The position numbers were made by a program, and so were the translations under genes. From a virus (lineage: Duplodnaviria; Heunggongvirae; Uroviricota; Caudoviricetes), in IMG/VR virus record IMGVR_UViG_2524023210_000007, positions 16,429-80,428 of that record: a DNA stretch of 64,000 bases. The stretch is one strand, 5' to 3'. Positions within the stretch are counted from its first letter, which is position 1. The number at the start of each line of letters is the position of its first letter. Under the pieces are notes generated by a model. The model was not told the DNA's origin. It ran no database searches and saw only the letters and a program-made list of their open reading frames with translations. Positions 1-64,000 of this stretch are shown here, piece after piece.

Positions 1-151
1 GCCTGGTGCCGGCGGTGAACAGGTTCACCCACTTCCGGGTCAGCATGGGCCGATAGCATTCGTTCTCGCCCCAGAACATGACGTCGCCGTGGACGCCGTC
101 CATCAGCGTGAGGCGGGCCTTGCCGCCGGGATTGTGCGCGTGCGCGTTCAT
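1..151 (-). CDS. hypothetical protein (N-terminal part; gene runs off left edge)
   Basis: ATG near 149-151 on minus strand, overlapping stop of exonuclease gene (ATGA coupling); open frame to window edge (MNAHAHNPGGKARLTLMDGVHGDV...). Confidence 0.3.
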   Translation of the reverse strand, partial: MNAHAHNPGGKARLTLMDGVHGDVMFWGENECYRPMLTRKWVNLFTAGTR

Positions 152-1098
152 GTCGCTGCCCCGGGCGGTTCGAACTGGGGCTCGCCGGTGCTGAGCAAGT
201 GTTGCTTCCGGTCGGCGCAGGCGCTGCGCAGCGTCTCGTATTCTTCGGAGCCGACGAGGATGCCGTGCGCTGCCCAATGGTCGGATTGCCCGTGCCACCA
301 GTTCTCGAGATCGCGCACCGACACAGCACCGGGGATGGCGGCGATGGATTGCTCGAGGTATTGCCGGCGGGCGCGCGCGGCTTCCTCAGCCTTGGCGTTG
401 GCGCGCCGCTCGATCTCGCGCCTGGCGTTCCAGCGCCAGTCCTCTCCCAGATTGTGGTCTTTGTTGCCGAGCCAGTCGAGATAGCCGGCGTCAGCGGCCG
501 ACAGCGGCTTGCCCTTGAACTGGCCGAAATCGAATTTGGTGAATACCGGCGGCTCGGCGCTCCACGCGATCAGCGTCTCGAGGGTCTGGTGCTTCAGGAG
601 TTCGAGGACGAGCAGGCCGCAAACATAGGCGTCCGGTTGCGCTCGATGGGGCGGCATGGCCAGCGCCGCGTCGGCCGGCGTCAGCTTCAGGGCATATCGA
701 AGCGCCTGCAGCGAGTGGCTTTCCATGTCCGGCCACTGCCGAAATGAGCATTTCCACGTGCAGATCCATCGCGCCTGGATCAATGGATCGAGGAAGGTCC
801 GCTCGAAATGAGCGGAATGGGCTGCGAAGATCAGTTCTTCGGCGTCGTCATCGCGCTCGACCAGCAGGCGCCAGACCGAATTCCAGGCGGGCGCTTCAGC
901 GACATCTTCGTCGACGATGTGGTGAATTGCCGATGAGCTCGGCGGGATCGGCGCCGCCGGCTTCACGAACGACCGGCGGCCGGTGGTGTAGAGGTGCCCG
1001 TCCCGGATGTCGTGGTAAGCGAGTTCGACCACCTCGGCGGTAGGCTCGAGGCTGGTGGTCTCGAGGTCGCAAATTCGAATGATCATGACGCGCTCCAT
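148..1098 (-). CDS. DnaQ-like DEDDh 3'-5' exonuclease with C-terminal KGKP (DUF3820-like) domain
   Basis: Exo I motif ICDLETTSL, Exo III-like HSAHFERTFL, C-terminal FGQFKGKPL motif; track ORF. Confidence 0.65.
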   Translation of the reverse strand: MERVMIIRICDLETTSLEPTAEVVELAYHDIRDGHLYTTGRRSFVKPAAPIPPSSSAIHHIVDEDVAEAPAWNSVWRLLVERDDDAEELIFAAHSAHFERTFLDPLIQARWICTWKCSFRQWPDMESHSLQALRYALKLTPADAALAMPPHRAQPDAYVCGLLVLELLKHQTLETLIAWSAEPPVFTKFDFGQFKGKPLSAADAGYLDWLGNKDHNLGEDWRWNARREIERRANAKAEEAARARRQYLEQSIAAIPGAVSVRDLENWWHGQSDHWAAHGILVGSEEYETLRSACADRKQHLLSTGEPQFEPPGAAT

Positions 1099-1835
1099 TG
1101 TCCACGTCCGACCCGCACGCCGGCGCCCATCTGGAGCACCTGTCGGATCTTTGCCTGGTAGTTCGGGTTAGCTGCGGCCTTCGGATGTGCCGCGAACGCT
1201 CGGTAGATCTCGGCGAGCGGCACAGGACCCCGCTGCGCGCGCATCCAAGCCACGATTGCCTCACGCCAGGTCGGCTCGATAGCCAGAACAACGACACTCC
1301 GCGGCAGTCGGAGAGGCACGAATGCCCCGTTCAGCCCGCAGAAGGCGAGCATCTCGGCGTCGCGCGGGCCGTAGGCGCAGAGCACCGACGGAGCGCCGGC
1401 GTTTGCGGCGCGGCCTGACTGCCGCTGCGCCGTCCCGCCGTCGACGGTGTGGAAGTCGAGCCGGCCGCGCAGGAAGAGCAGCGCGGATGCCTGTTCCCAG
1501 ACGTACCGGAAGAAGGCCTCGGTTTCGGTCCTGGCGAATATCAGCGCGATGCCACGACCGTGGCCGGACATCCGTGCCAACCACTTGCCAATGACGCTCC
1601 GATGATACGGCGGGTTGAGGAAGACTCGGCCGAACCACGGCAGAAGCAGCCCGTTGTCGCGGATGGTGTAATGGTGTGCGGCGGTCGGCCATGGCCGCAC
1701 AATCGGCGCGCACGGATCCAAATCAAACGGGCCCAGGGCTTTCAGCACCGCGGGCGGCGTCAACCACTCGTCGGTGCGAGTCCGCCGCGGCGTCTGGTGG
1801 GCGCCGATACCGGCAAAGAGCGGAGCGGTCGTCAT
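1083..1835 (-). CDS. phage DNA N6-adenine methyltransferase (Dam-like, pfam05869-type)
   Basis: LTPP...DLDPCA and FLNPPY motifs; ATGA overlap with upstream gene. Confidence 0.75.
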   Translation of the reverse strand: MTTAPLFAGIGAHQTPRRTRTDEWLTPPAVLKALGPFDLDPCAPIVRPWPTAAHHYTIRDNGLLLPWFGRVFLNPPYHRSVIGKWLARMSGHGRGIALIFARTETEAFFRYVWEQASALLFLRGRLDFHTVDGGTAQRQSGRAANAGAPSVLCAYGPRDAEMLAFCGLNGAFVPLRLPRSVVVLAIEPTWREAIVAWMRAQRGPVPLAEIYRAFAAHPKAAANPNYQAKIRQVLQMGAGVRVGRGQWSAS

Positions 1836-2023
1836 GCTGCGTTCCCAGCGTGTATTGCGCGTTGGAGAGCGCGGTTGACGATCTTGATGCGCTCAAGCTG
1901 GTACTTCGCGCTCCAACTCGCCTGAGCCTCGGCGATCTTCTTTGCTTCGGCATCACACTCCCGCATGAATGCGGCTTCGGCTGGCGTGAGGTGCTTCCGC
2001 CAATTCCACTTCTGCCTCTTCAC
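1832..2023 (-). CDS. small hypothetical protein (~63 aa)
   Basis: K/E-rich non-GC-skewed composition; GTG start overlapping kinase stop (GTGA), stop overlaps Dam start (ATGA). Confidence 0.4.
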   Translation of the reverse strand: MKRQKWNWRKHLTPAEAAFMRECDAEAKKIAEAQASWSAKYQLERIKIVNRALQRAIHAGNAA

Positions 2024-3753
2024 GGCGCCATCATCATCTGCCAAACGGCGCCGTCGATCAGGTAGACGATCCGCTCGCCCCAGGTCGCCAACTTCATCGC
2101 TGTGCTGACGCCGGTGTCGCGCACCTTGTTCACGACACCGGTGGTCGGCACAAAGATCGTGATCTCGAAATCATCGGTGATCGTGGCGACGACGCCGCGG
2201 GGCAGGATCGCCATATTGAGCTCGGGGCCGTCAGCCGGGCCGACCCATGCCTGGTAGCGGGTGAACGTCTTGTCGAAGGTGAGTTCGACCCTGCCGTAGA
2301 CACCCTGCTTATCGAGGACGGTGAAGGCCGCGAACTGGCTGCAGGCCTTGCCAGTGACAACGGTGCGGCCATCGAGTTCCGGCACCCGAATTTGTGAGAT
2401 GCCGCCGGCATGCGGCAGCACCACGAAGGCGTTGCCGAACACGTCGGTGACGGCGACGTCATCCAACCAGGTTGTGGCTCCGACCAGAATGTTCCAGCGC
2501 CGGTCCATGATCATCCGCGGTCGGCTGCCGGTATCGTTGAGCTCGAGCTCGATCAGTTCTCGGTCGGTTACTCCGAATAGGGTCTCGCCGGCCCGGAAGA
2601 CGCGCCGGAGCGGCACTGGCTGCGCGATAAACCTGCGACCGCCGGTGCCTCCAAATGGGATATGTGCGAAGTCGGTCGTGGTCGGGAGCGATATCACCCA
2701 GCCTTCCGGGACCTTGATGACCTCGGCATCGGCCGGCACCTGGTGCGCGATCGTGCCTCCGGTCGCCAGGTCGACGACTTCGCCGGACGTCAGCCGGGCG
2801 GCGCCATTCGCCCAGACTCGGGTGACGGGATCGCCGGCGCGTGCGAACAGATTCTCAAACACCAGAGCGCCGCCGGCTGCCGTCGTCACGGCGCGCATGA
2901 TCTGCGCGGCCTTCGCCGGCTTACCCATCGTGGTTGGCGCCGGCGGCGAGCCGCGCTTTCCATGTTGGAACGTCGCCTGGAACCAATCCAGCAGCGGGCC
3001 CGGAATGCAGGAGAAGCCACGGACCGACAGCGGCAGTTTCGCGCGCCGGTCGAAAACTGAGGCATTGTCCTTCATCCGCCGGACGAGATCGCCGGGTTTG
3101 TAGCCTTCAATCCTGCCCTTGTAGGGGTGGATGCCGGTGAAGACCTGGAAAGCGACGACCGCCCAGGCAAACCAATCAGTTTCGGTCGAGAAGGTTTTGG
3201 CGCTCCAGTCCCTGATGGACGGCATGATGACCGTCGCCGGCCAGCGGCCGATCGCCCAGGAGTCGACATCGATCACAGAGGCGGCCGCGGCATCCCCCTT
3301 CGTGAAGTGGACCAGCCAATTCAGTTCGTTGGCGTCGACCAGCAGGGCCTGCTTCGTGTGCGCATAGGCTACGATATCGAACATGCACTGGGTAAGCGCG
3401 ACGGCATCCCATTCACCGAACCCGGTCCGCGTCCGGTAATCCGAGACGAACACCCGCGACATCGGCTCGCCGTCGACGAACGGCATGTAGAAGCCGATCG
3501 GCTTCCCGGAGTCATCCAGCACCAGGCCGTGCGGAGCCACGATGCCGGGATGCTGCAGCCTGGCCAGCATCTTCACCTTCTCCGGCATGCCGTCGCGCGC
3601 CATCTTGTCGGCGTCGGTGTACAGTTTCACCACGGTCTGGCCGGTCCTGTAGATCGAACCTTCTCCGCCCGAGGTGACGTAGTCGCCGTCGCGTAGCGTT
3701 ACCGCACCGCGGCCCTCCAGAACGATCTTCACCGACCCTTTCCTCGAGGTCAT
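2020..3753 (-). CDS. Hanks-type Ser/Thr protein kinase with C-terminal beta-rich domain (TerY-P-type STK)
   Basis: Gly-loop GGEGSIY, VVKLY lysine, LVDANELNW catalytic-loop-like, DVDSW (DFG-like), TDWFAWAVV (APE-like); ATGA coupling upstream. Confidence 0.65.
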   Translation of the reverse strand: MTSRKGSVKIVLEGRGAVTLRDGDYVTSGGEGSIYRTGQTVVKLYTDADKMARDGMPEKVKMLARLQHPGIVAPHGLVLDDSGKPIGFYMPFVDGEPMSRVFVSDYRTRTGFGEWDAVALTQCMFDIVAYAHTKQALLVDANELNWLVHFTKGDAAAASVIDVDSWAIGRWPATVIMPSIRDWSAKTFSTETDWFAWAVVAFQVFTGIHPYKGRIEGYKPGDLVRRMKDNASVFDRRAKLPLSVRGFSCIPGPLLDWFQATFQHGKRGSPPAPTTMGKPAKAAQIMRAVTTAAGGALVFENLFARAGDPVTRVWANGAARLTSGEVVDLATGGTIAHQVPADAEVIKVPEGWVISLPTTTDFAHIPFGGTGGRRFIAQPVPLRRVFRAGETLFGVTDRELIELELNDTGSRPRMIMDRRWNILVGATTWLDDVAVTDVFGNAFVVLPHAGGISQIRVPELDGRTVVTGKACSQFAAFTVLDKQGVYGRVELTFDKTFTRYQAWVGPADGPELNMAILPRGVVATITDDFEITIFVPTTGVVNKVRDTGVSTAMKLATWGERIVYLIDGAVWQMMMAP

Positions 3754-3977
3754 GGCTCGACGACCTCGCGAAGATCCGCGGCGGGGATCGTGAAGCTTGG
3801 CCGACCACCGTTGGGATCAAGGGTGACCGAAACGTGCTCAACTCCGGTCAAACGACTGTCGTCAGAAGCCAAGTCGTAGTCATGCTGTAGGAAATCAAAG
3901 ACGATCGTACCGGCGGCGGCGAAGAGCTTGGCGCCAATAACGCGATCCTTCAGCACATGGAATCTCTTCGGTGCCAT
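3750..3977 (-). CDS. hypothetical protein (75 aa)
   Basis: internal ATG with GGAGGA RBS 9 nt upstream; TGATG overlap with upstream gene and ATGA with kinase. Confidence 0.5.
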   Translation of the reverse strand: MAPKRFHVLKDRVIGAKLFAAAGTIVFDFLQHDYDLASDDSRLTGVEHVSVTLDPNGGRPSFTIPAADLREVVEP

Positions 3978-4360
3978 CAGTAGTATTCCTCCGGCTCGTA
4001 GGGTTCGTAGACGTGGTGCTCGATGAGCCATTCCTCCATGCGCTCGCGCTCGGCTTCCGATAGGGCGGCCGGGAGTTCTCTAAGCCAGATCTCCAATCGC
4101 AGGATCTGAAGCGCCAGCCAGACAAATGGCTTCTTCCAGCCCGGGTGCCGGCTCCAGTGCAGATCGTTCCGGATCCCGCAAATGCGATCGAACTCCGACG
4201 AGTTCGGCCATGACGCTATGATGTAGACGTCGCACGGATCGCCGCCGTCGGCGCCAAACTTCGGCGAATAGGTGGTCTCACTTCCGGGCCGATAGCTGTA
4301 TTCGACCGTCACCTGGAAGCCGTTGTCCTTGCAGAAATTCTGGAAATAGGTCTGCGCCAT
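3977..4360 (-). CDS. hypothetical protein (127 aa)
   Basis: internal ATG (MAQTYFQNF...) with GAGG RBS; stop-start overlap with PP2C gene; natural amino-acid composition. Confidence 0.5.
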   Translation of the reverse strand: MAQTYFQNFCKDNGFQVTVEYSYRPGSETTYSPKFGADGGDPCDVYIIASWPNSSEFDRICGIRNDLHWSRHPGWKKPFVWLALQILRLEIWLRELPAALSEAERERMEEWLIEHHVYEPYEPEEYY

Positions 4361-5184
4361 CACACCGCCTCGTGGTCGATGTGGATGCAGGCCATCGCGA
4401 TGTCGTCGATCGGACCTCTGCCGTGCTGCTGGCAATCCTTGAGGAAGCGGAGCATCCGCCGTTTCACGAAAGTGCCCTCGGTTGACTTGAAAGACATGAG
4501 CTCGGCGACGACGTCGCGCCAGTCCATGCCGTCGACCTGGGTGACGCCGTCGGAGAACACGGCGAGGAATCTGAACATCCGCAAATCGTGGTCGATGCTG
4601 GTTCCGACGAGTCCGTCCTCGACCGTGTGGCGGGCAATAAGTTCGCGGGGATCTTCGTCAGGAGCAAAGATGTGCTGCGAGAAGGCCCTCGTCTCCATCC
4701 CGCCATGTGCCGTGACAAACCCGCGATACTCGTCGGTCCGCCAATAGGCACGGTAGACCGGCATATTGTTGGCCCACTCGATCCGGTTCATCACGAGTTG
4801 GCCATCTCGATCGATGCCGGCTGCGACGCCATCGCCTACAATCCGAGACGTCGCTCTGTTGCCCCAAATGGCAACGTAGGCGCATGTCGCCAGCAGATCA
4901 TCGGGTCGAAGACACAGTGCCGCTCGCGCGCGTTCATCGCGACGATGGCTATAATGATCGACAATGCGCTCATTCAACTCTGGCGCCTCTATCAGAGATG
5001 TCAGTGTGGAATGCGCGACGATTCTGGCTCCGACGTCAGTACGGCCGCCGCTCGAACAGCCGTCTGACACGACCGCGGCTCCGAAGATGCCGTTGGCTTG
5101 CGACAATGCGTAGTCCTGGCACGGCAGGCCGCCGCGGAGATGCTGCGATCCGATGTGAAAGGCGTGGTCGGCTGTGAAGCGCAT
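4360..5184 (-). CDS. PP2C-family Ser/Thr protein phosphatase
   Basis: PP2C motifs CQDY, VVSDGCSSGG, GDGVAAGIDRDG, FSDGVTQVDG, IDDIAM. Confidence 0.7.
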   Translation of the reverse strand: MRFTADHAFHIGSQHLRGGLPCQDYALSQANGIFGAAVVSDGCSSGGRTDVGARIVAHSTLTSLIEAPELNERIVDHYSHRRDERARAALCLRPDDLLATCAYVAIWGNRATSRIVGDGVAAGIDRDGQLVMNRIEWANNMPVYRAYWRTDEYRGFVTAHGGMETRAFSQHIFAPDEDPRELIARHTVEDGLVGTSIDHDLRMFRFLAVFSDGVTQVDGMDWRDVVAELMSFKSTEGTFVKRRMLRFLKDCQQHGRGPIDDIAMACIHIDHEAV

Positions 5185-5208
5185 GGGGTTCTCCGCGGCG
5201 GCCGCTGG

Positions 5209-5958
5209 TCAGATCGTGGCCGCGATGGCTTGGCTCGGGCCACCTGTTCCCAAAGCTTGTGACGTGCTCGAGATCGACTGCGAGACGAACTGCGCCAGCT
5301 TCGCCAGCTTGCCCTTGGTCGCGTCGCCGGCGTCGATGTATTGGGTGATGCCGGCCTCCCGCTGGAAGTCACGGAGCGCGCCGCTGCAGCTTCTGGCGTT
5401 GATCCCGATTAGGATGCTGACGTGGCTCTCCAGCAGTTCCTCACGTTGTGCCAACTCGATCTCGGCCCTGATCTGAGCCGGCCGAATTGTTGAGTCCGTG
5501 TCTTCCCCATCGGTGATGAAGAAGCTGATGGCGTTGGCATTGAACTCCTGGTCGTAGAGCATCTTGGCGTAGGCATTCGACGCGCCGACACCGCTGTAAC
5601 AGGCATCGAACAGCGGCGTGCCGCCGCCGGCACGTAGCGTGTCGTAGGCGGCAGGATCTATGCTGGAGAGCGGGATGAACCCGTGCACCTCATTGAGGCC
5701 TTTATGGTAGGCCGTGCTGAAGGCGGCGACGCGAACCAGCAGGTTCTCGGATCGCGGCGACTTCCGGCAGGCCTCAACGGCCGCCTTCACGGCCTCGATA
5801 AGGTCGGCCCGGAACGGAATGACCGATCCGCTCATGTCGACCTCGATGTCGACGAGAGTGTATTCGGTGGCGCCGAGATCCGTGATGCGTGCGCCGGTAA
5901 ACGAGAAGTTGCCGCCCAAGGTGTGGGTTTCGACATCGGTTCCATCGAGACGGGGCAT
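5209..5958 (-). CDS. von Willebrand factor A (vWA) domain protein, TerY-like
   Basis: MIDAS DxSxS (DIEVDMSGSV) and FFITDGEDTDS; AAGGAG RBS 5 nt before internal ATG; upstream SR-rich extension of the track ORF judged non-coding. Confidence 0.7.
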   Translation of the reverse strand: MPRLDGTDVETHTLGGNFSFTGARITDLGATEYTLVDIEVDMSGSVIPFRADLIEAVKAAVEACRKSPRSENLLVRVAAFSTAYHKGLNEVHGFIPLSSIDPAAYDTLRAGGGTPLFDACYSGVGASNAYAKMLYDQEFNANAISFFITDGEDTDSTIRPAQIRAEIELAQREELLESHVSILIGINARSCSGALRDFQREAGITQYIDAGDATKGKLAKLAQFVSQSISSTSQALGTGGPSQAIAATI

Positions 5959-5995
5959 GAAGTCTCCTTTATGAATTCGGGGTGAGGGGAAGCGA

Positions 5996-6874
5996 TCAGG
6001 ACAGGAAGGCGTCAGAGGTGGTGAGCACCAGGCCGCGGGCTTCCATGTCCTTGAGGAACTGCTGCGCGATCGCCGGGAAGTCGGGGCCGCCGGGCGCCTG
6101 CGGGACCGGTGACATGCAGTCTGCCAGGATGTGGATCTTCCGGAGATGCTCATCGCCGATGTTGTCGACGATCTGCCGGATGGTGGTCGCGACGCAGTGG
6201 GACGAGGCCTCGCCGGCGATGCCGATGACATCGGCCTCCTGGAGCACGCTGAGGAAACTGCCGTTCAATTGCGTGGACGGGTCGGCCGGATCCGGCACCT
6301 CCGCCATCAAGGCCCCGTAGTGCTCCGTGAAGGTGTTGGTCCCCTTGGTGACGAAATCGACGGTTGCGAAGTTCTCGCGCTCCCAGTCGGCGAGGGTGGT
6401 CCGGAGCTCATCGACAACGTTGTGTCCCCAGCTTCCGATCAGGCAGTGCTCCGGCCAGATCATCAGCATGAACTTGCCGGCGGCCTCGAGCGAGGCGGTG
6501 TAGTCGAGCATCCGCTGGCGGTATGCCTGGTTTCTCGGAGACCACATGCCCGACTTGATGTCGGCATTGCTGATAATGGTGAAGGGCGTCGGATGCTTCC
6601 CGTTCTCGCCGCGCCAGAAGCCTGGATGAGCGACGTCGACGACGCGATGCGAATCCAGGGTAACGTGGATATCGTTGAGGCGCCTGCCGACCCGTTTGAT
6701 CAGGGCTGCGACGCGCGCCATGTCGCCGAGCGCGCCCGGGACGGGGAGCGTCGAGCGAAACTTGGCGCCGCCAGGCAGCGCGAAGCCGACGGGATCGCCG
6801 GGGTTGGCGAGGATATCCATGAAATCATTCTGTGGATCGATGATGACGAGATCGGCTTTGATGGTCTTGCGCAT
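5996..6874 (-). CDS. isochorismatase-family cysteine hydrolase (nicotinamidase-like)
   Basis: ADLVIIDPQNDF motif and catalytic-Cys region GEASSHCVATT. Confidence 0.7.
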   Translation of the reverse strand: MRKTIKADLVIIDPQNDFMDILANPGDPVGFALPGGAKFRSTLPVPGALGDMARVAALIKRVGRRLNDIHVTLDSHRVVDVAHPGFWRGENGKHPTPFTIISNADIKSGMWSPRNQAYRQRMLDYTASLEAAGKFMLMIWPEHCLIGSWGHNVVDELRTTLADWERENFATVDFVTKGTNTFTEHYGALMAEVPDPADPSTQLNGSFLSVLQEADVIGIAGEASSHCVATTIRQIVDNIGDEHLRKIHILADCMSPVPQAPGGPDFPAIAQQFLKDMEARGLVLTTSDAFLS

Positions 6875-6898
6875 GCGGTGAACCTCCTTTGATGTTGA

Positions 6899-7459
6899 CT
6901 AGCCGTAGAAAAACCGGACTCGCTTGCCGCAATGGCACGTCGCTCTGATGCCGCGGATCAGCGGCCCAAACGAGTCCTGTTCGATCATGTAGAATGAGAT
7001 GCGGGTGTAGCCGCGCTTTTCCAGCGCTGGCCCGAGAATGTCGCGCTCGCCCTCGTAGTATTCGTCGAAGCTGAACTTGTCGGCGTCTGCGCCGAGGAAC
7101 GACATCAACTCGAGCGCTTCCGCTTCTTCCTGATCTCGCTCGGCCAGACGTTTCTTCCGTTCGGCATGCCTCTCCGCTTCGCCAGGCGGGACCTTGACCG
7201 CGGACTTGCTGAGTTCAATTTCGGCGCTGATGTCATGGCCGTGGCTTGCAAGATATTCGGAGTCGGGCTTGGCGCCGTACGCCGGGTTCGTGTTTGCCGG
7301 ATCGGCGCCGTCGTATTGGAGCACGACCTTGCCGGTGAGGCGATCGGTCCAGACGATGTCGTATGTCCGTTCGTCGGGCTCGAAAGTCGACCGGACATAG
7401 CGCGGGATCATCTGCGAAGGTGCGGCTTCAGACATGAATGCCATCCCGCTGCAATGCAT
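6899..7459 (-). CDS. hypothetical protein
   Basis: track ORF; ATG (M3) with GGAG 7 nt upstream; C-terminal CHCGKRVRFFYG. Confidence 0.45.
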   Translation of the reverse strand: MHCSGMAFMSEAAPSQMIPRYVRSTFEPDERTYDIVWTDRLTGKVVLQYDGADPANTNPAYGAKPDSEYLASHGHDISAEIELSKSAVKVPPGEAERHAERKKRLAERDQEEAEALELMSFLGADADKFSFDEYYEGERDILGPALEKRGYTRISFYMIEQDSFGPLIRGIRATCHCGKRVRFFYG

Positions 7460-7853
7460 CTGCAATCTCCGGTGCGATCGCCCCGCCGGTCATGACGAGG
7501 TAGGCCGACAGAAGAGCTGCGGCCAGTGTCTCGCCCTCGAACCTGCGGTCGACCCAACCGGTGTAGTCACCGCAGGCCTCGATCGCGTTGTTGGGGCCGA
7601 GATTGAAATCTGGGTTATCGCAAACGAGGGTAACGCTGTGACCTTCCTCGGCGCGCAGGGCCTCGATCAGGATCCATGCCGCCGGCGCCGGCTGCAACCG
7701 CGGAACGGACCATGCCTGAATGCTTGCCTCGCAGTGGCAATCCCTGCACTGGACCTTCTTGATCTCCTTCAGTCCGTCGTCGAGCGAAACCCAGTGGCTG
7801 AACCTATTCAGGTTGGTCGAGCGGCAGAGCGGGCAAGGCAACAGATCAGCCAT
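7428..7853 (-). CDS. zinc-ribbon protein (Lar/restriction-alleviation-like N-terminus)
   Basis: N-terminal CPLC...C..C zinc ribbon; track ORF. Confidence 0.4.
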   Translation of the reverse strand: MADLLPCPLCRSTNLNRFSHWVSLDDGLKEIKKVQCRDCHCEASIQAWSVPRLQPAPAAWILIEALRAEEGHSVTLVCDNPDFNLGPNNAIEACGDYTGWVDRRFEGETLAAALLSAYLVMTGGAIAPEIADALQRDGIHV

Positions 7854-8457
7854 TGGCCGGCCTCTTGATGTCGGCGATCACCTGGGCCGCGGCCTTCTCA
7901 ACGGCGAAAGCAAGCCGGTCCGCGTCGCTACCGTTCATGAAGGCACGGAGCTTGCGCTCCGCAGCACGAGCGCGCTCCTCCAGCTTGTTGTTGAATTGGA
8001 GGAGTTCGGTGACACGCGCTTCATGCACCACCTTCGGCACGGTCTCAGGATTGTACTTTCGGGCCCGTTCGGCGGTTTCTTCAGTCGTCATGACGAGTGC
8101 GTCGATCAAGTGTCGCTTCGGCTTCAGCCGCCCGCCGAGCGCTCGTATCCACGAATTTTGAATGGATGCGATCTCGATCAAAAGCTGGTCAGGCGCCTCC
8201 GGCTTTGGCTCAGCCGGCTTCGGACACATGCCGAGTTCAGCAAGCCGGCAATCAATCTCGTAGATCGTCAGACCGACCGCATGTCTCACCGCGGAACGGA
8301 TGAACTCGGTATTGATCGTGCCCAGAACATGGGTCTGGTGGCCTTCGTCCCAGACGGTGAAGTCGATCGTCCCAGTCGTGATGACGTCGGCCAGGCGCTG
8401 CGCGGCTTGGCGCCTATTGCGCAGATGGAGAGCTTCGTCGAGGAAATCGAGTTTCAT
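7846..8457 (-). CDS. hypothetical phage protein
   Basis: internal ATG (MKLDFLDEALHL) with GGAGG RBS; competing plus-strand ORF 7720..8637 is R-rich. Confidence 0.5.
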   Translation of the reverse strand: MKLDFLDEALHLRNRRQAAQRLADVITTGTIDFTVWDEGHQTHVLGTINTEFIRSAVRHAVGLTIYEIDCRLAELGMCPKPAEPKPEAPDQLLIEIASIQNSWIRALGGRLKPKRHLIDALVMTTEETAERARKYNPETVPKVVHEARVTELLQFNNKLEERARAAERKLRAFMNGSDADRLAFAVEKAAAQVIADIKRPANG

Positions 8458-9161
8458 GCCGCGCGCGCCTCCAGTGCGTCGATGTTCGCCTTGATGACTC
8501 GGAAGCTGATCGCGACGACGTCTGGATTGTCGTCCCAGGACTGCTTGCCGTGCAGGGTGCACCAAAGATTGGCGAACGCTGCTCTGGCGCTTGGAAAGCA
8601 GAAGTTGGATCCGAGTGCCGCCTGGTCTGGATTGTGATGCCAACCCTCGGCAAGTTGACCGTCAGCGCGGAAGCCGTGATCGACGTAGACCATACCCTCT
8701 GCGATCGCGTCCGTTTCGCTGATCTCTTGGACTGGTTCGATCTTTGTCGATGTCACAAGCAGCGTGATGCGCGACGCCCAGCGCGGCAGATGCATGCTAG
8801 CGCGTCGTCGGCCTAGCCATGAAGGACGTTCGCCCGCCGGTGGATAAGATCGATCTGGCGCCCAGGTGCCGGTTTTCTGATTTGCGATCGATCCGCCGGC
8901 ATCGAAAACCACCGACATCTTGCGAGGCACGAGTTTGGAAGGCGGCACCGCATCCCATCTATTACTGACGCGCCAGTCCTCACGGACCCAGAGCCGATCG
9001 CCAGGCTTCACCTTGGTCCAGAAGGACGGCCGGTCGACGACGAAACCACCTTCGACAGCCCGCGCGCCGGCAGGAATCTTGGCATCCGGCCGGTAGAACC
9101 GTTCGGTCACGGCCGAGCGCCTCGTCATGGTCTTAAGATCGTCCAGCTCCGCATTGACCAT
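8454..9161 (-). CDS. conserved phage protein (PGDRLWVREDW / MHLPRWASR motifs; ASCH/PUA-like?)
   Basis: track ORF; start set at internal ATG (MVNAELDD). Confidence 0.4.
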   Translation of the reverse strand: MVNAELDDLKTMTRRSAVTERFYRPDAKIPAGARAVEGGFVVDRPSFWTKVKPGDRLWVREDWRVSNRWDAVPPSKLVPRKMSVVFDAGGSIANQKTGTWAPDRSYPPAGERPSWLGRRRASMHLPRWASRITLLVTSTKIEPVQEISETDAIAEGMVYVDHGFRADGQLAEGWHHNPDQAALGSNFCFPSARAAFANLWCTLHGKQSWDDNPDVVAISFRVIKANIDALEARAA

Positions 9162-9190
9162 TGGCGCTGAGAATAGAGCAGGAATGTCGG

Positions 9191-9838
9191 TCACCGCGCG
9201 GCTCCATAAATCGCCTCGCGGACAGCGCGGCATTTCTCGATGTCGAACCGGTCGTCGGTCCGTACGCCGCTCTCCATGTCGATCCAGTACCGGCCGGGCA
9301 TCTGCTCGAGCACGGACATGACGCCACGAATATTCTCAGGGGATATGCCGCCGGCGTATCCGACTAGGCGGTTGCCGCCGGGATGCATGGGCCAGGCGGT
9401 CGGGGTCTCGCCGGTCCCACCAGAGCGGTCAAACAGCCAGTCGACTGAGGTGTCGCTCGGGAATTCGTCACCACGGCATTGCGCGATACCGCGCTTGATG
9501 CCCCAGCCGCTCCGGAAATAATTGATCCGTGCCGGAACCGGAGCGGCATGGTTGATTTGGCAGCGCTTGAAGTACCAGAAGTCGACGGGCGGCCGCTCGA
9601 TGTCGCGCCCTTCCATGATCGCGTCGCTGTAATCGCCGCAGATGTGCGCGGACAGGCGAAGATTGCTCCACATGATGCGGGACAAACCATCGCCACCCGG
9701 ATACCGCGGATCGACACCTTGACGCTTTGGGCTGAAGAGAACGCCCCACTCAATCGGATATAGCGAGGACAGATGTGCCATCGCTCGGACGCAGGTCCAG
9801 TTGTCGACACCGGCGAACGTGATGAATTCTGGCGTCAT
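9191..9838 (-). CDS. phosphoribosylanthranilate isomerase (TrpF)-like TIM-barrel protein
   Basis: TrpF-like motifs DRSGGTGETPTAW, GYAGGISPENI, WIDMESGVRT; ATGA overlap with radical SAM gene. Confidence 0.6.
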   Translation of the reverse strand: MTPEFITFAGVDNWTCVRAMAHLSSLYPIEWGVLFSPKRQGVDPRYPGGDGLSRIMWSNLRLSAHICGDYSDAIMEGRDIERPPVDFWYFKRCQINHAAPVPARINYFRSGWGIKRGIAQCRGDEFPSDTSVDWLFDRSGGTGETPTAWPMHPGGNRLVGYAGGISPENIRGVMSVLEQMPGRYWIDMESGVRTDDRFDIEKCRAVREAIYGAAR

Positions 9839-10674
9839 GCTGGCGCTCCATGATGCTGCTGGACGCGCAACGGGTTGTGGTAGCCCGTTGGCAAGTGTTC
9901 CTGCAGGTCCCGCTTGACGTAGTGCTTCACGCCGAGCGCCTGGCAGACCTCGATGATGCGGAGGGTGTAGTCATGCCAATCAATCGACCTCGCGACCTTC
10001 GGCACGTAATTCACCTTTCCAATTTTGTAGAGGTCGACGAATTCATGGGTCTCCTTGATGATCGCGATCGACGACTCCGCGGACAGCGTCGGCTCGAGCG
10101 ACACCCAGGTGAAGATGCCGGCTTCGTAGAACCGGCGCAGCGTCTCGATACGGTCCCATGGCAGCGCCGCTTTGCGCTCCCATTCCTTCGAGATCGCGCC
10201 GTCCAGAGTCGTCAGCGTGCAAGCGTAGGCGTCGCGGTCGCGGCGGTAGAGGTCGATGAAGGGGAGGGCGCGGCCACCACCTTTCGACAACGTGCAGAAC
10301 GCCATCCCGCCATCAATCAGAGCCCTGATAGTCAGTTCGGTATGCGCCAGGTCCCCGAGATGAAAGGGATCGCTGGAGAAGGTGATGAAGATCTGCTCAT
10401 TCGGTCCGCCAGCAACGCCGGCGGTTCGGTAGCGGACAATGTCGCGGCGAAGACGTTCAAGATAGCCTGGCCGCGGCTCTGCCTTTTCATTGAACGTGTC
10501 ACGAGGGATGTGCGTTGCGAGCGGGACATAGCAGTAGAGACACTCATGACCGCAACCGCGATAAGGATTAGTGGCCAGCGGCGCATATTCGCCGGCGTTA
10601 CCCTTCGGTCGATAGATCACGTCCGCGCCGGGCACGACGGGCTGATCAGCAAAGTATCCATCCGCCGTGATCAT
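9835..10674 (-). CDS. radical SAM protein, SplB/spore-photoproduct-lyase-like (COG1533-type)
   Basis: NPYRGCGHECLYCY (CX3CX2C) near N-terminus; start at internal ATG (MITADGYF) overlapping upstream stop (ATGA). Confidence 0.7.
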   Translation of the reverse strand: MITADGYFADQPVVPGADVIYRPKGNAGEYAPLATNPYRGCGHECLYCYVPLATHIPRDTFNEKAEPRPGYLERLRRDIVRYRTAGVAGGPNEQIFITFSSDPFHLGDLAHTELTIRALIDGGMAFCTLSKGGGRALPFIDLYRRDRDAYACTLTTLDGAISKEWERKAALPWDRIETLRRFYEAGIFTWVSLEPTLSAESSIAIIKETHEFVDLYKIGKVNYVPKVARSIDWHDYTLRIIEVCQALGVKHYVKRDLQEHLPTGYHNPLRVQQHHGAPA

Positions 10675-10676
10675 CA

Positions 10677-10883
10677 GACGTCGTGCCTCGGGCAGCCATG
10701 GACCCAGTCGGCGCCAACCTGCGTCGCCTTCCAGCCTTCGCGTTTCGCCCGCGACCAAAAGACGTTCCAGTCCTCGCCGTGCTCCGCCTGGACGATCTCG
10801 TCGCAGGAGTCGCACTCGACGACATGATGGCCGTGCTGGAAGTCCTTCACTTCGTGGCTCCTTCTGGCGCCGCGTCGGTCCAT
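10677..10883 (-). CDS. small Cys/His-rich (zinc-binding?) protein, 69 aa
   Basis: track ORF; HGHHVVECDSCDE...HGCPRH; stop coupled to radical SAM start. Confidence 0.35.
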
Positions 10884-11146
10884 TCCTTGTCGCGGCGGGT
10901 TTGCTCGAGCTTGGCGAGATAGGCCTCACGGAACTGCGCGAATGTCTCGAATTCACGGGGATCGTCGCGAAGCTTGAAGACGTCCCGCGATTGTCCGGCG
11001 TTTCGTCCGGTGCCGAGCCACGACGACAGCGAACCGATTACCTCGCCGCCTTCGTCGAGAAGGTCGTGACCGTAAGTGGAGCCACCGGTGGCGCGGATAT
11101 GAAGCACCAAGCGCCGTTGGATGATGGGTTTGGCAGAATCCGTCAT
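10847..11146 (-). CDS. hypothetical protein
   Basis: internal ATG (MTDSAKPII); ATGA overlap with upstream gene. Confidence 0.4.
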   Translation of the reverse strand: MTDSAKPIIQRRLVLHIRATGGSTYGHDLLDEGGEVIGSLSSWLGTGRNAGQSRDVFKLRDDPREFETFAQFREAYLAKLEQTRRDKEWTDAAPEGATK

Positions 11147-11727
11147 TCTCGCCCTCCCAGAGAGCAGGACGCGCCGTCGTACATCTCGACCAGGATGTCC
11201 TCGATCAGGGCGCCGACCCGCCGGCGCGCATTCCAGACGCAACTGTGATCGACGCCGAACGCGAGGCCGACAGCGTTTGGGCTATCGGACACGAGGCGGT
11301 GGGCGAGGCAGATCGAGATCAGGCGAATCCGGCAAGACCCGCTCCAGCGGGACTTCTCAAGAACGATGTGTCGGCCAACCTTGAATGCGCTGGCGATCGC
11401 GACCTGCAGCAGCTTCAGCCGAACCTTCATGCCGTAACCAGGCGGCGTATCGGCGGCAATCTCGAAATAGGCAGTGATGGCGCGGCGGATCGCCGTCTGC
11501 TCGGCATCCGCGCTCAGCCGAACAACACGCTCGCGTGGCTCACGCCGCTGATCTGGAACGATGTCGGCCGGCGGCGGCAGCATAATGACGACCGGCTTCG
11601 GCAGGAACGGATTCGGTCGCGGCGCCGGCGGGATGACGCGTGGCAATCGGGACCGGACCGCCGCATAGTGGCGGGCCAGTGCCGAGGCGCTCGAGAACTC
11701 GGGTGCCGTAGCCAGCAATATGCTCAT
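11143..11727 (-). CDS. DnaA C-terminal-domain-like HTH protein
   Basis: RIRLISICLAHRL...VGLAFGVDHSCVWNARRRV resembles DnaA domain IV; ATGA overlap with HNH gene. Confidence 0.45.
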   Translation of the reverse strand: MSILLATAPEFSSASALARHYAAVRSRLPRVIPPAPRPNPFLPKPVVIMLPPPADIVPDQRREPRERVVRLSADAEQTAIRRAITAYFEIAADTPPGYGMKVRLKLLQVAIASAFKVGRHIVLEKSRWSGSCRIRLISICLAHRLVSDSPNAVGLAFGVDHSCVWNARRRVGALIEDILVEMYDGASCSLGGRE

Positions 11728-12140
11728 GCCATTTTCCTGGACTGGAAGCCGCGACCTTTTGGAAATGACGACCGACCCTTGAGCTTGCGCTTTGGCTTGT
11801 CGGGCTTCGGGCTGGTCATGCGCTTGACCTTGGCGCGCCGATGGGAATCGGATCCCGCCGTCGTAGCCCCGTTGCCGTGCGTCCGGACATCGTGGCCCGC
11901 AACGGTGCACGCATCGATGTATCCAGGATCGTTCGCCGCTGGGATCGTGTCCTGCGCAACCGTGTCGAACTTCCGCTCCCAGAGCGCCGGGCGATGGTCA
12001 AACCGGGTATTGGCGAGTGTGCCAAGCTTCTCGCCGGTCTGCTTGCATCTACCCTCCTGGCGAATGACGACGTCGAGTTTCACTCGCGTCGGCATCGCTG
12101 GACGCTTCCATTCCGGTGGCGGACGATCGAGGATCGTCAT
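11724..12140 (-). CDS. HNH endonuclease
   Basis: EGRCKQTGEKLG...RFDHRPALWER HNH-like core; ATGA overlaps on both sides. Confidence 0.55.
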   Translation of the reverse strand: MTILDRPPPEWKRPAMPTRVKLDVVIRQEGRCKQTGEKLGTLANTRFDHRPALWERKFDTVAQDTIPAANDPGYIDACTVAGHDVRTHGNGATTAGSDSHRRAKVKRMTSPKPDKPKRKLKGRSSFPKGRGFQSRKMA

Positions 12141-13600
12141 TTCGCGATGATCCCTTCGACGCGCTTGTTGCAGGCAGCCATGTCGATGGCACCGGTCAGC
12201 CGCTCGACATGCACCGCATAGACCTCGGCGCGCTTCTTCTCCTGGCCGCCGGTGAACTTGCCGTTCTTGTTGATCCAGGAGTCCGACATCCTGCCGAGCT
12301 TCGGCGGTCCGCCGTTCTCAATCGTGGCCAACGTCTTGTGATAGGAAGAGAGGTCGGGAGCGGACCCGGTTGTCCCGCCACGGGAATCCTTGTCCGCTCC
12401 CTCAGCCGATGGTTGGGACTCACTCGGCTGCGCTTTGCTCCCGGCGGGGGGCACCGTACCGGACAGCAAATCAGGTTGGGACGAGCCATTGTCGCTCTGG
12501 CTCGTCCCGGCATCGGCCGGGGCTGGGGAAGCCGATGCCTGGTCTCGGGACTGCGTCGCTCCGCTGGTGCCCTGACCTGAATCCGTGGCCGGCTTCTCAC
12601 CGGCCTGGCCGTTTTGCTGGTCGGCTCCAGATCGATTTTCAGTCTCGGACGCATCGGCCTGATGCGTCTGACCCTGTTGGGATTCGTCGGCTACTTCATT
12701 CGCGCCTCCCGTGGTCCGTTGATCGTTCGCGCCGGTCGTACCCTTGACCAGCGGGTTGTAATTTGGATCGCTGTCGGCCGGTTTCTCCTTTGCAAACATC
12801 TCCTCGACCGTCGCTTCCCCGTTCTTGATCGACATGAACATGCCGCGCAGGGTCGCGATGTGGTCCAGTTTGATGTCGCCTTCGCCCTCGATGCCGAGAG
12901 CCTCGAAGATCTGATCGGGCGTGACGCCGAACGATGCAAAGGCCTTAATCGCCTTTTCCCGGTTCTCGGACAGGGTGGCCGTGGTGCCGGCCACGATGGC
13001 ACGCGCGGCATAGTAAGCTTGTCGGGTCACGCCGCGCGGAATGCCGGCGAGGATCGCGTTACGCTTCGCGATCGCAGCGGCCGCATTGCCGGTCACCGTG
13101 ATCATGTCATTGGAGAAGACATGCCCTCCCGACGTCAGGATATTGCGCCGGATCGTGGCTTCCGATGCCATGTTCGTTTCGAGATCGTGGAACACGCCGA
13201 GCGCCTCGACCCAACCGTCCTTCTTATTGACGGTGATGACTCGAGCCTTGATGCGATTGTTGCCCCAACACTGCGCGGCAATCTCGGCCAGGCGGATGCT
13301 CGGTCCTTCGATCGGCTTGTTCTCGGTATCGTCGGTCGGGCCGTTCCGACCGCGTTGCTTCTTCTTACGAACAAGCGCGTAGAGACACTCCGCAGCGGTC
13401 TCCTCGTCGAGGGTCGCCAGCGTGCAGATATTCTCGATCGCCTTATGGATGCTCCGCGGGAATGCCTTCGCCGTTGCGATCTGGCTGTCGATCTCTGCCT
13501 TGAGGATTGCAGGCAGTGCAGAATCCATCATGTGGTCCGGCACAAGTCCGGTCGCCTCCATCCGGATTGCATCTGCGGGTGAAATGATCTGTTGTTGCAT
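12137..13600 (-). CDS. single-strand annealing protein (RecT/Redbeta-like) with ~140-aa low-complexity linker
   Basis: N-terminal domain sits next to an exonuclease gene; long S/G/Q/D-rich disordered segment; track ORF. Confidence 0.4.
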   Translation of the reverse strand: MQQQIISPADAIRMEATGLVPDHMMDSALPAILKAEIDSQIATAKAFPRSIHKAIENICTLATLDEETAAECLYALVRKKKQRGRNGPTDDTENKPIEGPSIRLAEIAAQCWGNNRIKARVITVNKKDGWVEALGVFHDLETNMASEATIRRNILTSGGHVFSNDMITVTGNAAAAIAKRNAILAGIPRGVTRQAYYAARAIVAGTTATLSENREKAIKAFASFGVTPDQIFEALGIEGEGDIKLDHIATLRGMFMSIKNGEATVEEMFAKEKPADSDPNYNPLVKGTTGANDQRTTGGANEVADESQQGQTHQADASETENRSGADQQNGQAGEKPATDSGQGTSGATQSRDQASASPAPADAGTSQSDNGSSQPDLLSGTVPPAGSKAQPSESQPSAEGADKDSRGGTTGSAPDLSSYHKTLATIENGGPPKLGRMSDSWINKNGKFTGGQEKKRAEVYAVHVERLTGAIDMAACNKRVEGIIAK

Positions 13601-13618
13601 GTCGGTTCCTCAAGGTGA

Positions 13619-14728
13619 TCAGATGAAAGAGTAGGGCGACCAGTCCGTATCGCCCCATTTCTGGGCCGGCAGGTCCGGCACCCATTCCTGGTCCGGGCCG
13701 AATTTCTCCACGAGCTCGCGATAGGTCACGATCGCGCTCTCGACGTCCGCGACGGCCGTCTTGAAGATCATGCTGCTGAGATCGAATTCACCGACGACGG
13801 GTTGCGGCGCGCCGCTCGCCTTGATCATGACCCAGACCCACTTCATGGCATCGTCGGAGTCCGGATCGGTCTCCGTGATGGCAAGCGCCTGAAATACTGC
13901 GTCCAGGAATTCTTTCGGGTATGGGTTGTTGAAGACCCGGCCCTCGGCATAGAGCTTCGCCGCGGCGCGTAGCGCCTTGATGTAGGAACCGGTCTGGAGA
14001 TCGTAGCGCATGAGCGAGACGGCCTTCTTCGCCGCATCGATCGCGCGCACTTTGAAGATGGGGCGGAACGATTTGAGGTCGATGACGGCGTGAGATAACA
14101 GATGATCAATCCGCGCCTTCAGCCTGACGCCGTTCTCCGTGTAGAAGATGCTGACTTCGCTGGCGCCGGCAACGAACGTGCCGTCCTGCATGACGGGAGC
14201 CAGTTTTCGCTCCCGCTGCATCCAGCGTACCGCCATTTCGATGTGATCGAGAGCGCCGCGTGGAATGATAGTCCTGCCGACATTCTCGGCTTCAAACTTC
14301 GCGATGATCTCGTCCCAGATCAGGACGTCCTTATCGAACTCGCGAATTGCCGCGATCGCCTCTTCTTTCTTCTTGCCTGGCTTCACTCCGATCAGTTTGC
14401 AGTGGCGCCGGAGGTCATCCATCGTCACCAAGGCACCGACGTAATCGGTCACCGCCGGCGCGATGGCGAACCGTTCCGCGAGGGAGAGCCGCCCTTCCAA
14501 GGCACGGCAATGAATCGCATGGCCCCATTTGAGCGCCATGGTTTCTTTCTCATTCCCCGGGTAGAGCCGGTCATACTGGTATTCGATTGGATCGAGCACG
14601 AGTTCCTTGATTGAAGTCGACCCGAGCGCTTCGTCGGCGTGATAGGCGGTCTCGCCGAGGCCAAAGTATATGCCGTCCTCATGGCGGACAGTGTTGTTGC
14701 TGCGTGGAGCGGAGACGAGCGCGTTCAT
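13619..14728 (-). CDS. PD-(D/E)XK recombination exonuclease (YqaJ/RecE-like)
   Basis: YHADEALGSTSIKEL motif typical of RecE-like PDDEXK domain; start at internal ATG. Confidence 0.55.
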   Translation of the reverse strand: MNALVSAPRSNNTVRHEDGIYFGLGETAYHADEALGSTSIKELVLDPIEYQYDRLYPGNEKETMALKWGHAIHCRALEGRLSLAERFAIAPAVTDYVGALVTMDDLRRHCKLIGVKPGKKKEEAIAAIREFDKDVLIWDEIIAKFEAENVGRTIIPRGALDHIEMAVRWMQRERKLAPVMQDGTFVAGASEVSIFYTENGVRLKARIDHLLSHAVIDLKSFRPIFKVRAIDAAKKAVSLMRYDLQTGSYIKALRAAAKLYAEGRVFNNPYPKEFLDAVFQALAITETDPDSDDAMKWVWVMIKASGAPQPVVGEFDLSSMIFKTAVADVESAIVTYRELVEKFGPDQEWVPDLPAQKWGDTDWSPYSFI

Positions 14729-14780
14729 GGGCGAACCTTGGGCAGGACGTGGATTTCGACTTTGACGTTCGACACGGTCG

Positions 14781-16130
14781 TTACTCCGCCGCCTGGCGCA
14801 CAGCGCCCTTGACGTGACCATCTTCGATGTGAACGGCGGTCGGTCGATTACTGTTGACCGTCTCAGCTATAATGAGCAGATCCTGCTGCTCGGCGAGATT
14901 GACGAGGGCTTTCCAGCTATCGTCATCAAGCAGCGCCGCATTCTTCGTCGTGATGAATCGGAGCTTCGGTTGCAACGCCACGGCAATCGCGATCGCGGTG
15001 CTCAGCTTCTGGGCCTGGCTCGCTTGGCCGAGAGGGTGACCGTCGAGGAGAACGACGCCGTCGCCGAAGGTGATGCCGGCGATCGGCATCTTGGCTTCTG
15101 CGATCGCATCCTGCTTGGCCTTCTCCCGGTCCTCCATCGCCTTGGTCAGGGCGGCGGACTGGCGCTCGAGAACCGTTGCCTCCTGGATGAGGCGTTCCTT
15201 TTCGGTCCGCATGCGCTCGGCGGCATCGAACTTGGCGTTCGCGTCCCGTGCCGCCGTGATCTTGGCTTGGAGATCGCCGGTATCGACAAGCGTCGGCTCG
15301 TCGCCGGCGTCGGCGATCTCCATGCGGACATCGGCTGCGGCAGCTTCGTCCTCCTGTTCGCCGAGTTCCAACCGGTCGATCTCGGCACGCAGTTCCTGTA
15401 TGCGCTTCCGTTTCTGCTCGGCGGAGGCGTCGAGGCCGTCGGCGCGCTGCCGGCGCGCTGCCTGGGCTGCGCGGAAGCGCTCCACCTCGGCGTTTTTCTT
15501 GCCGGCTGCGGCGAGCTCGGCGACCAGAGCCGCCTCATCGAGGCGGGCCGCCGGTGCATTTTCGTCAATTGTGATGGCGTCCGCACGGGTCCTTTTCGAT
15601 TTCGCATCCCGATTCACGTCGGTGCGATCGTCGAAGTCCTTCTGGTAGGCCGCAGCGATCGCATCGAAATCGACCCCGGGGACAAAGCGCTTCAGGAGGT
15701 CGAATTGATCCTTCGGCTTCATCGCGATGAATTCGAGAGGATCGCAACTCAGGGCGCCGATCAGGCCATTCAGCAGTTTCTGTGGATTCGAAAATTTCTC
15801 ACCGTCTGCACCTTCGATGATCAGGCTGGTGTTATAGCCTTTCTCGTTATCGGCCTTCTTGATCCGGCGCGTGACCTTGTATTTCAAGCCGGAGTCATTG
15901 CCGATGTCGACAACGATACGTCCCGCATCCTCCCCATCATGAATTGGGTCCGATGGAATGAATTTCTCGCCACCCAACGCGGCCCAGAGCGCTTCGATGA
16001 TGCTGGACTTGCCCTGACGATTCTTCCCGGTCAGTTCGAGCACGCGGCCGTCTGGCTTGATATGCACCGCGACGACGCGGAGAATTCCTTCAACGGCGAA
16101 TGACAAAATTCGGTACGAGGTATCGGTCAT
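14781..16130 (-). CDS. SMC/SbcC/RecF-like AAA ATPase
   Basis: Walker A LTGKNRQGKSSIIEAL, long coiled coil, Walker B DLLIIAETV. Confidence 0.6.
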   Translation of the reverse strand: MTDTSYRILSFAVEGILRVVAVHIKPDGRVLELTGKNRQGKSSIIEALWAALGGEKFIPSDPIHDGEDAGRIVVDIGNDSGLKYKVTRRIKKADNEKGYNTSLIIEGADGEKFSNPQKLLNGLIGALSCDPLEFIAMKPKDQFDLLKRFVPGVDFDAIAAAYQKDFDDRTDVNRDAKSKRTRADAITIDENAPAARLDEAALVAELAAAGKKNAEVERFRAAQAARRQRADGLDASAEQKRKRIQELRAEIDRLELGEQEDEAAAADVRMEIADAGDEPTLVDTGDLQAKITAARDANAKFDAAERMRTEKERLIQEATVLERQSAALTKAMEDREKAKQDAIAEAKMPIAGITFGDGVVLLDGHPLGQASQAQKLSTAIAIAVALQPKLRFITTKNAALLDDDSWKALVNLAEQQDLLIIAETVNSNRPTAVHIEDGHVKGAVRQAAE

Positions 16131-16139
16131 CTGAGGTCT

Positions 16140-16766
16140 CTACTTGCTGGCCTGGCCCGGGTAGCCGAGCGCGGCCGCCAGATTCGGGCGAAGAAATGCT
16201 GGTGGACCTGGGGGAAGCCCGGTGCCGTCGTCCTGCTCCTGTTCGCGTCGAACATCTTCCAAGGTGCGCGGTGCCGGCCGCGCCGACGCGCGAGGAGGTG
16301 CGGACTGCTGGGGACGGGAGGCAAACGCTTCGTCCAATTGCTCTCGTGCCAATTGAGCAGACACAAATTGACGTTGCTCCGGCCGTGGCGCGGTGGTGCC
16401 GTCAGCACGGACCGGTGGTGCCTTCGCCGCCGGCGCGACCCGCGCACCTTCAGAGGCTAGGTTGACGAGAGAGGCGAGGGTGTCACGCGCGCTGAGCGAC
16501 GATTGCACCAGCGCGCGCATCTGCGCCTCGAGGTCGGCATTGCGGCGGACCAGATCCTCGTTTCGCTCGCGCTCGGAGTGCAGGTCGCCCTGCAGCCCGC
16601 TGGCGCGGTCGACCGCTGCATTGAGCTCGCGCATCAAGGCCTCGACTTGGCCGTTCGCTGCAGCAAGGGCATCGACGTCGCGCTGCCAGGCTTCGCTGAC
16701 TTTGTGCATGCTCTCGCCGAGCCGGAGCATGACGGCCGGATCCAATGTGACGCGGTGCTCAGCCAT
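16140..16766 (-). CDS. coiled-coil hypothetical protein
   Basis: track ORF; heptad-rich sequence. Confidence 0.4.
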   Translation of the reverse strand: MAEHRVTLDPAVMLRLGESMHKVSEAWQRDVDALAAANGQVEALMRELNAAVDRASGLQGDLHSERERNEDLVRRNADLEAQMRALVQSSLSARDTLASLVNLASEGARVAPAAKAPPVRADGTTAPRPEQRQFVSAQLAREQLDEAFASRPQQSAPPRASARPAPRTLEDVRREQEQDDGTGLPPGPPAFLRPNLAAALGYPGQASK

Positions 16767-16871
16767 GGCCGACCCCCAATGCTGGCGCGGCGGAAACCAC
16801 TAGGCCGAAGATCAACCCAGCGGTGGCAACGAACGCCAAAAGTTCACGACAAAATGTGCGCGCAAAATCAG

Positions 16872-17039
16872 TCACGCCTCTGAAGCCCTCTCACCGAAGC
16901 AAAATGCGACGCCGACCAGGACGCCGAGAATGAGACCCAATACGAGTCCGATGCCGAAACCCTCGAGCGAGTCACCGCCGATCAACAGGCCGGCGATGGC
17001 CAACAGAAGCAGCACTATGACGATGCGCTCTATCTTCAT
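16872..17039 (-). CDS. small hydrophobic membrane peptide (55 aa)
   Basis: MKIERIVIVLLLLAIAGLLIGG...; ATG overlaps stop of upstream gene (ATGA); coordinates approximate. Confidence 0.3.
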   Translation of the reverse strand: MKIERIVIVLLLLAIAGLLIGGDSLEGFGIGLVLGLILGVLVGVAFCFGERASEA

Positions 17040-17287
17040 GCCGCCGTTCCCGCATTCAGATCGATGGGACCGAGCACGCGCGCGCGATCAATCGCGGCCA
17101 AAAGGCGCGGCTTGATCTGGGCATAGGTGTAGCCCCCAGTCGCCGGCCCCCACAGGATGGTGAAGGCGCGGTTTACGATGCGCTCGACCGGCCCGTCGAA
17201 CGACAGGTTGTTCACGCGCAGCACCGTCGCCATCGCTTCGGTGAGGTCGAGATCCTGTGTCGGCGGCACGAAGCGGGGATCGCTCAT
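17036..17287 (-). CDS. hypothetical protein (83 aa)
   Basis: track ORF; ATGA overlap with upstream gene. Confidence 0.45.
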   Translation of the reverse strand: MSDPRFVPPTQDLDLTEAMATVLRVNNLSFDGPVERIVNRAFTILWGPATGGYTYAQIKPRLLAAIDRARVLGPIDLNAGTAA

Positions 17288-17514
17288 GGCGCACCCCAGT
17301 CATCATTGAGGCCGGCGAGGGCGCGGTCCACCGCATAGTCTTCGGCCAGATCGGCCCCACTCTCGCGGCGAAAGCCGTATTCCTCGGGATGAGCGAGCAG
17401 GTCGCTGACGATGCGGTAATAGGCTTCGCGCTCATCGGATGGCGCCGCCTCGATCTCGGCACGAGACGCAAAGAGAAGGCTGATGCCTGGCGGCGGCTGA
17501 TAGCCGTCGCTCAC
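17284..17514 (-). CDS. hypothetical protein (76 aa, GTG start)
   Basis: GTG overlaps stop of 17511..17747 (GTGA); remainder of track ORF 17284..18186 overlaps the tRNA and is not coding. Confidence 0.4.
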   Translation of the reverse strand: MSDGYQPPPGISLLFASRAEIEAAPSDEREAYYRIVSDLLAHPEEYGFRRESGADLAEDYAVDRALAGLNDDWGAP

Positions 17515-17747
17515 CGAATAGGGGCCGGCTTGTCGAAGCCAGGCGTCCACCCGTTGTCCAACGTAATGACCTCGTTCCCAACCCGCTCGAGGCGCTGCAC
17601 GTCGAACCAGTGCGATTCCTTGTATGCGCCGTTCTCGCCGACCTTCGGCACCAGCAGGGCCTGGTTGCAACCGCTGATGTATTGGCAGTGACCGACGACC
17701 ACTCCCTGGAAGCCGGTGATCTTGTCCCTCTGTGTCGTACCGAGCAT
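17511..17747 (-). CDS. hypothetical protein (78 aa)
   Basis: track ORF; AAGGGA RBS 8 nt upstream; non-skewed composition. Confidence 0.5.
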   Translation of the reverse strand: MLGTTQRDKITGFQGVVVGHCQYISGCNQALLVPKVGENGAYKESHWFDVQRLERVGNEVITLDNGWTPGFDKPAPIR

Positions 17748-17947
17748 GTATCGAATCCCTTATGACTGTGATGGAAACTGCTTCTCGCGGGCCGAGCGCT
17801 ACTTCGGCGACCACGCCGCCGCGAGAATGGTCTCGGGTGACGGCGGGGCACTTAGCGGTTTCAACCGCCCTTCCCGATGGAGCCGTCATCGCTTCGCGAC
17901 CGCCCCATGTCATTGACCCGGGCTCATGGATGCCAAGGCCGTCACCC

Positions 17948-18024
17948 GAACTGAAATTGGTTGCGGAGACAGGATTCGAACCTGTGACCTTCTGGTTATG
18001 AGCCAGACGAGCTACCGTGCTGCT
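17948..18024 (-). tRNA. tRNA-Met (anticodon CAT; could instead be the lysidine-type Ile2)
   Basis: Cloverleaf read directly from sequence: acceptor TGCGGGG/CTCCGCA, D-stem GAGC/GCTC, anticodon stem TCTGG/CCAGA with loop CTCATAA, T-stem ACAGG/CCTGT, T-loop TTCGAAT. Discriminator A followed by an encoded CCA. Confidence 0.75.
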
Positions 18025-18056
18025 CCACCCCGCAAAACTGGTTGCCGCTGCCGACA

Positions 18057-18353
18057 TCACGAAACCGCCTTCGGTTGCGAGTGCCCGACGCAGGGCGGCG
18101 AAAATTGCAAAATCTTGGCCGGTGCCCGCTGCTGGACGAGCAGGCGCTCGACGGCTTTGGTCTGCAGTTCCAAATACTGGTTGCACGTATCGTCGTGCAG
18201 ATCCTGAACGGCCTGGCGCAACTGCTCCGCCGTCGCACCGCTCCTCGCAAGAGCATGCAGCCGATGAATGTTCAGTTGGACGATCTTTTCGAGCTCGGCG
18301 GCACGGAAGCCGAGATCGTCGACAATCAGGTTAGGGTCCCGAGGAGCGGTCAT
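18057..18353 (-). CDS. hypothetical protein (98 aa)
   Basis: track ORF; ATGA overlap with upstream gene. Confidence 0.45.
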   Translation of the reverse strand: MTAPRDPNLIVDDLGFRAAELEKIVQLNIHRLHALARSGATAEQLRQAVQDLHDDTCNQYLELQTKAVERLLVQQRAPAKILQFSPPCVGHSQPKAVS

Positions 18354-18640
18354 GCCGGCGCTCCCTCGACGATCACCGGCGCAACCTCGAAGATCTCGAA
18401 CGTCGCTTCATCCTTCCGCAGATGTGACGTGCTGGTGCACATCGCCTTGAGCGCGTGCCTCTCGCTCTTGGTCGAGAAGCCGTACATCTGCCAGGCCTTA
18501 CCGCTCTTGAGACGGCCGCGGGCAAGCCAACCATGAGTCACGGGAATGTTCCGCACGGACTCGGTCTGGATCCTGCCGTCGGCGAATTTGGCGACATAGC
18601 GGGATCGCGCAGGGCGCCCGGACGGAGCGTCCAGGTTCAC
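18350..18640 (-). CDS. hypothetical protein (start uncertain: GTG near 18640 or ATG at 18487)
   Basis: track ORF 18350..18814, but its first ~58 codons translate the AT-rich operator region and are unlikely to be coding. Confidence 0.3.
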   Translation of the reverse strand: MNLDAPSGRPARSRYVAKFADGRIQTESVRNIPVTHGWLARGRLKSGKAWQMYGFSTKSERHALKAMCTSTSHLRKDEATFEIFEVAPVIVEGAPA

Positions 18641-18695
18641 TAGGCTGGTTGTGGAGGGGGTGTCGAGCAAGTCCAGATCTCCCGTGGCAGGGAGA

Positions 18696-18714
18696 TTGAA
18701 AGCATAGCTTACAA
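18696..18714. promoter_or_regulatory. putative repressor operator OL-a (TTGAAAGCATAGCTTaCAA)
   Basis: near-perfect copy of the 19-bp palindrome found between repressor and cro; lies in AT-rich divergent intergenic region. Confidence 0.45.
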
Positions 18715-18731
18715 AACGATGCAAGCAGAAA

Positions 18732-18750
18732 ATGAAAGTATTGCTTTCAA
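18732..18750. promoter_or_regulatory. putative repressor operator OL-b (aTGAAAGtATTGCTTTCAA)
   Basis: degenerate copy of same palindrome, 36 bp centre-to-centre from OL-a. Confidence 0.35.
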
Positions 18751-18828
18751 AATGTTTGGCGAGGTAGGCTGAGGCCTCATCGGCGCCTTTAAGGCCCGAA
18801 TCGTCGCCCTCCAACTTTTCGGCTCGGG

Positions 18829-19734
18829 ATGCCTGATCGCGGCTACATCAAGCTCTACCGCTCAATCTGGGATCACCCAGCATTTCCGAACGAACCGTAC
18901 ACGCGTCGTGAGGCATGGACCTGGCTAATCAGCAAGGCTGCGTGGAGGGCGACACGTGTCAGAGCAGGCGAACACATCGTCGACCTAGATCGCGGTGAAG
19001 TGCCCGGCGCCGTGCGCTATCTCGCGGCGAAATGGCAATGGAGCAAAGGCAAAGTGGAGCGCTTTCTTGAGTCGCTCAAAAACGAGCACATGATCGAGAC
19101 GCGATCCGGGACAGGGATCACGGTCATAACAATATGCAATTACAACAGTTATCAGGGTGGGGATGATGATGACGGGACGCCGGCGTTCCCGGAAGCGGGA
19201 CGCGATCGGGACGCGACCGGGACAGGATCGGGACAGAGGCGGGACGCAGGCGAGGACAATAGAAAAGAAATAAAACATTCAAGAAAGGAAGAAGGGGAAG
19301 AAGGGAATAGTGCGCTCGGCCGAACGGCCGAGCTTCAGTCCGAGCAGCCATCCTTGCTACAGGACGATGGCATCCCCCCCAATGCCGTACCGGCCAAGCG
19401 AAAGCGCCGGCGGCGGATGACCGAGCCGCTTACGCCGCTAGATCCGACCTGGCGATTGTCTGAGAAAGACCGGCAGTACGCGCGCGACCGCGGCTGGTCG
19501 GATCGCGAAATCGATTTTCAGTTCGAGAAATTCCAGAACCATCACATTGGGAAGGGCAATCTTTGGGCGAAATGGTCTCGAGCCTGGATGACCTGGGTCG
19601 GCAACGGCTACGATTTCCGTGGCAGCCGACCGCATGGCGGTCCCGGCACCCCAATACCGAACCGGGCGGATACAGCGATCGAGGGGATGATGCGAGGCCT
19701 AACGGAAGAGGATTATTTTGCGCGAGATCGATAA
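18829..19734 (+). CDS. phage replication/replisome-organizer-like protein (N-terminal winged helix)
   Basis: N-terminus (YTRREAWTWL...RYLAAKWQWSKGKVERFLESL) resembles phage O/replisome-organizer winged helix; acidic/basic low-complexity middle; W-rich C-terminus. Confidence 0.4.
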   Translation: MPDRGYIKLYRSIWDHPAFPNEPYTRREAWTWLISKAAWRATRVRAGEHIVDLDRGEVPGAVRYLAAKWQWSKGKVERFLESLKNEHMIETRSGTGITVITICNYNSYQGGDDDDGTPAFPEAGRDRDATGTGSGQRRDAGEDNRKEIKHSRKEEGEEGNSALGRTAELQSEQPSLLQDDGIPPNAVPAKRKRRRRMTEPLTPLDPTWRLSEKDRQYARDRGWSDREIDFQFEKFQNHHIGKGNLWAKWSRAWMTWVGNGYDFRGSRPHGGPGTPIPNRADTAIEGMMRGLTEEDYFARDR

Positions 19735-20233
19735 GAGGCCGGCGCGGGCAGGGGAGGTATCCGTGCCAACATTCGGAGAACTGGATCCGCTGTTGCGCGA
19801 GCTGGCCGCCGCCCGCGAAGCGGCAGCCGTGGCGCAGTCCCCCACACCGGAACTGCTCGTCATGCTCGACGCCGCCATCGCCATCTCGGCTCAGCATGCG
19901 GATCGGTTGGCGGAGGCCACAAGAGCAATCCCGCGGGCCGGTGTCGTGGCCTATCTCGGATTGCTGCTCAAGGCCTATCCCAACCCGGGAAGCCAGGATG
20001 CGGCGATCTTCGGCGGGTTCATGAGGGATGACGTGATGTCGCTTGAACCGTCATTCGGCGCGGTCGAGATGGCGTGCCGGCGCTGGCGACGGAAGTCGAA
20101 GTTTCTGCCCGCGATCGCTGAAATGATGCTCGAGGTGAAGGTGGCCAATGACGAACTCAACGGCGCGGCCGATTTCGTCCGGAGGCTGCCAAGACTACGC
20201 GCGGCCTGCGCGGCCACCCTCAGTTCGTCTTGA
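19718..20233 (+). CDS. hypothetical protein
   Basis: track ORF, overlaps the end of the preceding gene. Confidence 0.4.
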   Translation: MREIDKRPARAGEVSVPTFGELDPLLRELAAAREAAAVAQSPTPELLVMLDAAIAISAQHADRLAEATRAIPRAGVVAYLGLLLKAYPNPGSQDAAIFGGFMRDDVMSLEPSFGAVEMACRRWRRKSKFLPAIAEMMLEVKVANDELNGAADFVRRLPRLRAACAATLSSS

Positions 20234-20621
20234 TCGGTAGCGGCAACGCGCCGAAGGTCCCGTAATTCGGGAGTAGGGTGCACATCCAGCCACCGGCGTC
20301 GAGGCGCAGGCAGGACGCCAGGATCTGGAGCGAAGGGTTTGGATCCGGCACGCGGATGTAGAATAGCTTACGATCGCCCGTCGTTTTCGACCCAATGAGC
20401 GTCGTCTTGTGGTGTGCGAAGTACGACGCGTACTTGGCGTTCATCGCCCGTTTGACAGTTTCGAAGCTGAGACCCTGATCGGTCTCCTTCGGCTTCTCGG
20501 CGTTGGCCTTGTCGAAGCAGGCCAGGCGGGCCGACGCGTCGGAGATTTCCTTGCAACTCTCGCCGCGCGCGCCGGCGCCAAGACTGATCAGGATGACGCC
20601 AACGAGGAATGATCTCGACAT
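20220..20621 (-). CDS. small secreted Cys-containing protein (signal peptide)
   Basis: internal ATG gives MSRSFLVGVILISLGAGARG signal peptide; upstream part of track ORF is AT-rich intergenic. Confidence 0.5.
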   Translation of the reverse strand: MSRSFLVGVILISLGAGARGESCKEISDASARLACFDKANAEKPKETDQGLSFETVKRAMNAKYASYFAHHKTTLIGSKTTGDRKLFYIRVPDPNPSLQILASCLRLDAGGWMCTLLPNYGTFGALPLPIKTN

Positions 20622-20907
20622 TGAAGCCGTGGCCGCCCTGGCTCCTGCAGTGCGAGCAGAAGAGGTGAGACCCGAGCATGTCGATCGTCGTGTCTGGAGA
20701 GATCCCGTAATATTCAACATCGTCTTCGGTCCAGACCGTACCGTGACCACAATCGCTGCATGAAATTTCGAGAAAAGGCTGCGAGACAACGGTTTTCGCA
20801 GTATTGCCGCCCATGAACGCCCCGGTATCGACTGGTTGTTTTGGGGCATGATTAAATCGTTTTGGGCGAGAGTCGAATCGATTCTTGGGCGACTATCTTT
20901 GGTAGAG

Positions 20908-21630
20908 TCAGCCCTCACCGGTGCCCACGATCTTGTGGACTGAAACCACGCTCGAGCGACGGAAACGCATCTCGCGATCTTCGCCTTCCGGTGGGTTCAA
21001 TTGCTCCACGACTAATTCCGTAGCGCTATACCGCTTGAACCGCTTAACGTATCCTGAGAACTCGCCGTCGTCTTCGCGGATCTTGATAACGACATCATCG
21101 CCAGGAGCGACGGGCCGGTGCGGATTGACGTGGAGTATCTCTCCAGGCCTGAACCGCTCAAGCATGGAGTCGCCATGCGCGTAAACGGCGTAGGCATCGT
21201 TGACAGCTTCCAAGCTCGGCGGAGCGAAAATCTCACCGACCTGGTGCTCGTTGAGGATGAATCGCCCGTTCCCGATGTCGCCCATCACAGCCTGTCCCCG
21301 GATAGGTATTCTTTGCCGCGTTTGCCTCGGAAGCGGCGGAGCAGATGAAGCATTGGGGGCGGCCCGTCCCGGTCGTTGCGTCGGAGCGGAGAGTGGCGGA
21401 GCGGCCTGCGCGCTGCCTTCGCCGTCGGCAATGAACTCGACCGTCGAGTTAAGCACTTTGGCCAATGCGACCAGGTTCTTGCTGTCGATCCCCTTGTTGA
21501 GCTCCCAGTTACCGACTGCTCCGCGCGTGATCTTGGTCCTGGTCTCGCGCGAAATCTCGTCGGCGAGCTCTTCCTGCGTGAGCTTCGCCACCTTCCTTAA
21601 GTGTTTGATCCGAGAGCCAATAGTGTTCAT
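20908..21630 (-). CDS. CI/LexA-like phage repressor (HTH_XRE + S24 peptidase)
   Basis: HTH IKHLRKVAKLTQEELADEI, S24 motifs GDSM and VKRF; divergent from cro-like gene. Confidence 0.8.
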   Translation of the reverse strand: MNTIGSRIKHLRKVAKLTQEELADEISRETRTKITRGAVGNWELNKGIDSKNLVALAKVLNSTVEFIADGEGSAQAAPPLSAPTQRPGRAAPNASSAPPLPRQTRQRIPIRGQAVMGDIGNGRFILNEHQVGEIFAPPSLEAVNDAYAVYAHGDSMLERFRPGEILHVNPHRPVAPGDDVVIKIREDDGEFSGYVKRFKRYSATELVVEQLNPPEGEDREMRFRRSSVVSVHKIVGTGEG

Positions 21631-21688
21631 TCCCGGACCTTTGCATGGAAAGGGAGATGCAATCACTGACAGAGATGCTTGCATTGTA

Positions 21689-21707
21689 TTGAAAGCTATG
21701 CTTTCAA
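21689..21707. promoter_or_regulatory. putative repressor operator OR (TTGAAAGCTATGCTTTCAA, perfect 8-N3-8 palindrome)
   Basis: located in the 84-bp gap between repressor and cro-like gene. Confidence 0.5.
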
Positions 21708-21713
21708 TTCGAG

Positions 21714-22010
21714 ATGGCCGACACGCACCGAAAATCCGCCGACGAGATCAAAACCGCCGCTCTCCGAAAGGTGAAATCCGCCTTCCGGGGCGCCACGGGC
21801 CTGTCTCGCGCGCTTGCGGAGCGCGGTACCAAGCGGCCACCCAGCCCCCAGGCTATCTCGCAGTGGGAGCAAGTGCCGGTCGAGCGCGTCGCCGACGTTG
21901 AATCGGCCACGGGAATCTCTCGTCACCTGCTTCGGCCTGACATCTACGGCCTGCCGAATGACCCCAGCCTCGTGGACTCGCTCTTCGAAGAAGCCGGGGC
22001 GGAGGGCTGA
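21714..22010 (+). CDS. Cro/YdaS-like HTH regulator
   Basis: GATGLSRALAERG...ISQWEQVPVERV...TGISRHLLRPDIY matches YdaS/Cro-type HTH. Confidence 0.65.
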   Translation: MADTHRKSADEIKTAALRKVKSAFRGATGLSRALAERGTKRPPSPQAISQWEQVPVERVADVESATGISRHLLRPDIYGLPNDPSLVDSLFEEAGAEG

Positions 22011-22013
22011 TGC

Positions 22014-22553
22014 ATGTCCCGCCCGCTTGTTTACTTCGCGCAGGCCGGTGACGGCGGCCCTATCAAGATAGGATTCACCTCTGCTGATCCGAGCGATCGG
22101 ATCGCTGCGCTGCAGACGGGATGTCCAACAAGGATATCGCTGCTCGGCTATTTGGCTGGAAGTAAGCGTGACGAAGCTGGCCTCCACCGCCGCTACTCGT
22201 ATCTTCATCTGAGCGGCGAATGGTTTCGCGCAGACGAGAGCCTTATCGAGGCGATTGGCGCAATGCTCCAGCCTGAATTTCAGTGGCCGCCGGAGGAGAG
22301 AGTCGTTTGCGCACGGGCCCTGCCGCTGGAACCGACGATATCCGACATCATCTGGGCAGCAGGCGGCCCATCGAGAATAGCCGAAGCATCGAAAGGTGAG
22401 ATCAGCGTTGATGCCATTCACAAATGGCGCCGCAACGGCATTCGCGATTGGCACTGGGCTCTGTTGATGAGCCTGTGCGACGTTTCCGTCGATCAACTCT
22501 ATCGCGCCAATCTCACTGCGGCGGACTTCAACCGCATGTTGGAGGTCGCATAG
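22014..22553 (+). CDS. T5orf172 (GIY-YIG-like) domain protein
   Basis: N-terminus VYF...GPIKIGFT...RI..LQTGCP..I.LLGY; GGAGGG RBS. Confidence 0.45.
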   Translation: MSRPLVYFAQAGDGGPIKIGFTSADPSDRIAALQTGCPTRISLLGYLAGSKRDEAGLHRRYSYLHLSGEWFRADESLIEAIGAMLQPEFQWPPEERVVCARALPLEPTISDIIWAAGGPSRIAEASKGEISVDAIHKWRRNGIRDWHWALLMSLCDVSVDQLYRANLTAADFNRMLEVA

Positions 22554-22555
22554 CG

Positions 22556-22900
22556 TCATGATGGTTGCTGTCCGTACAACACGCGCAGGGACGCCGCCTT
22601 CGTCGCCAGCCTCGTCGCCTGGTCGATCAGTTCCGGTGCCCGGATTGCCCAATGCGTGTCGGTTCGGCCGCTGGCGTGCATCAACAGGCGTGCCGAAAGG
22701 CGGTCGAGCATGACCGCGGCGCAACTCTTCGGCACCAGCCCGCCATCGATCAGCATCTGCAGCATCGCGTCGAAGGATTCCTCCGCGATCAGCATCCGTG
22801 TTCCGGCCAGGGCGGCGCGCGCCCAGTCATCGTCTTTGATGTCGATCGCCACCGGCGCGGCAATCTCGTTTTTCCTCGGGAAATAGGGGGTGTTCATCAT
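22556..22900 (-). CDS. hypothetical protein (antisense to operon; start uncertain)
   Basis: track ORF 22556..23014 has natural composition, whereas the overlapping plus ORF is R-rich; no clear SD. Confidence 0.3.
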   Translation of the reverse strand: MMNTPYFPRKNEIAAPVAIDIKDDDWARAALAGTRMLIAEESFDAMLQMLIDGGLVPKSCAAVMLDRLSARLLMHASGRTDTHWAIRAPELIDQATRLATKAASLRVLYGQQPS

Positions 22901-23330
22901 GGGAACAACATCGCTCAGCATCGGTCCCGGAGCAAGGAACCACGCTGCAGCTTCCCGCAGTGCCGATTGCAGGAAGCTGCAGTCAGGCAAATTAACCGCT
23001 GAAATCATTCGCATTTCTCAGAACGCGATAAAGGGCGGCAGCTTTCGAAAGATCCTTGCCGACCGCGCGAAGTGCTCGCTGCGTACGATCGATGCGTGGA
23101 TATCGCGCGAGAGCCCCATGGGCTTAGAGCATGTGTTCAATGTGCTCGATGGGCCGGATGGTGTCGCTTGCCTCGAAGCCTTCTGGGAGCAAGTGCCGGA
23201 GCACGTTCGCGATCGATTCCTGGAGCGCCAGATCCTCGAACGAGAACTTCGCGAGGCCGAAGAGAAGATCCGTCGGGTGCGGCGCCAGAGCGAAGACCTC
23301 CAGATCACCATGGACTTGAAGCGGCGTTGA
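22899..23330 (+). CDS. hypothetical regulatory protein
   Basis: AGGGGG RBS 8 nt before ATG; possible HTH KILADRAKCSLRTIDAWI; coiled-coil C-terminus. Confidence 0.45.
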   Translation: MGTTSLSIGPGARNHAAASRSADCRKLQSGKLTAEIIRISQNAIKGGSFRKILADRAKCSLRTIDAWISRESPMGLEHVFNVLDGPDGVACLEAFWEQVPEHVRDRFLERQILERELREAEEKIRRVRRQSEDLQITMDLKRR

Positions 23331-23575
23331 CTGTGTACGCGCCGCGCGGCTCGCGGCAATCGAGTTTCTACAGGTTCACCGTGTTCGACACTCTTGCCGC
23401 GATCGCTGCCATCATCGCGGGTTTCTGCAAGCAGCGGACAGACCGCCATGCCGAGCGCGGCGAATTGTGGTCGGCGCGCGCCTGGCTTTGGCTAGATATC
23501 GAACGCTGGCTTCGCCTTCGCTGCGTGAAGACGCTCGCGGAAATTCGCGCCAACCGCGAGGCCATGAAGCGATGA
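23327..23575 (+). CDS. small membrane protein (TTG/GTG start)
   Basis: TTG overlaps preceding stop; TM segment FTVFDTLAAIAAIIAGF; N-terminal part of track ORF 23072..23575 is R-rich and rejected. Confidence 0.3.
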   Translation: MTVYAPRGSRQSSFYRFTVFDTLAAIAAIIAGFCKQRTDRHAERGELWSARAWLWLDIERWLRLRCVKTLAEIRANREAMKR

Positions 23576-24168
23576 CGGAATTGACCTGGACCGACGAACG
23601 CGTCGAACAACTGAAGAATCTTTTCGCGGCCGGACTTTCCTCGAGCCAGATCGCTGCCGAACTCGGCGGAGGCATCAGCCGCAATGCCGTAATCGGCAAG
23701 GTTCATCGGCTTGGGCTCAATGGCCTCCCGCGGAAAGAGCCGTCGCCGGCGCCACGCGCTGGAAGGCGGCCATCCACCAAACGGTTTATTCGCATCGAGC
23801 GACCAGAGCCCAAGAAAGAAATCATTGTCGATGAGCATGCCGCGAACATGCCCGATGTGATCAATCCGGATGCGGTCAGCGCATTCGATGCCACGATTCC
23901 GGTCGCGCGTCGCAAGGGTCTCATGGATCTGCGGAAGTGTGATTGTCGGTGGCCGGTCGGAGATCCTGCGTCCCCGGATTTCTTCTTCTGCGGTGGCCCT
24001 ACCAAGAGCGGTTTGCCGTACTGCGAGCCTCATTGCCGCGTCGCATATAAGGATGCGGCCCAGCGGCGCCAGGAGCGGGGGCTACTTTCATCCGAGGAGA
24101 AGGCTCGTCGCGTCATGCAAGGAAAGGCACGCGCCGAGCGGATGCGCAGACAGGCGGCCGCAGAATGA
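23572..24168 (+). CDS. gcrA: GcrA-family cell-cycle regulator
   Basis: WTDERVEQLKNLFAAGLSSSQIAAELGGGISRNAVIGKVHRLGL and C-terminal C.W..GDP...FFFCG...GLPYC GcrA signature. Confidence 0.8.
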   Translation: MTELTWTDERVEQLKNLFAAGLSSSQIAAELGGGISRNAVIGKVHRLGLNGLPRKEPSPAPRAGRRPSTKRFIRIERPEPKKEIIVDEHAANMPDVINPDAVSAFDATIPVARRKGLMDLRKCDCRWPVGDPASPDFFFCGGPTKSGLPYCEPHCRVAYKDAAQRRQERGLLSSEEKARRVMQGKARAERMRRQAAAE

Positions 24169-24401
24169 CCGCCCCGACCATCATGCAGGACTATGCCCGC
24201 AAGGAGTGCATTGTATCGCTTATGGTGGTCGAGCATGCCGGTGGCAAGGCCGCGGCCAACTTGGTCGTCGAAGCTCACCTTCAAGCAATCGCAACCTACC
24301 TCAAGGGTTCGATCGGCCCGCGCGCGGCCTACGACGTTTTCAGCAGGCATGCCGACGAGATCATTCGGCCGACCCTTGATAACTCGAGGGCGGCACCATG
24401 A
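24165..24401 (+). CDS. hypothetical protein (78 aa)
   Basis: track ORF; ATGA overlap with gcrA stop. Confidence 0.4.
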   Translation: MTAPTIMQDYARKECIVSLMVVEHAGGKAAANLVVEAHLQAIATYLKGSIGPRAAYDVFSRHADEIIRPTLDNSRAAP

Positions 24402-24754
24402 TGGGTCTTACCGCGGTCCAATCACGCTGCTTGGTGTTCGTGCGCGACCGGATTGCGGAGCGCGGCGTGTCACCTTCGTACCGGGAAATCGCCGATCACC
24501 TCGGTATCAAGAGCAAGGGACAGGTCTCGAAGATCGTCGACGAGCTCGCCACGCGAGGCGCCCTGGTCCGGATCCGCAACAAGGCCAGGACGCTGGCGCT
24601 GCCTGAGCCCGTCGCCGGATCTGGTCTCCTCGTCAAGCCGCATCCGGAAGTTCGCCGGGCAATCGAGGCCTACGCGCGCCAGCACCACATCAGCGTCCGG
24701 ACGGCAGCCGAAGAGGCCCTCCATGTCTATTTTGTGGATGCGGCCGCCCAATGA
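24398..24754 (+). CDS. LexA N-terminal DNA-binding-domain-like protein (no peptidase domain)
   Basis: LTAVQSRCLVFVRDRIAERGVSPSYREIADHLGIKSKGQVSKIVDELATRGALVR resembles LexA_DNA_bind winged helix. Confidence 0.55.
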   Translation: MMGLTAVQSRCLVFVRDRIAERGVSPSYREIADHLGIKSKGQVSKIVDELATRGALVRIRNKARTLALPEPVAGSGLLVKPHPEVRRAIEAYARQHHISVRTAAEEALHVYFVDAAAQ

Positions 24755-25125
24755 GCGCGATCATCCAAAAGCTGCGCGATCGCATCGCCGACCTCGAGGA
24801 GGAAGTCCGCCAACTCCGCGAAGAGTTGTCGGGCGATAGGTTTAGCTTCCCCGCGGAGTGGAAGCTGGCGCGCCAGGAACGGCTGGCATTGAGCTCGCTC
24901 TATGCATCACGCGCAGGATATCGCTCGACGAACGCCCTCCATAGCGTGATCTCGCGATCGAGCGCGGATACCCAGCCGCAAATGGTGATCACGATCGTCT
25001 ACCGGCTTCGCCATAAGGTTGAGCCGTTCGGCGTATCGATCGAGGCCCGCCGGGGCGCCGGCTACGCCTTGACGGCGGCCGGCCGGAAGAACCTCAGCAA
25101 GTTCGTGATCGAGGCGAGGCGCTGA
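24751..25125 (+). CDS. winged-helix protein (OmpR-C-like)
   Basis: VYRLRHKVEPFGVSIEARRGAGYAL resembles OmpR/PhoB C-terminal wing. Confidence 0.35.
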   Translation: MSAIIQKLRDRIADLEEEVRQLREELSGDRFSFPAEWKLARQERLALSSLYASRAGYRSTNALHSVISRSSADTQPQMVITIVYRLRHKVEPFGVSIEARRGAGYALTAAGRKNLSKFVIEARR

Positions 25126-25127
25126 GC

Positions 25128-25796
25128 ATGATCATCAACATCGATCACTTGAAGCGTTTGGCTGCAGACCCTAGCCACGCACTCGAACTCGGTAAGGCCG
25201 CCGAGCACATCGTATGTGCCGATTTGATCCTGAAGGGGTATCGCTGCTACCTGAGTGATCAGGGCCTCCCATATGATCTCGTCGTCGACCTCAAAATCCG
25301 GCTTATTCGGGTCCAGGTAAAGGCCTGCTGCTTTGCGCGCGGACGCAATGCCGGCCGTAAAGAACTGAGGTTCGCCTACTCGTGGAGTATCCGCCAGCGC
25401 GGGCGAGGTCGAAAGGGAGCGCGCCTGAGCGCCGAGCACTGTGATGTTGTGGCGCTCGTCGCGCTCGACATCGGCGTCACCGCATATCTTCCACTCGAAC
25501 TCTGTGGGCAAGGACTACGGCTCGAGCCGCCTGGTTCGCCGCTAAGCGCTTCGTTCACCTCTGGATCGCGATGGGCTCGAAATGTAGACCAATTTCCTTT
25601 CGAGGAAGCGATCGGAGGTGATCTGTCAAGCTACAAGGCAAGCCGCGGCGCGCACACGCATTGCATCCATGGGCACGAACTGACAGCCGATAACATCTAT
25701 GTTGACGCTCGCGGCAACCGCCTGTGCCGCAAATGCATCAGCGCGCGTAGCAAGTCCTATCTGGAGCGAAAGCGAGCCAAGGGAGCTCAAGAATGA
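25128..25796 (+). CDS. nuclease fusion: PD-(D/E)XK-like N-domain + HNH C-domain
   Basis: GKAAEHIVCADLILKGY...YDLVVDL...IRVQVKA (Hjc-like) and CIHGHELTADNIYVDARGNRLCRKC (HNH). Confidence 0.5.
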   Translation: MIINIDHLKRLAADPSHALELGKAAEHIVCADLILKGYRCYLSDQGLPYDLVVDLKIRLIRVQVKACCFARGRNAGRKELRFAYSWSIRQRGRGRKGARLSAEHCDVVALVALDIGVTAYLPLELCGQGLRLEPPGSPLSASFTSGSRWARNVDQFPFEEAIGGDLSSYKASRGAHTHCIHGHELTADNIYVDARGNRLCRKCISARSKSYLERKRAKGAQE

Positions 25797-26473
25797 GCAC
25801 CTGGTATTTCGACCCGCTCCCGATGTTCGGATTTGACGTAGTGGACGTTGACCCTCCGACGCACTTCCAACTTTATTCCGAGAAGGGCAACAGAAAGTCG
25901 GCATCGGCACAGTACGACATCATGTCGTGGGATGATCTGGCAAAGATGCCGGTTGGCCATCTCGTGCGCGGCAACGGCATCATCACGCTTTGGGCTTGCC
26001 CACCGACGCTCGAGCAATCGCTTTGGCTGTTGAGACAGTGGGGCGCCCGCTTCAAGACTGAGCTCGTGTGGCCAAAGGGGCGCATGACGACGGGCTATCG
26101 GTCGCGCGGCATGCACGAGTCCGTTTTGCTCGGCGTGTTCGGCGACGAGCACCAGATCCACGACGCGCTTTACGGCGTGATCAAGGGTAAAGCGCGCGGT
26201 CATTCCCAAAAGCCGCGCGAGTGGTACGCGCACCTCCGCAAGAAGACGCCGGGCCTCAGCCGGTTGTGCCTTTTTTCGCGTGAAAGCCATGAGGGATACA
26301 CGCACTGGGGCAACGAGGTCGGCCTACTCGACAACGATGTGAAGCTCGCTCGTCAGCAGAAAGAGAAAGTAATCGCGCCGACGCCTCTCTTCGATCGATT
26401 GGGAGAGGCGGCCCCGACCAGCGGATGCATCGAGCCTATCGAATTCGCGCGAGCGAATGAACTGCTGTTGTAA
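25793..26473 (+). CDS. MT-A70-family adenine methyltransferase
   Basis: VVDVDPPT (DPPW-like), ELVWPKGRMTTGYRSRGMHESVLLGVFG, SQKPREWY. Confidence 0.65.
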   Translation: MSTWYFDPLPMFGFDVVDVDPPTHFQLYSEKGNRKSASAQYDIMSWDDLAKMPVGHLVRGNGIITLWACPPTLEQSLWLLRQWGARFKTELVWPKGRMTTGYRSRGMHESVLLGVFGDEHQIHDALYGVIKGKARGHSQKPREWYAHLRKKTPGLSRLCLFSRESHEGYTHWGNEVGLLDNDVKLARQQKEKVIAPTPLFDRLGEAAPTSGCIEPIEFARANELLL

Positions 26474-26492
26474 CCCCAACCGGAGGACTGCT

Positions 26493-27032
26493 ATGACCAC
26501 TGAGCCGCCCAAAAATGAATATCCGCAACTCTCAATCGATGCCGTGAGCATCGCGCTGATCCGTGAGGCAAAACGGGTCAAGGACAAGAAGCAGGGCGAG
26601 TTGCGCGCCGCCTACACCACCGCTGATCTCCGCGGGCTTGACACCGAGGCGGCGAAGGTCGCGATAAAGCTCGTCGAGGACGGCAGCGAAGCTATCGATG
26701 CCTACTTCAATCAATTCAAGAAGGTCGGCGAGTACATCGGCGTGATGGGCAAGGTGTTGGCGCCTGCCCAGTACGAGATGTTCGGGCCCAAGATTGGACC
26801 GGTCCCAGAGGACGAGCGCGCGAAGCGTGAAGGACGTGCCGCCGGCTTCTCCCTTGACCCGGAAACTTCCGACAAGAGCAACCCTTACGACATCGGCTCC
26901 ATCAAAGGCCAGCAGTGGCTCAGGGCCTTCGACGACGCCCGACAGGAGCGCGATAGCATCATGTCAATGCAACCGCCGGCGCCGGAAGGGGCTGCGGCAA
27001 AGAGCGACGGCGAAGAGGACGGCGGGGCCTGA
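26493..27032 (+). CDS. hypothetical protein
   Basis: GGAGG RBS before internal ATG (MTTEPPKN). Confidence 0.45.
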   Translation: MTTEPPKNEYPQLSIDAVSIALIREAKRVKDKKQGELRAAYTTADLRGLDTEAAKVAIKLVEDGSEAIDAYFNQFKKVGEYIGVMGKVLAPAQYEMFGPKIGPVPEDERAKREGRAAGFSLDPETSDKSNPYDIGSIKGQQWLRAFDDARQERDSIMSMQPPAPEGAAAKSDGEEDGGA

Positions 27033-27038
27033 CCCTAA

Positions 27039-27611
27039 ATGCGCATCCTGGGCATGGACATCGCGACGACCACCGGCCTCTGCATGCTGGACGGTGATCG
27101 CTATGTCTTTGCCCGGGCGTTCCACTGGGAAGGGAAATACTCCGGCCAGGTTTTCAGGCACTTCAGAAAGACGCTCTACAAGATCGTCGAGGACAACCGC
27201 ATCGAGTATGGCGCCGCCGAAGAGCCACTGCGCACGGATATCGAGATCAAGGGTAAACCAACCGAGGACAAGCCAGAGCCGGAGTCGACGCGCCCTCCTA
27301 TGAAGACGTTCCAGCGCATTTACGGTCTGTGCGCAATCGCGGAGGAGGTCTTTGAGGCGCACAAGGTCCCGTTCAAATATGTCAACCAGGGAACATGGCG
27401 AAAGGCCTTCACCGGAAACGGCCGCGCAACGAAGAATGACTCGCTCGCCTACGCCCAACTGATCGACAAGACGATCACCTCACTCGACGCCGCCGAGAGC
27501 CTCGGCGTGGCGTGGTGGCTTCGTGGCCATCTCGATCCGCGCTTCGCATCACCGCGCGGCGATCTCTTCGAACCGACGCTCATACCGACACGAAAGGAGA
27601 CGCCATTTTGA
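27039..27611 (+). CDS. RuvC-like Holliday junction resolvase
   Basis: MRILGMDIATTTGL N-terminal RuvC motif. Confidence 0.7.
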   Translation: MRILGMDIATTTGLCMLDGDRYVFARAFHWEGKYSGQVFRHFRKTLYKIVEDNRIEYGAAEEPLRTDIEIKGKPTEDKPEPESTRPPMKTFQRIYGLCAIAEEVFEAHKVPFKYVNQGTWRKAFTGNGRATKNDSLAYAQLIDKTITSLDAAESLGVAWWLRGHLDPRFASPRGDLFEPTLIPTRKETPF

Positions 27612-28726
27612 AAGCCACGTTAGAACACGCCGCACTGTTGAAGGTGCTCGGCAGGGTGCACCGAATTCTGGAACGCCGCAACACCATTCCGATTCTATCG
27701 AACGTCCTTATCGAGGTCGACCAGGACGTCATCAACGTTCGCGCTACGGACCTGGATATTCTCATAGCCGACCGGATGAAGGCCGAAGTTGCGCGGAAGG
27801 GGGCCACCACTGTCCCCGGGCATATGCTGCATGAGATTGTTCGAAAGATGCCGACCGGCAGCCAGGTCTCAATCGAGGTCGATGAATCGAAGTCGCCGTC
27901 GATGATCGTAAAGTCGGGCCGGTCGCGGTTCACTTTGCAGACCTTACCTGTTTCGGATTTCCCCGATCTGTCGGCGGATGATCTGTCGACATCGTTCTCG
28001 ATGCCGGGCAAAGATCTGTTGCACCTTGTCGAGAAGGCGCAGTTCGCGATCTCGACCGAGGAAACTCGCTTCTATCTGAATGGCATCTTCTTCCATTGTG
28101 CTGGCGGCCATAACGCGCCGACGCTCCGTGCGGTCGCCACAGATGGCCACCGGTTGGCGCAGGTTGAAATTCAACTGCCCGACGGCGCTAAGGACATGCC
28201 TGGGGTCATCATTCCGCGGAAGACGGTGGGCGAGTTGTCGCGCCTGTTCGGTGCCGACGACACCATTCAGATCGAGGTATCGAGAGGGAAGATTCGGTTC
28301 TCGGCAGGCGACATCGTCCTGACTTCCAAGCTGATCGATGGAACCTTTCCGGATTATCAGCGTGTCATCCCCGTCAACAACGACAAGGTGTTGAAGGTCA
28401 TTTGCAAGGACATTCGGTCGGCGGTGGATCGCGTCGCCACCGTCTCCTCCGACAAGGGAAGATCGGTCAAGGTTTCGTTAGAGTACGGCAAGGTCACCCT
28501 GTCGTGCCAGAATCCCGATGCTGGCACCGCTACGGACGAGTTGGAAGCGGAGTTCGAAGGCGCCTCGCTCGAGATCGGCTTCAACAGCCGGTACATCGGC
28601 GACATTCTGGGGGAGATCGACGGCGATGTTCTGACCGTCAAGCTGGCTGATCCCGGATCTCCGACCATCTTCACCGGCAGCGACGCCGGTTCGCTCTACG
28701 TCCTCATGCCGATGAGGGTGTCGTAG
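27608..28726 (+). CDS. dnaN: DNA polymerase III beta subunit (sliding clamp)
   Basis: TTG start after AAGGAG RBS; LKATLEHAALLKVLGRV...TIPILSNVLIE, three-domain beta-clamp-length protein. Confidence 0.8.
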   Translation: MKATLEHAALLKVLGRVHRILERRNTIPILSNVLIEVDQDVINVRATDLDILIADRMKAEVARKGATTVPGHMLHEIVRKMPTGSQVSIEVDESKSPSMIVKSGRSRFTLQTLPVSDFPDLSADDLSTSFSMPGKDLLHLVEKAQFAISTEETRFYLNGIFFHCAGGHNAPTLRAVATDGHRLAQVEIQLPDGAKDMPGVIIPRKTVGELSRLFGADDTIQIEVSRGKIRFSAGDIVLTSKLIDGTFPDYQRVIPVNNDKVLKVICKDIRSAVDRVATVSSDKGRSVKVSLEYGKVTLSCQNPDAGTATDELEAEFEGASLEIGFNSRYIGDILGEIDGDVLTVKLADPGSPTIFTGSDAGSLYVLMPMRVS

Positions 28727-28730
28727 CGTC

Positions 28731-28961
28731 ATGGCAGATTGGCGGAAGATCGAGACGGCGATCGAGGATTACTTTCGTCGCCAAGGCACGCCAGCCGCAC
28801 GAGCGGGCGGTGACCTCTTCGTTGGCGCGATCACCCCAGAGGTCACTCATCGAAGTGCCGACGATGGCCACGCGACGACCGTCCTCACTATCGACGAGGA
28901 AGAAGAGATCGCGTTCGTTTCGTTGAGCGATCTCGCGCGCGAATTGGAGGCGCTGAAGTGA
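28731..28961 (+). CDS. hypothetical protein (76 aa)
   Basis: track ORF; stop overlaps GTG start of C5-MTase. Confidence 0.4.
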   Translation: MADWRKIETAIEDYFRRQGTPAARAGGDLFVGAITPEVTHRSADDGHATTVLTIDEEEEIAFVSLSDLARELEALK

Positions 28962-31327
28962 CAGCGCTTTTTCAGGTCGACATTAACCATGCTCATCTTT
29001 TCTGCGGAGTCGGTGGCGGTGCAAAAGGATTTAACAAGGGCCGTGCAAAGGTCGGAAATCTCGTCGCTCGATTCAGATGCCTTGGCGGGATCGACAGTGA
29101 TCCGGCGGCATGCCGCGACTTCGAGTCGCTGGTCGGTGCCAAAGCTTCCTGCCGCGATCTTTTCTCCCGGGAGCAATATCGGGACTTTCACGGCCACGAG
29201 CCACCCGCTGGCTGGGTCGAGTCGCAGCCGGATGATGTTCGCCGTGATTTCGGCAACGAGCATCCGCATATCTGCTTCCTGTCTGCACCCTGTAAGGGCT
29301 TCTCGGGACTGCTGTCTGAGAAGATGTCCGGGACACGCAAGTACCAGGCGCTGAACGGTCTCACGCTGCGCGGCATCTGGCTTGTGCTCGAGGCGTATAA
29401 GGACGATCCGGTCGAGCTCATCGTGTTTGAGAACGTGCCGCGGATCGCGACGCGGGGTCGCTATCTCCTTGATCAGATCGTCGCGCTGCTGCGTGCGTAC
29501 GGACGCCTCGGACAGAGCCGCAAGCGGTTCCTCCTTGTGGCGCGATACGCCGCAAAGGTTCCGCCATTCGTCTACACGCCGGTCAAACACCCGCTGCGCG
29601 GCGTCGGCGAGATCCTCGAGAAGCTTCCGATCCCCGGCATCATCCCGGGCCTCGGCGGTCCGATGCATAGGATGCCGGCGCTGCAATGGAAGACGTGGGT
29701 CCGGTTGGCGTTCGTTCGCGCCGGCGCCGACTGGCGCTCGCTGAACGATCTTGCGGTGCGGGACGGCCATCTCCGTGACTTCGGGATAGTCCCGGACGAG
29801 GATTGGCACAGAGGCGTGCTCGGCGTTCGTCGATGGGATGACACATCCGGCACAGTGACGGCGCGAGCCAATCCGACGACGGGGGCATTCAGCGTGGCGG
29901 ACCCCCGCGAGATCCGCGCCCAGGACTTCCACGGTCTTAGGGTGAATAACTGGAAGGGCACGGCCGCCGCGGTGCCGACACAGCGTAGCCCTGGCTCAAG
30001 CGCTCAATCCGTCGCCGATCCCCGGATCGACGGTCACGAGAAAAGCGTGCAACTCGGCGTTGGTCACTGGGACCAGCCGTCGGCGGTGGTGAAGGGGGAT
30101 GTCTCGGTCGGTACCGGCCGATATGCCGTGGCGGATCCTCGACTCGAGCGCGAGGTCTTCAACTCGACGTTCCGCATCGTCTCCTGGCCGGAGACATCGC
30201 CAGCGATCGCCGGGCCTGGTGGTGCTGGTGGCGGGCTCGCCGTCGCGGACCCGCGTCCGGCGCAGCGGGATGACTACAAGCAAACCAAATATCGGGTGAC
30301 TGGCTTCGATGAGGCCTCCGGCGCGGTCATCGGCGCCTCGACCACCGGCACCGGAGCTTTCGCTGTCGCGGATCCCCGCCACCACAACTGGCATCCCGGC
30401 GCGTCGAGTTCGAAAGAGCGCGTCACGGCATGGGATGAAACGGCGCGTCCGATCACCGGATCTCAGCAGGTGGCGTCGGGTGCCGGAGCCGTTGCTGATC
30501 CCCGGCCAGGCTTTGGGAAGGGAACGCATCACCACGTCTTGAAGGTGACCGGTTGGGATCAGCATGGCGGCACCGTAACGGCGTCAACGCATCCATCTGG
30601 CGGCGCGCTCTCCGTGGCCGATCCGCGTCTCGCCGACGGCACCCGCAATTCCGCGCTGGGAGTCCAGGGCTGGCATGATCACTCCGGTGTTGTAGCCGGC
30701 GAGAGTCATCCGACCAACGGCGCCTTTGCCGTTGCCGACCCACGGCCGGAAGCGCTCTCGGACGAGAAGCGCGATGCCTATCTCACCGGTGGTCACTACG
30801 GTGTCGTGCCTTGGGATGAGCACAGTGGCGCGGTGCCGGCGCACGCTAAAAACAACAACGGGCCATGGTCGGTCGCCGACCCACGCGAGACCGGAGACGG
30901 TCCGACGGACGAGACGGCACCATGGGACAAACTCCCGGCCGCCAATGACAAATTGGTGTGCGTCATCCGTGCCCTGGACGGGACATGGCACAGGCCATTC
31001 ACGACGCTCGAGCTCGCCGCGCTGCAAGGCCTCGTCGACCTCGACGACGAAGAGGAGAGGGCGGCGCTTTCGCTGGATGCGCGCGACCCGGAATGGGTCG
31101 CCCACATCGAGCGGATGAACAACGTGCTGGTGCTGGACGGTGCGTCAGATAGCGCCTGGCGCGAGCGCATCGGAAACATGGTCCCGCCGCCTGCGGCGCA
31201 GGCGATCGCCGGCGTCTTCGGCACCACGCTGCTCGGCGCCTGGTCGGGCCAGACCTTCATGATGGGATCAACACCGATTTGGGTGCGGCCGGTCGCGGTC
31301 GCGCTCATGGCTGCTCAATCCACCTAA
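28958..31327 (+). CDS. DNA cytosine-5 methyltransferase with large tandem-repeat insertion
   Basis: motif I DLFCGVGG, motif IV SAPCKGFS, motif VI FENVP, C-terminal GNMVPPPAAQAIA (motif X); GTG start overlapping previous stop. Confidence 0.75.
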   Translation: MTALFQVDINHAHLFCGVGGGAKGFNKGRAKVGNLVARFRCLGGIDSDPAACRDFESLVGAKASCRDLFSREQYRDFHGHEPPAGWVESQPDDVRRDFGNEHPHICFLSAPCKGFSGLLSEKMSGTRKYQALNGLTLRGIWLVLEAYKDDPVELIVFENVPRIATRGRYLLDQIVALLRAYGRLGQSRKRFLLVARYAAKVPPFVYTPVKHPLRGVGEILEKLPIPGIIPGLGGPMHRMPALQWKTWVRLAFVRAGADWRSLNDLAVRDGHLRDFGIVPDEDWHRGVLGVRRWDDTSGTVTARANPTTGAFSVADPREIRAQDFHGLRVNNWKGTAAAVPTQRSPGSSAQSVADPRIDGHEKSVQLGVGHWDQPSAVVKGDVSVGTGRYAVADPRLEREVFNSTFRIVSWPETSPAIAGPGGAGGGLAVADPRPAQRDDYKQTKYRVTGFDEASGAVIGASTTGTGAFAVADPRHHNWHPGASSSKERVTAWDETARPITGSQQVASGAGAVADPRPGFGKGTHHHVLKVTGWDQHGGTVTASTHPSGGALSVADPRLADGTRNSALGVQGWHDHSGVVAGESHPTNGAFAVADPRPEALSDEKRDAYLTGGHYGVVPWDEHSGAVPAHAKNNNGPWSVADPRETGDGPTDETAPWDKLPAANDKLVCVIRALDGTWHRPFTTLELAALQGLVDLDDEEERAALSLDARDPEWVAHIERMNNVLVLDGASDSAWRERIGNMVPPPAAQAIAGVFGTTLLGAWSGQTFMMGSTPIWVRPVAVALMAAQST
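29820..30910 (+). repeat. intragenic tandem array, 9 units of ~38-40 aa (W-D/H-x-(H)SG-x-V ... G-A-F/L-A/S-VADPR), in the TRD position of the C5-MTase
   Basis: nine occurrences of the VADPR peptide at ~115-120 nt spacing, each encoded GTSGCSGAYCCSCG. Confidence 0.7.
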
Positions 31328-31338
31328 AGGAGAAATCG

Positions 31339-31440
31339 ATGAGCGAGTTTGCCCAATTCGTTGCCACGGTCGCGCTGCTGGCGCCTGTCGCCGCATATGC
31401 GGTCTACCGCCGGTGGTCGAAGTTGAAAGGCAGCACCTGA
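31339..31440 (+). CDS. micro-ORF, 33-aa hydrophobic peptide
   Basis: AAAGGAG RBS 5 nt before ATG; MSEFAQFVATVALLAPVAAYAVYRRWSKLKGST. Confidence 0.35.
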   Translation: MSEFAQFVATVALLAPVAAYAVYRRWSKLKGST

Positions 31441-31450
31441 AGGAAAACAC

Positions 31451-31555
31451 ATGCAGGTCATCGCGGAAATCGTCGGTGGATTGGTCCTGATCGGACTCGT
31501 CCTCGTCGGCGCGGACATCGTCGTCAAACGCCTAACCACCAAGCAGAGGAGATAA
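31451..31555 (+). CDS. micro-ORF, 34-aa hydrophobic peptide
   Basis: AAGGAAA RBS; MQVIAEIVGGLVLIGLVLVGADIVVKRLTTKQRR. Confidence 0.35.
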   Translation: MQVIAEIVGGLVLIGLVLVGADIVVKRLTTKQRR

Positions 31556-31562
31556 TAGGAAA

Positions 31563-32468
31563 ATGCCACAGATAAGATACCGGGACGAAGAGATTTCAGT
31601 TCAGAGCCGAATTGGAGGCTACGTCATCCTTGTCGGGATTGCCGCGTGCGTATTGCTTGGCATGACCGTTCTATTTGGTAGCTGGTACACCGTAGATCAG
31701 ACCGAGCGCGGGGTGCTTTTGCGCAACGGAGCCGTCGTCGGAGTTGCACAGCCTGGACTCGGCTTCAAACTCCCGATGATCGATGGTGTGACGAAGATCA
31801 GCGTCAAGACGTCGACGTACACCTGGGACAAGATGAACTCCTACTCCTTCGATCAGCAGCCTGCTGATCTCAAGGTGAGCGTTACCTTCCGCATATCCCC
31901 CGAGAAGGTATCCGATCTCTACGGGAGGTTTGGAAGTATCGAGACGGCGCTCAACCAAGTCGTCAGCCCGGTCGTGAACCAACAGGTCAAGGTGGTCTTC
32001 GGGCGGTACACCGCGGTGCGGGCGATCCAGGAGCGCGGGGCGCTGAATACGTCGATCAAGGACGCAATCACCGCGACCTTGAAGGACGATCCGATGATCA
32101 TCATCGAGAGTGTGCAGCTCGAGAACATCGACTTCAGCCAGAACTACCTGCACTCGATCGAGCAGCGGATGCTTGCGGAAGTCGAAGTGCAGAAGCTGCA
32201 GCAGAACGCCGAGCGCGAGAAGGTGCAGGCCCAGATCACGGTGACGCAGGCGACGGCGAAGGCCAACGCGATTCGCGCCGAGGCTGAAGCGCAGGCCGAC
32301 GCCATCAAGCTGAGGGGCGAGGCTGAAGCCTCCGCCATCCGGGCACGGGGCGGAGCGCTCGGCGATAACCCTCGTCTCGTCGAACTCGTCCAGGCGGAAA
32401 AGTGGGATGGGAAACTGCCGGTCACGATGGTCCCCGGCGGGGCGACCCCGTTCGTATCCGTGAAGTAG
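31563..32468 (+). CDS. SPFH/band-7 (prohibitin/HflC-like) membrane protein
   Basis: N-terminal TM helix then TVDQTERGVLLRNGAV... band-7 core and coiled-coil tail; AGGAGA RBS. Confidence 0.75.
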   Translation: MPQIRYRDEEISVQSRIGGYVILVGIAACVLLGMTVLFGSWYTVDQTERGVLLRNGAVVGVAQPGLGFKLPMIDGVTKISVKTSTYTWDKMNSYSFDQQPADLKVSVTFRISPEKVSDLYGRFGSIETALNQVVSPVVNQQVKVVFGRYTAVRAIQERGALNTSIKDAITATLKDDPMIIIESVQLENIDFSQNYLHSIEQRMLAEVEVQKLQQNAEREKVQAQITVTQATAKANAIRAEAEAQADAIKLRGEAEASAIRARGGALGDNPRLVELVQAEKWDGKLPVTMVPGGATPFVSVK

Positions 32469-32470
32469 CG

Positions 32471-32551
32471 ATGTCGACGGAAGTCATTCTCGGGCTCTTG
32501 ATGCTGGCGGTCGCTGCCGGCGGCATCATCGCCTGGATCAAACTGTCATAG
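32471..32551 (+). CDS. micro-ORF, 26-aa hydrophobic peptide
   Basis: ATG 3 nt after SPFH stop; MSTEVILGLLMLAVAAGGIIAWIKLS; weak RBS. Confidence 0.25.
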   Translation: MSTEVILGLLMLAVAAGGIIAWIKLS

Positions 32552-32557
32552 GTCGAC

Positions 32558-33364
32558 ATGGCGAAGACACCGAAACCGTTCGAGACAGAAGCCGCTCTTT
32601 GTGCGCGGTTTCTCTCGGCATTGCCAGATGGGTGGACGGCCTATCCGGAGACGGCGGGATGGGACATATTGCTTGCGCGCAATGCTGATGGCTTCCAGAT
32701 CGGCATCGAAGCCAAACTTCGGCTCAACACCGAGGTCATCTCGCAGGCGATTGAGGAATACGGAGCGTTCTCCGCCACCCGACCGGGCCCCGATTGCAGA
32801 GCTGTCTTGGTGCCGGCGTGCGAGCCTGGCGGCTTCGGTCGCATCTGCGAGTACATCGGCCTGACCATTATCTATGTGAGGTCGGAAGCCGAGATCGAGC
32901 AGACGAGAAAGCGGCACTACTATAAGCCGAAAGTCTTTGAGCCCGGCCTGCCGGAGTTGCTTCACGGGCGCAACGAGCAAGAATGGTACGAGTGGGCGCC
33001 AGCGTCTCGCCATAAATTGCCAGACTACGTCCCCGACGTCGTCGCCGGTTCGCCGTCACCGATCCAGCTAACGTCGTGGAAGATCGGCGCGATCAAGATC
33101 GCGATCATTCTGGAGAAGCGTGGCTTTCTGCTTCGCTCCGACTTCAAGCACATCAACATCGACCATCGCCGCTGGCTTCCGTCGGGTAACGGCTGGCTGG
33201 TGCTGGATAGAGGGGCGTATCGAGCCTCGATGGGCTTCCCAGACTTCAAGGCGCAACATCCTCGCGTTTACGGTGAGATCGCCGCGGACTACGACAAATG
33301 GAAGCCCGCTGATCCCGTCGGTCCGTTGCTGCTTCCCGAGCCGAAGCAGGAGCCGTTGATATGA
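32558..33364 (+). CDS. hypothetical protein, possible PD-(D/E)XK fold
   Basis: GWDILLARNADGFQIGIEAKL (D...E.K arrangement). Confidence 0.4.
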   Translation: MAKTPKPFETEAALCARFLSALPDGWTAYPETAGWDILLARNADGFQIGIEAKLRLNTEVISQAIEEYGAFSATRPGPDCRAVLVPACEPGGFGRICEYIGLTIIYVRSEAEIEQTRKRHYYKPKVFEPGLPELLHGRNEQEWYEWAPASRHKLPDYVPDVVAGSPSPIQLTSWKIGAIKIAIILEKRGFLLRSDFKHINIDHRRWLPSGNGWLVLDRGAYRASMGFPDFKAQHPRVYGEIAADYDKWKPADPVGPLLLPEPKQEPLI

Positions 33365-33717
33365 CCGATCGGATCGGCTGCTGCATCTCCGGTTGTGGTC
33401 GCACCTTCAAGCGAGAGCCGGGCGAATCCGAGACGACCGTCGTGATGTGCGGCAGGCATTGGCGCATGGGCGATGACGGCATGCGAAAGCGACACAAACA
33501 ACTGCGGAAGCGGGTGCGTTGGTTCGAGCGAAAGTGGAAGACACGCCGGAACGCGATCGAGCGGGCGCCGAAGGTTTGGGCGAAGTTTCATCGTGCCTGG
33601 GAGAGGGCGTGCGCGGCCGATCATGCGCTGTGGCACCGCATCAAGGAAGACGTCACGATTAAGGTCGCCTTCGGCGCCGAGGATGCGCCGCGTCGGCGCA
33701 GGAAGGAATTGGCGTGA
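33361..33717 (+). CDS. Cys/His zinc-finger protein
   Basis: CCISGC...MCGRHW; basic C-terminus. Confidence 0.45.
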   Translation: MTDRIGCCISGCGRTFKREPGESETTVVMCGRHWRMGDDGMRKRHKQLRKRVRWFERKWKTRRNAIERAPKVWAKFHRAWERACAADHALWHRIKEDVTIKVAFGAEDAPRRRRKELA

Positions 33718-34397
33718 CGATTCACTACCACGGCACGCCGCTGTCTCCGCGCTCCGAGCTCATGAAGATGGCTGGGAAATGCTTCTGCGTCCCGTTCTCG
33801 GATGCGCGGGATGCGGAGACATGCGTTTCGCTCGGTCAGTCCGTGATGTTCGACAACGGCAAGTTCGCGGCCCACACCCGAGGAGCTGTCATCGACACCG
33901 CGAAGCTTTACGCCTGGCTTGAACGCTTTCTGGCTCACCCCCATTGGGCAGTTGTAGAGGATGAGATTGACGGAACAGTCGAACAGCAGCGAGCGATGAC
34001 CGCGCGCTGGCCTTTTCCTCGGGCGTTGTCGGCGCCGGTTTGGCATATGGCGCTCCCGATTGATTATCTGCTTGAACTCGCAGACGAATGGCCGCGCGTC
34101 TGCTTCGGCTCGACAATGCAGTATTGGCAGGTCGGCTCCGGCGCGTGGTGCCGGCGCGCCGACGAGGCATTCAACGCTTTGGCGAAGCGCCACCGTTACC
34201 TGCCTTGGATTCACATGCTGCGAGGGATGTCGCTCGCCGGCGATCGCTGGCCATTTGCGTCGGTGGACTCGGTCAACGTCGCTCGCAACTTCAAGGATTT
34301 CAACCTGGACCCTGAGCGCATGGCGCGGCGCCTCGACGCCGTCCAGTGCAATGGCGTTTGGATCGTTCAACCCGAGCAACAGGATATGTTCACATGA
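33714..34397 (+). CDS. hypothetical protein; candidate TGT/DpdA-like transglycosylase (tentative)
   Basis: translationally coupled to queD; C-terminal ...KRHRYLPWIHMLRG loosely recalls TGT ...RAYLHHL...IHNLRY segment; no firm motif match. Confidence 0.3.
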   Translation: MTIHYHGTPLSPRSELMKMAGKCFCVPFSDARDAETCVSLGQSVMFDNGKFAAHTRGAVIDTAKLYAWLERFLAHPHWAVVEDEIDGTVEQQRAMTARWPFPRALSAPVWHMALPIDYLLELADEWPRVCFGSTMQYWQVGSGAWCRRADEAFNALAKRHRYLPWIHMLRGMSLAGDRWPFASVDSVNVARNFKDFNLDPERMARRLDAVQCNGVWIVQPEQQDMFT

Positions 34398-34771
34398 TGC
34401 CACAAACCATGAAGATCGCCGCCACGTACGGTTTCGAAGCGGCCCACCGGCTGCCTTTGCTGCCGAAGGAACATAAGTGCCACAACCTCCACGGCCACAA
34501 CTATCGCATCGAGGTCGTGGTTGAAGGGCCGGTAGACGAGCGTGGCTTCGTAATGGACTACGCCGAGCTCGATGGGATCGTAAAGCCGGTCGTCGATTTG
34601 CTGGACCACAAGTACCTGAATGACATTCCGGGTCTTGAAAATCCAACCAGCGAGGTGCTGGCCATCTGGTTAAAGACGCGAATCTGTCGGGAGTTTGAGA
34701 CAAATGGCGTAGTCAACAAGAATCTGACCATCCGGATTTTCGAAACGCCGAGGTATTGGGTCGAGGCCTGA
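34394..34771 (+). CDS. queD: 6-carboxy-5,6,7,8-tetrahydropterin synthase QueD (PTPS family)
   Basis: AAHRL...KCHNLHGHNYRIEVVVEG... Cys-x3-His-Gly-His zinc motif and PTPS-length. Confidence 0.8.
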   Translation: MMPQTMKIAATYGFEAAHRLPLLPKEHKCHNLHGHNYRIEVVVEGPVDERGFVMDYAELDGIVKPVVDLLDHKYLNDIPGLENPTSEVLAIWLKTRICREFETNGVVNKNLTIRIFETPRYWVEA

Positions 34772-35883
34772 TGACGCGCAACGACACCGCCGAGATCAAG
34801 AAGCGGCTCAACGAGAAACTGGAAGAAGTCTTGAAGCACTTCTGGCCTGGCTTCGTCACGCGCGGGAAGATGGCGTATTGCGCGCCGGCATCAAAGGCCG
34901 ATCTCGGCTCTTTCATGGTTTACCTCGCTCGAGTCGGTAAGCACGACCGGGGAAGCTGGATCCGCTATTCGGCTGGTATCGGTGGAGACGAGATCAACCT
35001 CTTTGCATATGGTCTGACGGGCAATCATCGCGCGACATCGGAGGACGTCTTTGACCGCGCGCGCGAATTTGTTGGTCTTGAGCGCGGGCGAGAGGAGACA
35101 CCGGAGGAGCGCAAGAAGCGGGAGGACCGTGCTGCTGAGGCCGCCGCGAAGCGGGCCGACGATGATCGCCGCGCGCAGGAGCAGGACCGCGCCAGGACCA
35201 CTACTGCAGGCGGCATCTGGGTGGAGTGCGTCGCGATCACCGGTACGTTGGCAGAGGCCTATCTCGTCGACGCCCGTGGAATCCCCGTTCCGCCGCGCGG
35301 CTGGTACGACTGCCTTCGCTTCCACCCGCGACTTCTGCTTCAGCCTGACGAACCGCCATCGCAATTCAACCAGGCATTTCCTTGCTTGGTTTGCCGAGTC
35401 GACGACGTCTTCGGTGATCTGACGGCGATCTGGCGCATCTATCTCGACCCGAAGAAGCCGGCCAAGGCCTCAATACGCGAGGCGAAGATGGGGTTCGGGC
35501 CAGCTGCCGGCGGAGCGATCAGGCTCGGCGGCCTTGCCGAACATATCGGCGCTGCCGAAGGTACGGAGTCCGCTCTCGGGGCAAACGCGCTGATCAAATA
35601 TCGGTACCCGGTGTGGGCGATGATGTCGACGAGCGGTCTAATCGGCTTCGAGGTGCCGATGGAGGTCGACTGGATCACTGGATTCCCGGACGGGGACAAG
35701 CCCTGGAAGAAGGAAGGGAACGACATCGTCCTCGCCGAGCCGGCGGGACGCGCGGCTATGCGACGGCTAGGCGAGCGGGTGCGCGCACTCGACAAGCGGT
35801 TTGATTGCCAACCGGAGCCGCCAATCCGGACAGACTATCTCGACCTTTATGCTGGACGCCGAAGGCTGATCGAATGCAGTTGA
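34771..35883 (+). CDS. primase-like protein (N-terminal zinc-binding-like region + Toprim)
   Basis: AYCAPASKADLGSFMV (CHC2-like, degenerate) and Toprim-like IWVECVAITGT ... DWITGFPDGD. Confidence 0.5.
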   Translation: MTRNDTAEIKKRLNEKLEEVLKHFWPGFVTRGKMAYCAPASKADLGSFMVYLARVGKHDRGSWIRYSAGIGGDEINLFAYGLTGNHRATSEDVFDRAREFVGLERGREETPEERKKREDRAAEAAAKRADDDRRAQEQDRARTTTAGGIWVECVAITGTLAEAYLVDARGIPVPPRGWYDCLRFHPRLLLQPDEPPSQFNQAFPCLVCRVDDVFGDLTAIWRIYLDPKKPAKASIREAKMGFGPAAGGAIRLGGLAEHIGAAEGTESALGANALIKYRYPVWAMMSTSGLIGFEVPMEVDWITGFPDGDKPWKKEGNDIVLAEPAGRAAMRRLGERVRALDKRFDCQPEPPIRTDYLDLYAGRRRLIECS

Positions 35884-36524
35884 TCACGCGAAAGGAGGCG
35901 GCGCAGGCGAACCTCAAACGCTTCTTTACCGGGAAACCTTGTCGCAATGGGCACGTTGCCGAGCGATTTGTCTCATGCAGCAAATGCGTCGCCTGCGGCA
36001 CTGATCAGAATCGCCGCAACGTGCAGTATCGAAAGGACCGATACGCGCGGCTGCGCGATACGCTGATCGTCAACAGCCGAGCTTATTACGCGGCCAACGC
36101 TGAGCGCCTTCGGGCGTATCGCCGGGACTATTTCACAAGGAACAAGGAAGCCTGCTATCGCTCAGCGATCGATTGGCGCGCCCGTAACCGGCGTCGTCTC
36201 CGTCAATACTACCGCGAATACAAGCGGAACCATCCGCTCCACACCAGGACGGTTTGGCACAACCGACGCGCCAGAAAGGTCGGCAATGGTGGCACGCACA
36301 CCAATGCCGACATCCTGCTGATAGTACGAGAGCAGAAAAACAAGTGCGCCTACTGCCGGCGTGCGCTGACAGGACTGCGCTGGCATCGCGATCATATCAT
36401 CCCGCTCGCGTTGGGCGGGACAAACGATCGGATAAATATTCAGGTGCTTTGCCCGCCGTGCAATTGGCGGAAGGGGGCAAAAGACCCGATCGAATTTGCT
36501 CAATCCATGGGGCTCTTGCTTTGA
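35874..36524 (+). CDS. HNH endonuclease with N-terminal zinc finger
   Basis: CAYCRR...HRDHIIPLALGGTNDRINIQVLCPPCNWRKG. Confidence 0.7.
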   Translation: MQLITRKEAAQANLKRFFTGKPCRNGHVAERFVSCSKCVACGTDQNRRNVQYRKDRYARLRDTLIVNSRAYYAANAERLRAYRRDYFTRNKEACYRSAIDWRARNRRRLRQYYREYKRNHPLHTRTVWHNRRARKVGNGGTHTNADILLIVREQKNKCAYCRRALTGLRWHRDHIIPLALGGTNDRINIQVLCPPCNWRKGAKDPIEFAQSMGLLL

Positions 36525-37837
36525 CAGTTCGGATTATCAATGGGGACAGCAGGTCGGTGGTGCGCGGTCTTGAGCCAGGCTCGATCCATGCCTGCGTTTG
36601 CTCGCCGCCGTATTTTCGGCTTCGCGACTACCAAATGCCCGGACAGATCGGGCTCGAGTCATCGCCCGAGGCCTACGTCTCCGAGCTCGTCTCGCTCTTC
36701 CGCGACGTCCGCCGCGCGCTGCGCGACGACGGCTCGCTCTGGATAAACATCGGCGATTGCTATGCTGGCTCCGGACGCGGCGGCAATCCCGCAGCCGGCT
36801 CGTCGACGCTGCTCGGCACGCTCCAATCACAAGAGGCCTCCATGATCGTGCGCGAGCGCTGGGAGATCGGTGCCAGCTCGAGGAAGGCGGCCAACACGGA
36901 GCGGGGCAGCCGCTTGCCGGCCGGCCTTCAGGAGAGGGCGCGCCAGAATAGTGCGATCGGTCGGGCCTGGGAGCCGCCGCCCGCTGGGCTCAAGCAGAAG
37001 GATCTCATCGGCATTCCATGGATGTTGGCATTTGCGCTGCGCGCCGACGGCTGGTGGCTGCGCAAGGACAATATCTGGGCCAAGCCGAACGGGATGCCGG
37101 AGTCTACCCGCGATCGGTCGACCAGCGCCCACGAATACGTTTTTCACCTAACGAAGTCGGAACAATACTACTACGGCTATGAGGACGTGAGGCTGCCGCC
37201 CGCGCCGGAGTCAGTCTCCCGGCTAGCGCGCGCGATGCGCGGCCGCCTTGAAGAAGGCGGTCTCGTGGTCAGCGGCGGCGGGTACGCGCCGGCTGGACAG
37301 CCACCGCACACCGGCGCCCGGCGGCGCGATCGCCAGCGGGGACACAGCCGACGTCATGCGGGATTCAATGACCGCTGGGATGGAATGTCGGTGGCGGAAC
37401 AGCGGGCGAAGGGCGCCGCGCTGCGCTCGGTCTGGTGGGTGGCGCCGGGCGGCTTCAATGACGAATTCTGCACGAAGTGCCGAGCGTTCTACCCGAGCGC
37501 GGAGGTAGGCGACCTAAGAACCGAGAAGGTTGAGCGCGACGGCCGGAAACTGACGCTGCGGTACTGCCGATGCGGGGCGTGCGATAGCTGGCTGAACCAT
37601 TTCGCCGTGATGCCGCCGGAGGTCGCGGCGACGTGCATCCTGGCTGGCGTCCCGGAAGGAGGCTCGGTCTTGGATCCGTTCGCCGGCGCCGGCACCACCG
37701 GCCTGGTGGCCGACCAGCTTCAGCGTAACGCTGTTCTTATCGAACTGAACGGAGACTACGCAGAGATGGCAGCGCGCCGATTCGGCGCGCTGCATCCGAT
37801 GCTGACGAAGGTTGAGCTCGAGCGAGCACCAGCATGA
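36521..37837 (+). CDS. beta-class N6-adenine (or N4-cytosine) DNA methyltransferase, CcrM/HinfI-like, with Zn-finger insertion
   Basis: motif IV CSPPYF near N-terminus and motif I VLDPFAGAGTTG near C-terminus; TTG start overlapping HNH stop. Confidence 0.7.
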   Translation: MTVRIINGDSRSVVRGLEPGSIHACVCSPPYFRLRDYQMPGQIGLESSPEAYVSELVSLFRDVRRALRDDGSLWINIGDCYAGSGRGGNPAAGSSTLLGTLQSQEASMIVRERWEIGASSRKAANTERGSRLPAGLQERARQNSAIGRAWEPPPAGLKQKDLIGIPWMLAFALRADGWWLRKDNIWAKPNGMPESTRDRSTSAHEYVFHLTKSEQYYYGYEDVRLPPAPESVSRLARAMRGRLEEGGLVVSGGGYAPAGQPPHTGARRRDRQRGHSRRHAGFNDRWDGMSVAEQRAKGAALRSVWWVAPGGFNDEFCTKCRAFYPSAEVGDLRTEKVERDGRKLTLRYCRCGACDSWLNHFAVMPPEVAATCILAGVPEGGSVLDPFAGAGTTGLVADQLQRNAVLIELNGDYAEMAARRFGALHPMLTKVELERAPA

Positions 37838-39261
37838 GCAAGAAGCCTGCAGCACACGCTAATAGGCCGACCCAAAACATCCGGGCCGAGGAAGCCGTCA
37901 TCGGAAAAATTTTGGGGTCGGCCGAGACTTTTTGGGCGGTCTCAGACCGGCTGACCGGGGATCAGTTCTCGGTGCCGCACCACCGCGCCATCTTCAAGGC
38001 AGTCCAGGAGTGCTGCGAGCAGGGACCGGGCCCGAGCCTATCGCTGCTCGAGGCAAAACTGCCGACGGAATTCGAGGGTGAGGGCGCCGTCGAGGCGGTT
38101 CTCCAGATCCTGATCGAGAAGGCCTCGGACGTCACCAACGCACTCGATTTCGTCGACGACATCATCCTGGCATGGCGGGAGCGGGCACGTATCGAACTGG
38201 GGAAGGTGGCCACCGCCGCCGGCAAGACCTTCGATGACACCCGCGAAGATATCGACGCGTTGCTGCGTGTAGTCGACGACCACGACCGAGTTCGGCATGC
38301 CGTCCGGGTTGGCGATGCCGCGCGGGCCGCCACCGAGAAGGCCGCAGAAGCCTTCCAACACAAGGGGCGGCGCGCCGTCGGCGTCCTGACCAGGATCGAA
38401 GAGATTGACCTTGCGATCGGACCCCAGATCGGCGGTACCGCCATCACGCTCGCCGGCGCGTCCGGTCATGGCAAGTCGGGCTTGCTGGCGCAGATATTCC
38501 GGAACGGTGCTGCGGCATCGCTTGACCCGTCGAGCGTATTCCCGTCGCTGCTGATCAGCATGGAGATGTCGCAGATCCAGAATGCTTACCGAAACCTGGC
38601 ATCAATGACTGGGATCTCGGTGAGGAAGCAGATCAGCGGCGACTTCAACCAGAAGGAATTCATGGACCTGCAGTCCGCAAAGACATCTCTGGATGCTATG
38701 CCGATCTACGTCCAGGACCGCGGGCGCCTGACGATCGACGAGATCGAGAAGGAAATTCGCATCGCTGTCCGCCGTTACGGGATCAAGCAAGCCGGGATCG
38801 ACAACCTCAAACTGATCAGGCCATCTCGCGACAATTGGAGCCTGGTGCAGACGATCGAGGAGGCGACGGCACGCACCAAAGCGTTGGCGAAGGAACTCGA
38901 TATCGTGATCTGGCAATTGGCGCAACTCACGCGCGATGGCCAGAAGACCGGAAACTGGCGATTCCGCGCCGCCGACATCTACGGCGGCGGTCTCGTCGTC
39001 GAGAACAGCGATCTCGTCCTTGGCGTCGCGGTCCCCATCGTGTGGCTGCGCGAAAACAAGCCGGAGCCGCCATCTGAAGCGAACCCGCGTGGGCGCGAAG
39101 TCTTTGACAAATGGCTCAAGGACATGGAGGTGTTGAAGCACAAGGCTGAATTCGCCGCCTTCAAGGTGCGCGACGGCCGCGGCGAGACCTGGAAGGAAAT
39201 GGACTTCGACGGACCGCGGATGCTGTTCGGTGGTATAGATCGAGAGCCAATTCCGTTTTGA
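37834..39261 (+). CDS. dnaB: replicative DNA helicase DnaB-like
   Basis: N-terminal AEEAVIGKIL DnaB domain, Walker A GASGHGKSGL, RecA-like core. Confidence 0.8.
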   Translation: MSKKPAAHANRPTQNIRAEEAVIGKILGSAETFWAVSDRLTGDQFSVPHHRAIFKAVQECCEQGPGPSLSLLEAKLPTEFEGEGAVEAVLQILIEKASDVTNALDFVDDIILAWRERARIELGKVATAAGKTFDDTREDIDALLRVVDDHDRVRHAVRVGDAARAATEKAAEAFQHKGRRAVGVLTRIEEIDLAIGPQIGGTAITLAGASGHGKSGLLAQIFRNGAAASLDPSSVFPSLLISMEMSQIQNAYRNLASMTGISVRKQISGDFNQKEFMDLQSAKTSLDAMPIYVQDRGRLTIDEIEKEIRIAVRRYGIKQAGIDNLKLIRPSRDNWSLVQTIEEATARTKALAKELDIVIWQLAQLTRDGQKTGNWRFRAADIYGGGLVVENSDLVLGVAVPIVWLRENKPEPPSEANPRGREVFDKWLKDMEVLKHKAEFAAFKVRDGRGETWKEMDFDGPRMLFGGIDREPIPF

Positions 39262-39474
39262 CCAAAGAACTGGTCCGACGCAGTCGTGACAGTGCCCAGC
39301 CGGGCGGCTGTAAGATCCGGTGCTTGGAGTATAATTTCTCCTTAAAGATCACTCGACGCGGATTGAAAAAGGTTGACTCGCTCAAGGTTCGCAGCATGTG
39401 AAGTGGACCACACTTATTTGTAGGCCACGGCAGTAAATTGATGCCCGATCCATTCCCCGGGGAGGGCTACGAAC

Positions 39475-41046
39475 ATGCAAAGCGCGGCGTGTTTGAAAAG
39501 GATACATCCTTGGCAGAAGTGCGCTGCGCTTCTTGCGTTCGCCGGCTGGTGCGGTGGCTGCTTGATCGCAGCACCTAGCGTCTGTGTCGCCCAGAGCGGC
39601 AGCGAACCTGAGTCTCCCCTCAACGACACGCGATCGATGACTCCCGTCGTAATCGTCGCCGCAAGAGAATGTAGGTCCTTTGCCCGCGAGCGCCCAAATT
39701 GGTCCGCTCCCGAGCAATGGGCGTGGGCAAAAATCTGCGATCATCTCAACATCGATTTTGACGAATTGGAAGCGAATCGCACCGTCGATAGGCTGACGAA
39801 TGCCGCCGCCGATAAGCTGACAGCGCAGAGGCAGGATCTCTACGAACGGACTGTTGACGAGATTAGAACGAGGAACCAACATGATCCCGAACGGCTAGCC
39901 GGCGATTTCTCGCGGCGGCTTAGGTACGAGTTTTTTGCGGAGATTTTCGGCGCCGCGGAACTAAGGAATTTTACCTGGAACGCGCCACTCGTATTTTCAG
40001 GGTTCAACACCGACCGTCTTATCATCGACACCGCAGCCCTGAAATCGTTAGACATACGAAATGCACACATCGGACATTTTTCAATCCAGAACTCGACGAT
40101 TGACGGTGGTCTCAGATTGGAGAACGTGCGCTTGGCCAGCGCCAAAGTACACTTGGTTACGGCCAAGCACCTCCTGCTGAACAATGTATCAGTTGCTGCG
40201 AGCAATTTCGGACCCGTCCGTCGCGACGACGGTCGGCCGCCCTTCAGGCCAGCGGAGCGAAATGGAGAACTGAAGATCAATACAGCATCGATCGCGGATA
40301 GGCTTTCGATCATACAGGGGGACTTCGACTCCATCGACCTGAACTTCGTTAAAGTTGACGATCTTTTCATCGATAGTCCGGCTTGGAACCTCTGCGGGCA
40401 ATCCGATAAACCAGAGCTGAGCATTCGCGAGTCGCTGCACAAAGGGCGCTTCACGCTCATGCTCGACCCCGGCGGAAGGTGCTTGCCTCGGCGCATCAAA
40501 GTCGACCAGTCTATTTTTGCCAATACTTATCTCGGCCCAGACCCGCTACCGGTCATCCGCGCCATGGAGATGGGTGAGATGATGTCCCGCAGCGGTCCAG
40601 AATTAGCCTATGCGCTGATCGCTAAGTCCTATGCAGACCGAGGTCAAACCGCCATTTCCGACCGCGTCCTGATTGCGAAGAATAACCAAGACTGGCACTT
40701 GGCGAAGCCCCTGACACTGGATTTTATCGGCCTCACCTTCACATGGCTTGTAGCCGACTACGGCTTCCATCCTGAATGGGGGCTGGTGTGGATCGCCGGG
40801 TTCGTAGTGCTTGGCTGGATTATTTTCAGGCGCGCCTCCGGTCGTTTGGCAGCAGGCTCGTATAGGCCGAGAAGCACCTTGCTCTTGGCATTGGATTCAG
40901 TGATCCCGGGAATCCAATTGGACAAGAATCACCAGGAGGTGCGTTACGATGGATGGCCACAGATCATGCTCTATCTGCTCCGAGTCCTCGGCGCCGTGCT
41001 GGTCTTCGTTGCCTTGAGCTATCTGCAGAAGAGGCTGTTCGGCTGA
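39475..41046 (+). CDS. membrane-anchored protein: lipoprotein-like signal peptide, pentapeptide-repeat-like region, 2 C-terminal TM helices
   Basis: LLAFAGWCGGCLIAAPSVCVAQ signal; repeats ...LKSLDIRNAHIGHFSIQNSTIDGGLRLENVRLASAKV...; lower local GC. Confidence 0.5.
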   Translation: MQSAACLKRIHPWQKCAALLAFAGWCGGCLIAAPSVCVAQSGSEPESPLNDTRSMTPVVIVAARECRSFARERPNWSAPEQWAWAKICDHLNIDFDELEANRTVDRLTNAAADKLTAQRQDLYERTVDEIRTRNQHDPERLAGDFSRRLRYEFFAEIFGAAELRNFTWNAPLVFSGFNTDRLIIDTAALKSLDIRNAHIGHFSIQNSTIDGGLRLENVRLASAKVHLVTAKHLLLNNVSVAASNFGPVRRDDGRPPFRPAERNGELKINTASIADRLSIIQGDFDSIDLNFVKVDDLFIDSPAWNLCGQSDKPELSIRESLHKGRFTLMLDPGGRCLPRRIKVDQSIFANTYLGPDPLPVIRAMEMGEMMSRSGPELAYALIAKSYADRGQTAISDRVLIAKNNQDWHLAKPLTLDFIGLTFTWLVADYGFHPEWGLVWIAGFVVLGWIIFRRASGRLAAGSYRPRSTLLLALDSVIPGIQLDKNHQEVRYDGWPQIMLYLLRVLGAVLVFVALSYLQKRLFG

Positions 41047-41229
41047 GCATCCCGCGGTTGCGGTTGGTGCAAGATGAGCCCAACGAAGCTATTGTTGCCG
41101 TCAAAGGTCCGAGTTTGGACGGCGAATTGTTGCACCGTTGATAGGACTGCCATTTTCAGCTTGCATTCGTAGACAAATCACCTAGCGATTTTCTATTCGT
41201 GATTCGAGACAAGGATCTCGAGGCACGGA

Positions 41230-42213
41230 ATGGCAGAAGGCCAGCGCCGCAAGCGCCGATCGAAACGGACGATTCAGCGAGAGCGCCCGCAGAAGGCGGA
41301 GGCTCGAGCCGCGCGCGAGCAGCAGCGTGTCGAGAGGCGAGCCGCAGCCGCCGCGGCATGGGAAGCCGGCTATCCGGAGCGCGCGAAACGATACCAGGCT
41401 GAGCACGACCGTCGGCTAGCGCACGACCGCGCCCGCGAAGGGCAGCGGAAGCTGATGTACGCCTATCTCGAATATGCGCATGGCTACGACACGCCCGAGG
41501 CCCGCATGGTCGCCGCATATGTTCGGCACAACGAGACCGTTGCGAAGGACAAGCGCCGGAATCTTCTGAAGGGCGGAGATCCGCTGGGACTGCTTGAGCC
41601 CAAGGTCAAGAAGACCAGGAAGCAGGTCAAAGAAGAGAAGCGGCAGCAGGAGGCTGCGCGGCTGGCGCGGGGCGAGCGCTTCGAGCGGATCGCGGATCTC
41701 GATAACCCGGACCAAAATGTCATCGTCACGACCAAGGCGCATTCTTTGCGCCGGAAGTCGCTCGTCCGAACGCACCACCTGCCGGGGGTGGAAGCCTTCC
41801 TGCGCGACATCGAGGCGGTCCAGGGCGGCATCCGTGCTGCCAGCCTGGGAGACAAGATCGACCGCTCCGGCGTGCCGAACATCATTCCGGGCGCGATCCC
41901 GGCGGCACAGCGCATCGAGATCTGCGAGACCAGGCTCGGTCAGATCCATTGGTACTGGGCCTGCGGCTACCTGCTGTTCGACATGACGCCGACCGAGGTG
42001 CACCGCCGCGGCGGCAGCCAGCACACCACGGCAAGCGCGAAGGTCGGCGATGCGCTCGACGCGCTGTGCGATTTCTACGACCCCAATTTCCTACGTCAGA
42101 ACCGGGATCTCAACATCCTGATGGATGTCGTGAGCCGCGGCATGGAGGTGATCTTGCAAGGTGAGCGTCTTCTCAACTGGCCGCATCAGCAGAAGAAACA
42201 CACGGCACGCTGA
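41230..42213 (+). CDS. hypothetical protein (basic N-terminus)
   Basis: track ORF. Confidence 0.45.
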   Translation: MAEGQRRKRRSKRTIQRERPQKAEARAAREQQRVERRAAAAAAWEAGYPERAKRYQAEHDRRLAHDRAREGQRKLMYAYLEYAHGYDTPEARMVAAYVRHNETVAKDKRRNLLKGGDPLGLLEPKVKKTRKQVKEEKRQQEAARLARGERFERIADLDNPDQNVIVTTKAHSLRRKSLVRTHHLPGVEAFLRDIEAVQGGIRAASLGDKIDRSGVPNIIPGAIPAAQRIEICETRLGQIHWYWACGYLLFDMTPTEVHRRGGSQHTTASAKVGDALDALCDFYDPNFLRQNRDLNILMDVVSRGMEVILQGERLLNWPHQQKKHTAR

Positions 42214-42398
42214 TGTCACTCGGCAGGTTCGCTCCAAATAGTCGGGAGACGCCGCTCGAGACCAAGGCGCGGGTCTGGCGGGAATACGGTCTGCTCTTGG
42301 TTGACGTCGACAAGGATCAGTTGACCTGGGACCAGCGCGAGATGCTCAGGGCGATTGGGCGCCGCATGTTTGGTCCAAGGCGAGGGGAACGACAATGA
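42213..42398 (+). CDS. hypothetical protein (61 aa)
   Basis: ATGA-type overlap with preceding stop. Confidence 0.35.
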   Translation: MSLGRFAPNSRETPLETKARVWREYGLLLVDVDKDQLTWDQREMLRAIGRRMFGPRRGERQ

Positions 42399-42676
42399 AG
42401 CGGAGTGCGAAGGTCTTGTTGTTGGCGCCGTTGTTGTCTGGCTGCGGTGATCGACCAGCGGCCGGCCCCCCATACGCCTCGGCTACGGAATGTCGCGCGC
42501 AGACGAAACAGGAATGCCAGGCTGCGCCAAATCCGGCCGGTCATGGCGGAGTCGTATTCGTTCCGAACACCTATGCTCCTGTGGTCGCCTCTCGCAATCC
42601 GATGCTCGTGGCGCGGGCGACGCGCGGCGGCTTTGGTTTTTCGGCCAGAGCTATGTCCGTCGGGGCTGCATCGTGA
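42395..42676 (+). CDS. small lipoprotein
   Basis: lipobox LLLAPLLSGC. Confidence 0.45.
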   Translation: MKRSAKVLLLAPLLSGCGDRPAAGPPYASATECRAQTKQECQAAPNPAGHGGVVFVPNTYAPVVASRNPMLVARATRGGFGFSARAMSVGAAS

Positions 42677-43023
42677 AGCGGGCCCGTATTCCCACCCTCG
42701 GCTCCAGGATCGCTACCCTCGACACCCGGAAGGCCAAGCCGCTGCCGAAGAAGGCAGATCCTCACTATCAGAGCGCCGAGCACGAGAATTGGGCACGGCA
42801 GGTCAAGCAGCGCGCCGGTTGGCGGTGCGAACATGTCGACGAGCGCACTGGCCGGCGGTGTGAGCGTAGCAAGGCGAATGGTGACCAGATCTACGCCGAC
42901 CACATCGAAACCATCCGTGATCGCCCAGATCTCGCGCTTGATCTGAACAATGGGCGCGCAGCATGCAATTCGCACAACACCCGAGCAGGCATTCAGGCTC
43001 GAGCCCGGCGCATGAAATCGTAG
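42673..43023 (+). CDS. HNH endonuclease (terminase-associated type)
   Basis: GTG start overlapping stop (GTGA); CEHVDERTGRRC...ADHIETI...NGRAACNSHN. Confidence 0.65.
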   Translation: MKRARIPTLGSRIATLDTRKAKPLPKKADPHYQSAEHENWARQVKQRAGWRCEHVDERTGRRCERSKANGDQIYADHIETIRDRPDLALDLNNGRAACNSHNTRAGIQARARRMKS

Positions 43024-43032
43024 GAGGGGAGA

Positions 43033-43224
43033 ATGTCGAGTTGGCCGCCAGCGCCACCGGACCGAGACGCCTTTGGCGTGGCCGAACTCGGGCGGGTGCG
43101 ATTCAAACAAGGACTGCTCGGGATACGGGCCGAGCGGCTGTGCGAGCGCGCGGATGGATCGCGATTTTGGCGGCGGCTCCGGATCGGGGAAATCATCGAA
43201 ACCGCATTGGAGGATACATCATGA
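43033..43224 (+). CDS. hypothetical protein (63 aa)
   Basis: strong GGAGGGGAG RBS. Confidence 0.45.
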   Translation: MSSWPPAPPDRDAFGVAELGRVRFKQGLLGIRAERLCERADGSRFWRRLRIGEIIETALEDTS

Positions 43225-43433
43225 AGGAACCATCACCTCGCGCCGACCAGCTTAGGGCCTTGCGAGAAGCCAGATACGCGCGCAATCAGGCCCTGAAAAG
43301 CGAGCTCGACGCGCGGGATGCTGCGGCCGCGGCGAAGGAAGCGCCGCCGGCGCCGACAGCAAAGCGACCGCCGGCGAAGAAACGGCGCGCCAAGAAAGGA
43401 AGGCGCAGCCGGGGGAAGGACAATCGGTCGTAG
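43221..43433 (+). CDS. small basic protein (70 aa)
   Basis: GGAGGA RBS; ATGA overlap with previous gene. Confidence 0.4.
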   Translation: MKEPSPRADQLRALREARYARNQALKSELDARDAAAAAKEAPPAPTAKRPPAKKRRAKKGRRSRGKDNRS

Positions 43434-43435
43434 CG

Positions 43436-43771
43436 TCAGTCCTCGACGTCGGCATCAGCCGGCATCTGCCTCAGCTTCTGGTAGGGGAATTCGCCGAGTT
43501 CGGGATGGAGTCGGTCCGCCTGGATCATTGCCGCGGCGGCCATGCGCGCGGTCCCGAGCGCATTCGGGACCGTCAGGAGCGTCAGTGCGATCGGCACCCA
43601 GGTCGGAATATCCTGGACCTGGCCATCCTTCTCGCGGCCCCATCGGTTCACAGTTACCAGGTTCTGGCAGAACACGCGCGCGAAGGACTTCCGGGTCAGG
43701 CCCTGCCGTGCCAACTCGGTATCGAAATCTGCGCCCGAGATCTTGCGGTGAATAAATCGAGGTGGGGCCAT
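43436..43771 (-). CDS. HTH (XRE-like) regulator
   Basis: LTRKSFARVFCQNLVTVNRWGREKDGQ; GGAAAGGA RBS; first gene of leftward island. Confidence 0.5.
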   Translation of the reverse strand: MAPPRFIHRKISGADFDTELARQGLTRKSFARVFCQNLVTVNRWGREKDGQVQDIPTWVPIALTLLTVPNALGTARMAAAAMIQADRLHPELGEFPYQKLRQMPADADVED

Positions 43772-43804
43772 CTGAGGATCCTTTCCAATTGGGCACGGTT
43801 GCCC

Positions 43805-43857
43805 GGAATCGGCCGTAGCCGAGGGGTTAGCACAAAATCGATCGTAGCCGGGAGTCC
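43805..43857 (-). repeat. boundary repeat family 1, two direct copies (sense CYCCCGGCTACGRYCGATTTY)
   Basis: immediately 3' of the stop at 43865 and 5' of the RBS of gene 43436..43771. Confidence 0.6.
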
Positions 43858-43864
43858 CCGTCGG

Positions 43865-44239
43865 CTAGCTGAAGTCCAGCGGGGATACCAGGTGCCTGCC
43901 GACCGTCATCACCGGCGGGATGACGCCGCCGCGCTCGATCGCCGCCAGCCATTCCTTTTCGGTTCCGGTAAAGCCAGGTCCCGCCTCGACGTGATGGTCG
44001 GCCAGCCATTTGGCGAGCTCGCAAGTCGAAGCGCAGGGCGGCGATACCGGTGTCCCGGCGCTGGTGGTCTCGTACATCTGCCAGTGCGTCCGCTCCATCG
44101 CCGGCCACGCCGGCATATAGCTGGCGGCAGGATAAGGCGCGGGCGCATCCGGGAGGGCCTCGGCCAGCGGGATATAGCGGCCGGCGGAGTTGCGCGGGTG
44201 CTTCCAGTCGGCGGGCACGCGCCTAACGGTTCTGCTCAT
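43865..44239 (-). CDS. hypothetical protein
   Basis: internal ATG (MSRTVRRVPADWKHPR). Confidence 0.4.
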   Translation of the reverse strand: MSRTVRRVPADWKHPRNSAGRYIPLAEALPDAPAPYPAASYMPAWPAMERTHWQMYETTSAGTPVSPPCASTCELAKWLADHHVEAGPGFTGTEKEWLAAIERGGVIPPVMTVGRHLVSPLDFS

Positions 44240-44805
44240 GACGCCATTCCCTGACGCGCGAAGGGCCAAAGCCATTGGTCGATCCACGCGATAGTGGTTC
44301 GGTTGGCTTTGGTGGTGCGGCGCTGGTGGAGGCTGACCAGCCAGTGATATCCGTCCGCGAGGTCATCGGCGTGCTGCCCTTCGCCAAGTCCGATTAGGAC
44401 GTCACCCCACGACGCAACCATTCGGCGGCCGTCGCGGTCAGGCATGCCGTAGAGATAGAGCGAGCCGCCACCGCCGATCATCGGAGCGACGATCCAGGTA
44501 TAGAACTTGCCAGAACGGATTGCCGTCTTGAGATCGACAGCGAAGTCCTCTCCCATCGCTGATAAGAGCCGATGGAAAGGCACCTTCATCTCTTCGTCAT
44601 TCGGATCGACGCCGGCGCCATGCCACTCAGCCCAGCCATGGCTTTGGAAAATGTGCCGGCACTTTGATTCGTAATGCTGCCGCTGGCGGCAAACGAGGCA
44701 GTAGACCGTGTTGCTGTCGCAGTCGTCGCAAAGCATATTGTCGCGAAACACTTCGCCCACAGTCTCGCACCACTTACAGGTCCCAAGTTTGTAGTCGGTT
44801 GGCAT
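44236..44805 (-). CDS. Cys-rich hypothetical protein
   Basis: GAAGGAGG RBS; CKWC...CDDC...CLVC N-terminus. Confidence 0.5.
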   Translation of the reverse strand: MPTDYKLGTCKWCETVGEVFRDNMLCDDCDSNTVYCLVCRQRQHYESKCRHIFQSHGWAEWHGAGVDPNDEEMKVPFHRLLSAMGEDFAVDLKTAIRSGKFYTWIVAPMIGGGGSLYLYGMPDRDGRRMVASWGDVLIGLGEGQHADDLADGYHWLVSLHQRRTTKANRTTIAWIDQWLWPFARQGMAS

Positions 44806-44817
44806 CTATATCCTCCT

Positions 44818-45264
44818 TCACCTGGTCGGATGGAAGTTCAATTCGACCGATTGCTCGTGAGCGTCGTAAAGCGCCCTGATGTTGAGCCAATCGGTGGAGC
44901 GACCGTCGTTAGGACGCAGCCCAACCATGAGTCCGCCTTCCGGCGCCGGTTCAGAGAACAGCGCGCCAGAACCGAGAACAATGATCTGGCCGATCTCCGG
45001 TGTGCGCGGCGAAACACCGCGGAAGAGATCGCCAATATGCGTGCTCTCGCGAGTCTCTTTGACGACCGCGACCAGATCGCCTCTGTGGCCATCGAAGATG
45101 CGAGCCGTCTCGCGATCGATCAGCGAAGGCGACGGGATCGTGGTGAGCGAGGTCTGGCCGTCCTGGATCAAATAGACCGTGCCGTAACGATCGCTGCGGC
45201 GCTCCGACCCGCACCAGGTCAGGGTACCGACACCCAACAGGCGATTGATGACTTGATGTTGCAT
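44818..45264 (-). CDS. hypothetical protein
   Basis: AAAGGAGG RBS. Confidence 0.5.
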   Translation of the reverse strand: MQHQVINRLLGVGTLTWCGSERRSDRYGTVYLIQDGQTSLTTIPSPSLIDRETARIFDGHRGDLVAVVKETRESTHIGDLFRGVSPRTPEIGQIIVLGSGALFSEPAPEGGLMVGLRPNDGRSTDWLNIRALYDAHEQSVELNFHPTR

Positions 45265-45284
45265 GCATTCCTCCTTTCGGTTTG

Positions 45285-45304
45285 AAAATCGATCGTATCC
45301 GGGG
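45285..45304 (-). repeat. boundary repeat family 1, single copy
   Basis: plus-strand AAAATCGATCGTATCCGGGG; starts right after the stop of gene 45306..45617 and ~17 nt before next ATG. Confidence 0.6.
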
Positions 45305-45305
45305 A

Positions 45306-45617
45306 TCAGGATTGACCGGCTGTCTCAAGAACTCGTTTCAGGTCGAAGAATTCGACCATGGCAGGCACGCCCGTGCCGTCCCATTCCCAGATGACCCCAG
45401 TGAAGATCATCCGGTTTGCATCGCTGTGCTTGGTCGAGATATACGCCTGGGCCTCCTCCAGTGTCGGATAGCCATCGGAGTGGTGACCGATCGACTTGTA
45501 GCGCTAAGCGGTCATCTCGGCATCGGCGTTGCCAGGCATCGGGTAGGCACGGAACGGAATCGGGTGAAAGCGCCCAGTGGCGGTGTTCTTCAAAATGCCG
45601 GTGGGAAAGACGTTCAT
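45306..45617 (-). pseudogene. gene interrupted by in-frame amber codon (TAG at 45504..45506); possible RNase-H1-N/caulimovirus-VI-like fold
   Basis: GAAAGGAGA RBS + ATG at 45617; 37 codons, TAG, then 66 further in-frame codons to TGA abutting the family-1 repeat. Confidence 0.4.
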
Positions 45618-45636
45618 TGCGGGTCTCCTTTCTTCT

Positions 45637-45659
45637 GAAAATTGATCGTATCCGGGAGG
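45637..45659 (-). repeat. boundary repeat family 1, single copy
   Basis: plus-strand GAAAATTGATCGTATCCGGGAGG between stop of 45661..45939 and RBS of 45306..45617. Confidence 0.6.
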
Positions 45660-45660
45660 A

Positions 45661-45939
45661 TCAGAACAGTGAGCCTTGCGCCACATCTTCTAGCGGCGCC
45701 GCCGGCGTCCGACCGAGATGCTCGACCGTTTCGCCTATGATCTGGTCGCGGTCGTCGTCGATGAGAAGCCAACCGCGATCGCCGCCGGCAGGATCGTAAA
45801 CGACGAAGTCGCCGCCCCAGCGCTTGAAGATTCGTTCAGCAACGAGGCGCATGCCGGCGGGCACGTCGGTTGTGGCCTCGAACTCGGCGCGCGTAACGAT
45901 CTTGAAGCCCGCATTGATCAGGGTCTGTTCTCCGTTCAT
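45661..45939 (-). CDS. hypothetical protein (92 aa)
   Basis: internal ATG; coupled to upstream stop. Confidence 0.4.
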   Translation of the reverse strand: MNGEQTLINAGFKIVTRAEFEATTDVPAGMRLVAERIFKRWGGDFVVYDPAGGDRGWLLIDDDRDQIIGETVEHLGRTPAAPLEDVAQGSLF

Positions 45940-45940
45940 G

Positions 45941-46498
45941 TCAATAAACCTCGGCACCGATGCAAGCCGCGACGGCCGCGCGATACTCGCCGCCCGCGCG
46001 GTCCATGCGCTGCCAGACCTCCTTGCCGCCGAGCTTGTCGGCCAGCCATGCGAAGTCGGTCACGTAGAGGATGGCGTGCAGCAAGACCCGCTCGCCCGAA
46101 CTGCAGACGCCGTCGCATTGCTTGGCGAGTTTCACGAAACGCCCTTTGTCAGGATCGTTGAACTGCACGATAGAACTTCGGAGATGCCGCCAACTCTGCG
46201 CCGACTCGAGGTATTCGAGAAGACCCATCTTCCGAAAGATGCTGCGCGCCGGCTCACTAGCCTTGAAGCGCTCGAATCTGTGAACGTTCGCGCGTGCGTG
46301 GCCGAGTTCTTCGGCGACGTCGGGCATCCTTGCCCAGGTCCGTCCCGCATTCGTGATCTCGATCATACCGGGGTCGACACGTCGAGCCATCCCGGTATTG
46401 ACGAGAACACGCTCGGGGATGCGGTCGTGATCGGTGCGCGGTCCTTTCATGAGTTCATTGAGCAGCATCTGTTCCTCAGACGTCAGTTGGGTCGACAT
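45941..46498 (-). CDS. hypothetical protein (185 aa)
   Basis: GAGGAGA RBS. Confidence 0.5.
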   Translation of the reverse strand: MSTQLTSEEQMLLNELMKGPRTDHDRIPERVLVNTGMARRVDPGMIEITNAGRTWARMPDVAEELGHARANVHRFERFKASEPARSIFRKMGLLEYLESAQSWRHLRSSIVQFNDPDKGRFVKLAKQCDGVCSSGERVLLHAILYVTDFAWLADKLGGKEVWQRMDRAGGEYRAAVAACIGAEVY

Positions 46499-46515
46499 GG
46501 GTAAATCTCCTCTTC

Positions 46516-46566
46516 AAAATCGGCCGTAGCCGAGGGGAACGGGAAATCGGTCGTAAGCGGGAGGGC
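46516..46566 (-). repeat. boundary repeat family 1, two direct copies
   Basis: between stop of 46577..48877 and RBS of 45941..46498. Confidence 0.6.
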
Positions 46567-46576
46567 GCAGCCGGGG

Positions 46577-48877
46577 CTATCCCGGCGGCCCGTCGATCAC
46601 CACCAGCGCGGTATTCACCATCGTGCCGGCAGACTTGAACGAGCCGGCGGGCAGCGGCCTATATTCGAGAGCGATCGGCTCAAGGCGCGCGCGCTGCCGC
46701 GGGCCGTCGGCGCAGATCGCGACGAGCCGGCCGCCAGGCCGCAAGAACGTGCGGGCGTGCTCAATATGCCGGATATCGTCGCCATCCTTGAATGGCGGGT
46801 TCATCAAGACGCGATCGAACTTGCCGAGCTCGTCCGTGCTGCACTTGAGGAAGTTAGCGCAGTGAATGCGCAGGCCGCTAACTGGCGCACTGGCCAGGGC
46901 CTGCACCAATTGCGGGTTGATCTCGACCGCCACCTTATCGGGCGCTGGACCAATCGCCCGGAGGAGGGCGCCGGTTCCAGCGCTCGGCTCCAGGACACGA
47001 TGATCGGGCTCGATCTCGGCGAACTCGACGACGTCAGCGGCCAGCCTCGGCGGCGTTTCGAACAATTGCGGTGCGACGACAACTTGCACGCCGCCGCCGC
47101 GCAGCACCGCCCGCATGGCCTCAAAATCAGCCGTAGGCGAGGGAGGCGGCAAATCGGCCGTATCCGGGAGAGGGTCGAGCGCGGGCGCATCCGGCAGGCT
47201 GCAATCCAACGCGCTGCGCAACTCGTCGATCTTAACCCATCTCCACCCTTTGCTGCCATTAAGGCAGGCGGTTTTCAGCTCAACAAAACCATCCTCGGTT
47301 CGAAGCACTTCGCAAGACTCGCCTTGAAAAGTGAAGCGGTCGCCTTTGGTGAAAGCGAGCGCGGCCGCATCCAGGGTCATCGCCCGCGGGACAGGGTGCG
47401 GCTCGGCCATGATCTCGCCGACCGTCGCCAGCATGTCGTCAAGATCGACCGCGGGCGGCGCGACATACACCGCCACGAATTCGGCCGGCTCCTTCGGCTC
47501 CGCGGGCCGCGCGATCTTGGGCGGGTCGACGCGCTTTGCATCCGTGATGAAAACTTGCTGTTTCTTCCAGAACTCGCCAGGCACCGGCATTTGGCGGACA
47601 CGGTGCGCGCCGTGGGTCTCGGTCTCCTTCACCTTGCCGATATACGGGAAATCAGAGAACTGCCGGCGCGCCTTCCATTCGGCTTCCGTCATCTCGCGGA
47701 ATCCCTCGCCAGGATAGTTGCAGATCGGCGGGAGCTTGGCGGCGGCCTTCGCCGCGGCGACGTTCTCCGCGCTCGGTGCCCGATAATCGCGGATGCTTTC
47801 CACGCTCCAGCGCGCTTGCTTGGAGCGCGATCCGGCCGGCGCGGTCGTCGTCATGCTGGAAACCGAACCGTTGGCGCCCCTGTTGACCTTCAGCACCGTA
47901 AGCCATTCGTCGCCGCGGCGGGTCTGCACCTGACCGCCGACCGCGAAGGCGAAGCGGTCCGCAAGCGGGTTGGCAGTCGCCTCCGTGCCGATCTGCTCGG
48001 CCAACATCGCCCGTTCATAGGCCAGCCGGTTGTCATAGTGCGCCATCCAACGGTCCCGCCGAGGCCCTGAGCGTTCCAGGCTCGGAATCGCAATGGCGGC
48101 AGCCTGCGCGGCGGTGATGACGTTCCCGTCAATCGCCGACCAAAGGCCCATCGGTCCCTCATACTGCGAGGCCGGCGGGTCGCGCGGATAGTCGGCCAGC
48201 GGAAACGACATCGACCAATAACCGCCGATGTTGGCCACGGCCAAACCGGCGGCGCGCTGCCTCCCGGGGTCCGTGATGCCGGCGACGATCTGCCAGCCCT
48301 TCAGCTGCCTTTCGGTCTCCGCCTGCTGCTTCTCCAGCTTCCGCTTGTCGGACTCAATGCCCTTGATGCGGCGATGACGCACCGCCGGCAACTCCTTATA
48401 CTTCGCATGAGCGAGGGCGCCGGCGGCTCGCGCCGTCCAATAATTCGAGGTGTCCCAGAGTTTCAGCGCCTTCCGCATGCCGTTGTCCATGCGTTCTTTG
48501 TCTTTTCGCGCGCTCTTCTCCGAGTGATGGCCGACGAGGATGGGCTGCCCAAACGCGAAGCGTTCGGCGATTTGGTCGACCGCGTCGCGGGCGCGGTTGG
48601 CTTCGGCCAAGCGCTTGTCGCTGTACTCCTCGAAGCGGTCGGCGCGCTGCTCGGCGCGATCTACAAGGCTTGTGTCCTCGTCGCCGATCTCACCGCAGAG
48701 CTCAATCAGCAAATCTTCCCGGCTTGGCGTCCAGGTCGGCGCGACGAAAAGCCCCTGTTTCGGCGCCCACTTGAAGCCGGCGGCTTTCACGCGCGCGTAT
48801 GTCTCGGGATCGAGGCGCGAGACGGAATAGAGGCGAAGGCGGTTGTCGTCAGGGCAATAAGTAGCAGTCATGGTCAT
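46577..48877 (-). CDS. large fusion protein: ~600-aa conserved N-terminal region (ICE/plasmid-type, DUF3560-like?) + C-terminal gamma-class N6-adenine MTase
   Basis: C-terminus: motif I VLEPSAGTGALL, motif IV NPPF; AAAGGAG RBS 8 nt before ATG (MTMTATY); family-1 repeat pair encoded in-frame as linker. Confidence 0.6.
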   Translation of the reverse strand: MTMTATYCPDDNRLRLYSVSRLDPETYARVKAAGFKWAPKQGLFVAPTWTPSREDLLIELCGEIGDEDTSLVDRAEQRADRFEEYSDKRLAEANRARDAVDQIAERFAFGQPILVGHHSEKSARKDKERMDNGMRKALKLWDTSNYWTARAAGALAHAKYKELPAVRHRRIKGIESDKRKLEKQQAETERQLKGWQIVAGITDPGRQRAAGLAVANIGGYWSMSFPLADYPRDPPASQYEGPMGLWSAIDGNVITAAQAAAIAIPSLERSGPRRDRWMAHYDNRLAYERAMLAEQIGTEATANPLADRFAFAVGGQVQTRRGDEWLTVLKVNRGANGSVSSMTTTAPAGSRSKQARWSVESIRDYRAPSAENVAAAKAAAKLPPICNYPGEGFREMTEAEWKARRQFSDFPYIGKVKETETHGAHRVRQMPVPGEFWKKQQVFITDAKRVDPPKIARPAEPKEPAEFVAVYVAPPAVDLDDMLATVGEIMAEPHPVPRAMTLDAAALAFTKGDRFTFQGESCEVLRTEDGFVELKTACLNGSKGWRWVKIDELRSALDCSLPDAPALDPLPDTADLPPPSPTADFEAMRAVLRGGGVQVVVAPQLFETPPRLAADVVEFAEIEPDHRVLEPSAGTGALLRAIGPAPDKVAVEINPQLVQALASAPVSGLRIHCANFLKCSTDELGKFDRVLMNPPFKDGDDIRHIEHARTFLRPGGRLVAICADGPRQRARLEPIALEYRPLPAGSFKSAGTMVNTALVVIDGPPG
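47123..47174 (-). repeat. boundary repeat family 1 pair embedded in-frame inside the fusion ORF
   Basis: encodes ...LDPLPDTADLPPPSPTADFEAMRAV... just upstream of the MTase domain; coordinates approximate. Confidence 0.5.
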
Positions 48878-48896
48878 AGTGGTTGCTCCTTTCATC

Positions 48897-48912
48897 TTGC
48901 GCACAATCGCGC
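48897..48912 (-). repeat. palindromic repeat family 2 (TTGCGCACAATCGCGC) upstream of RBS
   Basis: 12-28 nt upstream of the 46577..48877 start, directly 5' of its SD. Confidence 0.55.
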
Positions 48913-48919
48913 TTTTCGG

Positions 48920-48977
48920 GAATCAGCCGTGACCGGGAGTCGCGGCTATCAACGGGAAATCAGCCGTAGCGGAGGCC
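48920..48977 (-). repeat. boundary repeat family 1, two direct copies
   Basis: begin immediately after the TAG of micro-ORF 48978..49085. Confidence 0.6.
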
Positions 48978-49085
48978 CTAGCGCAGGGCCTCGCACTGTT
49001 CGATATGGCGGACGATCAAATAGAACGGCCGCAACTGGTGACAGTGGGGACAACGCAATTTGCGTGGTTGCGGTTTGCGCGTCAT
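48978..49085 (-). CDS. micro-ORF, 35-aa zinc-ribbon-like peptide
   Basis: MTRKPQPRKLRCPHCHQLRPFYLIVRHIEQCEALR; stop abuts a family-1 repeat as at other gene boundaries; no clear SD. Confidence 0.3.
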   Translation of the reverse strand: MTRKPQPRKLRCPHCHQLRPFYLIVRHIEQCEALR

Positions 49086-49103
49086 GGCAGCGGCACCGGA
49101 CCG

Positions 49104-49442
49104 TCAAGACGTGAGGCGCGTGCGAAGTCCCTCGCGAATTGAACGCGGCCATTCCGGAGGCCCCGCAGATACATGAATCGGTGGTGCGCGATCATGTTGA
49201 CGAGGCCGAACGGGGTGAGGGCCGTTGTAGCAATTCATCCCGCCCCATGTCGCTTCAAGGTAGATACGGCGCCGGAAGGTTCCGCATTCGATATAGATCG
49301 TTCGGCCGACGCGCGAGGGGTGGCGCCGGGCCAGGCGCATTGCTGTTGAGGCCGCGCGCCATTCCGATTGTGAGCGCGGCGCCGGCCTCGACTTCAAAGC
49401 GTCGCACATTTCCGAGAACGTCGATTCAGGTTTACGTTTCAT
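49104..49442 (-). CDS. hypothetical protein (112 aa)
   Basis: internal ATG 12 nt after stop of upstream gene; R-rich, so uncertain. Confidence 0.3.
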   Translation of the reverse strand: MKRKPESTFSEMCDALKSRPAPRSQSEWRAASTAMRLARRHPSRVGRTIYIECGTFRRRIYLEATWGGMNCYNGPHPVRPRQHDRAPPIHVSAGPPEWPRSIREGLRTRLTS

Positions 49443-49453
49443 CGGCGCCACCG

Positions 49454-50017
49454 TCAGGCCGCAAGCCGAATTGCGCAGGAAGGCGCAACCGGGACACGCG
49501 CCATAACGGGCACAAGGCAAGACGTGCGCAGGATCCTGCCCGGGATCTTGAGAGAAGGCGCAACCGGGACCGGTACCGCTTCCGGAATTATCTCCTCAAC
49601 CGGTTCGGCGGGCTGCCAATCCCAATTGGGAATCTCGATCCGCGACACGACGTCCCAATGGTGCGTTGTGCAGGCGGTGCGGCCGTAGCCGCTGGACGTG
49701 GTCCGACGCTTGCCGAATTCGACCGCACGGACACGCTTTTGCAACTTGCCATTTGGGCCGGTCACGCTGGACCAATCCACCACATACTCAAGCCCCGCCG
49801 GAATCTCGATTGCATCGCGGCGCGCCAGCCAATGCGCGTACGCGACCGCATGCCGCGCGTTCAAGTCATCGGCGGAAACGCCGCCGGTGCTGCGCGTGAC
49901 TTTCGAGCTATGCCGGACCTTGTGCCGCTTGTCGTTAGCGGAAGGCACCCAACGCTTTTCCGGAAGCGGGCCGTGAATCGTCGGATGGTCGAAAAAATCA
50001 TAGAACAGCCATGCCAT
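49454..50017 (-). CDS. hypothetical protein (187 aa) with internal VPVAPS direct repeat
   Basis: AAAGAGGAG RBS preceded by family-2 palindrome. Confidence 0.45.
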   Translation of the reverse strand: MAWLFYDFFDHPTIHGPLPEKRWVPSANDKRHKVRHSSKVTRSTGGVSADDLNARHAVAYAHWLARRDAIEIPAGLEYVVDWSSVTGPNGKLQKRVRAVEFGKRRTTSSGYGRTACTTHHWDVVSRIEIPNWDWQPAEPVEEIIPEAVPVPVAPSLKIPGRILRTSCLVPVMARVPVAPSCAIRLAA

Positions 50018-50038
50018 GCTAGATTGCTCCTCTTTCAG

Positions 50039-50055
50039 TTGCGCACAATCGCGCG
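50039..50055 (-). repeat. palindromic repeat family 2
   Basis: TTGCGCACAATCGCGCG immediately 5' of the SD of gene 49454..50017. Confidence 0.55.
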
Positions 50056-50079
50056 GTTTGAATCGTCGAAACGGTGCGG

Positions 50080-50283
50080 CTAGGCTGCCAACTCAACCGG
50101 CCGATAAGCCGTGCACCAATGCGGCCCGACGATGTAACCGCAGTGCACGGCGCTACCGTCCGGCTTGTCGCGGTACATTTTCGCGACCCGTCCGCCGCCG
50201 ATCTTGCTACGCAGCTCCGCAATGGTGCTGGCGCCCCAGCGGTTGCCGAATTGGTCTACGTAGAGAGTCCAAATTCCGCGCAT
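50080..50283 (-). CDS. small hypothetical protein (67 aa)
   Basis: AAAGGA RBS after family-2 palindrome; MRGIWTLYVDQFGNRWG... Confidence 0.45.
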   Translation of the reverse strand: MRGIWTLYVDQFGNRWGASTIAELRSKIGGGRVAKMYRDKPDGSAVHCGYIVGPHWCTAYRPVELAA

Positions 50284-50300
50284 GTCAGTATCCTTTCGAG

Positions 50301-50317
50301 TTGCGCACAATCGCGCG
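50301..50317 (-). repeat. palindromic repeat family 2
   Basis: TTGCGCACAATCGCGCG 5' of the SD of gene 50080..50283. Confidence 0.55.
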
Positions 50318-50374
50318 TTGGCCCGCTTTGGCGTTCCGTGCTGCGCTGGGCCAGGCCAGCGCAGTATCGCAACG

Positions 50375-50827
50375 TCAAGACATGGGAAGGCGGGAAATGT
50401 CGCGGAGTTGCGAGGCCGCGCATTCCGCTGCATCGCGAGTTGTGCAGTCTGTGATTGCTTGCGCCTCGCCGGAATGATGGCGAGCGTAAATCGTCCAGAA
50501 TTCGGCTTCACTGTTGGACTTCCCGCCGATGGTGAACGTGTCGCCATTTTCTTCCGTCTCGGTGACGCATCCGCCGATTTCCAGCGACTTGAATTGCGAC
50601 CAATCGGGCGCAATCTGGCCAGAGCAGCAATTGTAAAGAAACGAATTCGGCCGCGCCAAATAGATGCCGGCGGCGCCCTGCCATGTTGTCTCGCCGTTAT
50701 CCCATTTGACTTGAAGCGGTCCGTTCGCATTGTCGCGGACATCGACAACGATTCCCAAATCGCGGTCATCGGTGCCATTCGTGACGCGTGCGCCTATCGG
50801 CGGAAGGTGGGAGTTCTGCAGGTCCAT
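50375..50827 (-). CDS. hypothetical protein (150 aa), N/D/T-rich
   Basis: track ORF; GGGGA SD-like; natural composition. Confidence 0.5.
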   Translation of the reverse strand: MDLQNSHLPPIGARVTNGTDDRDLGIVVDVRDNANGPLQVKWDNGETTWQGAAGIYLARPNSFLYNCCSGQIAPDWSQFKSLEIGGCVTETEENGDTFTIGGKSNSEAEFWTIYARHHSGEAQAITDCTTRDAAECAASQLRDISRLPMS

Positions 50828-50932
50828 TTAGCGTCCCCTATGGGATGAATAGAATCCGGATCATGAGCAGCGCAAGGCCAGCGTCACTAACGATGTAGAG
50901 AAGGCGTGCCAGCCTTGCGAGGTGATAGGCCT

Positions 50933-51037
50933 TCACAGGCACGAATTCAGAAACGCGCGCTTACCGTGGCTCAATGCGGCGCGGCGAGTCCGCTTATCAA
51001 TCGGCTTGCGGTCGGAATCGTGGCGACGATACTTCAT
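50933..51037 (-). CDS. micro-ORF, 34-aa basic peptide
   Basis: AAAGGGAAA RBS after family-2 palindrome; MKYRRHDSDRKPIDKRTRRAALSHGKRAFLNSCL. Confidence 0.35.
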   Translation of the reverse strand: MKYRRHDSDRKPIDKRTRRAALSHGKRAFLNSCL

Positions 51038-51056
51038 AGCGGTTTCCCTTTCATGG

Positions 51057-51071
51057 TTGCGCAATTGCGCG
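51057..51071 (-). repeat. palindromic repeat family 2 (perfect GCGCAATTGCGC core)
   Basis: 5' of the SD of micro-ORF 50933..51037. Confidence 0.55.
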
Positions 51072-51125
51072 GTTCGGCGGTTGCCGATCATGCCCGGGAC
51101 AAGCCCGGGCATGGGCTGCAATCGC

Positions 51126-52004
51126 TTAGGCCGCGAGCGGAGCGGCGCCCTTGAGCTCCGCCATTTTCGCCGCGAGAGTGAAAAGAGCGCGGTTCAGTTT
51201 CACGTCTTGATCGATACCATTGACGGCGCGCGTGGTGACGCGGCGAGGGCGATTGTTAGCGTCACGGCCGCGCGCTGTGAGTCCGCCGCGAATGACGTTT
51301 TCCTGAACGACGTTAAACGTGGTCCAAAGGTCCGACGCGGTGTCATCACGGCGCCGCGGGCGGAGCAGTTGCGCGGGCTGAATCGGCGTATTGGTTTCGC
51401 CTTCCGCGTCGCCAAACCGCAGAACGTGCGCGGACTCCGCCAGCACTTGCTTTTCGTCGCTGTTGAGGGCCAGGCGCGCCCAGTCCTGCGGCGCCGCAAG
51501 CGCCTTCTGTGCTTCGCCCAAAACCCGATACGTGCCCTCGATCACCTTGTGCGAAACGTCCTGCGCGGTGCCGGTATGGCGGACCTTCACGGAATCGATG
51601 GTGCCGACTTGTGCCACAAGGCTGTTGAGGCAACGGACGCGGAAAAGTCCCGCGATCAGGTCATAGGCTGACGTTCCGTCATTCGCGTTCTTGAGGAGGA
51701 TTTCGCAGACGGTGTCACCGACGCTATACGCCGCGGCGTTGTCGAGACGGCGGAGACGGATAAGATGCTTCGTGAAGTCGCGGCGATCATCGATCCGCGC
51801 GACGCTCTGCTTTGCGCCGACAGGCTGGAAGCCCTCCGCCATCAGCGCGCGCAGCACGTCGAAAGTCGGGATTGGCTGAAAACGGTCAGAACGCGAGTGG
51901 TGCGCGTCAACCGCGAAAACGGACGGCGCCAGCTTGCGCAATTCGGTTTCGGTCAGGGCGCGGGCGGAGTCATCGAAGCGGGCGGTTGAGGTGTAGACGG
52001 TCAT
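51126..52004 (-). CDS. conserved phage/plasmid-associated protein (DUF932-like?)
   Basis: track ORF (292 aa); AAAAGGAAG RBS after family-2 palindrome; family assignment from memory only. Confidence 0.5.
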   Translation of the reverse strand: MTVYTSTARFDDSARALTETELRKLAPSVFAVDAHHSRSDRFQPIPTFDVLRALMAEGFQPVGAKQSVARIDDRRDFTKHLIRLRRLDNAAAYSVGDTVCEILLKNANDGTSAYDLIAGLFRVRCLNSLVAQVGTIDSVKVRHTGTAQDVSHKVIEGTYRVLGEAQKALAAPQDWARLALNSDEKQVLAESAHVLRFGDAEGETNTPIQPAQLLRPRRRDDTASDLWTTFNVVQENVIRGGLTARGRDANNRPRRVTTRAVNGIDQDVKLNRALFTLAAKMAELKGAAPLAA

Positions 52005-52023
52005 TGCAGATACTTCCTTTTCA

Positions 52024-52041
52024 GGTGCGCACTATTGCGCG
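52024..52041 (-). repeat. palindromic repeat family 2
   Basis: GGTGCGCACTATTGCGCG 5' of the SD of gene 51126..52004. Confidence 0.55.
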
Positions 52042-52095
52042 GTTTCGGCGATTTGCCGGTTATGCCGTGGCGTGCACGGCATAGGCTGCAAATCG

Positions 52096-52167
52096 TCAGA
52101 TACAGCACGCCACGATGACGAATGTGCCGACGCTGGCGAAGAGGAGAAAAAGCAAAAAGTCTTTCAT
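52096..52167 (-). CDS. micro-ORF, 23-aa hydrophobic peptide
   Basis: MKDFLLFLLFASVGTFVIVACCI; AAAGGTAAG SD after family-2 palindrome; coordinates approximate. Confidence 0.3.
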   Translation of the reverse strand: MKDFLLFLLFASVGTFVIVACCI

Positions 52168-52182
52168 GATCTTACCTTTCGA

Positions 52183-52200
52183 ATTGCGCACTATTGCGCG
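52183..52200 (-). repeat. palindromic repeat family 2
   Basis: ATTGCGCACTATTGCGCG 5' of micro-ORF 52096..52167. Confidence 0.5.
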
Positions 52201-52209
52201 GGTCGAAGC

Positions 52210-52377
52210 TTAGCGGCGGGAACGGCGCGCGCGGTGGCGGATCGCCCGGCGGCGCCGCGGTAGCGGTTCACTGTACTCGAAAACAAAAAGGACGATTAGG
52301 CCCAACGCGGCCAGGATGAGCAGGACGAAAACCGGAAACATCGGGTTGGCGATGCAGAAGGAAATGAGAGCGTTCAT
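52210..52377 (-). CDS. small membrane protein (55 aa) with poly-Arg tail
   Basis: MNALISFCIANPMFPVFVLLILAALGLIVLFVF...RRRRAIRHRARRSRR; family-2 palindrome upstream. Confidence 0.4.
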   Translation of the reverse strand: MNALISFCIANPMFPVFVLLILAALGLIVLFVFEYSEPLPRRRRAIRHRARRSRR

Positions 52378-52395
52378 TTCGCCGGGCCTTTGGAG

Positions 52396-52411
52396 TTGCG
52401 CACAATCGCGC
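52396..52411 (-). repeat. palindromic repeat family 2
   Basis: TTGCGCACAATCGCGC 5' of gene 52210..52377. Confidence 0.55.
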
Positions 52412-52451
52412 TTGAGAGAGTGGCGCGGCCGATTGACCGCGCCGGTAGTCC

Positions 52452-52631
52452 TTACTTGATTCCGAAAATCCAGAACGGGTTGGTTTCCGTCTGGGCGGGT
52501 TGCAGAGCGGCCGGCTTGCTCTTCTGTTCCTCCTCGATGTTGCGGCAGAGCATTTCGAGATAGCCGATGGTGCCAAGGCCTTGAGTGAAGTCGGGGCAGG
52601 GCGGAAGGTCTTTGGTCTTGATGACGGCCAT
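52452..52631 (-). CDS. small hypothetical protein (59 aa)
   Basis: AAAAAGGGAAAA RBS after family-2 palindrome; MAVIKTKDLPPCPDFTQGLGTIGYLEMLCRNIEEEQ... Confidence 0.45.
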   Translation of the reverse strand: MAVIKTKDLPPCPDFTQGLGTIGYLEMLCRNIEEEQKSKPAALQPAQTETNPFWIFGIK

Positions 52632-52651
52632 AGTCGTTTTCCCTTTTTCGG

Positions 52652-52668
52652 TTGCGCACAATTGCGCG
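52652..52668 (-). repeat. palindromic repeat family 2
   Basis: TTGCGCACAATTGCGCG 5' of gene 52452..52631. Confidence 0.55.
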
Positions 52669-52765
52669 TTCAGTGAAAGCACCATACAGGACCGGCCGGC
52701 CGTGTCAACAGGCAAAACGCAAAAAAGTGACGTTCGGCCGAAAAAAGTTAGTTCGGCGTCACAGA

Positions 52766-53086
52766 TCAGGGATGCAGCGCGCGGTACTGCGCCAGCAATT
52801 TGCCTGCCCGCTCAATGAATTGCCAGCTGTCGCCGGCCGAGATGCCGAGCTCCACCGCCCTGCAGCGCAGCGCGACGTCAGGGCCGGCGCCCATGGCGCG
52901 GTAGATCGCTATCGAGTTCGGCGAGGCGAAAATGGCGCGCGCCGCGGCGTTATTGGACAGGCCTAGCCGGTCCTGCCAGGCCACGAAGTCGGCCGCGCTG
53001 ATTCGCAGTGACGCGTCACCAGATGCAAAATCGCGCTTTTGCGGCGCTCGGACGTCGGCCGACTTTGTCGCGCTTTTCCTCGCCAT
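52766..53086 (-). CDS. putative HTH DNA-binding protein (first gene of leftward island)
   Basis: LGLSNNAAARAIFASPNSIAIYRAM HTH-like; track ORF. Confidence 0.4.
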   Translation of the reverse strand: MARKSATKSADVRAPQKRDFASGDASLRISAADFVAWQDRLGLSNNAAARAIFASPNSIAIYRAMGAGPDVALRCRAVELGISAGDSWQFIERAGKLLAQYRALHP

Positions 53087-54083
53087 GCCATCTCACTCCG
53101 TAGTGACGTTTCCGGGTTAACCCACACTAGGCGGACCTATCACAGATTTGAGTCGCAGCAACCCGGCGGAGCGCGCCTATCAACGGGCAAGCGCCGCCGC
53201 GTCGGTTTGACAGCCGACTCATTTTCCGATTCAGAGCGGGAACAGTGAAGGATTGTCACCACGGGCAACCCGCCAGGCCGAAAGGTCTCGGCGGGTTTCG
53301 CATGTCAACGGTGCACCATGGCCAACCCGACCAATGCAGCTGCGCCGATTGCTGGAACGTGGCGCCCAACCGGCAACGCGCGGTTGCGGTGCGGTTGGTT
53401 CGGCCGGCCGATAATCGAGATTGAGGAGTCCGCCACGGTGCTGACTGGCGATCCTGCGCCAGGCCAAGCCATCGGGACATGGCGAGTAGCGAAGCGTTGG
53501 CGCCGCGCTCGGCGCGGCCAAGTCGTGGCGCTCGGTACCGTTGCAGCCATGGTCGCCTTTGCCCGTGGCAAGGCGGAGCGGTAGCGCCCATGGGTGACGT
53601 CGTCGCGTTCGCTGTCCCTGCCGGCGGCGCCGCCGCGCGTGCAGTCCCTGCCAGCGATGAATCCGCAACCGTTGTTATCTTGCCCGTCATCCGCCTAGAG
53701 CGCTGCAGCCCCGACCCATGGGACGGGTTGCCGAGCGATAGCGCTCCGCCGCATGCGGCCACGTTCCCGGATGACGGCGCGTAGTCCGCCACGTCAACTG
53801 GTCACCACCTAACGCACACGCCAGCCAGGTAACGCCAGCACGTTGCGGCGGGGCGGCGCCGGGTGCCATGGGCGCCGCCGGACATGGTCGGGCAACCCGA
53901 CCCGCGACGCTCGCAACAGCCAAGCCGGGCCAGCCAACCGCCAACCCGCCCCCCGTCGGCGGACCTCGAGCAAGGGGGGCAGGGGGGGGCAAATTCCCGA
54001 AAGACGGCAGGACCCGGGACCGCTTGGGGTCGCATCCGCACAATTTTTTTGAGGCGGCCGAAATTTTTGGCCGAGATCGCAAA

Positions 54084-54593
54084 ATGACCGAAAAACCGGC
54101 AGAGCCGAAAAAGCGGAAGACGCGGAAGCGAGCAACGCGGAAACGGAATGCCGGCGGGCGGCCATCCTGGAAGCCGACCCTCGACGATCGGACCACGATC
54201 GAGCGGATGAAGTTCTGCGGCGAGTCCGACGCCACGATTGCGCGGTCGCTTGGTGTCGACGTCGACACGATGCGGAAACATTGCCCGGAAGAACTCGCGA
54301 ACGGGTACGCGAACCGCCGGCGCGAGGTGGTCAACCTGCTCTTCGAGGCGGCGAAAGCCAAGAACACCTCGGCGATCAAGCGGCTCGACGACATGGGGCG
54401 GGTTGCCGGTGCGGCCGCAGCGGTAAACGGTCGCGGCGGGAAAATGCCGAAGCCGGAGAAAGCGCCGGTCGCCGAAAAGCCTGGCAAAAAGGAACTGCGG
54501 AAACAGGCGGCTGCCCAGGTAAGCGGGGTCTACGCGCCGCCGCCGCCGCCGAGGCTGGCTGTCGATAACACCAAGGCCGCGGGCGGCGAGTGA
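54084..54593 (+). CDS. terminase small subunit (HTH-containing)
   Basis: position immediately 5' of terL; DDRTTIERMKFCGESDATIARSLGVDVDTMRKH HTH; basic N-terminus. Confidence 0.5.
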   Translation: MTEKPAEPKKRKTRKRATRKRNAGGRPSWKPTLDDRTTIERMKFCGESDATIARSLGVDVDTMRKHCPEELANGYANRRREVVNLLFEAAKAKNTSAIKRLDDMGRVAGAAAAVNGRGGKMPKPEKAPVAEKPGKKELRKQAAAQVSGVYAPPPPPRLAVDNTKAAGGE

Positions 54594-56335
54594 CCCTTCA
54601 CTGGTCGACGGCGTGTATCGACTGGGAGAGGAGAATCGTCGCCGGCGAGACGCTCGTCCCGTTTGAGCCCCTCTTCCCGGAAGAGGCTTACGCGGCGCTA
54701 GATGTTTTCAAATCGCTGAAGATCGTCGATGCCACTTTCATCGAGGATCCCGAGACAGGCGAGATGCGTCCGCCGACGTTCGGCGAGGCCAGCGAGCCGT
54801 GGGTCTTCGATTTCGTTCTGGCAATCTTCGGGGCATACGATCACGCCAGCGCCAAACGACTGATCCGGGAATTCTTTCTGCTGATCAGCAAGAAGAACGG
54901 AAAGTCGACGATCGCTGCGGCGATCATGATCACCGCGCTGATCCGGAATTGGAGGCATTCCGCCGAGCTCCTTATCTTGGCGCCTACGCTCGAGGTCGCA
55001 AAAAACGCCTTTGAGCCGGCGCGCGACATGGTGCTCTACGATGAGCAACTGAAGGATCTCCTGCACATTCAGGAGAACTTCCGCCAGATCAAACACCTCG
55101 TAACGAACGCGGTCTTGAAGGTCGTCGCAGCCGACACCGATACCGTTTCCGGCAAGAAGGCCGCTTTCGTTCTCGTCGACGAATTGTGGGTTTTCGGCAA
55201 GCGCGCCGGCGCCAGCGCCATGTTGCGCGAGGCAACCGGTGGCCTTGTCTCGAAGAAGGAAGGCTTCGTCATCTTCCTGTCCACGCATTCGGACGAAGAG
55301 CCGGCGGGCGTGTTCAAGGAGAAACTCGAATACTACCGCGACATCCGGGACGGACGGATCACGGATCCAAAGAGCTTCGGCATTCTTTTCGAATGGCCCG
55401 AACCCATGCTCGAGTCTGAGGCCTACCTGGACCCGGCGAATTGGCGCATTACGAACCCAAACCTCGAAAAGTCAGTCTTCACCGATTGGCTTTTGGAGGA
55501 ACTCGCCAAGGCGCAGCGCGGCGACAAGGCCGATCTGAACGTCTTCCTCGCGAAGCACCTGAATGTACCGATTGGACAGCGGTTGCGCGCGAACCGCTGG
55601 GCTGGCGCTGATTTCTGGGCCGAATCCACCGAACGTGTAACCTCCCTGCAGGATCTGCTGCGGCGTTGCGAGGTTGTGGTTGTCGGCATCGACGGCGGAG
55701 GCCTCGACGATCTCCTAGGGCTGGTGGTTCTCGGCCGGCTAAAGCGGCCGTCAGGCGCCGCAGAAGACCTGACGAAGCGGAAATGGTTGTGCTGGGCCAG
55801 AGCGTGGGCGCACAAGATCGTGCTGAAGCGTCGGCAGCAAATCGCGACCGAACTCCAGGAACTCGTGAAGGAAAACACGCTCACGATTGTGGAAAATCCG
55901 GGCGATGACGTCACCGCCGTCGCTGACATCGTGATGACGATCGAGGAATCCGGAAAGCTTGCCGAAGACGCAGCGATCGCAGTCGACGCCGCCGGCATTG
56001 GCTCCATTGTCGACGAACTCACCAGCGAGGCGCGTGGTCTCGAGAAGGAGCGCATCGTCGGTATCTCCCAAGGCTGGAAGCTCAACGGCGCCATCAAGGA
56101 TGCCGAGCGCAGGGTCGCCGCTGGCACCCTAATCCACGAGGGATCTCGGCTTATGTCCTGGTCGGTCGGGAACGCTAAGGCGGAGCAGCGCGGCAATGCG
56201 ACGCTCGTCACGAAGCAGATCAGCGGCATGGCAAAAATCGACCCTCTGATGGCGATGTTCAATGCGGTGTCGCTGATGTCGATGAATCCAGAACCGGCAG
56301 GATCAGCTTACGAGGACGAAGACGTCCTGGTGTGA
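54590..56335 (+). CDS. terminase large subunit
   Basis: Walker A KKNGKSTIAAA, ATPase + nuclease domain length; GTG start overlapping terS stop. Confidence 0.8.
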   Translation: MTLHWSTACIDWERRIVAGETLVPFEPLFPEEAYAALDVFKSLKIVDATFIEDPETGEMRPPTFGEASEPWVFDFVLAIFGAYDHASAKRLIREFFLLISKKNGKSTIAAAIMITALIRNWRHSAELLILAPTLEVAKNAFEPARDMVLYDEQLKDLLHIQENFRQIKHLVTNAVLKVVAADTDTVSGKKAAFVLVDELWVFGKRAGASAMLREATGGLVSKKEGFVIFLSTHSDEEPAGVFKEKLEYYRDIRDGRITDPKSFGILFEWPEPMLESEAYLDPANWRITNPNLEKSVFTDWLLEELAKAQRGDKADLNVFLAKHLNVPIGQRLRANRWAGADFWAESTERVTSLQDLLRRCEVVVVGIDGGGLDDLLGLVVLGRLKRPSGAAEDLTKRKWLCWARAWAHKIVLKRRQQIATELQELVKENTLTIVENPGDDVTAVADIVMTIEESGKLAEDAAIAVDAAGIGSIVDELTSEARGLEKERIVGISQGWKLNGAIKDAERRVAAGTLIHEGSRLMSWSVGNAKAEQRGNATLVTKQISGMAKIDPLMAMFNAVSLMSMNPEPAGSAYEDEDVLV

Positions 56336-56398
56336 TGCCGGCGGCCGCGGTCGCTGCCCGTTGGTCTCCCCCGCAACTCATCAGGACAAAAATCGCCC

Positions 56399-58039
56399 AT
56401 GGGTTGGATAAACAACGCCGCTGCAGCAGTCTGGTCGCTTGGCCGTCGGGCCGACGATTCCGACCAGGACCGCTACTATGGCGACGACGCTGATTTTTAC
56501 TACGAGTCGGTAGGAAAGCGCTCGACCGCTGGCGTTCGCATCACACCAATGGCGGCGATGCGCCTCTCGGCGTTCGCGGCATGCGCGAAGGTGTTGGCCG
56601 AGACCATCGCCAGCCTTCCGGTCTCGATCAACAAGATCATGCCGGATGATGGCCGTCAGCCATGGCCGAGCCATCCGATTGCGGAACTGATCCGGTATCA
56701 GCCCAACCGGACGCAGACCGCTGTCGAGTTCTGGGAATCGATCATCTTTCATACCGTGCTGTTCGGCACCGGCTACGCCGAGATCGTGCCTGGTCCGCGC
56801 GGCGCCGTCGATCAGTTGAAGTTCCTGCGCAGCGATCGCGTCGTTCAAGATCAGCTTCGCGATGAAACACTGCGTTTCACGGTATCGAACCCGAATTCAG
56901 GAGGATCTCGGGTTCTGTTGCAGGATGAGGTCTTGCGCATTCCGAGCCTGTCGCTGGACGGCGTCAACGGCCTCAGCATGATCGACCTCGCCGCGGAAGC
57001 GATAGGTCTCGGCGTTGCTGCCGATCAGTATGCCTCGCGCATTTTTTCGAACAACCTCAACATGGGTGGTTTCATCACCACCCAGAAGAGGATGAGCCGC
57101 GAGGCAATCCGCAATCTGATTGCCAGGTTGATGGAGAAGTACGCCAGTCCGGAGAATTTCCACCGGCCGGCGATCCTCCAGGACGGAGCAAAGTTCGAGC
57201 CCGCCGCCATGAAGGCGAGCGAGGCCCAACTGTTGGAAGCCCGGAAGTGGCAGATCGCGGAACTCGCGCGCTACTTCCGGATTCCGCTGCACATGCTTGG
57301 CGTCGACGACCAGACGAATCGGTCGACCGTCGAAGAGCAGTCCATCAACTTCGTGAAGTACACGATCCGGCCATGGGCGCGCCGGATCGAACAGGCCGTT
57401 CGTCGCGATCTCATCATCGCGACGGGGCTGTATGAGATCAAATTTAACCTCGATGCGCTCGAGCGCGGCAATCTCGAGGCCCGTCGGAACTATTGGTCGT
57501 CGGCGCTTGGAAGCGGTGGTGCACCTGGCTGGATGACCGTCAACGAGGTGCGGGTCGCCGAAGGGATGAACCGCATCAATGAACCCTGGGCCGACCAAGT
57601 GTCCCGCGGCGGGTACGAAAAGGCGTCGCCGACGCCCGCCGGGCAACAGCGCCAAGGTTCGGACGATGAGACGGATGCGATCGCGGCGCCGGCGCCGAAG
57701 ATCGAGGACAACACGCCGGAAGCAGTCGCCGCTCGAGTCGCCAACAAGGAGAACGCAACCCTCCGCAAGGCGTCGCAGCGGTTCGCCGCGGATCCCGATG
57801 GGCTGCGCGAGTTCATCAAGGCTTTCTACGGCGGTCACGTCAGCTTCGTGATGTCGCAACTCGGCATATCGAGGCCGGACGCGAAACGATACTGCGCGCA
57901 TCAGCGCGATGAGGCGCTGAAGGCGAACGATTTCTTGGCGTTGCTCGATCACCGGGAAGAGAAGCTTGCCGGCCTGATTGCCGCCGTTCTCAAGCAACAC
58001 GGAGCCCGAAATGGGGAAGATGCAGCAGTTCAAGCGTGA
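56399..58039 (+). CDS. portal protein (HK97 family)
   Basis: portal-family core (YWESIIFHTVLFGTGYAEIV...); size and gene order. Confidence 0.75.
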   Translation: MGWINNAAAAVWSLGRRADDSDQDRYYGDDADFYYESVGKRSTAGVRITPMAAMRLSAFAACAKVLAETIASLPVSINKIMPDDGRQPWPSHPIAELIRYQPNRTQTAVEFWESIIFHTVLFGTGYAEIVPGPRGAVDQLKFLRSDRVVQDQLRDETLRFTVSNPNSGGSRVLLQDEVLRIPSLSLDGVNGLSMIDLAAEAIGLGVAADQYASRIFSNNLNMGGFITTQKRMSREAIRNLIARLMEKYASPENFHRPAILQDGAKFEPAAMKASEAQLLEARKWQIAELARYFRIPLHMLGVDDQTNRSTVEEQSINFVKYTIRPWARRIEQAVRRDLIIATGLYEIKFNLDALERGNLEARRNYWSSALGSGGAPGWMTVNEVRVAEGMNRINEPWADQVSRGGYEKASPTPAGQQRQGSDDETDAIAAPAPKIEDNTPEAVAARVANKENATLRKASQRFAADPDGLREFIKAFYGGHVSFVMSQLGISRPDAKRYCAHQRDEALKANDFLALLDHREEKLAGLIAAVLKQHGARNGEDAAVQA

Positions 58040-59387
58040 GATCCGGAGCTCAAACGGCCGGGTCTTCGCCTTTGACCTGCGGAACGGCTTCGGCGCCGTC
58101 CTGGGCGGCCTGTTCGAGAAGATTGCGCGCGGCAAGGTCCATGACCAGGAAATCCGCGAGATTTATGGACTCGAGGACGAGGGCGATCGCGAACCGATGC
58201 ATGTGCGGATCGCCGCCGGCCCGCAGATGACGCCGAGCTCGAAGCCCGGCAAGTACACCGCGCTTGTCTCGATGCACGGCGTTGCGCTCTACGATCTGGA
58301 ATTCCAGCCGTACTGCTTCTCGACGTTGCTGTTGTCCCAGATCATGGATCAACTCGCGAATGATCCCACTGTCGACACCATCGTTCTCGACATCAACACG
58401 CCTGGTGGCCACGTCACTGGCACCCAGGAAGCCGCCGATGCCGTGTTCAAGGCCGCAAAGAAGAAGACCGTGGTTGGTATCATCAACCCGCTCTGCGCCA
58501 GCGCCGGCTATTGGATCGGCTCGCAGTGCACCCGGCTCGTCGCGGTGCCGTCGGCCGATATCGGCTCGATCGGTGTCTTCATGTGCCACTATGACTGCTC
58601 CGCGATGCTGGCGGATTTCGGCTTGAAGCCGACCTTCATCTACGCCGGCGAGTACAAGACCGAAGGCAATTCGATGGAGCCGCTCAGCGACGAGGCGCGG
58701 GCGTTCTATCAGTCCGAGGTCGACCAGACCTATGACGACTTCCTCACCGCAGTAGCGCGCGGCCGCGGCGTCTCAAAGGATGTCGTGCTGCAGAAGTTCG
58801 GCAAGGGTCGGTGCTACGGCGCGCCGATGGCGAAGCGGCTCGGCATGGTCGACGAGGTCGCCACGATCAAGCTGGCGCTTCAGAGCGTCGGTCTGACCAT
58901 GGAGATGCCGGAGGACGGCCGCCGGCGTCGCGGCGAGGACCAGGCGCCTGCCGAGGACGCCCAGGCACCTGAAGGCCAGATCGCGCCTGCTGCCGCCGAA
59001 ACTGAAGAAGCCGCCGTGACGGACCAGGTCGTCGAACTCGAGGGCTGCGAGCCGTTCGCGGTGCGGCGGGATCGGGATGGCGACGCCATCAAGGCGTACG
59101 TACTGGAGCCGTGGCCGGCGAAAGTAGTCATGGCACCGGAGTTGTTCCACAGCCAGTCCAGCTACGTGACCGTAACCGGTACCACGGTGACCATCGCGGT
59201 CGACAATGGCGCTGCTGTCTACAGCAAGATCGGCATCTCGAGGCAAGGCGACTGGGTCTGCGTGCTCGCCGAAGGCAGCAGTTTCTCGCCGCCGCCTCCG
59301 TCACAAGCCCAGATCGACGCCGAGGCGGCGGAGCGGCAGCACCGCGCCCATGTGCTTCGCCGGCGGCTCGCGCTCCTCAGCGTCTAA
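58011..59387 (+). CDS. prohead protease, S49 (SppA/ClpP-like) family, with C-terminal extension
   Basis: IVLDINTPGGHVTG S49 motif; GGAG RBS. Confidence 0.7.
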   Translation: MGKMQQFKREIRSSNGRVFAFDLRNGFGAVLGGLFEKIARGKVHDQEIREIYGLEDEGDREPMHVRIAAGPQMTPSSKPGKYTALVSMHGVALYDLEFQPYCFSTLLLSQIMDQLANDPTVDTIVLDINTPGGHVTGTQEAADAVFKAAKKKTVVGIINPLCASAGYWIGSQCTRLVAVPSADIGSIGVFMCHYDCSAMLADFGLKPTFIYAGEYKTEGNSMEPLSDEARAFYQSEVDQTYDDFLTAVARGRGVSKDVVLQKFGKGRCYGAPMAKRLGMVDEVATIKLALQSVGLTMEMPEDGRRRRGEDQAPAEDAQAPEGQIAPAAAETEEAAVTDQVVELEGCEPFAVRRDRDGDAIKAYVLEPWPAKVVMAPELFHSQSSYVTVTGTTVTIAVDNGAAVYSKIGISRQGDWVCVLAEGSSFSPPPPSQAQIDAEAAERQHRAHVLRRRLALLSV

Positions 59388-59405
59388 TCGAAATAGCGGG
59401 GAACC

Positions 59406-60455
59406 ATGAACAAGGTCCAGGCGCAGCAGTTCGAGAGCTTCGTCCACTTCATCGCGGCAGTGATGTCGGCCGAGGCGAATGATCGAGCGGATCCACGTCT
59501 CGTCTATCAGGCTGCGGCGACCGGCCTGAACGAGGCGGGCGGCGCCGCCGGCGGCTTCCTCGTCCCTTCGCAGTTCGCGGAACAGCTTTGGTCGCGGGTT
59601 TACGCGACCGGACGCATCTTGGCCCGCTGCGACGGTCAACCGGTTTCGCGGGGTGATCGGGTCGTGATCCCGATGGTTGCCGAGAAGGACCGTATCGACG
59701 GCGAACAGCCAACCGGATCGCGGTTCGGTGGTGCCCAGTTGTATTGGACCGATGAGGCCGGCGCGGACAACGACTCGCCCATTCGATTTGAACTCCTAAC
59801 CCTGCACCTCAAGAAGTTGCTCGGCATGTTCTTCGCGACTGACGAACTCATTGAGGACGTGCCGGCACTTGTTGCTGCTCTTCGGCGGATTTTCGGGCTC
59901 GAGGCCTCCTTCTCCATCGAGAACGCGATTGTGTCGGGGAGCGGCGTCGGGAAGCCGCTGGGCGTCCTGCAGTCCGGGGCCCTGATTACGGTGCCAAAGG
60001 AATCGGGCCAAGCCGCTGGCACGGTTCTGTATCCGAACCTCGTGCGCATGATCGAGCGGCTCTGGGGGCCATCGCACAATTCCGCCATCTGGCTGATGAG
60101 CAACGAGGTGCTCGGGATTGTCCTCCAATTGGCGGCGGACTCGGATGAGAAGTTGCTCACCACGGACGCGGACGGAACGCGTCGGCTCCTGACCTATCCC
60201 ATTGAGGTCTGCGAATACACTCCTGCGCTGAGCTCGGCCGGCGATATTCTGCTGGGCGACTTCAGCCAGTACATTCTCGCCCAAAAGGACGAGAACCCGG
60301 ATTTCCTGAGCTCGATACACGTCAAGTTTTCGACCGACGAAAGCGCGTTCAAGCTGCGCTATCGCGTCGATGGTGCGCCGGGCTGGAAGACGCCGATCAC
60401 GCCCAAGAACTCGACGCTGACGGTATCGCCGTTCGTGGCGCTCGGCGCCCGCTGA
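59406..60455 (+). CDS. major capsid protein, HK97 fold (paralog 1, no delta domain)
   Basis: HK97-family MCP-like sequence; position after protease. Confidence 0.7.
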   Translation: MNKVQAQQFESFVHFIAAVMSAEANDRADPRLVYQAAATGLNEAGGAAGGFLVPSQFAEQLWSRVYATGRILARCDGQPVSRGDRVVIPMVAEKDRIDGEQPTGSRFGGAQLYWTDEAGADNDSPIRFELLTLHLKKLLGMFFATDELIEDVPALVAALRRIFGLEASFSIENAIVSGSGVGKPLGVLQSGALITVPKESGQAAGTVLYPNLVRMIERLWGPSHNSAIWLMSNEVLGIVLQLAADSDEKLLTTDADGTRRLLTYPIEVCEYTPALSSAGDILLGDFSQYILAQKDENPDFLSSIHVKFSTDESAFKLRYRVDGAPGWKTPITPKNSTLTVSPFVALGAR

Positions 60456-60568
60456 TCTTCGTCTCAATTCGAATTCGCGGAGTAGGGGCGCTGAAGCGAC
60501 CCTGATCTCTGCGTTTCTATGCGGGCTCGGTCGAGACCGCACGTCTCCACCTGAGTCCACCAGCAACC

Positions 60569-60598
60569 AAGGCGCTCCTTCGCGGGCGCCTTTTTTAT
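60569..60598 (+). terminator. rho-independent terminator
   Basis: AAGGCGC-(10-nt loop)-GCGCCTT stem followed by TTTTTTATT, 115 nt after the MCP1 stop. Confidence 0.6.
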
Positions 60599-60613
60599 TG
60601 AAGGAGAGATCGA

Positions 60614-61951
60614 ATGTCGATCAAGGCACTGCGCGACAAGAAGGTCGCGTTGATCGCTGAGGCCGGCGCGCTGACGGCCAAGGTGGCCGACGGCTCCATC
60701 ACCGATGCCGAGCAGGCCCGCCTGTCCGCGATTGTGGACGACCGTGCCGCGGAAGGTGACAAGCCGGCGTATGTCAGCGAACTGACCCGCGTCAACCAGG
60801 CGATCGCGGCCGCGGAGCGTCTCATGGATGAGAAGCGCGCCATGACGCCGGCCACGGGCGAGAACGCCGAGACCACCGCCGAACGCACGGAGCGGACCAC
60901 GCCCACTGTTGCCGCGGAACCGAAGAAGAAGTTCGGAACGCTCGGCGAGCAGATGGTGGCGATCGTCAACGCCGGCCGTCGGATCGCAGTCGACGACCGT
61001 CTGGAGTGGCAGGCGGCCGCCGGCATGAACGAGGGCGGCGGCCAGGATGGTGGCTACCTCATCCAGCAGGACTTCGTCGCGGAGCTCATGATGCGGGCCT
61101 ACGACCGGTCCGACCTGCTGTCGCGGACTCGGCAACTGCCCGTCGGCGCGAACTCCAACGGCGTGAAGATCAACGCCCTGAAGGACTCAAGCCGCGCCAA
61201 TGGCACCCGCTTCGGCGGCGTCCAGGCGTTCTGGACCGGCGAGGGTCAGCAGAAGGTTGGCACGACGTTGCAGTTCCGCCAGATGGATCTGCGCCTGCAC
61301 AAGCTGACCGGCTTGCTGTACGCCACCGACGAACTGCTCGAGGACGCCGTCTTCTTGAACAGCTTCATCCCGGATGTTTTCGGCGATGAGTTCTCGTTCA
61401 AGATCGACGACGCGATCTTCGAGGGCAACGGCGCCGGCATGCCACTCGGCTTCATCAAGTCGCCGTCGCTGGTCACGATCAACCCCGAAGGTAGCCAAGG
61501 CGCCGATACCGTGATCGTCGAGAACATCGTCAAGATGTGGGCCCGGCTGTGGCTGCGTAGCCGGAAGACGGCGATTTGGACGATCAACCAGCAGATCGAG
61601 CCGCAACTCATGACGATGAAGATTGGCGACAAGCCGATCTATCTGCCGCAGGGCACGATCGAGGGCGAGCCCTTCGCGCGTCTGCTCGGTCGTCCGATCG
61701 TCCCGACCGAGTTCAACTCGGCTCTGGGCGACAAGGGCGACATCGCGCTGGTCGACCTCGCCCAGTACCTCACCATCCAGAAGGGAGGTTTCAAGCAGGA
61801 CGTCTCGATCCATGCTCGGTTCATCAATGACGAAACCACGTTCCGGTTCGTCACTCGGATGGACGGTCAGCCGATCTGGGATGCGCCGCTGACCCCCTTC
61901 AAGGGTTCGGACACCCTGAGCCCGTTCGTCACGCTCGCCGACCGCGCGTAA
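60614..61951 (+). CDS. major capsid protein, HK97 fold (paralog 2, with ~130-aa N-terminal coiled-coil delta/scaffold domain)
   Basis: clear homology to 59406..60455 over ~300 aa (e.g. GGAQLYWTDEAG / GGVQAFWTGEGQ; LLGMFFATDELIEDV / LTGLLYATDELLEDA); GAAGGAGAG RBS. Confidence 0.7.
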   Translation: MSIKALRDKKVALIAEAGALTAKVADGSITDAEQARLSAIVDDRAAEGDKPAYVSELTRVNQAIAAAERLMDEKRAMTPATGENAETTAERTERTTPTVAAEPKKKFGTLGEQMVAIVNAGRRIAVDDRLEWQAAAGMNEGGGQDGGYLIQQDFVAELMMRAYDRSDLLSRTRQLPVGANSNGVKINALKDSSRANGTRFGGVQAFWTGEGQQKVGTTLQFRQMDLRLHKLTGLLYATDELLEDAVFLNSFIPDVFGDEFSFKIDDAIFEGNGAGMPLGFIKSPSLVTINPEGSQGADTVIVENIVKMWARLWLRSRKTAIWTINQQIEPQLMTMKIGDKPIYLPQGTIEGEPFARLLGRPIVPTEFNSALGDKGDIALVDLAQYLTIQKGGFKQDVSIHARFINDETTFRFVTRMDGQPIWDAPLTPFKGSDTLSPFVTLADRA

Positions 61952-62043
61952 TCCGCGATCGCTGGCCTGGTCGGCGGGGACACCATCTCCGCCGCTCAGA
62001 TCCCTGGCGGTCATCCTTCAACTTCGAAACGGAGAATCCTCCA

Positions 62044-62487
62044 ATGACTTCTCTCATGAGCGAGAAGGTGCAGTTGGTCGGCATCATCGATCCCGATGCA
62101 AATACGGCTGGCACCTTGACCACTGGTTGGGTTTCGATGGCGGCTTTCGAGGAATTGCTCGCTATCGTTCTGGCCGGCGACCTCGGCGTCAACGCCACGA
62201 TCGACGCCAAGCTGCAGCAGGCGCAGGACTCGAGCGGCACCGGCGCCAAGGACGTCACCGGCAAGGCCATCACCCAGATGACCCAGGCCGGCACCGACAA
62301 GTCGAACAAGCAGGCGCAGATCAACGTCCGCGCCGAGGAGCTCGATCGCACGAACAGCTTCACGCACGTTCGTTTGTCCATGACAACGGCGGTCGCGACC
62401 AGCGATTCCGGTGCCGTTCTGCTAGGCATGTGCCCCCGCTACGCGCCTGGCACGCCGGCGACGTCTGTCATCGAAACCATCAAGTGA
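62044..62487 (+). CDS. hypothetical head protein (decoration/accessory?)
   Basis: GGAGAA RBS; position after capsid genes. Confidence 0.4.
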   Translation: MTSLMSEKVQLVGIIDPDANTAGTLTTGWVSMAAFEELLAIVLAGDLGVNATIDAKLQQAQDSSGTGAKDVTGKAITQMTQAGTDKSNKQAQINVRAEELDRTNSFTHVRLSMTTAVATSDSGAVLLGMCPRYAPGTPATSVIETIK

Positions 62488-62582
62488 TCCTCGCGTTGGG
62501 CTGAACTCAGTTCAGCGTGAGCGACGGATCGGGGCAGCCCTTTCGAGGGCTGCCAAACCCATTCTTGGCGGAGTCAGCGAAG

Positions 62583-63161
62583 ATGAGCGACACGGCAAAC
62601 ATTACGTTCGATGAGATGCGAGTCGTCGACGACAACCGGAAGGGCACCCCGGATGAAGTGCGCTTCGAGGATGGCAAGTCCTACGACCTTCCATTGCGAT
62701 CGGCCGATCGGTGGGTGAAGCGGGGCGCGGCGCATTTCACGTCGCCGGAAGATGCTGCGAAAGCGAGGGGCGCCTCCTCGGATGTTGCCCTCAATCTCCA
62801 GGATAGGGATCGGCGCGATCCCAGCGGTACCCGTCGGCAGCCCGAGGCGACCGGCGGCAAGGAAGCCAATGGCAACGGCGGCAGCGATCTCGGCAAGAAG
62901 ACCGTGGCGGAGCTGAAGGCTCTCGCCGCCAATCTTGGCGTCGACCTCACTGGCCTGACCACAAAGGCCGAGATCGTGGCCGCCATCGAGCGTGACGTCC
63001 AGATCAAGACGGCAGTCGCCGAAGGCAATTTCGATGACCTCACGGTGGCTGAGCTCCAGAAGGTGGCCGCCGACCAGAACATCGACCTGACCGGTAAGGC
63101 GGAAAAGGCCGATATCATCGAAGCGGTGAAGGCCGGTTACAGCCCGGTTGTCGCTGGCTGA
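62583..63161 (+). CDS. protein with two tandem HeH/Rho-N-like motifs
   Basis: KTVAELKALAANLGVDLTGLTTKAEIVAAIER and LTVAELQKVAADQNIDLTGKAEKADIIEAVKA. Confidence 0.45.
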   Translation: MSDTANITFDEMRVVDDNRKGTPDEVRFEDGKSYDLPLRSADRWVKRGAAHFTSPEDAAKARGASSDVALNLQDRDRRDPSGTRRQPEATGGKEANGNGGSDLGKKTVAELKALAANLGVDLTGLTTKAEIVAAIERDVQIKTAVAEGNFDDLTVAELQKVAADQNIDLTGKAEKADIIEAVKAGYSPVVAG

Positions 63162-63227
63162 GCCGACCAAGCGAGCATGCCTGGGGCTTTCTGCCCCGGG
63201 CCTTTCTATCCATAGGAGGTCTCGCGT

Positions 63228-63893
63228 ATGTTTTCGGTCGTGACGGCCGCCACGGACCGGAAATTGACGACGCGAGACAACGTCAAGACCGAACTCGGCA
63301 TCACCGGAAGCGCCGAAGACGCCAAAATCGATCGCTTGATCAATCGGCTTTCGGCGATGGTCTGCGACTATATCGACGTGCCGATGGCCTCAGACGGATC
63401 GAAGACGTTGGGCCTCGAGACGCTCGATGAGTATTTCGACCACAGCCCGTGGTATCGGCGCCGTCGCCGGCAAATCGTCATGGCCCGGCGCCCGGTGACC
63501 GAGATTGTGTCGGTGACGATCGGATCTGTCACGGTCGATCCTTCGGATTACGATTTTGACGGTGCGCGCGGCGAGATGAGGCGGACGGGCGTCCTGCCGC
63601 CGCCCAGCCTCGGCTACGCACCTGGTGTCCGAACCGTGGTCCGCTACAAGGCGGGTTGGACGCTGCCGGCGACGGCCAATTTCACGTTGCCGCTACCGAT
63701 CGAGGGCGCGGTCATTGGGCTGCTCAGGGCCGCGCGGTTCGCCGCGGATCGAGATCCGATGGTCAAGTCGGAATGGACGACTGACATCGAGAAAATCGAC
63801 TACTGGGTCGGCCAAATCGGGGAGAACGGCGCTTTCCCGCCCGATATCGCCTCGATGCTGGAGATCTATTGCTACGAGCCGGAGTTCGGATAG
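63228..63893 (+). CDS. head-tail connector protein (gp6-like)
   Basis: N-terminal LTTRDNVKTELGITGSAEDAKIDRLINRLSAMVCDYI typical of gp6-like connector; gene order. Confidence 0.5.
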   Translation: MFSVVTAATDRKLTTRDNVKTELGITGSAEDAKIDRLINRLSAMVCDYIDVPMASDGSKTLGLETLDEYFDHSPWYRRRRRQIVMARRPVTEIVSVTIGSVTVDPSDYDFDGARGEMRRTGVLPPPSLGYAPGVRTVVRYKAGWTLPATANFTLPLPIEGAVIGLLRAARFAADRDPMVKSEWTTDIEKIDYWVGQIGENGAFPPDIASMLEIYCYEPEFG

Positions 63894-64000
63894 TGGACAC
63901 GGCAGGTGCAGCTCGTGCGCGGCGAGGCATCCAGCGCCGAGGGCACGTCGTCAGTTTTCGGCGCATGACAAAGACGACGCCGCAAACCGTTGCAAATCGT

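What the first reader, a model, noticed from the sequence alone, without database searches (positions are those of the whole stretch)
2020..6874. Phage-borne TerY-P-like phospho-signalling operon (vWA, PP2C, two orphan ORFs, Hanks kinase) plus a nicotinamidase-like hydrolase
Five translationally coupled genes sit in the early-left operon. They encode a vWA/TerY-like protein, a PP2C phosphatase, two unknown proteins of 127 and 75 aa, and a eukaryotic-like Ser/Thr kinase with a ~300-aa beta-rich C-terminal domain. Stop-start overlaps are visible at 4360, 3977 and 3752. The vWA-PP2C-STK triad is the TerY-P module described by Anantharaman, Iyer and Aravind, but here it is carried by a temperate phage and has two inserted small ORFs. 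An isochorismatase-family cysteine hydrolase (motifs ADLVIIDPQNDF and SSHCVATT) lies directly upstream at 5996..6874. This could be a phage-encoded sensing or anti-defence module (for example a response to host abortive-infection or NAD-depleting systems), or a lysogen-protective module.
Basis: partly seen in the sequence, partly recalled or inferred. Interest (0 to 1): 0.7.

Follow-up and report, generated by a model that had tools for sequence, protein, structure and literature searches.

The report
Nicotinamidase-plus-kinase-switch cassette on a prophage
A Bradyrhizobium prophage carries a widespread but apparently undescribed four-gene cassette, in which a nicotinamidase-like enzyme is always joined to a vWA protein, a PP2C phosphatase and a Ser/Thr kinase; elsewhere this cassette sits inside NAD-salvage gene clusters, which gives a poorly understood bacterial signalling triad a testable link to NAD metabolism.

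Summary
Six co-directional minus-strand genes lie at 2020-6874, and the stated stop/start overlaps and motifs are present. The domain calls hold up:
- The kinase has a Hanks-type fold with a C-terminal 7-bladed beta-propeller.
- The PP2C has all its metal-binding motifs.
- The vWA is of the TerY/YegL type with an intact MIDAS site.
- The hydrolase is PncA-like, with its catalytic triad and metal ligands invariant.

The two small ORFs are inserts specific to this phage lineage. The 'extra' nicotinamidase-like gene is a core part of the unit. In 63 of 64 evaluable related loci the order iso-vWA-PP2C-kinase is colinear, and in the 64th the iso gene lies 2.5 kb further upstream. These loci include Bradyrhizobium prophages, three huge phages, other viral contigs and many Patescibacteria-like contigs. 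In the cellular contigs the cassette sits among NAD-salvage genes (nrtR, pncB, nadD, nadE, pncA).

The triad is homologous to E. coli YegL-PphC-YegI. It matches no PADLOC defence model for its vWA or PP2C proteins.

My best reading is a phospho-regulated nicotinamide-salvage module that phages have captured, plausibly to sustain NAD+ during infection. That function is inferred, not shown. I rate it a new variant of a known kind, of moderate to high interest.

The parts
5996..6874 (-). PncA-like nicotinamidase-family cysteine hydrolase (292 aa), core gene 1 of the cassette. It carries about 90 aa of insertions relative to canonical PncA.
   Evidence: Pfam Isochorismatase scores only 17.2 bits, below the cut-off of 27. 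A family profile hits only nicotinamidases at the top of the PDB list (Pnc1 2h0r, E 6.5e-10). hhalign against a co-located canonical PncA gives 96.8% probability, E 2.7e-10. D13, K177 and C227 (catalytic triad) and D74, H76 and H143 (metal ligands, WPxHC motif) are invariant in 14 diverse members.
5209..5958 (-). TerY/YegL-type vWA protein (249 aa) with an intact MIDAS site and a conserved Ser-rich C-terminal tail, core gene 2.
   Evidence: The MIDAS residues D41-x-S-x-S45, T114 and D150 are invariant. hhalign against E. coli YegL gives 93.8% probability, E 1.8e-7. Pfam VWA is hit by 3 of 13 members (best E 7.7e-4). The profile aligns to the ITIH4 vWA domain with the MIDAS residues in register. 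JGI names homologues 'YegL' and NCBI names them 'VWA domain-containing'. The window protein itself has no Pfam hit.
4360..5184 (-). PP2C-family Ser/Thr phosphatase (274 aa), core gene 3.
   Evidence: Pfam PP2C_2 scores 59.3 bits against a cut-off of 24. The motifs QD(23-24), DG(41-42), GDG(117-119), DG(212-213) and DD(260-261) are invariant. hhalign against E. coli PphC gives 95.3% probability, E 2.3e-8.
3977..4360 (-). 127-aa ORF of unknown function, an accessory insert between the PP2C and kinase genes.
   Evidence: No hit in Pfam, PHROGs, PADLOC or NCBIfam. It is present only in the close Bradyrhizobium relatives L001, L002, L006 and L008. It is absent from L007 and from all distant loci. 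Its start overlaps the PP2C stop as TGATG.
3750..3977 (-). 75-aa ORF (phrog_7900, function unknown), an accessory insert seen only in this window.
   Evidence: phrog_7900, E 1.2e-19. No full homologue in any of the other loci; the only hit is a 20-residue match in L006. Junctions are TGATG at 3977 and ATGA at 3753-3750.
2020..3753 (-). Hanks-type Ser/Thr kinase (residues 1-270) joined by a disordered linker to a C-terminal 7-bladed beta-propeller (about 295-577), core gene 4.

Best explanation
The feature is a copy of a conserved four-gene cassette: a PncA-like nicotinamidase, a TerY/YegL-type vWA protein, a PP2C phosphatase and a Hanks-type kinase with a C-terminal beta-propeller. It has been captured by a large temperate Bradyrhizobium phage, and in this lineage two unrelated small ORFs have been inserted before the kinase.

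Shown here:
- the homology assignments;
- intact catalytic and metal sites in all four proteins;
- near-invariant colinearity of the four genes across very distant genomes;
- in cellular (Patescibacteria-like) contigs, a position inside NAD-salvage clusters, typically nrtR, then the cassette, then pncB/nadD/pncA on the same strand, with nadE nearby.

Inferred:
- The hydrolase deamidates nicotinamide, or a close pyridine carboxamide, to feed the Preiss-Handler route (PncB, then NadD, then NadE).
- The kinase, using its propeller as sensor or docking surface, and the PP2C form a reversible phospho-switch.
- The vWA protein is the adaptor or substrate of that switch. Its conserved Ser-rich C-terminal tail is the likeliest phospho-acceptor. 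The switch tunes the hydrolase or the flux through the pathway.
- In the phage, which brings no other NAD gene, the cassette would use the host's PncB/NadD/NadE to recycle nicotinamide into NAD+ during infection or induction. That would include recycling after NAD+ cleavage by host abortive-infection NADases.
For: Cassette conservation:
- 63 of 64 loci with enough upstream sequence have all four genes colinear. The one exception, LR756511, has the hydrolase 2.5 kb further upstream.
- The loci span Bradyrhizobium prophages, three huge phages of 462-595 kb, a 411-kb viral contig, and Patescibacteria/Parcubacteria MAGs.
- The hydrolase is the most conserved member, at 55-68% identity across phyla.

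NAD context:
- Recurrent neighbour families are NAPRTase (33 loci), NAD synthase (30), NrtR (25), NadD/NMNAT-like (21), canonical PncA (10) and Prs (7), confirmed by Pfam.
- 37 of 56 loci with at least 8 kb of flank hold at least one of these.
- The immediate same-strand neighbours are most often nrtR upstream and pncB or nadD downstream.
- Independent gene calls agree.

Enzymology by homology: for the nicotinamidase; 43, 88 and 59 for the vWA; 3, 86 and 89 for the PP2C; 24, 48, 69 and 90 for the kinase.

E. coli YegI is an active, autophosphorylating Ser/Thr kinase (bioRxiv 10.1101/819920).

Phages are known to rebuild NAD+ against NAD-depleting defences through NARP1-3 (abstracts).

In the window the cassette lies in a long co-directional block. 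That block also holds a weak Lar-like restriction-alleviation match (E 0.0018, below the Pfam cut-off) and an orphan Dam methylase. There is no terminator-like site on that strand.
Against: - No biochemical or genetic data exist for any member of this cassette.
- Ten loci also carry a canonical PncA, so the PncA-like enzyme may act on a different substrate.
- The Bradyrhizobium prophages and the huge phages L011, L013 and L014 carry the cassette without any neighbouring NAD gene, and none is found anywhere in the window. The NAD link for the phage copies is therefore by extension from cellular loci.
- Rhodopseudomonas palustris has a 70%-identical hydrolase with no triad, so the enzyme does not need the triad.
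- The window's hydrolase and kinase both score below the Pfam gathering thresholds.
- Nothing shows which protein the kinase phosphorylates or what the propeller binds.
- Removing nicotinamide could equally well hinder NAD+ rebuilding by pathways that use nicotinamide directly.
Confidence: 0.5

Rival explanations
1. The enzyme chemistry differs: the PncA-like protein does not act on free nicotinamide. It would deamidate another pyridine carboxamide (NMN, nicotinamide riboside, or NAD itself) or a nucleotide-derived signal. The triad would control that step. The cassette stays NAD-related but is not a simple PncA.
For: A canonical PncA co-occurs in 10 loci. The protein carries about 90 extra residues relative to PncA structures. 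It falls below the Pfam Isochorismatase threshold. In six loci it is fused to an unknown domain of about 230 aa.
Against: All the nicotinamidase-specific ligands are invariant, namely DxH and WPxHC as well as the D-K-C triad. Every top PDB match is a nicotinamidase. In most loci it is the only PncA-like gene in a pncB-nadD-nadE cluster.
Confidence: 0.2
2. The cassette is a defence or superinfection-exclusion module, like the TerY-P systems reported to protect against phage. The kinase/PP2C/vWA switch would sense an incoming phage. The nicotinamidase would be the effector, for example destroying nicotinamide so that an invader cannot rebuild NAD+ through nicotinamide-dependent pathways.
For: TerY-P-like modules are reported as stand-alone anti-phage systems (Gao et al. 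2020, as cited in PMC11090510). The carrier here is a temperate phage, and prophages often protect their lysogens. NARP2 converts nicotinamide into NAD+ (abstract), and NARP1 uses ADPR and nicotinamide (abstract). One locus has AbiV/Panacea/Fic genes next to the cassette.
Against: Most copies lie in operon-like NAD biosynthetic clusters with pncB, nadD and nadE under NrtR, which fits salvage rather than depletion. Huge lytic-type phages carry the cassette. No PADLOC model matched the vWA or PP2C, even at E<=1. The kinase lacks the zinc-ribbon or OB module of described TerY-P kinases.
Confidence: 0.15
3. There is no functional coupling. The kinase is a general host-takeover kinase, as in T7, and the hydrolase is an unrelated auxiliary metabolic gene that merely sits nearby.
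For: Phage kinases with broad targets are known (PMC13645617, abstract). The substrates of the homologous E. coli YegI are unknown.
Against: All four genes are present in all 64 evaluable loci, across phyla and viruses, with short gaps or overlaps. They stay in order even where homing-endonuclease-like and other genes have been inserted between them. The propeller-kinase architecture occurs essentially only in this context.
Confidence: 0.03

Closest known systems
E. coli YegL-PphC-YegI (a TerY-P-type triad: vWA, PP2C phosphatase, eukaryotic-like Ser/Thr kinase)
   Same: The gene order is the same: vWA, then PP2C, then kinase. All three proteins are homologous by profile comparison, at 93.8%, 95.3% and 97.0% probability. 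Shared motifs include GGEG, VxKxY, D-x-N, IDxDS and HPY-G in the kinase, MIDAS and a Ser-rich C-terminal helix in the vWA, and QD/DGC in the PP2C.
   Different: YegI is a 648-aa membrane protein with no beta-propeller. The E. coli locus has no nicotinamidase gene and no NAD genes. Identity is low, about 23-25% over the aligned parts.
TerY-P triad of Ter clusters, CoCoNuT systems and the TerY-P-like anti-phage system (Anantharaman et al. 2012; Gao et al. 2020; described in PMC11090510)
   Same: The architecture is a TerY-like vWA, a PP2C and an STK. These are proposed to act as a metal-dependent phospho-switch and are mobile between genomic contexts.
   Different: The described kinases end in a zinc ribbon, or in an OB fold in the defence version. 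This one ends in a 7-bladed propeller. No PADLOC model matched the vWA or PP2C. The partners here are NAD-salvage enzymes, not Ter proteins, McrBC-type nucleases or restriction systems.
PncA/Pnc1 nicotinamidases of the Preiss-Handler NAD salvage pathway
   Same: The fold family, the D-K-C catalytic triad and the Asp/His/His metal site are shared. So is the genomic company of pncB, nadD, nadE and NrtR.
   Different: The protein is about 270-290 aa, against about 180-216 aa for most solved PncA/Pnc1 proteins, because of insertions. It is below the Pfam threshold. It is always followed by the triad in the cassette, and it sometimes co-occurs with a canonical PncA.
Phage NAD+ reconstitution pathways NARP1, NARP2 and NARP3
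   Same: These are phage-borne genes that act on NAD+ breakdown products, and they offer the most plausible selective rationale for phage carriage.
   Different: The enzymes differ. NARP1 is Adps plus Namat. NARP2 converts nicotinamide into NAD+ via NMN (abstract). NARP3 is PnuC plus NadR. None contains a nicotinamidase or a kinase/phosphatase/vWA switch. The window has no homologue of Prs-, NAPRTase- or NadD-type genes.

Membership tests
TerY-P / YegL-PphC-YegI triad | TerY/YegL-type vWA protein with a MIDAS site | tested here: met
   hhalign against YegL gives 93.8% probability, E 1.8e-7. D41, S45, T114 and D150 are invariant. JGI names homologues YegL.
TerY-P / YegL-PphC-YegI triad | Adjacent PP2C-family phosphatase | tested here: met
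   Pfam PP2C_2 at 59.3 bits, above the cut-off of 24. hhalign against PphC gives 95.3% probability. The metal-binding Asp motifs are invariant.
TerY-P / YegL-PphC-YegI triad | Adjacent Hanks-type Ser/Thr kinase, in the gene order vWA-PP2C-kinase | tested here: met
TerY-P / YegL-PphC-YegI triad | Kinase fused at its C-terminus to a zinc ribbon (classical) or an OB fold (defence version) | tested here: not met
   The C-terminal 295 residues model as a 7-bladed beta-propeller. No Cys-rich motif appears in the alignment.
TerY-P anti-phage defence system | Match to models of known defence systems | tested here: not met
   PADLOC-DB gave no hit for the vWA or PP2C of four diverse members, even at E<=1. 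The kinase gave only weak PD-T4-6/mad6 hits. That this library contains TerY-P models is my own recollection and was not verified here.
TerY-P anti-phage defence system | Protection of cells against phage | not testable with these tools
   This needs plaque assays.
Nicotinamidase (PncA/Pnc1) | Asp-Lys-Cys catalytic triad of the isochorismatase-like fold | tested here: met
   D13, K177 and C227 are invariant in 14 members. They align to the triad regions of Pnc1 and of a co-located PncA.
Nicotinamidase (PncA/Pnc1) | Metal site: DxH plus the His of WPxHC | tested here: met
   D74, H76, W140, H143 and C144 are invariant. WPEHC aligns with WPVHC of Pnc1.
Nicotinamidase (PncA/Pnc1) | Score above the curated Pfam Isochorismatase threshold | tested here: not met
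   17.2 bits against a cut-off of 27. The family profile still retrieves nicotinamidases from the PDB at E 6.5e-10.
Nicotinamidase (PncA/Pnc1) | Hydrolysis of nicotinamide to nicotinate | not testable with these tools
   This needs an enzyme assay.
Phage NAD+ reconstitution pathways (NARP1/2/3) | Presence of the defining enzyme pairs (NARP1 Adps plus Namat; NARP2 nicotinamide-to-NMN-to-NAD+ enzymes; NARP3 PnuC plus NadR) | tested here: not met
   tblastn with Prs, NAPRTase-family and NadD-like proteins from related loci found nothing in the 64-kb window. PnuC was not searched for.
Hanks-type (eukaryotic-like) protein kinase | Gly-rich loop, catalytic Lys, catalytic-loop Asp and Asn, DFG-equivalent Asp | tested here: met
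   G29-G30-E31, K43, D140, N142 and D162/D164 are invariant and N145 is conserved in at least 90% of members. They align with the corresponding motifs of MAP3K9. The alpha-C Glu position is not conserved.

The most novel reading that the evidence does not exclude
The cassette is a previously unrecognised NAD-homeostasis sensor-effector system. The propeller-kinase and PP2C would read an NAD-related cue and, through the vWA adaptor, gate a dedicated nicotinamidase. Phages, including huge phages and this Bradyrhizobium prophage, would have taken it over as a fourth, regulated, Preiss-Handler-based way of rebuilding NAD+ against NAD-depleting immunity. This would also give the first physiological role to a TerY-P/YegI-type triad.
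Probability: 0.3. Interest if true: 0.8.

Novelty: new variant of a known kind. Interest (0 to 1): 0.62.

Why it matters
TerY-P/YegL-PphC-YegI triads are widespread. They are enzymatically active in E. coli, and some versions are reported to defend against phage, yet their substrates and signals are unknown. In this cassette one branch of the family is locked to a single metabolic enzyme. In cellular genomes it is also locked to a defined pathway, NrtR-controlled Preiss-Handler NAD salvage. That turns a vague 'signalling triad' into a concrete hypothesis testable with four soluble proteins.

For phage biology, the cassette is a candidate for a regulated nicotinamide-recycling module. This comes at a time when NAD+ depletion and reconstitution is an active front of the phage-host arms race.

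For Patescibacteria, which depend on salvage, it points to post-translational control of NAD supply.

Tried and rejected
- A megablast search of window 1-12000 against 50,697 phage records found nothing.
- Single-sequence searches were weak. Pfam gave no vWA hit, and the kinase and hydrolase were below threshold. NCBIfam gave nothing meaningful. phmmer of the vWA against the PDB found nothing. The calls therefore needed family profiles and structure models.
- Fold searches with the full-length kinase model returned only kinases. The C-terminal domain had to be modelled separately.
- PADLOC was searched twice for a defence-system assignment and gave none for the vWA or PP2C.
- Literature searches combining nicotinamidase or isochorismatase with vWA, PP2C, kinase and phage found no description of this cassette. 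The NAD+-ADPr survey of viruses (PMC9503650) does not mention PncA, PP2C or TerY. The library lacks many subscription journals, including Anantharaman et al. 2012, so absence from it is not proof.
- I considered whether the upstream radical-SAM gene, the PRAI-like gene and the 259-aa gene belong to the unit. Apart from one PRAI-like gene in L011, they recur only in the related prophages, so I excluded them.
- I considered NARP1 in L003, which has NAPRTase-like and Prs-like genes, but did not pursue it.

Full report
**Observation**

The minus strand of window 2020-6874 holds six tightly packed ORFs:
- a 292-aa hydrolase (5996-6874);
- a 249-aa protein (5209-5958);
- a 274-aa PP2C (4360-5184);
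- a 127-aa ORF (3977-4360);
- a 75-aa ORF (3750-3977; a 93-aa reading from 4031 is possible but less likely);
- a 577-aa kinase (2020-3753).

The other two gaps are 24 and 37 nt, and good ribosome-binding sites precede the first two genes. No terminator-like site lies on this strand between 1313 and 12000.

The window is a temperate phage. It holds a large terminase, a portal, DnaB and an exonuclease, a CI-like HTH+S24 repressor, and a DNA polymerase III beta clamp. The kinase is identical to a protein of Bradyrhizobium sp. Ai1a-2. IMG/VR holds 110-121 kb relatives with the same gene block near one contig end.

**What each protein is**

*PP2C.* Only this protein passes a curated threshold on its own (Pfam PP2C_2, 59 bits). 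Its metal-binding motifs (QD, DG, GDG, DG, DD) are invariant in 12 diverse homologues.

*The 249-aa protein.* It has no Pfam hit itself. The family has an invariant MIDAS signature (D41-x-S-x-S45, T114, D150). Three of 13 members touch Pfam VWA. The profile aligns to the ITIH4 vWA domain with the MIDAS residues in register. JGI and NCBI name homologues 'YegL' or 'VWA domain-containing'.

*The 292-aa protein.* It is a divergent PncA. D13, K177 and C227 (triad) and D74, H76 and H143 (metal site, WPxHC) are invariant. Its profile retrieves only nicotinamidases at the top of the PDB list (E 6.5e-10). It matches a canonical PncA from a related locus at 96.8% probability.

**The triad is of the YegL-PphC-YegI / TerY-P type**

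I fetched the E. coli K-12 yegL-pphC-(yegJ)-yegI locus, which has the same order of vWA, PP2C and kinase. I compared its proteins with the three family profiles. The results were 93.8% (E 1.8e-7), 95.3% (E 2.3e-8) and 97.0% (E 9e-11 over 318 columns). YegI is an experimentally active, autophosphorylating Ser/Thr kinase whose substrates are unknown (bioRxiv 10.1101/819920).

TerY-P is described as a TerY-like vWA, a PP2C and an STK fused to a C-terminal zinc ribbon. An OB-fold version acts as an anti-phage system (PMC11090510, citing Anantharaman 2012 and Gao 2020). The present kinase has a propeller instead. No PADLOC model matched the vWA or PP2C, even at E<=1. It is therefore a relative of the triad, not a member of the described defence system.

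**The real unit is four genes, and it is widespread**

Related loci came from several sources:
- a genome scan (L001-2);
- viral contigs (L006-12);
- three huge phages from GenBank (L013-14 and LR756500);
- exact-protein look-ups (L003-5, L017, L099-100);
- a metagenome scan (L018-97).

Of 64 loci with at least 2.9 kb upstream of the kinase, 63 have hydrolase, vWA, PP2C and kinase colinear on one strand, with a median span of 4.3 kb. The exception, LR756511, has the hydrolase 2.5 kb further upstream, just outside the fetched stretch. The hydrolase is the most conserved of the four, at 55-68% identity between the Bradyrhizobium prophage and Patescibacteria-like contigs.

The two small ORFs are not part of the unit. 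The 75-aa ORF (phrog_7900) has no full homologue in any other locus. The 127-aa ORF is found only in four close Bradyrhizobium relatives and is absent from a fifth. Other phages carry different inserts between cassette genes, including a LAGLIDADG-type gene and several unrelated ORFs. The four core genes nevertheless stay in order.

The hydrolase can also stand alone. Rhodopseudomonas palustris HaA2 has a 70%-identical copy with no triad. I found no case of the triad without the hydrolase.

**Context**

I clustered the 931 flanking ORFs and scanned representatives against Pfam. The recurrent neighbours are:
- NAPRTase/PncB (33 loci);
- glutamine-dependent NAD synthase NadE (30);
- the Nudix-type NAD regulator NrtR (25);
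- NadD/NMNAT-like adenylyltransferases (21);
- canonical PncA (10);
- ribose-phosphate pyrophosphokinase (7).

Of 56 loci with at least 8 kb of flank, 37 carry at least one of these. The commonest immediate neighbours on the same strand are nrtR upstream and pncB or nadD downstream. Precomputed gene calls for long contigs agree. Several of these contigs are clearly cellular. They carry topoisomerase I, ParAB, SHMT and tRNA synthetases, and one contig is 1.78 Mb. The named sources are Parcubacteria/Patescibacteria MAGs.

Some phage copies lack NAD neighbours: the Bradyrhizobium prophages and the huge phages L011, L013 and L014. The window has no NAD-salvage gene anywhere. Other virus-associated loci do have them. 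The 411-kb viral contig L010 has an nrtR-like gene 1 kb upstream, L012 has a NadE-like fragment, and L004, which lies next to prophage capsid genes, has NadE, two NadD-like genes and an ADP-ribosylglycohydrolase.

**Mechanism**

What is shown is homology, intact active sites, obligate linkage and NAD-salvage context.

What I infer is as follows. The hydrolase converts nicotinamide to nicotinate for the Preiss-Handler route. The kinase and PP2C form a reversible switch. The vWA protein is its adaptor or substrate. The vWA family ends in a strikingly conserved Ser-rich tail (FVSQSVSSQSQALGTGGPSQxIAATI, with S226, S228, S233 and S242 invariant). The start of that tail aligns with a similar Ser-rich segment of YegL, which makes it the best candidate phospho-acceptor. 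The propeller is the obvious sensor or docking surface.

In a phage that brings only the cassette, the host's PncB, NadD and NadE would complete NAD+ synthesis. That would be useful during replication, and especially after NAD+ cleavage by abortive-infection NADases, the pressure that NARP1-3 answer by other enzymes. The cassette's neighbours in the prophage fit an early, counter-defence-rich block: a weak Lar-like match (E 0.0018, below the Pfam cut-off), an orphan Dam methylase and other methyltransferases.

**Rivals**

- The enzyme may act on NMN, NR or another amide. This would explain its co-occurrence with canonical PncA and its insertions.
- The cassette may be a defence or exclusion module that removes nicotinamide. 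This fits the TerY-P precedent but sits badly with biosynthetic operon contexts and carriage by huge phages.
- The linkage may be fortuitous. The 64-of-64 presence of all four genes effectively excludes this.

**Comparison and novelty**

The parts are known kinds: PncA, the TerY-P/YegILK triad, and beta-propeller-tailed bacterial kinases. The following were not found in the literature I could search:
- the obligate four-gene coupling;
- the propeller-kinase architecture;
- the embedding in NrtR-type NAD-salvage clusters;
- the presence in prophages and huge phages.

That library is incomplete, and the original TerY-P paper could not be read. I therefore rate the finding a new variant of a known kind, with moderate to high interest. 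The organisation is solid, at about 0.9 confidence. The proposed function stands at about 0.45-0.5.

Noticed in passing
window 17958-18034 (-): A tRNA-Met (CAT) gene lies inside the prophage, between the long minus-strand early block and the repressor region. A 300-aa ORF (17284-18186) overlaps it and is probably spurious.
   Followed up: no
window 8454-10956 (-): Just upstream of the cassette lie a radical-SAM protein (373 aa, CxxxCxxC), a PRAI-like TIM-barrel protein (215 aa; Pfam PRAI at 21.5 bits, just under the cut-off) and a 259-aa unknown. A 29%-identical PRAI-like gene also sits just downstream of the cassette in the unrelated viral contig L011 (11683-12387).
   Followed up: partly
window 7428-7853 (-), 1083-1835 (-), 28958-31327 (+), 36254-37837 (+), 46577-48904 (-): The phage is rich in likely anti-restriction functions. 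These are a weak Lar-like restriction-alleviation match, a Dam-type orphan methylase, two large DNA methyltransferases, and a DUF3560 plus methyltransferase protein.
   Followed up: no
window 27512-28726 (+) and 31563-32468 (+): The phage encodes its own DNA polymerase III beta sliding clamp (all three Pfam domains) and an SPFH/Band-7 protein.
   Followed up: no
L003 4707-5426; also L021, L043, L046, L089, L093: In six Patescibacteria-like loci an unknown domain of about 230 aa is fused to the N-terminus of the PncA-like protein. L043 and L046 also carry a 34%-identical free paralogue downstream of the kinase. No family matched it.
   Followed up: partly
L009 7510-7995; L005 9812-10489: Homing-endonuclease-type genes sit within or next to the cassette: a LAGLIDADG motif protein between vWA and PP2C in L009, and a LAGLIDADG_3 protein after the kinase in L005. 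The cassette junctions appear to be insertion hot spots, like the two small ORFs in the window.
   Followed up: partly
L099 10884-17447: In a 652-kb contig, an island separates the cassette from its NAPRTase gene. The island holds a nucleoside 2-deoxyribosyltransferase-like gene, an AbiV-type HEPN, a SocA/Panacea domain, KilA-N and two Fic proteins. This is a defence/toxin-antitoxin island inserted into the NAD cluster.
   Followed up: no
L015 10001-10873 (Rhodopseudomonas palustris HaA2, CP000250 2713504-2714376): A 70%-identical copy of the PncA-like gene stands alone between a chemoreceptor gene and a GGDEF gene, with no vWA, PP2C or kinase. It is either a cellular ancestor or a remnant of the cassette.
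   Followed up: partly
window 5209-5300 (C-terminus of the vWA protein): The last 30 or so residues of the vWA family (FVSQSVSSQSQALGTGGPSQxIAATI) are more conserved than most of the domain and are rich in Ser/Thr-Gln. The beginning of this segment aligns with a Ser-rich segment of E. coli YegL.
   Followed up: partly

What the first reader, a model, noticed from the sequence alone, without database searches (positions are those of the whole stretch)
23572..24754. Phage copies of alphaproteobacterial cell-cycle and SOS regulators: GcrA plus a LexA DNA-binding-domain-only protein, with a CcrM-like MTase downstream (36521..37837)
A full GcrA homolog with both signature regions is followed two genes later by a protein that is essentially the LexA N-terminal winged helix without the S24 peptidase domain. 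Further along the same operon is a beta-class MTase with CcrM-like motif order (SPPY followed by FAGAGTTG). In the host, GcrA activates promoters carrying CcrM-methylated GANTC, and LexA represses SOS genes. The phage may rewire transcription towards its own methylated promoters. A cleavage-resistant LexA-DBD could hold SOS genes repressed or, conversely, titrate LexA boxes.
Basis: partly seen in the sequence, partly recalled or inferred. Interest (0 to 1): 0.55.

Follow-up and report, generated by a model that had tools for sequence, protein, structure and literature searches.

The report
Phage GcrA, LexA-like partner, methylase cassette
A temperate Bradyrhizobium-type phage carries its own copy of the cell-cycle transcription cofactor GcrA, and the "LexA fragment" next to it belongs to a separate family of small DNA-binding proteins that nearly always sits beside phage GcrA genes, usually followed by a DNA adenine methylase.

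Summary
Window 23572-24168 encodes a full GcrA homologue. Window 24398-24754 encodes a 118-aa protein with a LexA-type winged helix and no S24 peptidase. Window 36521-37837 encodes a beta-class methyltransferase (MTase).

Phage GcrA genes have been known since phiCbK (2012), so that part is a new member of a known kind.

The LexA-like protein is not a copy of host LexA. It is 37% identical to the Bradyrhizobium LexA DNA-binding domain and has a different recognition helix. It belongs to a widespread family of roughly 110-120-aa proteins: a LexA-derived wHTH plus a probable ribbon-helix-helix tail. In 8 of 9 informative contexts sampled, its gene lies directly after a phage GcrA gene, once as a GcrA fusion. 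In a control, 0 of 80 ordinary LexA-type loci had GcrA nearby.

An adenine MTase follows in most lineages, either MT-A70 or a DPPY beta-class enzyme. The distant SPPY enzyme scores far below the CcrM threshold.

Best reading: a phage cassette with a methyl writer, a methyl reader and a DNA-binding partner. MTase specificity and protein partnership are untested.

The parts
20908..21630 (-). CI-like prophage repressor (HTH_3 plus Peptidase_S24). It marks the immunity switch upstream of the cassette.
   Evidence: Gene call and Pfam families on the identical Logan contig. PHROG phrog_4 'transcriptional repressor', E=7e-29.
20870..20909 (.). Cluster of four GANTC sites (GAGTCGAATCGATTC plus GAGTC) just 3' of the CI stop codon. 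Two of them fit the GcrA-preferred YGAKTCK motif.
   Evidence: A GANTC pair or cluster (TTGAATC-N11-GAGTCGA) is kept at the same place in related prophages L003-L008. Its function is not shown.
21714..22010 (+). Cro/YdaS-like small HTH protein, transcribed divergently from CI.
22899..23330 (+). 143-aa HTH-like protein, the first gene of the plus-strand string that contains GcrA. Homologues lie upstream of GcrA in other lineages.
   Evidence: Conserved in L003-L008. A profile built from it hits the 138-aa protein upstream of GcrA in L011 (E=4.8e-8). That protein is 32% identical to the 176-aa protein upstream of GcrA in L180.
23572..24168 (+). Phage GcrA homologue with an N-terminal m6A-GANTC-reading HTH and a C-terminal sigma70-region-2-interacting domain.
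   Evidence: Pfam GcrA E=1.9e-45. PDB 7ye1, 5yiu and 5yix matches. Residue mapping against PMC5887438. NCBIfam GcrA equivalog score 127 bits, below the 280 cut-off.
24165..24401 (+). 78-aa protein of unknown function. It overlaps both neighbours by 4 nt.
   Evidence: 70-75% identical in L003-L008 and 44% identical to an 83-aa protein at the same position in L009. No Pfam, PHROG or PADLOC hit.
24398..24754 (+). GcrA-associated small DNA-binding protein: a LexA-derived winged helix (residues 1-68) plus a probable ribbon-helix-helix-like C-terminal module (residues ~76-115). No S24 peptidase.
   Evidence: for the protein. for synteny.
24751..25125 (+). 124-aa coiled-coil plus OmpR/Trans_reg_C-like winged helix. 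It has no receiver domain and is an optional cassette member.
   Evidence: Pfam Trans_reg_C E=1.8e-5, 25.1 bits, just below the 26.2 cut-off. Present in L006 and L008 only. No PDB sequence match.
25128..25796 (+). PD-(D/E)XK_5 plus HNH nuclease, probably a mobile nuclease inserted between the LexA-like gene and the MTase.
   Evidence: Absent at this position from all six related prophages, where MT-A70 follows the LexA-like gene or the 124-aa wHTH gene.
25793..26473 (+). MT-A70-family DNA adenine MTase, the methylase that is syntenic with GcrA. Its catalytic motif reads DPP-TH-F.
   Evidence: Pfam MT-A70 E=8.7e-18. PHROG phrog_359 E=3e-37. Matches PDB entries deposited as 'MT-a70 family protein' (7f4r) at 4e-14. 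69-75% identical in L003-L008. Found after the LexA-like gene in L009 and L095.
36521..37837 (+). Beta-class N6_N4 MTase with an SPPY motif and an inserted segment of about 180 aa. It is not syntenic with GcrA in the fetched stretches of other lineages.

Best explanation
The region is a conserved early-gene cassette of temperate alphaproteobacterial phages. It is not a set of stolen host regulators acting separately.

Proposed roles:
- GcrA. The phage GcrA binds the housekeeping sigma factor through its C-terminal domain. It reads m6A-marked GANTC-type sites through its N-terminal HTH, as Caulobacter GcrA does.
- MTase. The adjacent adenine MTase (MT-A70 here, a DPPY beta-class enzyme in other lineages) keeps rapidly replicating phage DNA methylated independently of the cell-cycle-restricted host CcrM.
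- LexA-like protein. The 118-aa protein is a dimeric, non-cleavable, sequence-specific DNA-binding partner (LexA-derived wHTH plus RHH-like tail). It either directs the GcrA-loaded polymerase to phage promoters or times expression of the cassette. It does not act as an SOS repressor mimic.

Shown:
- domain identities and conserved contact residues
- cassette synteny across lineages
- one GcrA::LexA-like fusion
- replacement of one MTase family by another at the same position.

Inferred:
- MTase specificity
- dimerisation of the LexA-like protein
- physical or functional partnership with GcrA
- the target promoters.
For: 1. GcrA domains and contact residues are conserved.
2. The LexA-like protein belongs to a large family. 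There were 2517 representatives at E<=1e-3, and the best 150 are nearly all 85-165 aa, many of them aligning over the full length. The C-terminal module is conserved.
3. GcrA lies immediately upstream of the LexA-like gene in the window, in six Bradyrhizobium-type prophages, and next to the distant members P0019, P0030, P0042, P0060, P0081 and P0023, which are 37-43% identical to the window protein. The stop and start codons often overlap. P0069 is a 319-aa GcrA::LexA-like fusion.
4. Control: 0 of 80 loci with ordinary LexA-type genes have GcrA within 3 kb.
5. An MTase follows within 0-2 genes: MT-A70 in the window, L003-L009 and L095; DPPY N6_N4 in L011, L012 and L177. This is non-orthologous replacement.
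6. Seen from the GcrA side, MT-A70 (15 loci) and the LexA-like family (13 loci) are the two commonest same-strand neighbours among 80 IMG/VR GcrA loci.
7. Experiments have shown that several alphaproteobacterial phages carry unrelated MTases with GANTC specificity next to their replication modules (PMC5537653).
8. The C-terminal module aligns with Arc/Mnt/CopG at hhalign probability 72.7%.
Against: - No MTase specificity could be inferred. The characterised phage or transposon MT-A70 enzymes are GATC-specific (PMC7556043). The phiLM21 GANTC enzyme is unrelated to either window MTase. L011's MTase is closest to an H. pylori DpnA-like enzyme, not CcrM.
- The GcrA-preferred YGAKTCK motif is not clearly enriched in intergenic DNA: 5 intergenic sites, 0.77 per kb against 0.54 per kb in coding DNA.
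- The position equivalent to Caulobacter G129 is Asp, and G129D broke sigma70 binding in a two-hybrid test. However, D or N is usual in the phage homologues aligned.
- Only 13 of 80 phage GcrA loci carry the LexA-like partner, so GcrA does not need it.
- L180 keeps the GcrA and LexA-like pair without an MTase. P0049 has the LexA-like gene without GcrA.
- The fusion protein was seen on one contig only and could be a frameshift artefact.
- Several lineages may belong to one broad phage supergroup, so some of the synteny may be inherited rather than selected.
- The window carries four MTase-like genes, so co-occurrence of GcrA and an MTase within this window alone means little.
Confidence: 0.45

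Rival explanations
1. One reading: the LexA-like protein is an uncleavable LexA DNA-binding domain. It binds host SOS boxes, holding SOS genes off or titrating the boxes.
For: - LexA-type fold, and Pfam and TIGR00498 N-terminal matches.
- The family is closer to the alphaproteobacterial LexA DBD (mean 41% identity) than to E. coli LexA (29%).
- A few family members keep the LexA helix core SKSG[IV]HR.
Against: - The window protein's helix differs from the host's at four exposed positions of a helix that was identical in all eight alphaproteobacterial LexA genes read.
- The helix varies across the family, which fits phage-specific operators better than a fixed host box.
- There are no SOS boxes in the window (0 found, 1.3-1.4 expected per orientation) and none placed consistently near related cassettes.
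- The LexA dimer interface (the S24 domain) is absent, and a different C-terminal module replaces it.
- The family's defining context is GcrA, not SOS or repair genes.
Confidence: 0.07
2. The LexA-like protein is a controller (C-protein-like) or autoregulator. It only times transcription of the downstream MTase or cassette and has no functional tie to GcrA. GcrA adjacency reflects shared early-operon ancestry.
For: - It sits directly upstream of the MTase, 3 nt away in L004, L005 and L007.
- MTases of two families occupy the same downstream slot.
- From prior knowledge, small HTH controllers upstream of R-M genes are a known design.
Against: - L180 keeps GcrA and the LexA-like gene with no MTase.
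- Linkage to GcrA (8 of 9 contexts, plus a fusion) is at least as tight as linkage to an MTase (5 of 6 informative contexts).
- No repeated operator was found upstream of the cassettes.
Confidence: 0.22
3. The phage GcrA mainly reprograms host genes, as proposed for phiCbK, for example by up-regulating host replication functions or shifting the cell cycle. The neighbouring genes are unrelated early functions.
For: - DNA-contact residues identical to host-type GcrA predict the same YGAKTCK/GANTC targets.
- This is the published hypothesis for phiCbK gp222 and Atu_ph08 gp5.
- There is no clear enrichment of GcrA motifs in phage intergenic DNA.
Against: - It does not explain the conserved partner gene, the fusion, or the recurrent MTase.
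- A GANTC cluster is conserved next to the phage immunity gene.
- This model is not exclusive of the best explanation.
Confidence: 0.2
4. The LexA-like protein is an origin-binding or replisome-organising winged-helix protein of the replication module.
For: - It lies upstream of the DnaN, primase-like and DnaB genes.
- In L179 it follows a protein whose sequence resembles DnaA domain IV. This was judged by eye, not by a family search.
Against: - It has no ATPase or known initiator domain.
- No iteron-like repeats were found nearby.
- The tight coupling is to GcrA, not to the helicase or primase genes, which lie about 10 kb away in the window.
Confidence: 0.06

Closest known systems
Caulobacter crescentus GcrA/CcrM epigenetic transcription module
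   Same: - GcrA-family protein with both domains.
- All DNA-base and methyl-pocket contact residues are identical.
- Most sigma70-contact residues are kept.
- An adenine MTase is encoded alongside.
   Different: - Encoded by a phage in one overlapping gene string, whereas host gcrA and ccrM are not described as a gene pair (prior knowledge).
- Scores below the NCBIfam GcrA equivalog cut-off (127 against 280 bits).
- The MTase is MT-A70, not a CcrM orthologue.
- There is an extra dedicated wHTH-RHH partner gene.
- Asp stands at the position of Caulobacter G129.
Phage-encoded GcrA homologues (phiCbK gp222 and relatives, Agrobacterium phage Atu_ph08 gp5, phiLM21-like prophages)
   Same: Phage-borne Pfam GcrA proteins that are proposed to manipulate transcription.
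   Different: - Only 30-32% identical to those in deposited phage genomes.
- Here the gene is in a temperate phage early operon with a conserved LexA-derived partner and an MTase. That linkage is not mentioned in any paper found.
LexA SOS repressor
   Same: N-terminal winged-helix fold and sequence family. The family appears derived from the alphaproteobacterial LexA DBD.
   Different: - No S24 peptidase domain, so no self-cleaving domain and no LexA dimer interface.
- Different recognition helix.
- Different C-terminal module.
- Different genomic context.
Alphaproteobacterial phage MTases with CcrM-like (GANTC) specificity (phiLM21 p027, Phi2LM21_p21, Phi3LM21_p21, Paracoccus prophage enzymes)
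   Same: Orphan m6A MTase genes placed just upstream of the phage replication module in temperate alphaproteobacterial phages.
   Different: They belong to a different MTase family (NPPF/Y/W motif) with no detectable similarity to the window MT-A70 or SPPY enzymes. The specificity of the window enzymes is unknown.
T4 AsiA/MotA sigma appropriation (functional analogy only, from prior knowledge)
   Same: A phage sigma70-binding protein combined with a separate phage sequence-specific DNA-binding protein that retargets host polymerase.
   Different: - No homology.
- GcrA binds sigma region 2, not region 4.
- No cooperation between GcrA and the LexA-like protein has been demonstrated.

Membership tests
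GcrA family (Pfam PF07750) | Full-length match to the family model above the curated cut-off | tested here: met
   155.5 bits against a 26.9 cut-off, model positions 2-153 of 155.
GcrA family | N-terminal HTH with base and methyl-pocket contacts R33, N34, I37, G38, K39, H41, R42 (Caulobacter numbering) | tested here: met
   All seven are identical in the alignment (R37, N38, I41, G42, K43, H45, R46). Residue roles come from PMC5887438.
GcrA family | C-terminal sigma70-region-2-interacting residues W120, G129, F130, F132, Y142, Y151 | tested here: inconclusive
   W, F, F, Y and Y are identical. G129 is Asp here, and G129D disrupted binding in Caulobacter. D or N is common at this position in the phage homologues aligned.
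Host cell-cycle GcrA (NCBIfam NF050816 equivalog) | Score above the equivalog cut-off | tested here: not met
   127.1 bits against a cut-off of 280. It is a family member but not the host orthologue.
GcrA family | Methylation-dependent binding to GANTC sites and activation of sigma70 promoters | not testable with these tools
   Needs EMSA or in vitro transcription.
LexA repressor (TIGR00498) | N-terminal LexA-type winged helix | tested here: met
   Pfam LexA_DNA_bind E=1e-12. Foldseek match to 3jso at rmsd 1.2 A over 66 residues.
LexA repressor | C-terminal S24 peptidase domain (from prior knowledge it carries the Ser-Lys dyad and Ala-Gly cleavage site) | tested here: not met
   The protein ends at residue 118 with no S24 hit. 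It scores 44.4 bits against the 110.95 equivalog cut-off.
LexA repressor | Recognition helix of the host (alphaproteobacterial) LexA and presence of its GTTC-N7-GTTC boxes | tested here: not met
   The helix is KSKGQVSKIV against the host RSKSGIHRLI. No boxes occur in the window.
CcrM (NCBIfam NF050803) | Beta-class motif order (motif IV before motif I) | tested here: met
   SPPY comes before FAGAGTTG in 36521-37837.
CcrM | Equivalog-level similarity. DPPY catalytic motif is the CcrM state from prior knowledge. | tested here: not met
   65.2 bits against a cut-off of 830. The motif is SPPY. The best PDB relative is TTHA0409 (2zie), not CcrM.
CcrM | GANTC specificity | not testable with these tools
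   Needs methylome sequencing or HinfI protection.
MT-A70 DNA adenine MTases (PF05063) | Family match and a DPPW-type catalytic motif | tested here: inconclusive
   Pfam score 65.3 bits against a 23.9 cut-off. The motif reads DPP-TH-F, with a two-residue insertion before the aromatic residue, in the alignment to 7f4r. Activity is unknown.
Ribbon-helix-helix (Arc/MetJ/CopG) fold, for the C-terminal module of the LexA-like protein | Strand-helix-helix pattern detectable by profile comparison | tested here: inconclusive
- Sub-threshold Pfam RHH_1 and Antitox_RHH hits for some members.
- The model shows two helices after an extended segment.

The most novel reading that the evidence does not exclude
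The GcrA, LexA-derived wHTH-RHH and adenine-MTase cassette is a self-contained phage 'write, read and target' system. The phage methylates its own replicating DNA. Its GcrA loads onto host sigma70. The small dimeric partner binds GcrA (as the natural fusion suggests) and phage operators, redirecting polymerase to middle or late phage promoters. This would be a sigma-appropriation mechanism based on DNA methylation, distinct from T4 AsiA/MotA.
Probability: 0.25. Interest if true: 0.78.

Novelty: new variant of a known kind. Interest (0 to 1): 0.55.

Why it matters
Phage GcrA homologues have been noted since 2012, but none of the papers found here reports a tested function.

This analysis adds three things:
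- A subset of phage GcrA genes travels with a dedicated LexA-derived DNA-binding partner and with an adenine MTase.
- That gives a concrete, testable model for how temperate alphaproteobacterial phages could couple their transcription programme to DNA methylation independently of the host cell cycle.
- It warns annotators that these proteins, labelled 'LexA family protein' or 'SOS-response repressor LexA' in Bradyrhizobium genomes, are not SOS repressors.

The family also shows a LexA DNA-binding domain attached to a different C-terminal module in place of the peptidase domain.

Tried and rejected
- **Megablast of 20 kb against deposited phages:** no match.
- **MTase specificity through relatives of known specificity:**
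  - phiLM21 p027 (GANTC) is unrelated.
  - The characterised MT-A70 enzymes are GATC-specific and distant.
  - L011's MTase is nearest a DpnA-like enzyme.
  - Result: no inference possible.
- **GcrA motif enrichment:**
  - GANTC is under-represented overall (176 found, about 319 expected) and 1.7-fold denser in intergenic DNA. From prior knowledge this is the usual alphaproteobacterial pattern.
  - YGAKTCK shows no clear enrichment.
- **SOS boxes in the window and in related cassettes:** none placed consistently.
- **Sigma70-type promoter scan of 20.5-24.5 kb:** nothing found.
- **Operator search by repeated 9-mers and inverted repeats in intergenic DNA:** it found likely CI/Cro operators and motifs in the 41-53 kb region, but nothing attributable to the LexA-like protein.
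- **A C-terminal tail motif in GcrA that might correlate with having the partner:** the motif is restricted to the Bradyrhizobium-type lineage and L009.
- **Metagenome scan for more family contexts:** swamped by true LexA genes, and reused as a negative control.
- **PADLOC:** no defence-system hit for GcrA, the 78-aa protein, the LexA-like protein or the 124-aa wHTH.
- **Considered and dropped:** an AlphaFold run on a GcrA plus LexA-like chimera. The tool only admits native window sequences, and a shallow paired alignment would not be decisive.
Full report
**What is in the window**

The whole 64-kb window is phage DNA. It has:
- a CI-like HTH+S24 repressor (20908-21630, minus strand) divergent from a Cro/YdaS-like gene
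- a long plus-strand early and replication string: a DNA polymerase III beta-clamp gene (DnaN), a DUF7146 primase-like gene and DnaB
- terminase, portal, protease and capsid genes at the right end.

The identical GcrA and LexA-like proteins occur on a 59-kb contig and on a 0.2-1 Mb contig, which suggests an integrated prophage. The nearest named homologues are from Bradyrhizobium. No deposited phage genome matches at the DNA level.

**Checking the observation**

All three proteins exist as described.

- *GcrA.* 23572-24168 is a full GcrA: Pfam E=1.9e-45, and E=2.3e-30 to Caulobacter GcrA 7ye1, with separate matches to the DBD and the sigma-interacting domain.
- *LexA-like protein.* 24398-24754 has a LexA_DNA_bind domain (E=1e-12) and no S24 peptidase.
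- *MTase.* 36521-37837 is a beta-class N6_N4 MTase with SPPY before FAGAGTTG.

The genes from 23327 to 26473 overlap or abut by a few bases, so GcrA, a 78-aa gene, the LexA-like gene, a Trans_reg_C-like wHTH, a PDDEXK/HNH nuclease and an MT-A70 MTase form one tight string.

**GcrA**

I mapped the alignment onto the structural work of Wu et al. (PMC5887438).

- Every residue that contacts bases or forms the two methyl pockets (R33, N34, I37, G38, K39, H41, R42) is identical.
- In the sigma-interacting domain, W120, F130, F132, Y142 and Y151 are identical.
- G129 is Asp. G129D abolished the interaction in Caulobacter, but D or N is common at this position in other phage homologues.

The protein scores 127 bits on the NCBIfam GcrA equivalog model, whose cut-off is 280. 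It is therefore a family member, not the host orthologue.

Phage GcrA genes are already known:
- phiCbK-like phages
- Atu_ph08
- phiLM21-like prophages
- 29 deposited phage genomes at about 30% identity.

**The LexA-like protein is a family of its own**

- An exhaustive HMMER search found 2517 cluster representatives. The best 150 are almost all 85-165 aa, many of them aligning end to end, and are not 200-230-aa LexA proteins.
- Their alignment shows the wHTH, a linker, and a conserved C-terminal 'V.L.PEVR....YA....IS..TA..EALR.YF' module.
- AlphaFold models the protein at pLDDT 89.7. The N-domain superposes on the LexA DBD (rmsd 1.2 A), and an extended segment plus two helices follow.
- That C-terminal module gives sub-threshold RHH hits. 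An RHH-like dimerisation module is therefore likely but not proven.

I also read real lexA genes from Bradyrhizobium and other alphaproteobacterial genomes.

- The recognition helix RSKSGIHRLITALEERG was identical in all eight genes read.
- The window protein has KSKGQVSKIVDELATRG and is 37% identical over 70 residues.
- The family averages 41% identity to the alphaproteobacterial LexA DBD against 29% to E. coli LexA. It probably descends from an alphaproteobacterial LexA DBD.
- Its helix positions vary widely.
- No GTTC-N7-GTTC box occurs in the window, and none is placed consistently near related cassettes.

**Synteny, the main result**

*Close relatives.* In six related IMG/VR prophages the order is conserved: CI, MUG113, g113, g143, GcrA, g78, LexA-like, an optional wHTH, MT-A70, g179, g190, DnaN. 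MT-A70 starts 3 nt after the LexA-like gene in three of them.

*Distant family members (37-43% identical to the window protein):*

| Member / locus | Arrangement |
|---|---|
| P0019 / L009 | GcrA, 83-aa gene, LexA-like, MT-A70 |
| P0042 / L011-L013 | GcrA, LexA-like, 72-aa gene, DPPY N6_N4 MTase |
| P0030 / L094 | GcrA, LexA-like, overlapping |
| P0060 / L095 | GcrA, LexA-like, MT-A70 |
| P0081 / L180 | GcrA, LexA-like, no MTase |
| P0023 / L181 | GcrA, LexA-like |
| P0069 / L177 | 319-aa GcrA::LexA-like fusion, then a DPPY MTase |
| P0049 / L179 | no GcrA upstream (the one negative) |

Two further contigs were too short to judge.

*Control.* 80 metagenome loci retrieved through the LexA-type DBD are mostly true LexA genes of 213-280 aa. 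None has GcrA within 3 kb.

*From the GcrA side.* Among 80 viral GcrA loci, the two commonest same-strand neighbour families are MT-A70 (15 loci) and the LexA-like family (13 loci). A further 18 loci have an N6_N4 MTase within 5 kb.

**The methyltransferases**

It is closest to the SPPY enzyme TTHA0409. It carries SPPY, which from prior knowledge is typical of N4-cytosine enzymes. It did not turn up next to GcrA in the fetched stretches of other lineages.
- *The syntenic MT-A70 enzyme.* It is a clear family member, but its specificity cannot be read from sequence. The characterised phage and transposon MT-A70 enzymes are GATC-specific. The experimentally GANTC-specific phage enzymes of Sinorhizobium and Paracoccus belong to another family.
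- *Other MTase-like genes.* The window also encodes a PF05869 Dam-like MTase (1083-1835, minus strand) and a DUF3560 plus MTase protein (46577-48904, minus strand).

**Target sites**

- GANTC is under-represented (176 found, 319 +/- 20 expected) and 1.7-fold denser in intergenic DNA. From prior knowledge this is the usual alphaproteobacterial pattern.
- The extended GcrA motif YGAKTCK is not clearly enriched.
- One feature stands out: a GANTC cluster just past the CI stop codon (20870-20909). A GANTC pair or cluster is kept at the same place in related prophages. Its role is unknown.

**Conclusion**

The finding is real, but it should be reframed.

- It is not a phage carrying separate copies of GcrA, LexA and CcrM.
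- It is a conserved phage cassette in which a GcrA-family sigma70 cofactor is paired with a LexA-derived, peptidase-less, probably dimeric DNA-binding protein and usually with an orphan adenine MTase.
- The partnership and the methyl specificity are inferences that need experiments.
- No paper in the searched library links GcrA with MT-A70, or describes this cassette or a LexA-like partner of phage GcrA.

Noticed in passing
window 1083-1835 (-), 25793-26473 (+), 36521-37837 (+), 46577-48904 (-): The phage carries four MTase-like genes from four different families: PF05869 Dam-like, MT-A70, SPPY N6_N4, and DUF3560 plus an MTS domain. The last lies in a minus-strand block that also contains a DUF932 protein (51126-52004).
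   Followed up: partly
window 2020-3753 (-), 4360-5184 (-), 9835-10956 (-): The left arm encodes a weak protein-kinase-like protein (with faint PD-T4-6 hits in PADLOC), a PP2C-type phosphatase and a weak radical-SAM-like match (below the Pfam cut-off). This is an unusual signalling or modification gene set for a phage.
   Followed up: no
window 20870-20909; L003-L008 at the equivalent position: A cluster of GANTC sites (GAGTCGAATCGATTC plus GAGTC) lies immediately 3' of the CI repressor stop codon. A TTGAATC-N11-GAGTCGA arrangement is conserved in related prophages. It could be a methylation-sensitive promoter or an antisense element.
   Followed up: partly
window 48897, 50039, 52652 (also 50301, 52396); and 41135, 48946, 53177: The motif GCGCGATTGTGCGCAA repeats just upstream of the ribosome-binding sites of three minus-strand genes. 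A second motif, CCGTTGATAG, occurs in three intergenic regions, each with GANTC sites nearby. These are candidate phage promoter or operator elements.
   Followed up: partly
window 25128-25796 (+): The PD-(D/E)XK_5 plus HNH nuclease gene between the LexA-like gene and MT-A70 is absent from all six related prophages. It looks like a mobile (homing-type) nuclease insertion.
   Followed up: partly
window 22556-22897 (-) and 22899-23330 (+): A highly conserved minus-strand gene (72-79% identical in relatives) abuts the divergently oriented g143 gene with a 1-bp gap, so each promoter must lie inside the other gene. The g143 family recurs upstream of GcrA in L011 and L180.
   Followed up: partly
window 24751-25125 (+): A 124-aa protein with an N-terminal coiled coil and an OmpR/Trans_reg_C-like winged helix but no receiver domain (just under the Pfam cut-off). 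It is a second output-domain-only regulator in the same gene string, present in only some relatives.
   Followed up: partly
window 17958-18034 (-): A tRNA-Met (CAT) gene lies inside the phage early-left region. Sinorhizobium phage phiLM21 also carries a tRNA-Met(CAT).
   Followed up: no
proteins P0103, P0068, P0036, P0099: Other architectures of the same LexA-derived wHTH exist: fused after a MUG113/T5orf172-like domain, fused after a cysteine/histidine-rich N-terminal region (domain assignments by eye), or duplicated in tandem. The domain is being shuffled among phage early proteins.
   Followed up: no
window 59406-60455 and 60614-61951 (+): Two adjacent genes both match the Phage_capsid family.
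   Followed up: no

What the first reader, a model, noticed from the sequence alone, without database searches (positions are those of the whole stretch)
28958..31327. C5-cytosine methyltransferase whose target-recognition region is replaced by nine tandem ~40-aa VADPR repeats
Canonical motifs I, IV, VI and X are present. Between the catalytic core and motif X, however, lies an ~1.1-kb array of nine degenerate repeats. Each unit has a W-D/H-x-(H)SG-x-V segment and ends in G-A-F/L-(A/S)-V-A-D-P-R. Multispecific phage C5-MTases stack a few different target-recognition domains, but a regular 9-unit repeat of one motif is something I have not seen. The repeats may form a solenoid or beta-hairpin DNA-reading module, or confer broad or processive specificity. 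At the DNA level each VADPR is encoded GTSGCSGAYCCSCG, so the array could be recombinogenic and vary in length.
Basis: seen in the sequence. Interest (0 to 1): 0.75.

Follow-up and report, generated by a model that had tools for sequence, protein, structure and literature searches.

The report
Phage cytosine methylase with multiplied target-reading module
A prophage DNA cytosine methyltransferase carries nine different tandem copies of the short element that normally reads the DNA target, an architecture shared by a large uncharacterised phage enzyme family and probably giving many specificities, although this particular copy has lost a core strand and is probably dead.

Summary
ORF 28958-31327 (+) encodes a 789-aa C5-cytosine methyltransferase with nine VADPR-terminated units (aa 276-643).

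- The units are not a foreign repeat replacing the TRD. Each is a diverged copy of the canonical TRD core (YG..W-D-x-P-x-x-T-V-T...G....HP..R), and the first unit sits where monospecific enzymes carry their single copy.
- The units are not one motif. They fall into about 16-20 conserved types with type-specific loops. There are 3-12 units per protein and 109 different unit orders among 120 relatives. Proteins with 90-96% identical catalytic cores carry different arrays.
- AlphaFold gives no solenoid (pLDDT 27-58 in two models), and there is no DNA-level repeat.

The family is large: more than 6,590 proteins at E<=1e-5, including phiCTX orf41 and PBC5 gp34. I found no paper describing it.

Best reading: a much-expanded multi-TRD orphan phage methylase used for anti-restriction. 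An unrelated phage family with similar arrays shows relaxed specificity experimentally.

The window's allele has a recent 42-bp in-frame deletion that removes a near-invariant core beta-strand. The strand is intact in a 96%-identical ortholog, so this copy is probably inactive.

Verdict: new variant of a known kind.

The parts
28958..31327 (+). ORF of the 789-aa C5-cytosine DNA methyltransferase (GTG start; overlaps the stop of the upstream 76-aa ORF by 4 nt)
29000..29020 (+). Motif I, FCGVGGG (AdoMet binding)
   Evidence: invariant G17/G19 in 120 relatives
29288..29305 (+). Motif IV, PCKGFS (catalytic Cys112)
   Evidence: P111 and C112 invariant
29429..29443 (+). Motif VI, ENVPR
   Evidence: E158/N159/V160 invariant
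29498..29503 (+). Junction of a 42-bp in-frame deletion (between Y181 and G182). It removes GYAVAETTHDCGEI, the motif VII strand plus turn. A CGG microhomology lies at both ends.
29513..29527 (+). Motif VIII, QSRKR
   Evidence: Q186/R188/R190 invariant
29546..29782 (+). Conserved pre-array region (aa 197-275: LRGVGEILEKLP...MHRMPALQWKTWVRLAFV.AG.DWRSLN). It is colinear with the N-terminal part of the variable region of canonical enzymes.
29783..29908 (+). Unit 1 (type A), aa 276-317. It occupies the position of the single TRD core of monospecific enzymes.
29909..30025 (+). Unit 2 (type I), aa 318-356, loop TQRSPGSSAQS
30026..30142 (+). Unit 3 (type G), aa 357-395, loop KGDVSVGTGRY
30143..30256 (+). 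Unit 4 (type D), aa 396-433, FRIV.W..SPAIAGPGGAGGGLA
30257..30379 (+). Unit 5 (type C), aa 434-474, KYRVT..DEASGAVIGASTTGTGAF. The same type occurs in phiCTX orf41.
30380..30505 (+). Unit 6 (type E), aa 475-516
30506..30628 (+). Unit 7 (type F), aa 517-557
30629..30745 (+). Unit 8 (type A), aa 558-596
30746..30886 (+). Unit 9 (type B), aa 597-643. Type B is the last unit in 114 of 120 relatives.
30977..31030 (+). Near-invariant terminal piece DGTWHRP fused to motif IX (FTTLELAALQG). It is the counterpart of the canonical GNGRFGHPxQDR-AISLREAA.
31172..31189 (+). Motif X, GNMVPP
   Evidence: G739/N740/P743 invariant

Best explanation
The gene encodes an orphan, prophage-borne C5-cytosine DNA methyltransferase. 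Its variable (target-recognition) region has been expanded by tandem multiplication and divergence of the canonical TRD core element.

Each unit of about 40 aa keeps a scaffold: h-G-V-x-x-W, then D-E-P-x-G-T-V-T, then G-x-x-x-V-A-D-P-R. Each unit also carries a type-specific loop between T-V-T and G, plus a type-specific N-terminal spacer.

The most likely mechanism is inferred, not shown. The units are alternative target-reading modules that share one catalytic core, as in the multispecific Bacillus-phage enzymes. The enzyme would therefore methylate many different short GC-rich sites and protect replicating phage DNA from many host restriction enzymes.

The repertoire evolves by whole-unit gain, loss and replacement, faster than the catalytic core evolves.

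In this window the allele carries a recent 42-bp in-frame deletion that removes a core beta-strand (motif VII region). This copy is therefore probably inactive or crippled (inferred).
For: Shown:
- C5-MTase motifs and fold are present. The model of intact homolog P0181 superposes on M.HaeIII 1dct at rmsd 3.0 over 232 columns.
- The unit is a copy of the canonical TRD core. The unit profile matches a profile of 51 monospecific enzymes (prob 70.9%, E 3.8e-5). The whole family is colinear with them through the first unit (E 3.5e-20; BLASTP E 5e-7).
- 934 units from 120 proteins cluster into about 16-20 types. Within-type identity is 0.53-0.75, similar to the catalytic-core identity of the same protein pairs (0.61-0.74). 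Between-type identity is 0.28. The loop positions -17..-10 and -8/-7 define the type and are conserved within a type.
- There are 109 unit architectures among 120 proteins. Pairs with 90-96% identical cores carry different arrays. The order is mostly but not strictly conserved, and the last unit is type B in 114 of 120.
- In a 9-sequence alignment every indel inside the array is a whole unit, in register.
- The same unit types occur in Pseudomonas phage phiCTX orf41 (5 units) and Sinorhizobium phage PBC5 gp34 (8 units).
- The gene is orphan and sits in the replication or early module, with no adjacent nuclease. The prophage carries three further MTases.
- Every protein I checked that carries the unit is a PF00145 methylase.

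Analogy:
- An unrelated phage C5-MTase family (Pyei1_p05, phi2LM21_p23, ARM81ld_p31) also has 4-8 tandem 33-42-aa DEPxxTITA modules.

Deletion:
- The segment is absent from the window but present in all relatives. Eight of the deleted columns are at least 90% conserved.
- It is intact in a 96%-identical Bradyrhizobium cenepequi ortholog.
- It corresponds to strand E180-188 (pLDDT 96-97) in the model of an intact homolog.
- A 3-nt CGG microhomology lies at the junction.
Against: - No methylation data exist for any member of this family in the literature I could search.
- AlphaFold does not fold or dock the units (pLDDT 27-58). It is therefore not shown that a unit forms a TRD-like structure or can reach the catalytic cleft.
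- The unit profile shows no detectable similarity to the TRDs of the SPR or H2 multispecific enzymes, to any PDB chain, or to Pfam.
- The unit corresponds to only the C-terminal part of a canonical variable region. A unit may therefore not be a complete, autonomous TRD.
- The near-invariant pre-array region and the terminal DGTWHRP piece could supply the real, constant DNA contacts.
- The mostly conserved unit order is also compatible with descent from one ancestral array that works as a whole.
- Clustering lowers within-type entropy by construction.
Confidence: 0.5

Rival explanations
1. Relaxed-specificity tether. The units are individually weak, low-specificity DNA-binding modules. Together they raise affinity or processivity, so the enzyme methylates most cytosines in a very short context (for example CC, GC or CG). 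Units do not map one-to-one to motifs.
For: - The units are G/A/S/T/P-rich (G 13%, A 12.8%, S+T 14.7%, P 7.3%) and low in hydrophobic residues.
- They are predicted without stable structure.
- The analogous Paracoccus enzymes gave only partial protection at many unrelated sites, and the authors called this 'relaxed' specificity (PMC3925955). A later paper summarises it as modification of a cytosine in CC (PMC5537653).
Against: - The type-specific loops are conserved as strongly as the catalytic core across hosts as distant as Pseudomonas and Bradyrhizobium.
- Unit repertoires turn over quickly between near-identical cores.
- Both points suggest that each type has its own selected function.
Confidence: 0.25
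2. The array is not a DNA reader. It is a flexible linker or an interaction platform, for example tethering the methylase to the phage replisome or sliding clamp, or to packaging proteins. Specificity would come from the constant pre-array region plus the last unit and the terminal piece.
For: - The array has low pLDDT.
- The gene sits next to a phage dnaN in the window and in Bradyrhizobium sp. C9.
- The last unit is nearly always type B, and the flanking regions are near-invariant.
Against: - The units are clear copies of the TRD core, including the T-V/I dipeptide.
- dnaN adjacency is absent in PBC5 and phiCTX.
- A linker would not need 16-20 conserved sequence types.
Confidence: 0.12
3. 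Rigid repeat fold (solenoid, beta-propeller or beta-helix) that wraps or tracks DNA.
For: The period is regular at about 40 aa. Conserved small hydrophobic positions (G-V, W, T-V, F/L-x-V-A) are compatible with three short strands per unit.
Against: - Two AlphaFold models built on alignments of 84-120 sequences predict almost no secondary structure in the array, with pLDDT below 50 over most of it. Repeat folds are usually predicted confidently.
- Unit number varies from 3 to 12, and units can be replaced freely.
- The unit does not have a WD40 layout.
Confidence: 0.08
4. The gene in this window is simply a decaying pseudogene in a cryptic prophage, and the array has no present function here.
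For: - The 14-aa deletion removes a near-invariant core strand.
- The protein falls below the Pfam threshold.
- The NCBI record for Bradyrhizobium sp. Ai1a-2 lists only a 667-aa product starting at M123.
Against: - The 2.37-kb frame is still fully open.
- The array is 96% identical to that of an intact ortholog, so decay is at most very recent.
- This explains the state of this copy, not what the architecture is for. It is compatible with the best explanation.
Confidence: 0.65

Closest known systems
Multispecific C5-MTases of Bacillus phages (M.SPRI, M.Phi3TI, M.Rho11sI, M.H2I, M.SPBetaI). From my own knowledge, also M.BssHII; M.BceSV is named in PMC3526280.
   Same: - Phage-encoded orphan enzymes with one catalytic core (motifs I-X) and several TRDs in tandem between motifs VIII and IX.
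- The TRDs are about 40 aa each (size from memory of Trautner et al. 1996, EMBO J 15:1434, which was not held here).
- SPR's variable region shows the same short pattern P-T-I-T-T...G / S-H-T-L-S-A / P-A-F-T-V.
   Different: - Those enzymes have 2-3 active TRDs (up to 5 specificities in M.BssHII, from memory), against 3-12 units here.
- There is no detectable sequence similarity between unit and TRD (hhalign prob <1%).
- The units here end in an invariant VADPR and share a strong common scaffold.
- The hosts are Proteobacteria.
- No specificity has been measured for this family.
Relaxed-specificity prophage m5C MTases of the Paracoccus / phi2LM21 / ARM81 type (JCM7686_0772, JCM7686_2655, Pyei1_p05, phi2LM21_p23, ARM81ld_p31)
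   Same: - Orphan phage or prophage C5-MTases of 550-700 aa, often in the replication module.
- The variable region is a tandem array of 4-8 modules of 33-42 aa built on D-E-P-x-x-T-I-T-A.
- Experiments show partial protection against many cytosine-methylation-sensitive enzymes (PMC3925955, PMC6536676).
   Different: - It is a different sequence family. Motif IV is SPDCKHFS, not SAPCKGFS.
- BLASTP of P0002 against Pyei1_p05 gives a best E of 0.11, and the unit profile does not match.
- There is no VADPR motif.
- The papers I read do not mention repeats.
Canonical monospecific C5-MTases with the TRD core YGRMEWDxPxPTITTQCFGxGNGRFGHPxQDR (M_MAGs_10 of PMC11954522 and 120 relatives). That paper names M.Bbr28III (RTCGAY) as the closest characterised homolog.
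   Same: - Colinear from motif I to the first unit (prob 99.3%).
- The unit is this element.
- VADPR corresponds to HPxxDR.
- The terminal DGTWHRP-FTTLE corresponds to GHPEQDR-AISLRE.
   Different: Those enzymes have a single copy fused directly to motif IX and are about 360 aa long. Here 3-12 diverged copies are inserted.
[quoted passage not shown]
   Same: Same family (44-53% identity over more than 95% of the length), with the same unit types.
   Different: They have 5-8 units rather than 9, and their catalytic cores are intact.

Membership tests
DNA (cytosine-5) methyltransferase (PF00145) | Motifs I (FxGxG), IV (PC), VI (ENV), VIII (QxRxR), IX and X (GNxVP) in the canonical order | tested here: met
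   aa 15-21, 111-116, 158-162, 186-190, 681-691, 739-744; the key residues are invariant in 120 relatives
DNA (cytosine-5) methyltransferase (PF00145) | Pfam gathering score (22 bits) | tested here: not met
   The window protein scores 17.9 bits. Intact relatives score 37.9-73.5 bits. The shortfall coincides with the 14-aa deletion.
DNA (cytosine-5) methyltransferase (PF00145) | Catalytic-domain fold | tested here: met
   Foldseek gives DNMT1, MET1, M.HaeIII, M.HhaI and Dnmt2. E is 5e-8 to 1e-5 for the window model. For the model of intact homolog P0181, E is 2.9e-13 for MET1 and 2.1e-9 for M.HaeIII 1dct (rmsd 3.0, 232 columns).
DNA (cytosine-5) methyltransferase (PF00145) | Intact core beta-sheet (motif VII strand before motif VIII) | tested here: not met
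   GYAVAETTHDCGEI is deleted. It corresponds to strand E180-188 in the model of an intact homolog.
DNA (cytosine-5) methyltransferase (PF00145) | AdoMet-dependent C5 methylation of DNA | not testable with these tools
   Needs enzymology or a methylome.
Multispecific phage C5-MTases (SPR / phi3T / rho11s / H2 type) | One catalytic core with several tandem TRD-sized modules between motifs VIII and IX | tested here: met
   Nine 38-47-aa units between aa 276 and 643.
Multispecific phage C5-MTases (SPR / phi3T / rho11s / H2 type) | TRDs homologous to those of the Bacillus phage enzymes | tested here: not met
   hhalign of the unit profile against M.SPRI and M.H2I gives prob 0.3% and 0.1%.
Multispecific phage C5-MTases (SPR / phi3T / rho11s / H2 type) | Each TRD confers its own target specificity independently of the others | not testable with these tools
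   Indirect support only: discrete conserved unit types and cassette-like turnover.
Multispecific phage C5-MTases (SPR / phi3T / rho11s / H2 type) | Phage-borne and orphan (no cognate endonuclease) | tested here: met
   The window is a prophage, with terminase and portal at 54590-58039. The neighbours are dnaN, RuvC and an SPFH protein. PBC5 and phiCTX show the same.
Relaxed-specificity Paracoccus / ARM81-type phage m5C MTases | Sequence homology to JCM7686_0772 / Pyei1_p05 / ARM81ld_p31 | tested here: not met
   BLASTP best E is 0.11. phiARM81ld, phi2LM21 and RR1-A are all in the phage collection but are not among the window protein's hits by organism tally.
Relaxed-specificity Paracoccus / ARM81-type phage m5C MTases | Tandem array of TRD-core modules | tested here: met
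   Both families have such arrays. This is a resemblance in architecture, not family membership.
VADPR-array family (phiCTX orf41 / PBC5 gp34; PHROG 116 and 32684) | Full-length homology plus VADPR-terminated units | tested here: met
   phrog_32684 at 2.1e-83 and phrog_116 at 3.7e-42. More than 6,590 relatives at E<=1e-5. PBC5 is 53% and phiCTX 48% identical over at least 96% of the length. The unit profile finds 537 clusters at 50% identity.

The most novel reading that the evidence does not exclude
Each of the roughly 16-20 unit types is an autonomous mini-TRD of about 40 aa with its own DNA target. These phage enzymes would then be natural combinatorial libraries of 3-12 specificities on one catalytic core, shuffled as cassettes in an arms race with host restriction systems. 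That would be by far the most multispecific DNA methyltransferases known. It would also give a compact 'recognition code' (the type-specific loop between T-V-T and G-x-x-x-VADPR) that could be read from methylomes and re-used to program cytosine methylation.
Probability: 0.35. Interest if true: 0.8.

Novelty: new variant of a known kind. Interest (0 to 1): 0.6.

Why it matters
It has been known since the 1980s that one catalytic core can serve several TRDs. How this works structurally remains unexplained; to my knowledge no multispecific C5-MTase structure has been solved.

A very large proteobacterial phage family with up to 12 small, clearly delimited, separately conserved TRD-core modules makes the question directly testable:
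- One methylome per natural variant would link unit types to motifs.
- Unit deletions or swaps would test whether units act autonomously.
- The small size of the unit would make it attractive for engineering.

The family would also explain how temperate phages of GC-rich soil bacteria and of Pseudomonas evade many Type II systems with a single gene.

For genome annotation, these proteins are labelled only 'DNA cytosine methyltransferase' or 'hypothetical protein', and no Pfam model covers the unit.

For this window specifically, the gene is a recently damaged allele, so it is not itself a good experimental subject.

Tried and rejected
Searches and tests that gave nothing:
- Tandem Repeats Finder on the gene found no array. 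The DNA-level repeat idea was dropped.
- phmmer or hmmsearch against PDB with the whole protein, the last unit plus C-terminus, the unit profile and the family profile gave no MTase hit by sequence.
- Pfam scans of the nine single units gave nothing.
- hhalign of the unit profile against the SPR, H2, ARM81ld_p31 and Pyei1_p05 enzymes gave nothing significant.

Structure:
- AlphaFold on the window protein (120-sequence alignment) and on an intact 4-unit homolog (84 sequences) left the array unresolved in both. No fold comparison of a unit was possible.

Ideas considered and rejected:
- A WD40 or beta-propeller reading (units contain W-D; 7-9 units of about 40 aa). The GH-to-WD spacing is wrong and no strands are predicted.
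- At first I thought the experimentally characterised 'about 700 aa' Paracoccus, phi2LM21 and RR1-A enzymes were members of this family. tblastn and BLASTP show they belong to a different family.

Literature:
- I searched for VADPR, multispecific or multi-TRD terms, phiCTX, F116 and PBC5. No description of this family's repeats turned up.
- Trautner 1996 (PMC450048) is not held.
- The supplements of PMC5537653 are not held.
Full report
**1. The observation**

The ORF 28958-31327 (+) exists as described: 789 aa with a GTG start, overlapping the stop of a 76-aa upstream ORF by 4 nt. The protein contains these motifs:
- FCGVGGG (motif I, aa 15-21)
- PCKGFS (IV, 111-116)
- ENVPR (VI, 158-162)
- QSRKR (VIII, 186-190)
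- FTTLELAALQG (IX, 681-691)
- GNMVPP (X, 739-744)

Nine VADPR pentapeptides end at aa 317 to 643, spaced 38-47 aa apart. Composition predicts 0.0028 occurrences, and 20,000 shuffles never gave more than one. The nine units align in one register at 24-49% identity.

At the DNA level there is no tandem repeat. Only 19-33-nt patches around the VADPR codons match, at 63-84% identity.

**2. It is a C5-MTase, in a prophage, and orphan**

PHROGs place the protein in phrog_32684 (2e-83) and phrog_116 'DNA methyltransferase' (4e-42). The AlphaFold model of the window protein has a confident catalytic domain (pLDDT about 95 for aa 1-170). It matches DNMT1, MET1, M.HaeIII, M.HhaI and Dnmt2 by Foldseek. 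The model of an intact relative matches M.HaeIII (1dct) at rmsd 3.0 over 232 columns.

The surroundings are a phage replication module:
- MT-A70 methylase, 25793-26473
- RuvC-like resolvase, 27039-27611
- DnaN, 27512-28726
- SPFH/Band-7 protein, 31563-32468
- a tRNA-guanine-transglycosylase-like gene, 33714-34397
- primase, 34756-35883
- an N6/N4 methylase, 36254-37837
- DnaB, 37834-39261

Terminase and portal lie at 54590-58039. No nuclease gene is adjacent. The exact protein is found on a 214-kb contig shared with the Bradyrhizobium sp. Ai1a-2 protein record. A syntenic prophage exists in Bradyrhizobium sp. C9.

**3. What the repeat unit is**

The unit profile (88 diverse units, 34 columns; consensus h-G-V-x-x-W-D-E-P-a-G-T-V-T-G-x-x-x-P-x-N-G-a-F-S-V-A-D-P-R) hits nothing in PDB or Pfam on its own. 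It does align to the segment SVYGRMEWDKPSPTITTQCFGFGNGRF of a canonical monospecific C5-MTase whose sequence is printed in PMC11954522 (E 2.6e-4).

I then collected 120 relatives of that enzyme and aligned 51 of them. The profile-profile match rose to 70.9% probability, E 3.8e-5. The whole VADPR family aligns colinearly with these 360-aa enzymes from motif I through the first unit (99.3%, E 3.5e-20; BLASTP E 5e-7).

In the canonical enzymes this element runs straight into GHPEQDR-AISLREAALIQTFP (motif IX). Here every unit ends in VADPR, and a near-invariant terminal piece DGTWHRP-FTTLELAALQ closes the array.

So the TRD has not been replaced. Its core element, including the T-V/I dipeptide, has been multiplied. 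I take that dipeptide to be the counterpart of the conserved 'TL' of C5-MTase variable regions; this rests on my own knowledge of Kumar et al. 1994 and of the M.HhaI recognition loop II, and is not tested here.

**4. The units are different, conserved modules**

The family is large:
- More than 6,590 proteins match at E<=1e-5, and 8,000 candidates is the ceiling of that search.
- The unit profile alone finds 537 clusters at 50% identity, with 3-12 units per protein.
- Members come from prophages of Bradyrhizobium, Mesorhizobium, Rhizobium, Ensifer, Agrobacterium and others.
- Phage members include Sinorhizobium phage PBC5 (gp34, 8 units), Pseudomonas phages phiCTX (orf41, 5 units) and LKA5, and an Achromobacter phage.
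- Every unit-bearing protein I checked is a PF00145 methylase. Three carry Hint/LAGLIDADG inteins.

Clustering 934 units from 120 proteins gives about 16-20 types. Within-type identity (0.53-0.75 over the 25 residues before VADPR) equals the catalytic-core identity of the same protein pairs (0.61-0.74). Between-type identity averages 0.28.

The positions that define a type are the loop between T-V-T and the invariant Gly (-17 to -10) and positions -8 and -7. These are nearly fixed within a type. By contrast, -26 and -24 to -22 vary even within a type. This pattern partly follows from clustering, but its location does not.

The window's array reads A-I-G-D-C-E-F-A-B. Among the 120 proteins there are 109 different architectures. 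Pairs with 90-96% identical cores carry different arrays, for example NKDCFEB against AJGDCEB at 96%. Order is mostly conserved (D before C in 79 of 80) but not strictly (C/E 47:11, E/F 15:12). The last unit is type B in 114 of 120. In a 9-sequence alignment every indel inside the array is a whole unit, in register.

**5. Structure**

Two AlphaFold runs were made: the window protein with 120 sequences, and an intact 4-unit relative (P0181) with 84 sequences. Both give a confident core and C-terminal motif IX-X region. Both leave the array at pLDDT 27-58 with almost no secondary structure. There is therefore no support for a solenoid or propeller. The units may be mobile, or may fold only on DNA, but this is not established.

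**6. Mechanism**

The best-supported reading is a much-expanded version of the multispecific phage methylase. One catalytic core is served by several alternative target-reading modules, which protects phage DNA from many restriction enzymes. Three points separate what is shown from what is inferred.

- The architecture, the size of the units and the orphan phage context match the Bacillus phage enzymes. SPR's variable region shows the same short P-T-I-T-T / H-T-L-S-A / A-F-T-V pattern. But there is no detectable homology between the units and those TRDs.
- A functional precedent comes from an unrelated family. Pyei1_p05, phi2LM21_p23 and ARM81ld_p31 have a different motif IV, and BLASTP to this family gives E 0.11. 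They also carry 4-8 tandem 33-42-aa DEPxxTITA modules.

Whether units map one-to-one to motifs (multispecific) or jointly relax specificity cannot be decided here. I found no paper describing the VADPR family or its repeats. The library is incomplete, so this is not proof of absence.

**7. This particular copy**

Relative to all 119 aligned relatives the window protein lacks 14 residues (GYAVAETTHDCGEI) between motif VI and motif VIII. Eight of these columns are at least 90% conserved. In the model of an intact relative the segment is a core beta-strand plus turn (E180-188, pLDDT 96-97).

The DNA shows a clean 42-bp deletion with CGG at both ends. A 96%-identical ortholog in Bradyrhizobium cenepequi (803 aa) is intact and has the same nine units. 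The same deleted allele appears on three contigs, so it is not an assembly error. The NCBI record for Bradyrhizobium sp. Ai1a-2 lists only a 667-aa product from M123. The enzyme here is therefore probably inactive; this is inferred, at roughly 0.65.

**8. Verdict**

The feature is a new variant of a known kind: a multi-TRD or relaxed-specificity phage C5-MTase. It is notable for the number of modules (3-12), their regularity and their cassette-like turnover, and for the size of an apparently undescribed family. Interest is 0.6. It would rise to about 0.8 if each unit type proves to be an autonomous specificity module.

Noticed in passing
window 29498-29503 (junction): A 42-bp in-frame deletion in the methylase removes a near-invariant core strand. 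It is flanked by CGG microhomology. The segment is intact in a 96%-identical B. cenepequi ortholog. NCBI lists only a 667-aa product from M123 for this locus.
   Followed up: yes
window 25793-26473 (+), 36254-37837 (+), 46577-48904 (-): The prophage carries three further methyltransferase genes: MT-A70 (65 bits), N6_N4_Mtase (132 bits, phrog_67), and a 775-aa DUF3560 + MTS-domain protein. That makes four MTases in one element. The Bradyrhizobium sp. C9 prophage has the same set around its copy.
   Followed up: partly
window 33714-34397 (+): A 227-aa protein matches phrog_887 'queuine tRNA-ribosyltransferase' (5e-30) but no Pfam family. It could be a DpdA-like enzyme for 7-deazaguanine DNA modification, which would be yet another DNA-modification function in the same module.
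   Followed up: no
P0124, P0200, P0246 (family members): Some members of the VADPR family (927-1203 aa) carry Hint / LAGLIDADG intein domains inserted in the N-terminal catalytic region, upstream of the PF00145 match. The canonical PCxxFS motif IV string is not found in them.
   Followed up: partly
L008 25673-27337 (-), L009 465-2309, L010 477-2498: A second, unrelated phage C5-MTase family (ARM81ld_p31, phi2LM21_p23, Pyei1_p05) also has 4-8 tandem 33-42-aa modules built on D-E-P-x-x-T-I-T-A. The papers on their relaxed specificity that I read do not mention this. It hits 258 phage records at E<=1e-10, including many Gordonia and Mycobacterium phages.
   Followed up: partly
window 27039-27611 (+) and 27512-28726 (+): The phage encodes its own DnaN sliding clamp (phrog_947, 6e-95) directly upstream of the methylase, preceded by a RuvC-like resolvase. 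The listed dnaN ORF overlaps the resolvase ORF by 100 nt, so its true start is probably further downstream. The Logan gene call is 372 aa against the 404-aa ORF.
   Followed up: no
window 31563-32468 (+): An SPFH/Band-7 membrane protein (phrog_200, 3e-59) lies immediately downstream of the methylase. It is absent from the syntenic Bradyrhizobium sp. C9 prophage, so it looks like a moron insertion.
   Followed up: no
window 2020-3753 (-): A 577-aa ORF has a weak, sub-threshold protein-kinase match (Pkinase, 20 bits against a cutoff of 31.7).
   Followed up: no
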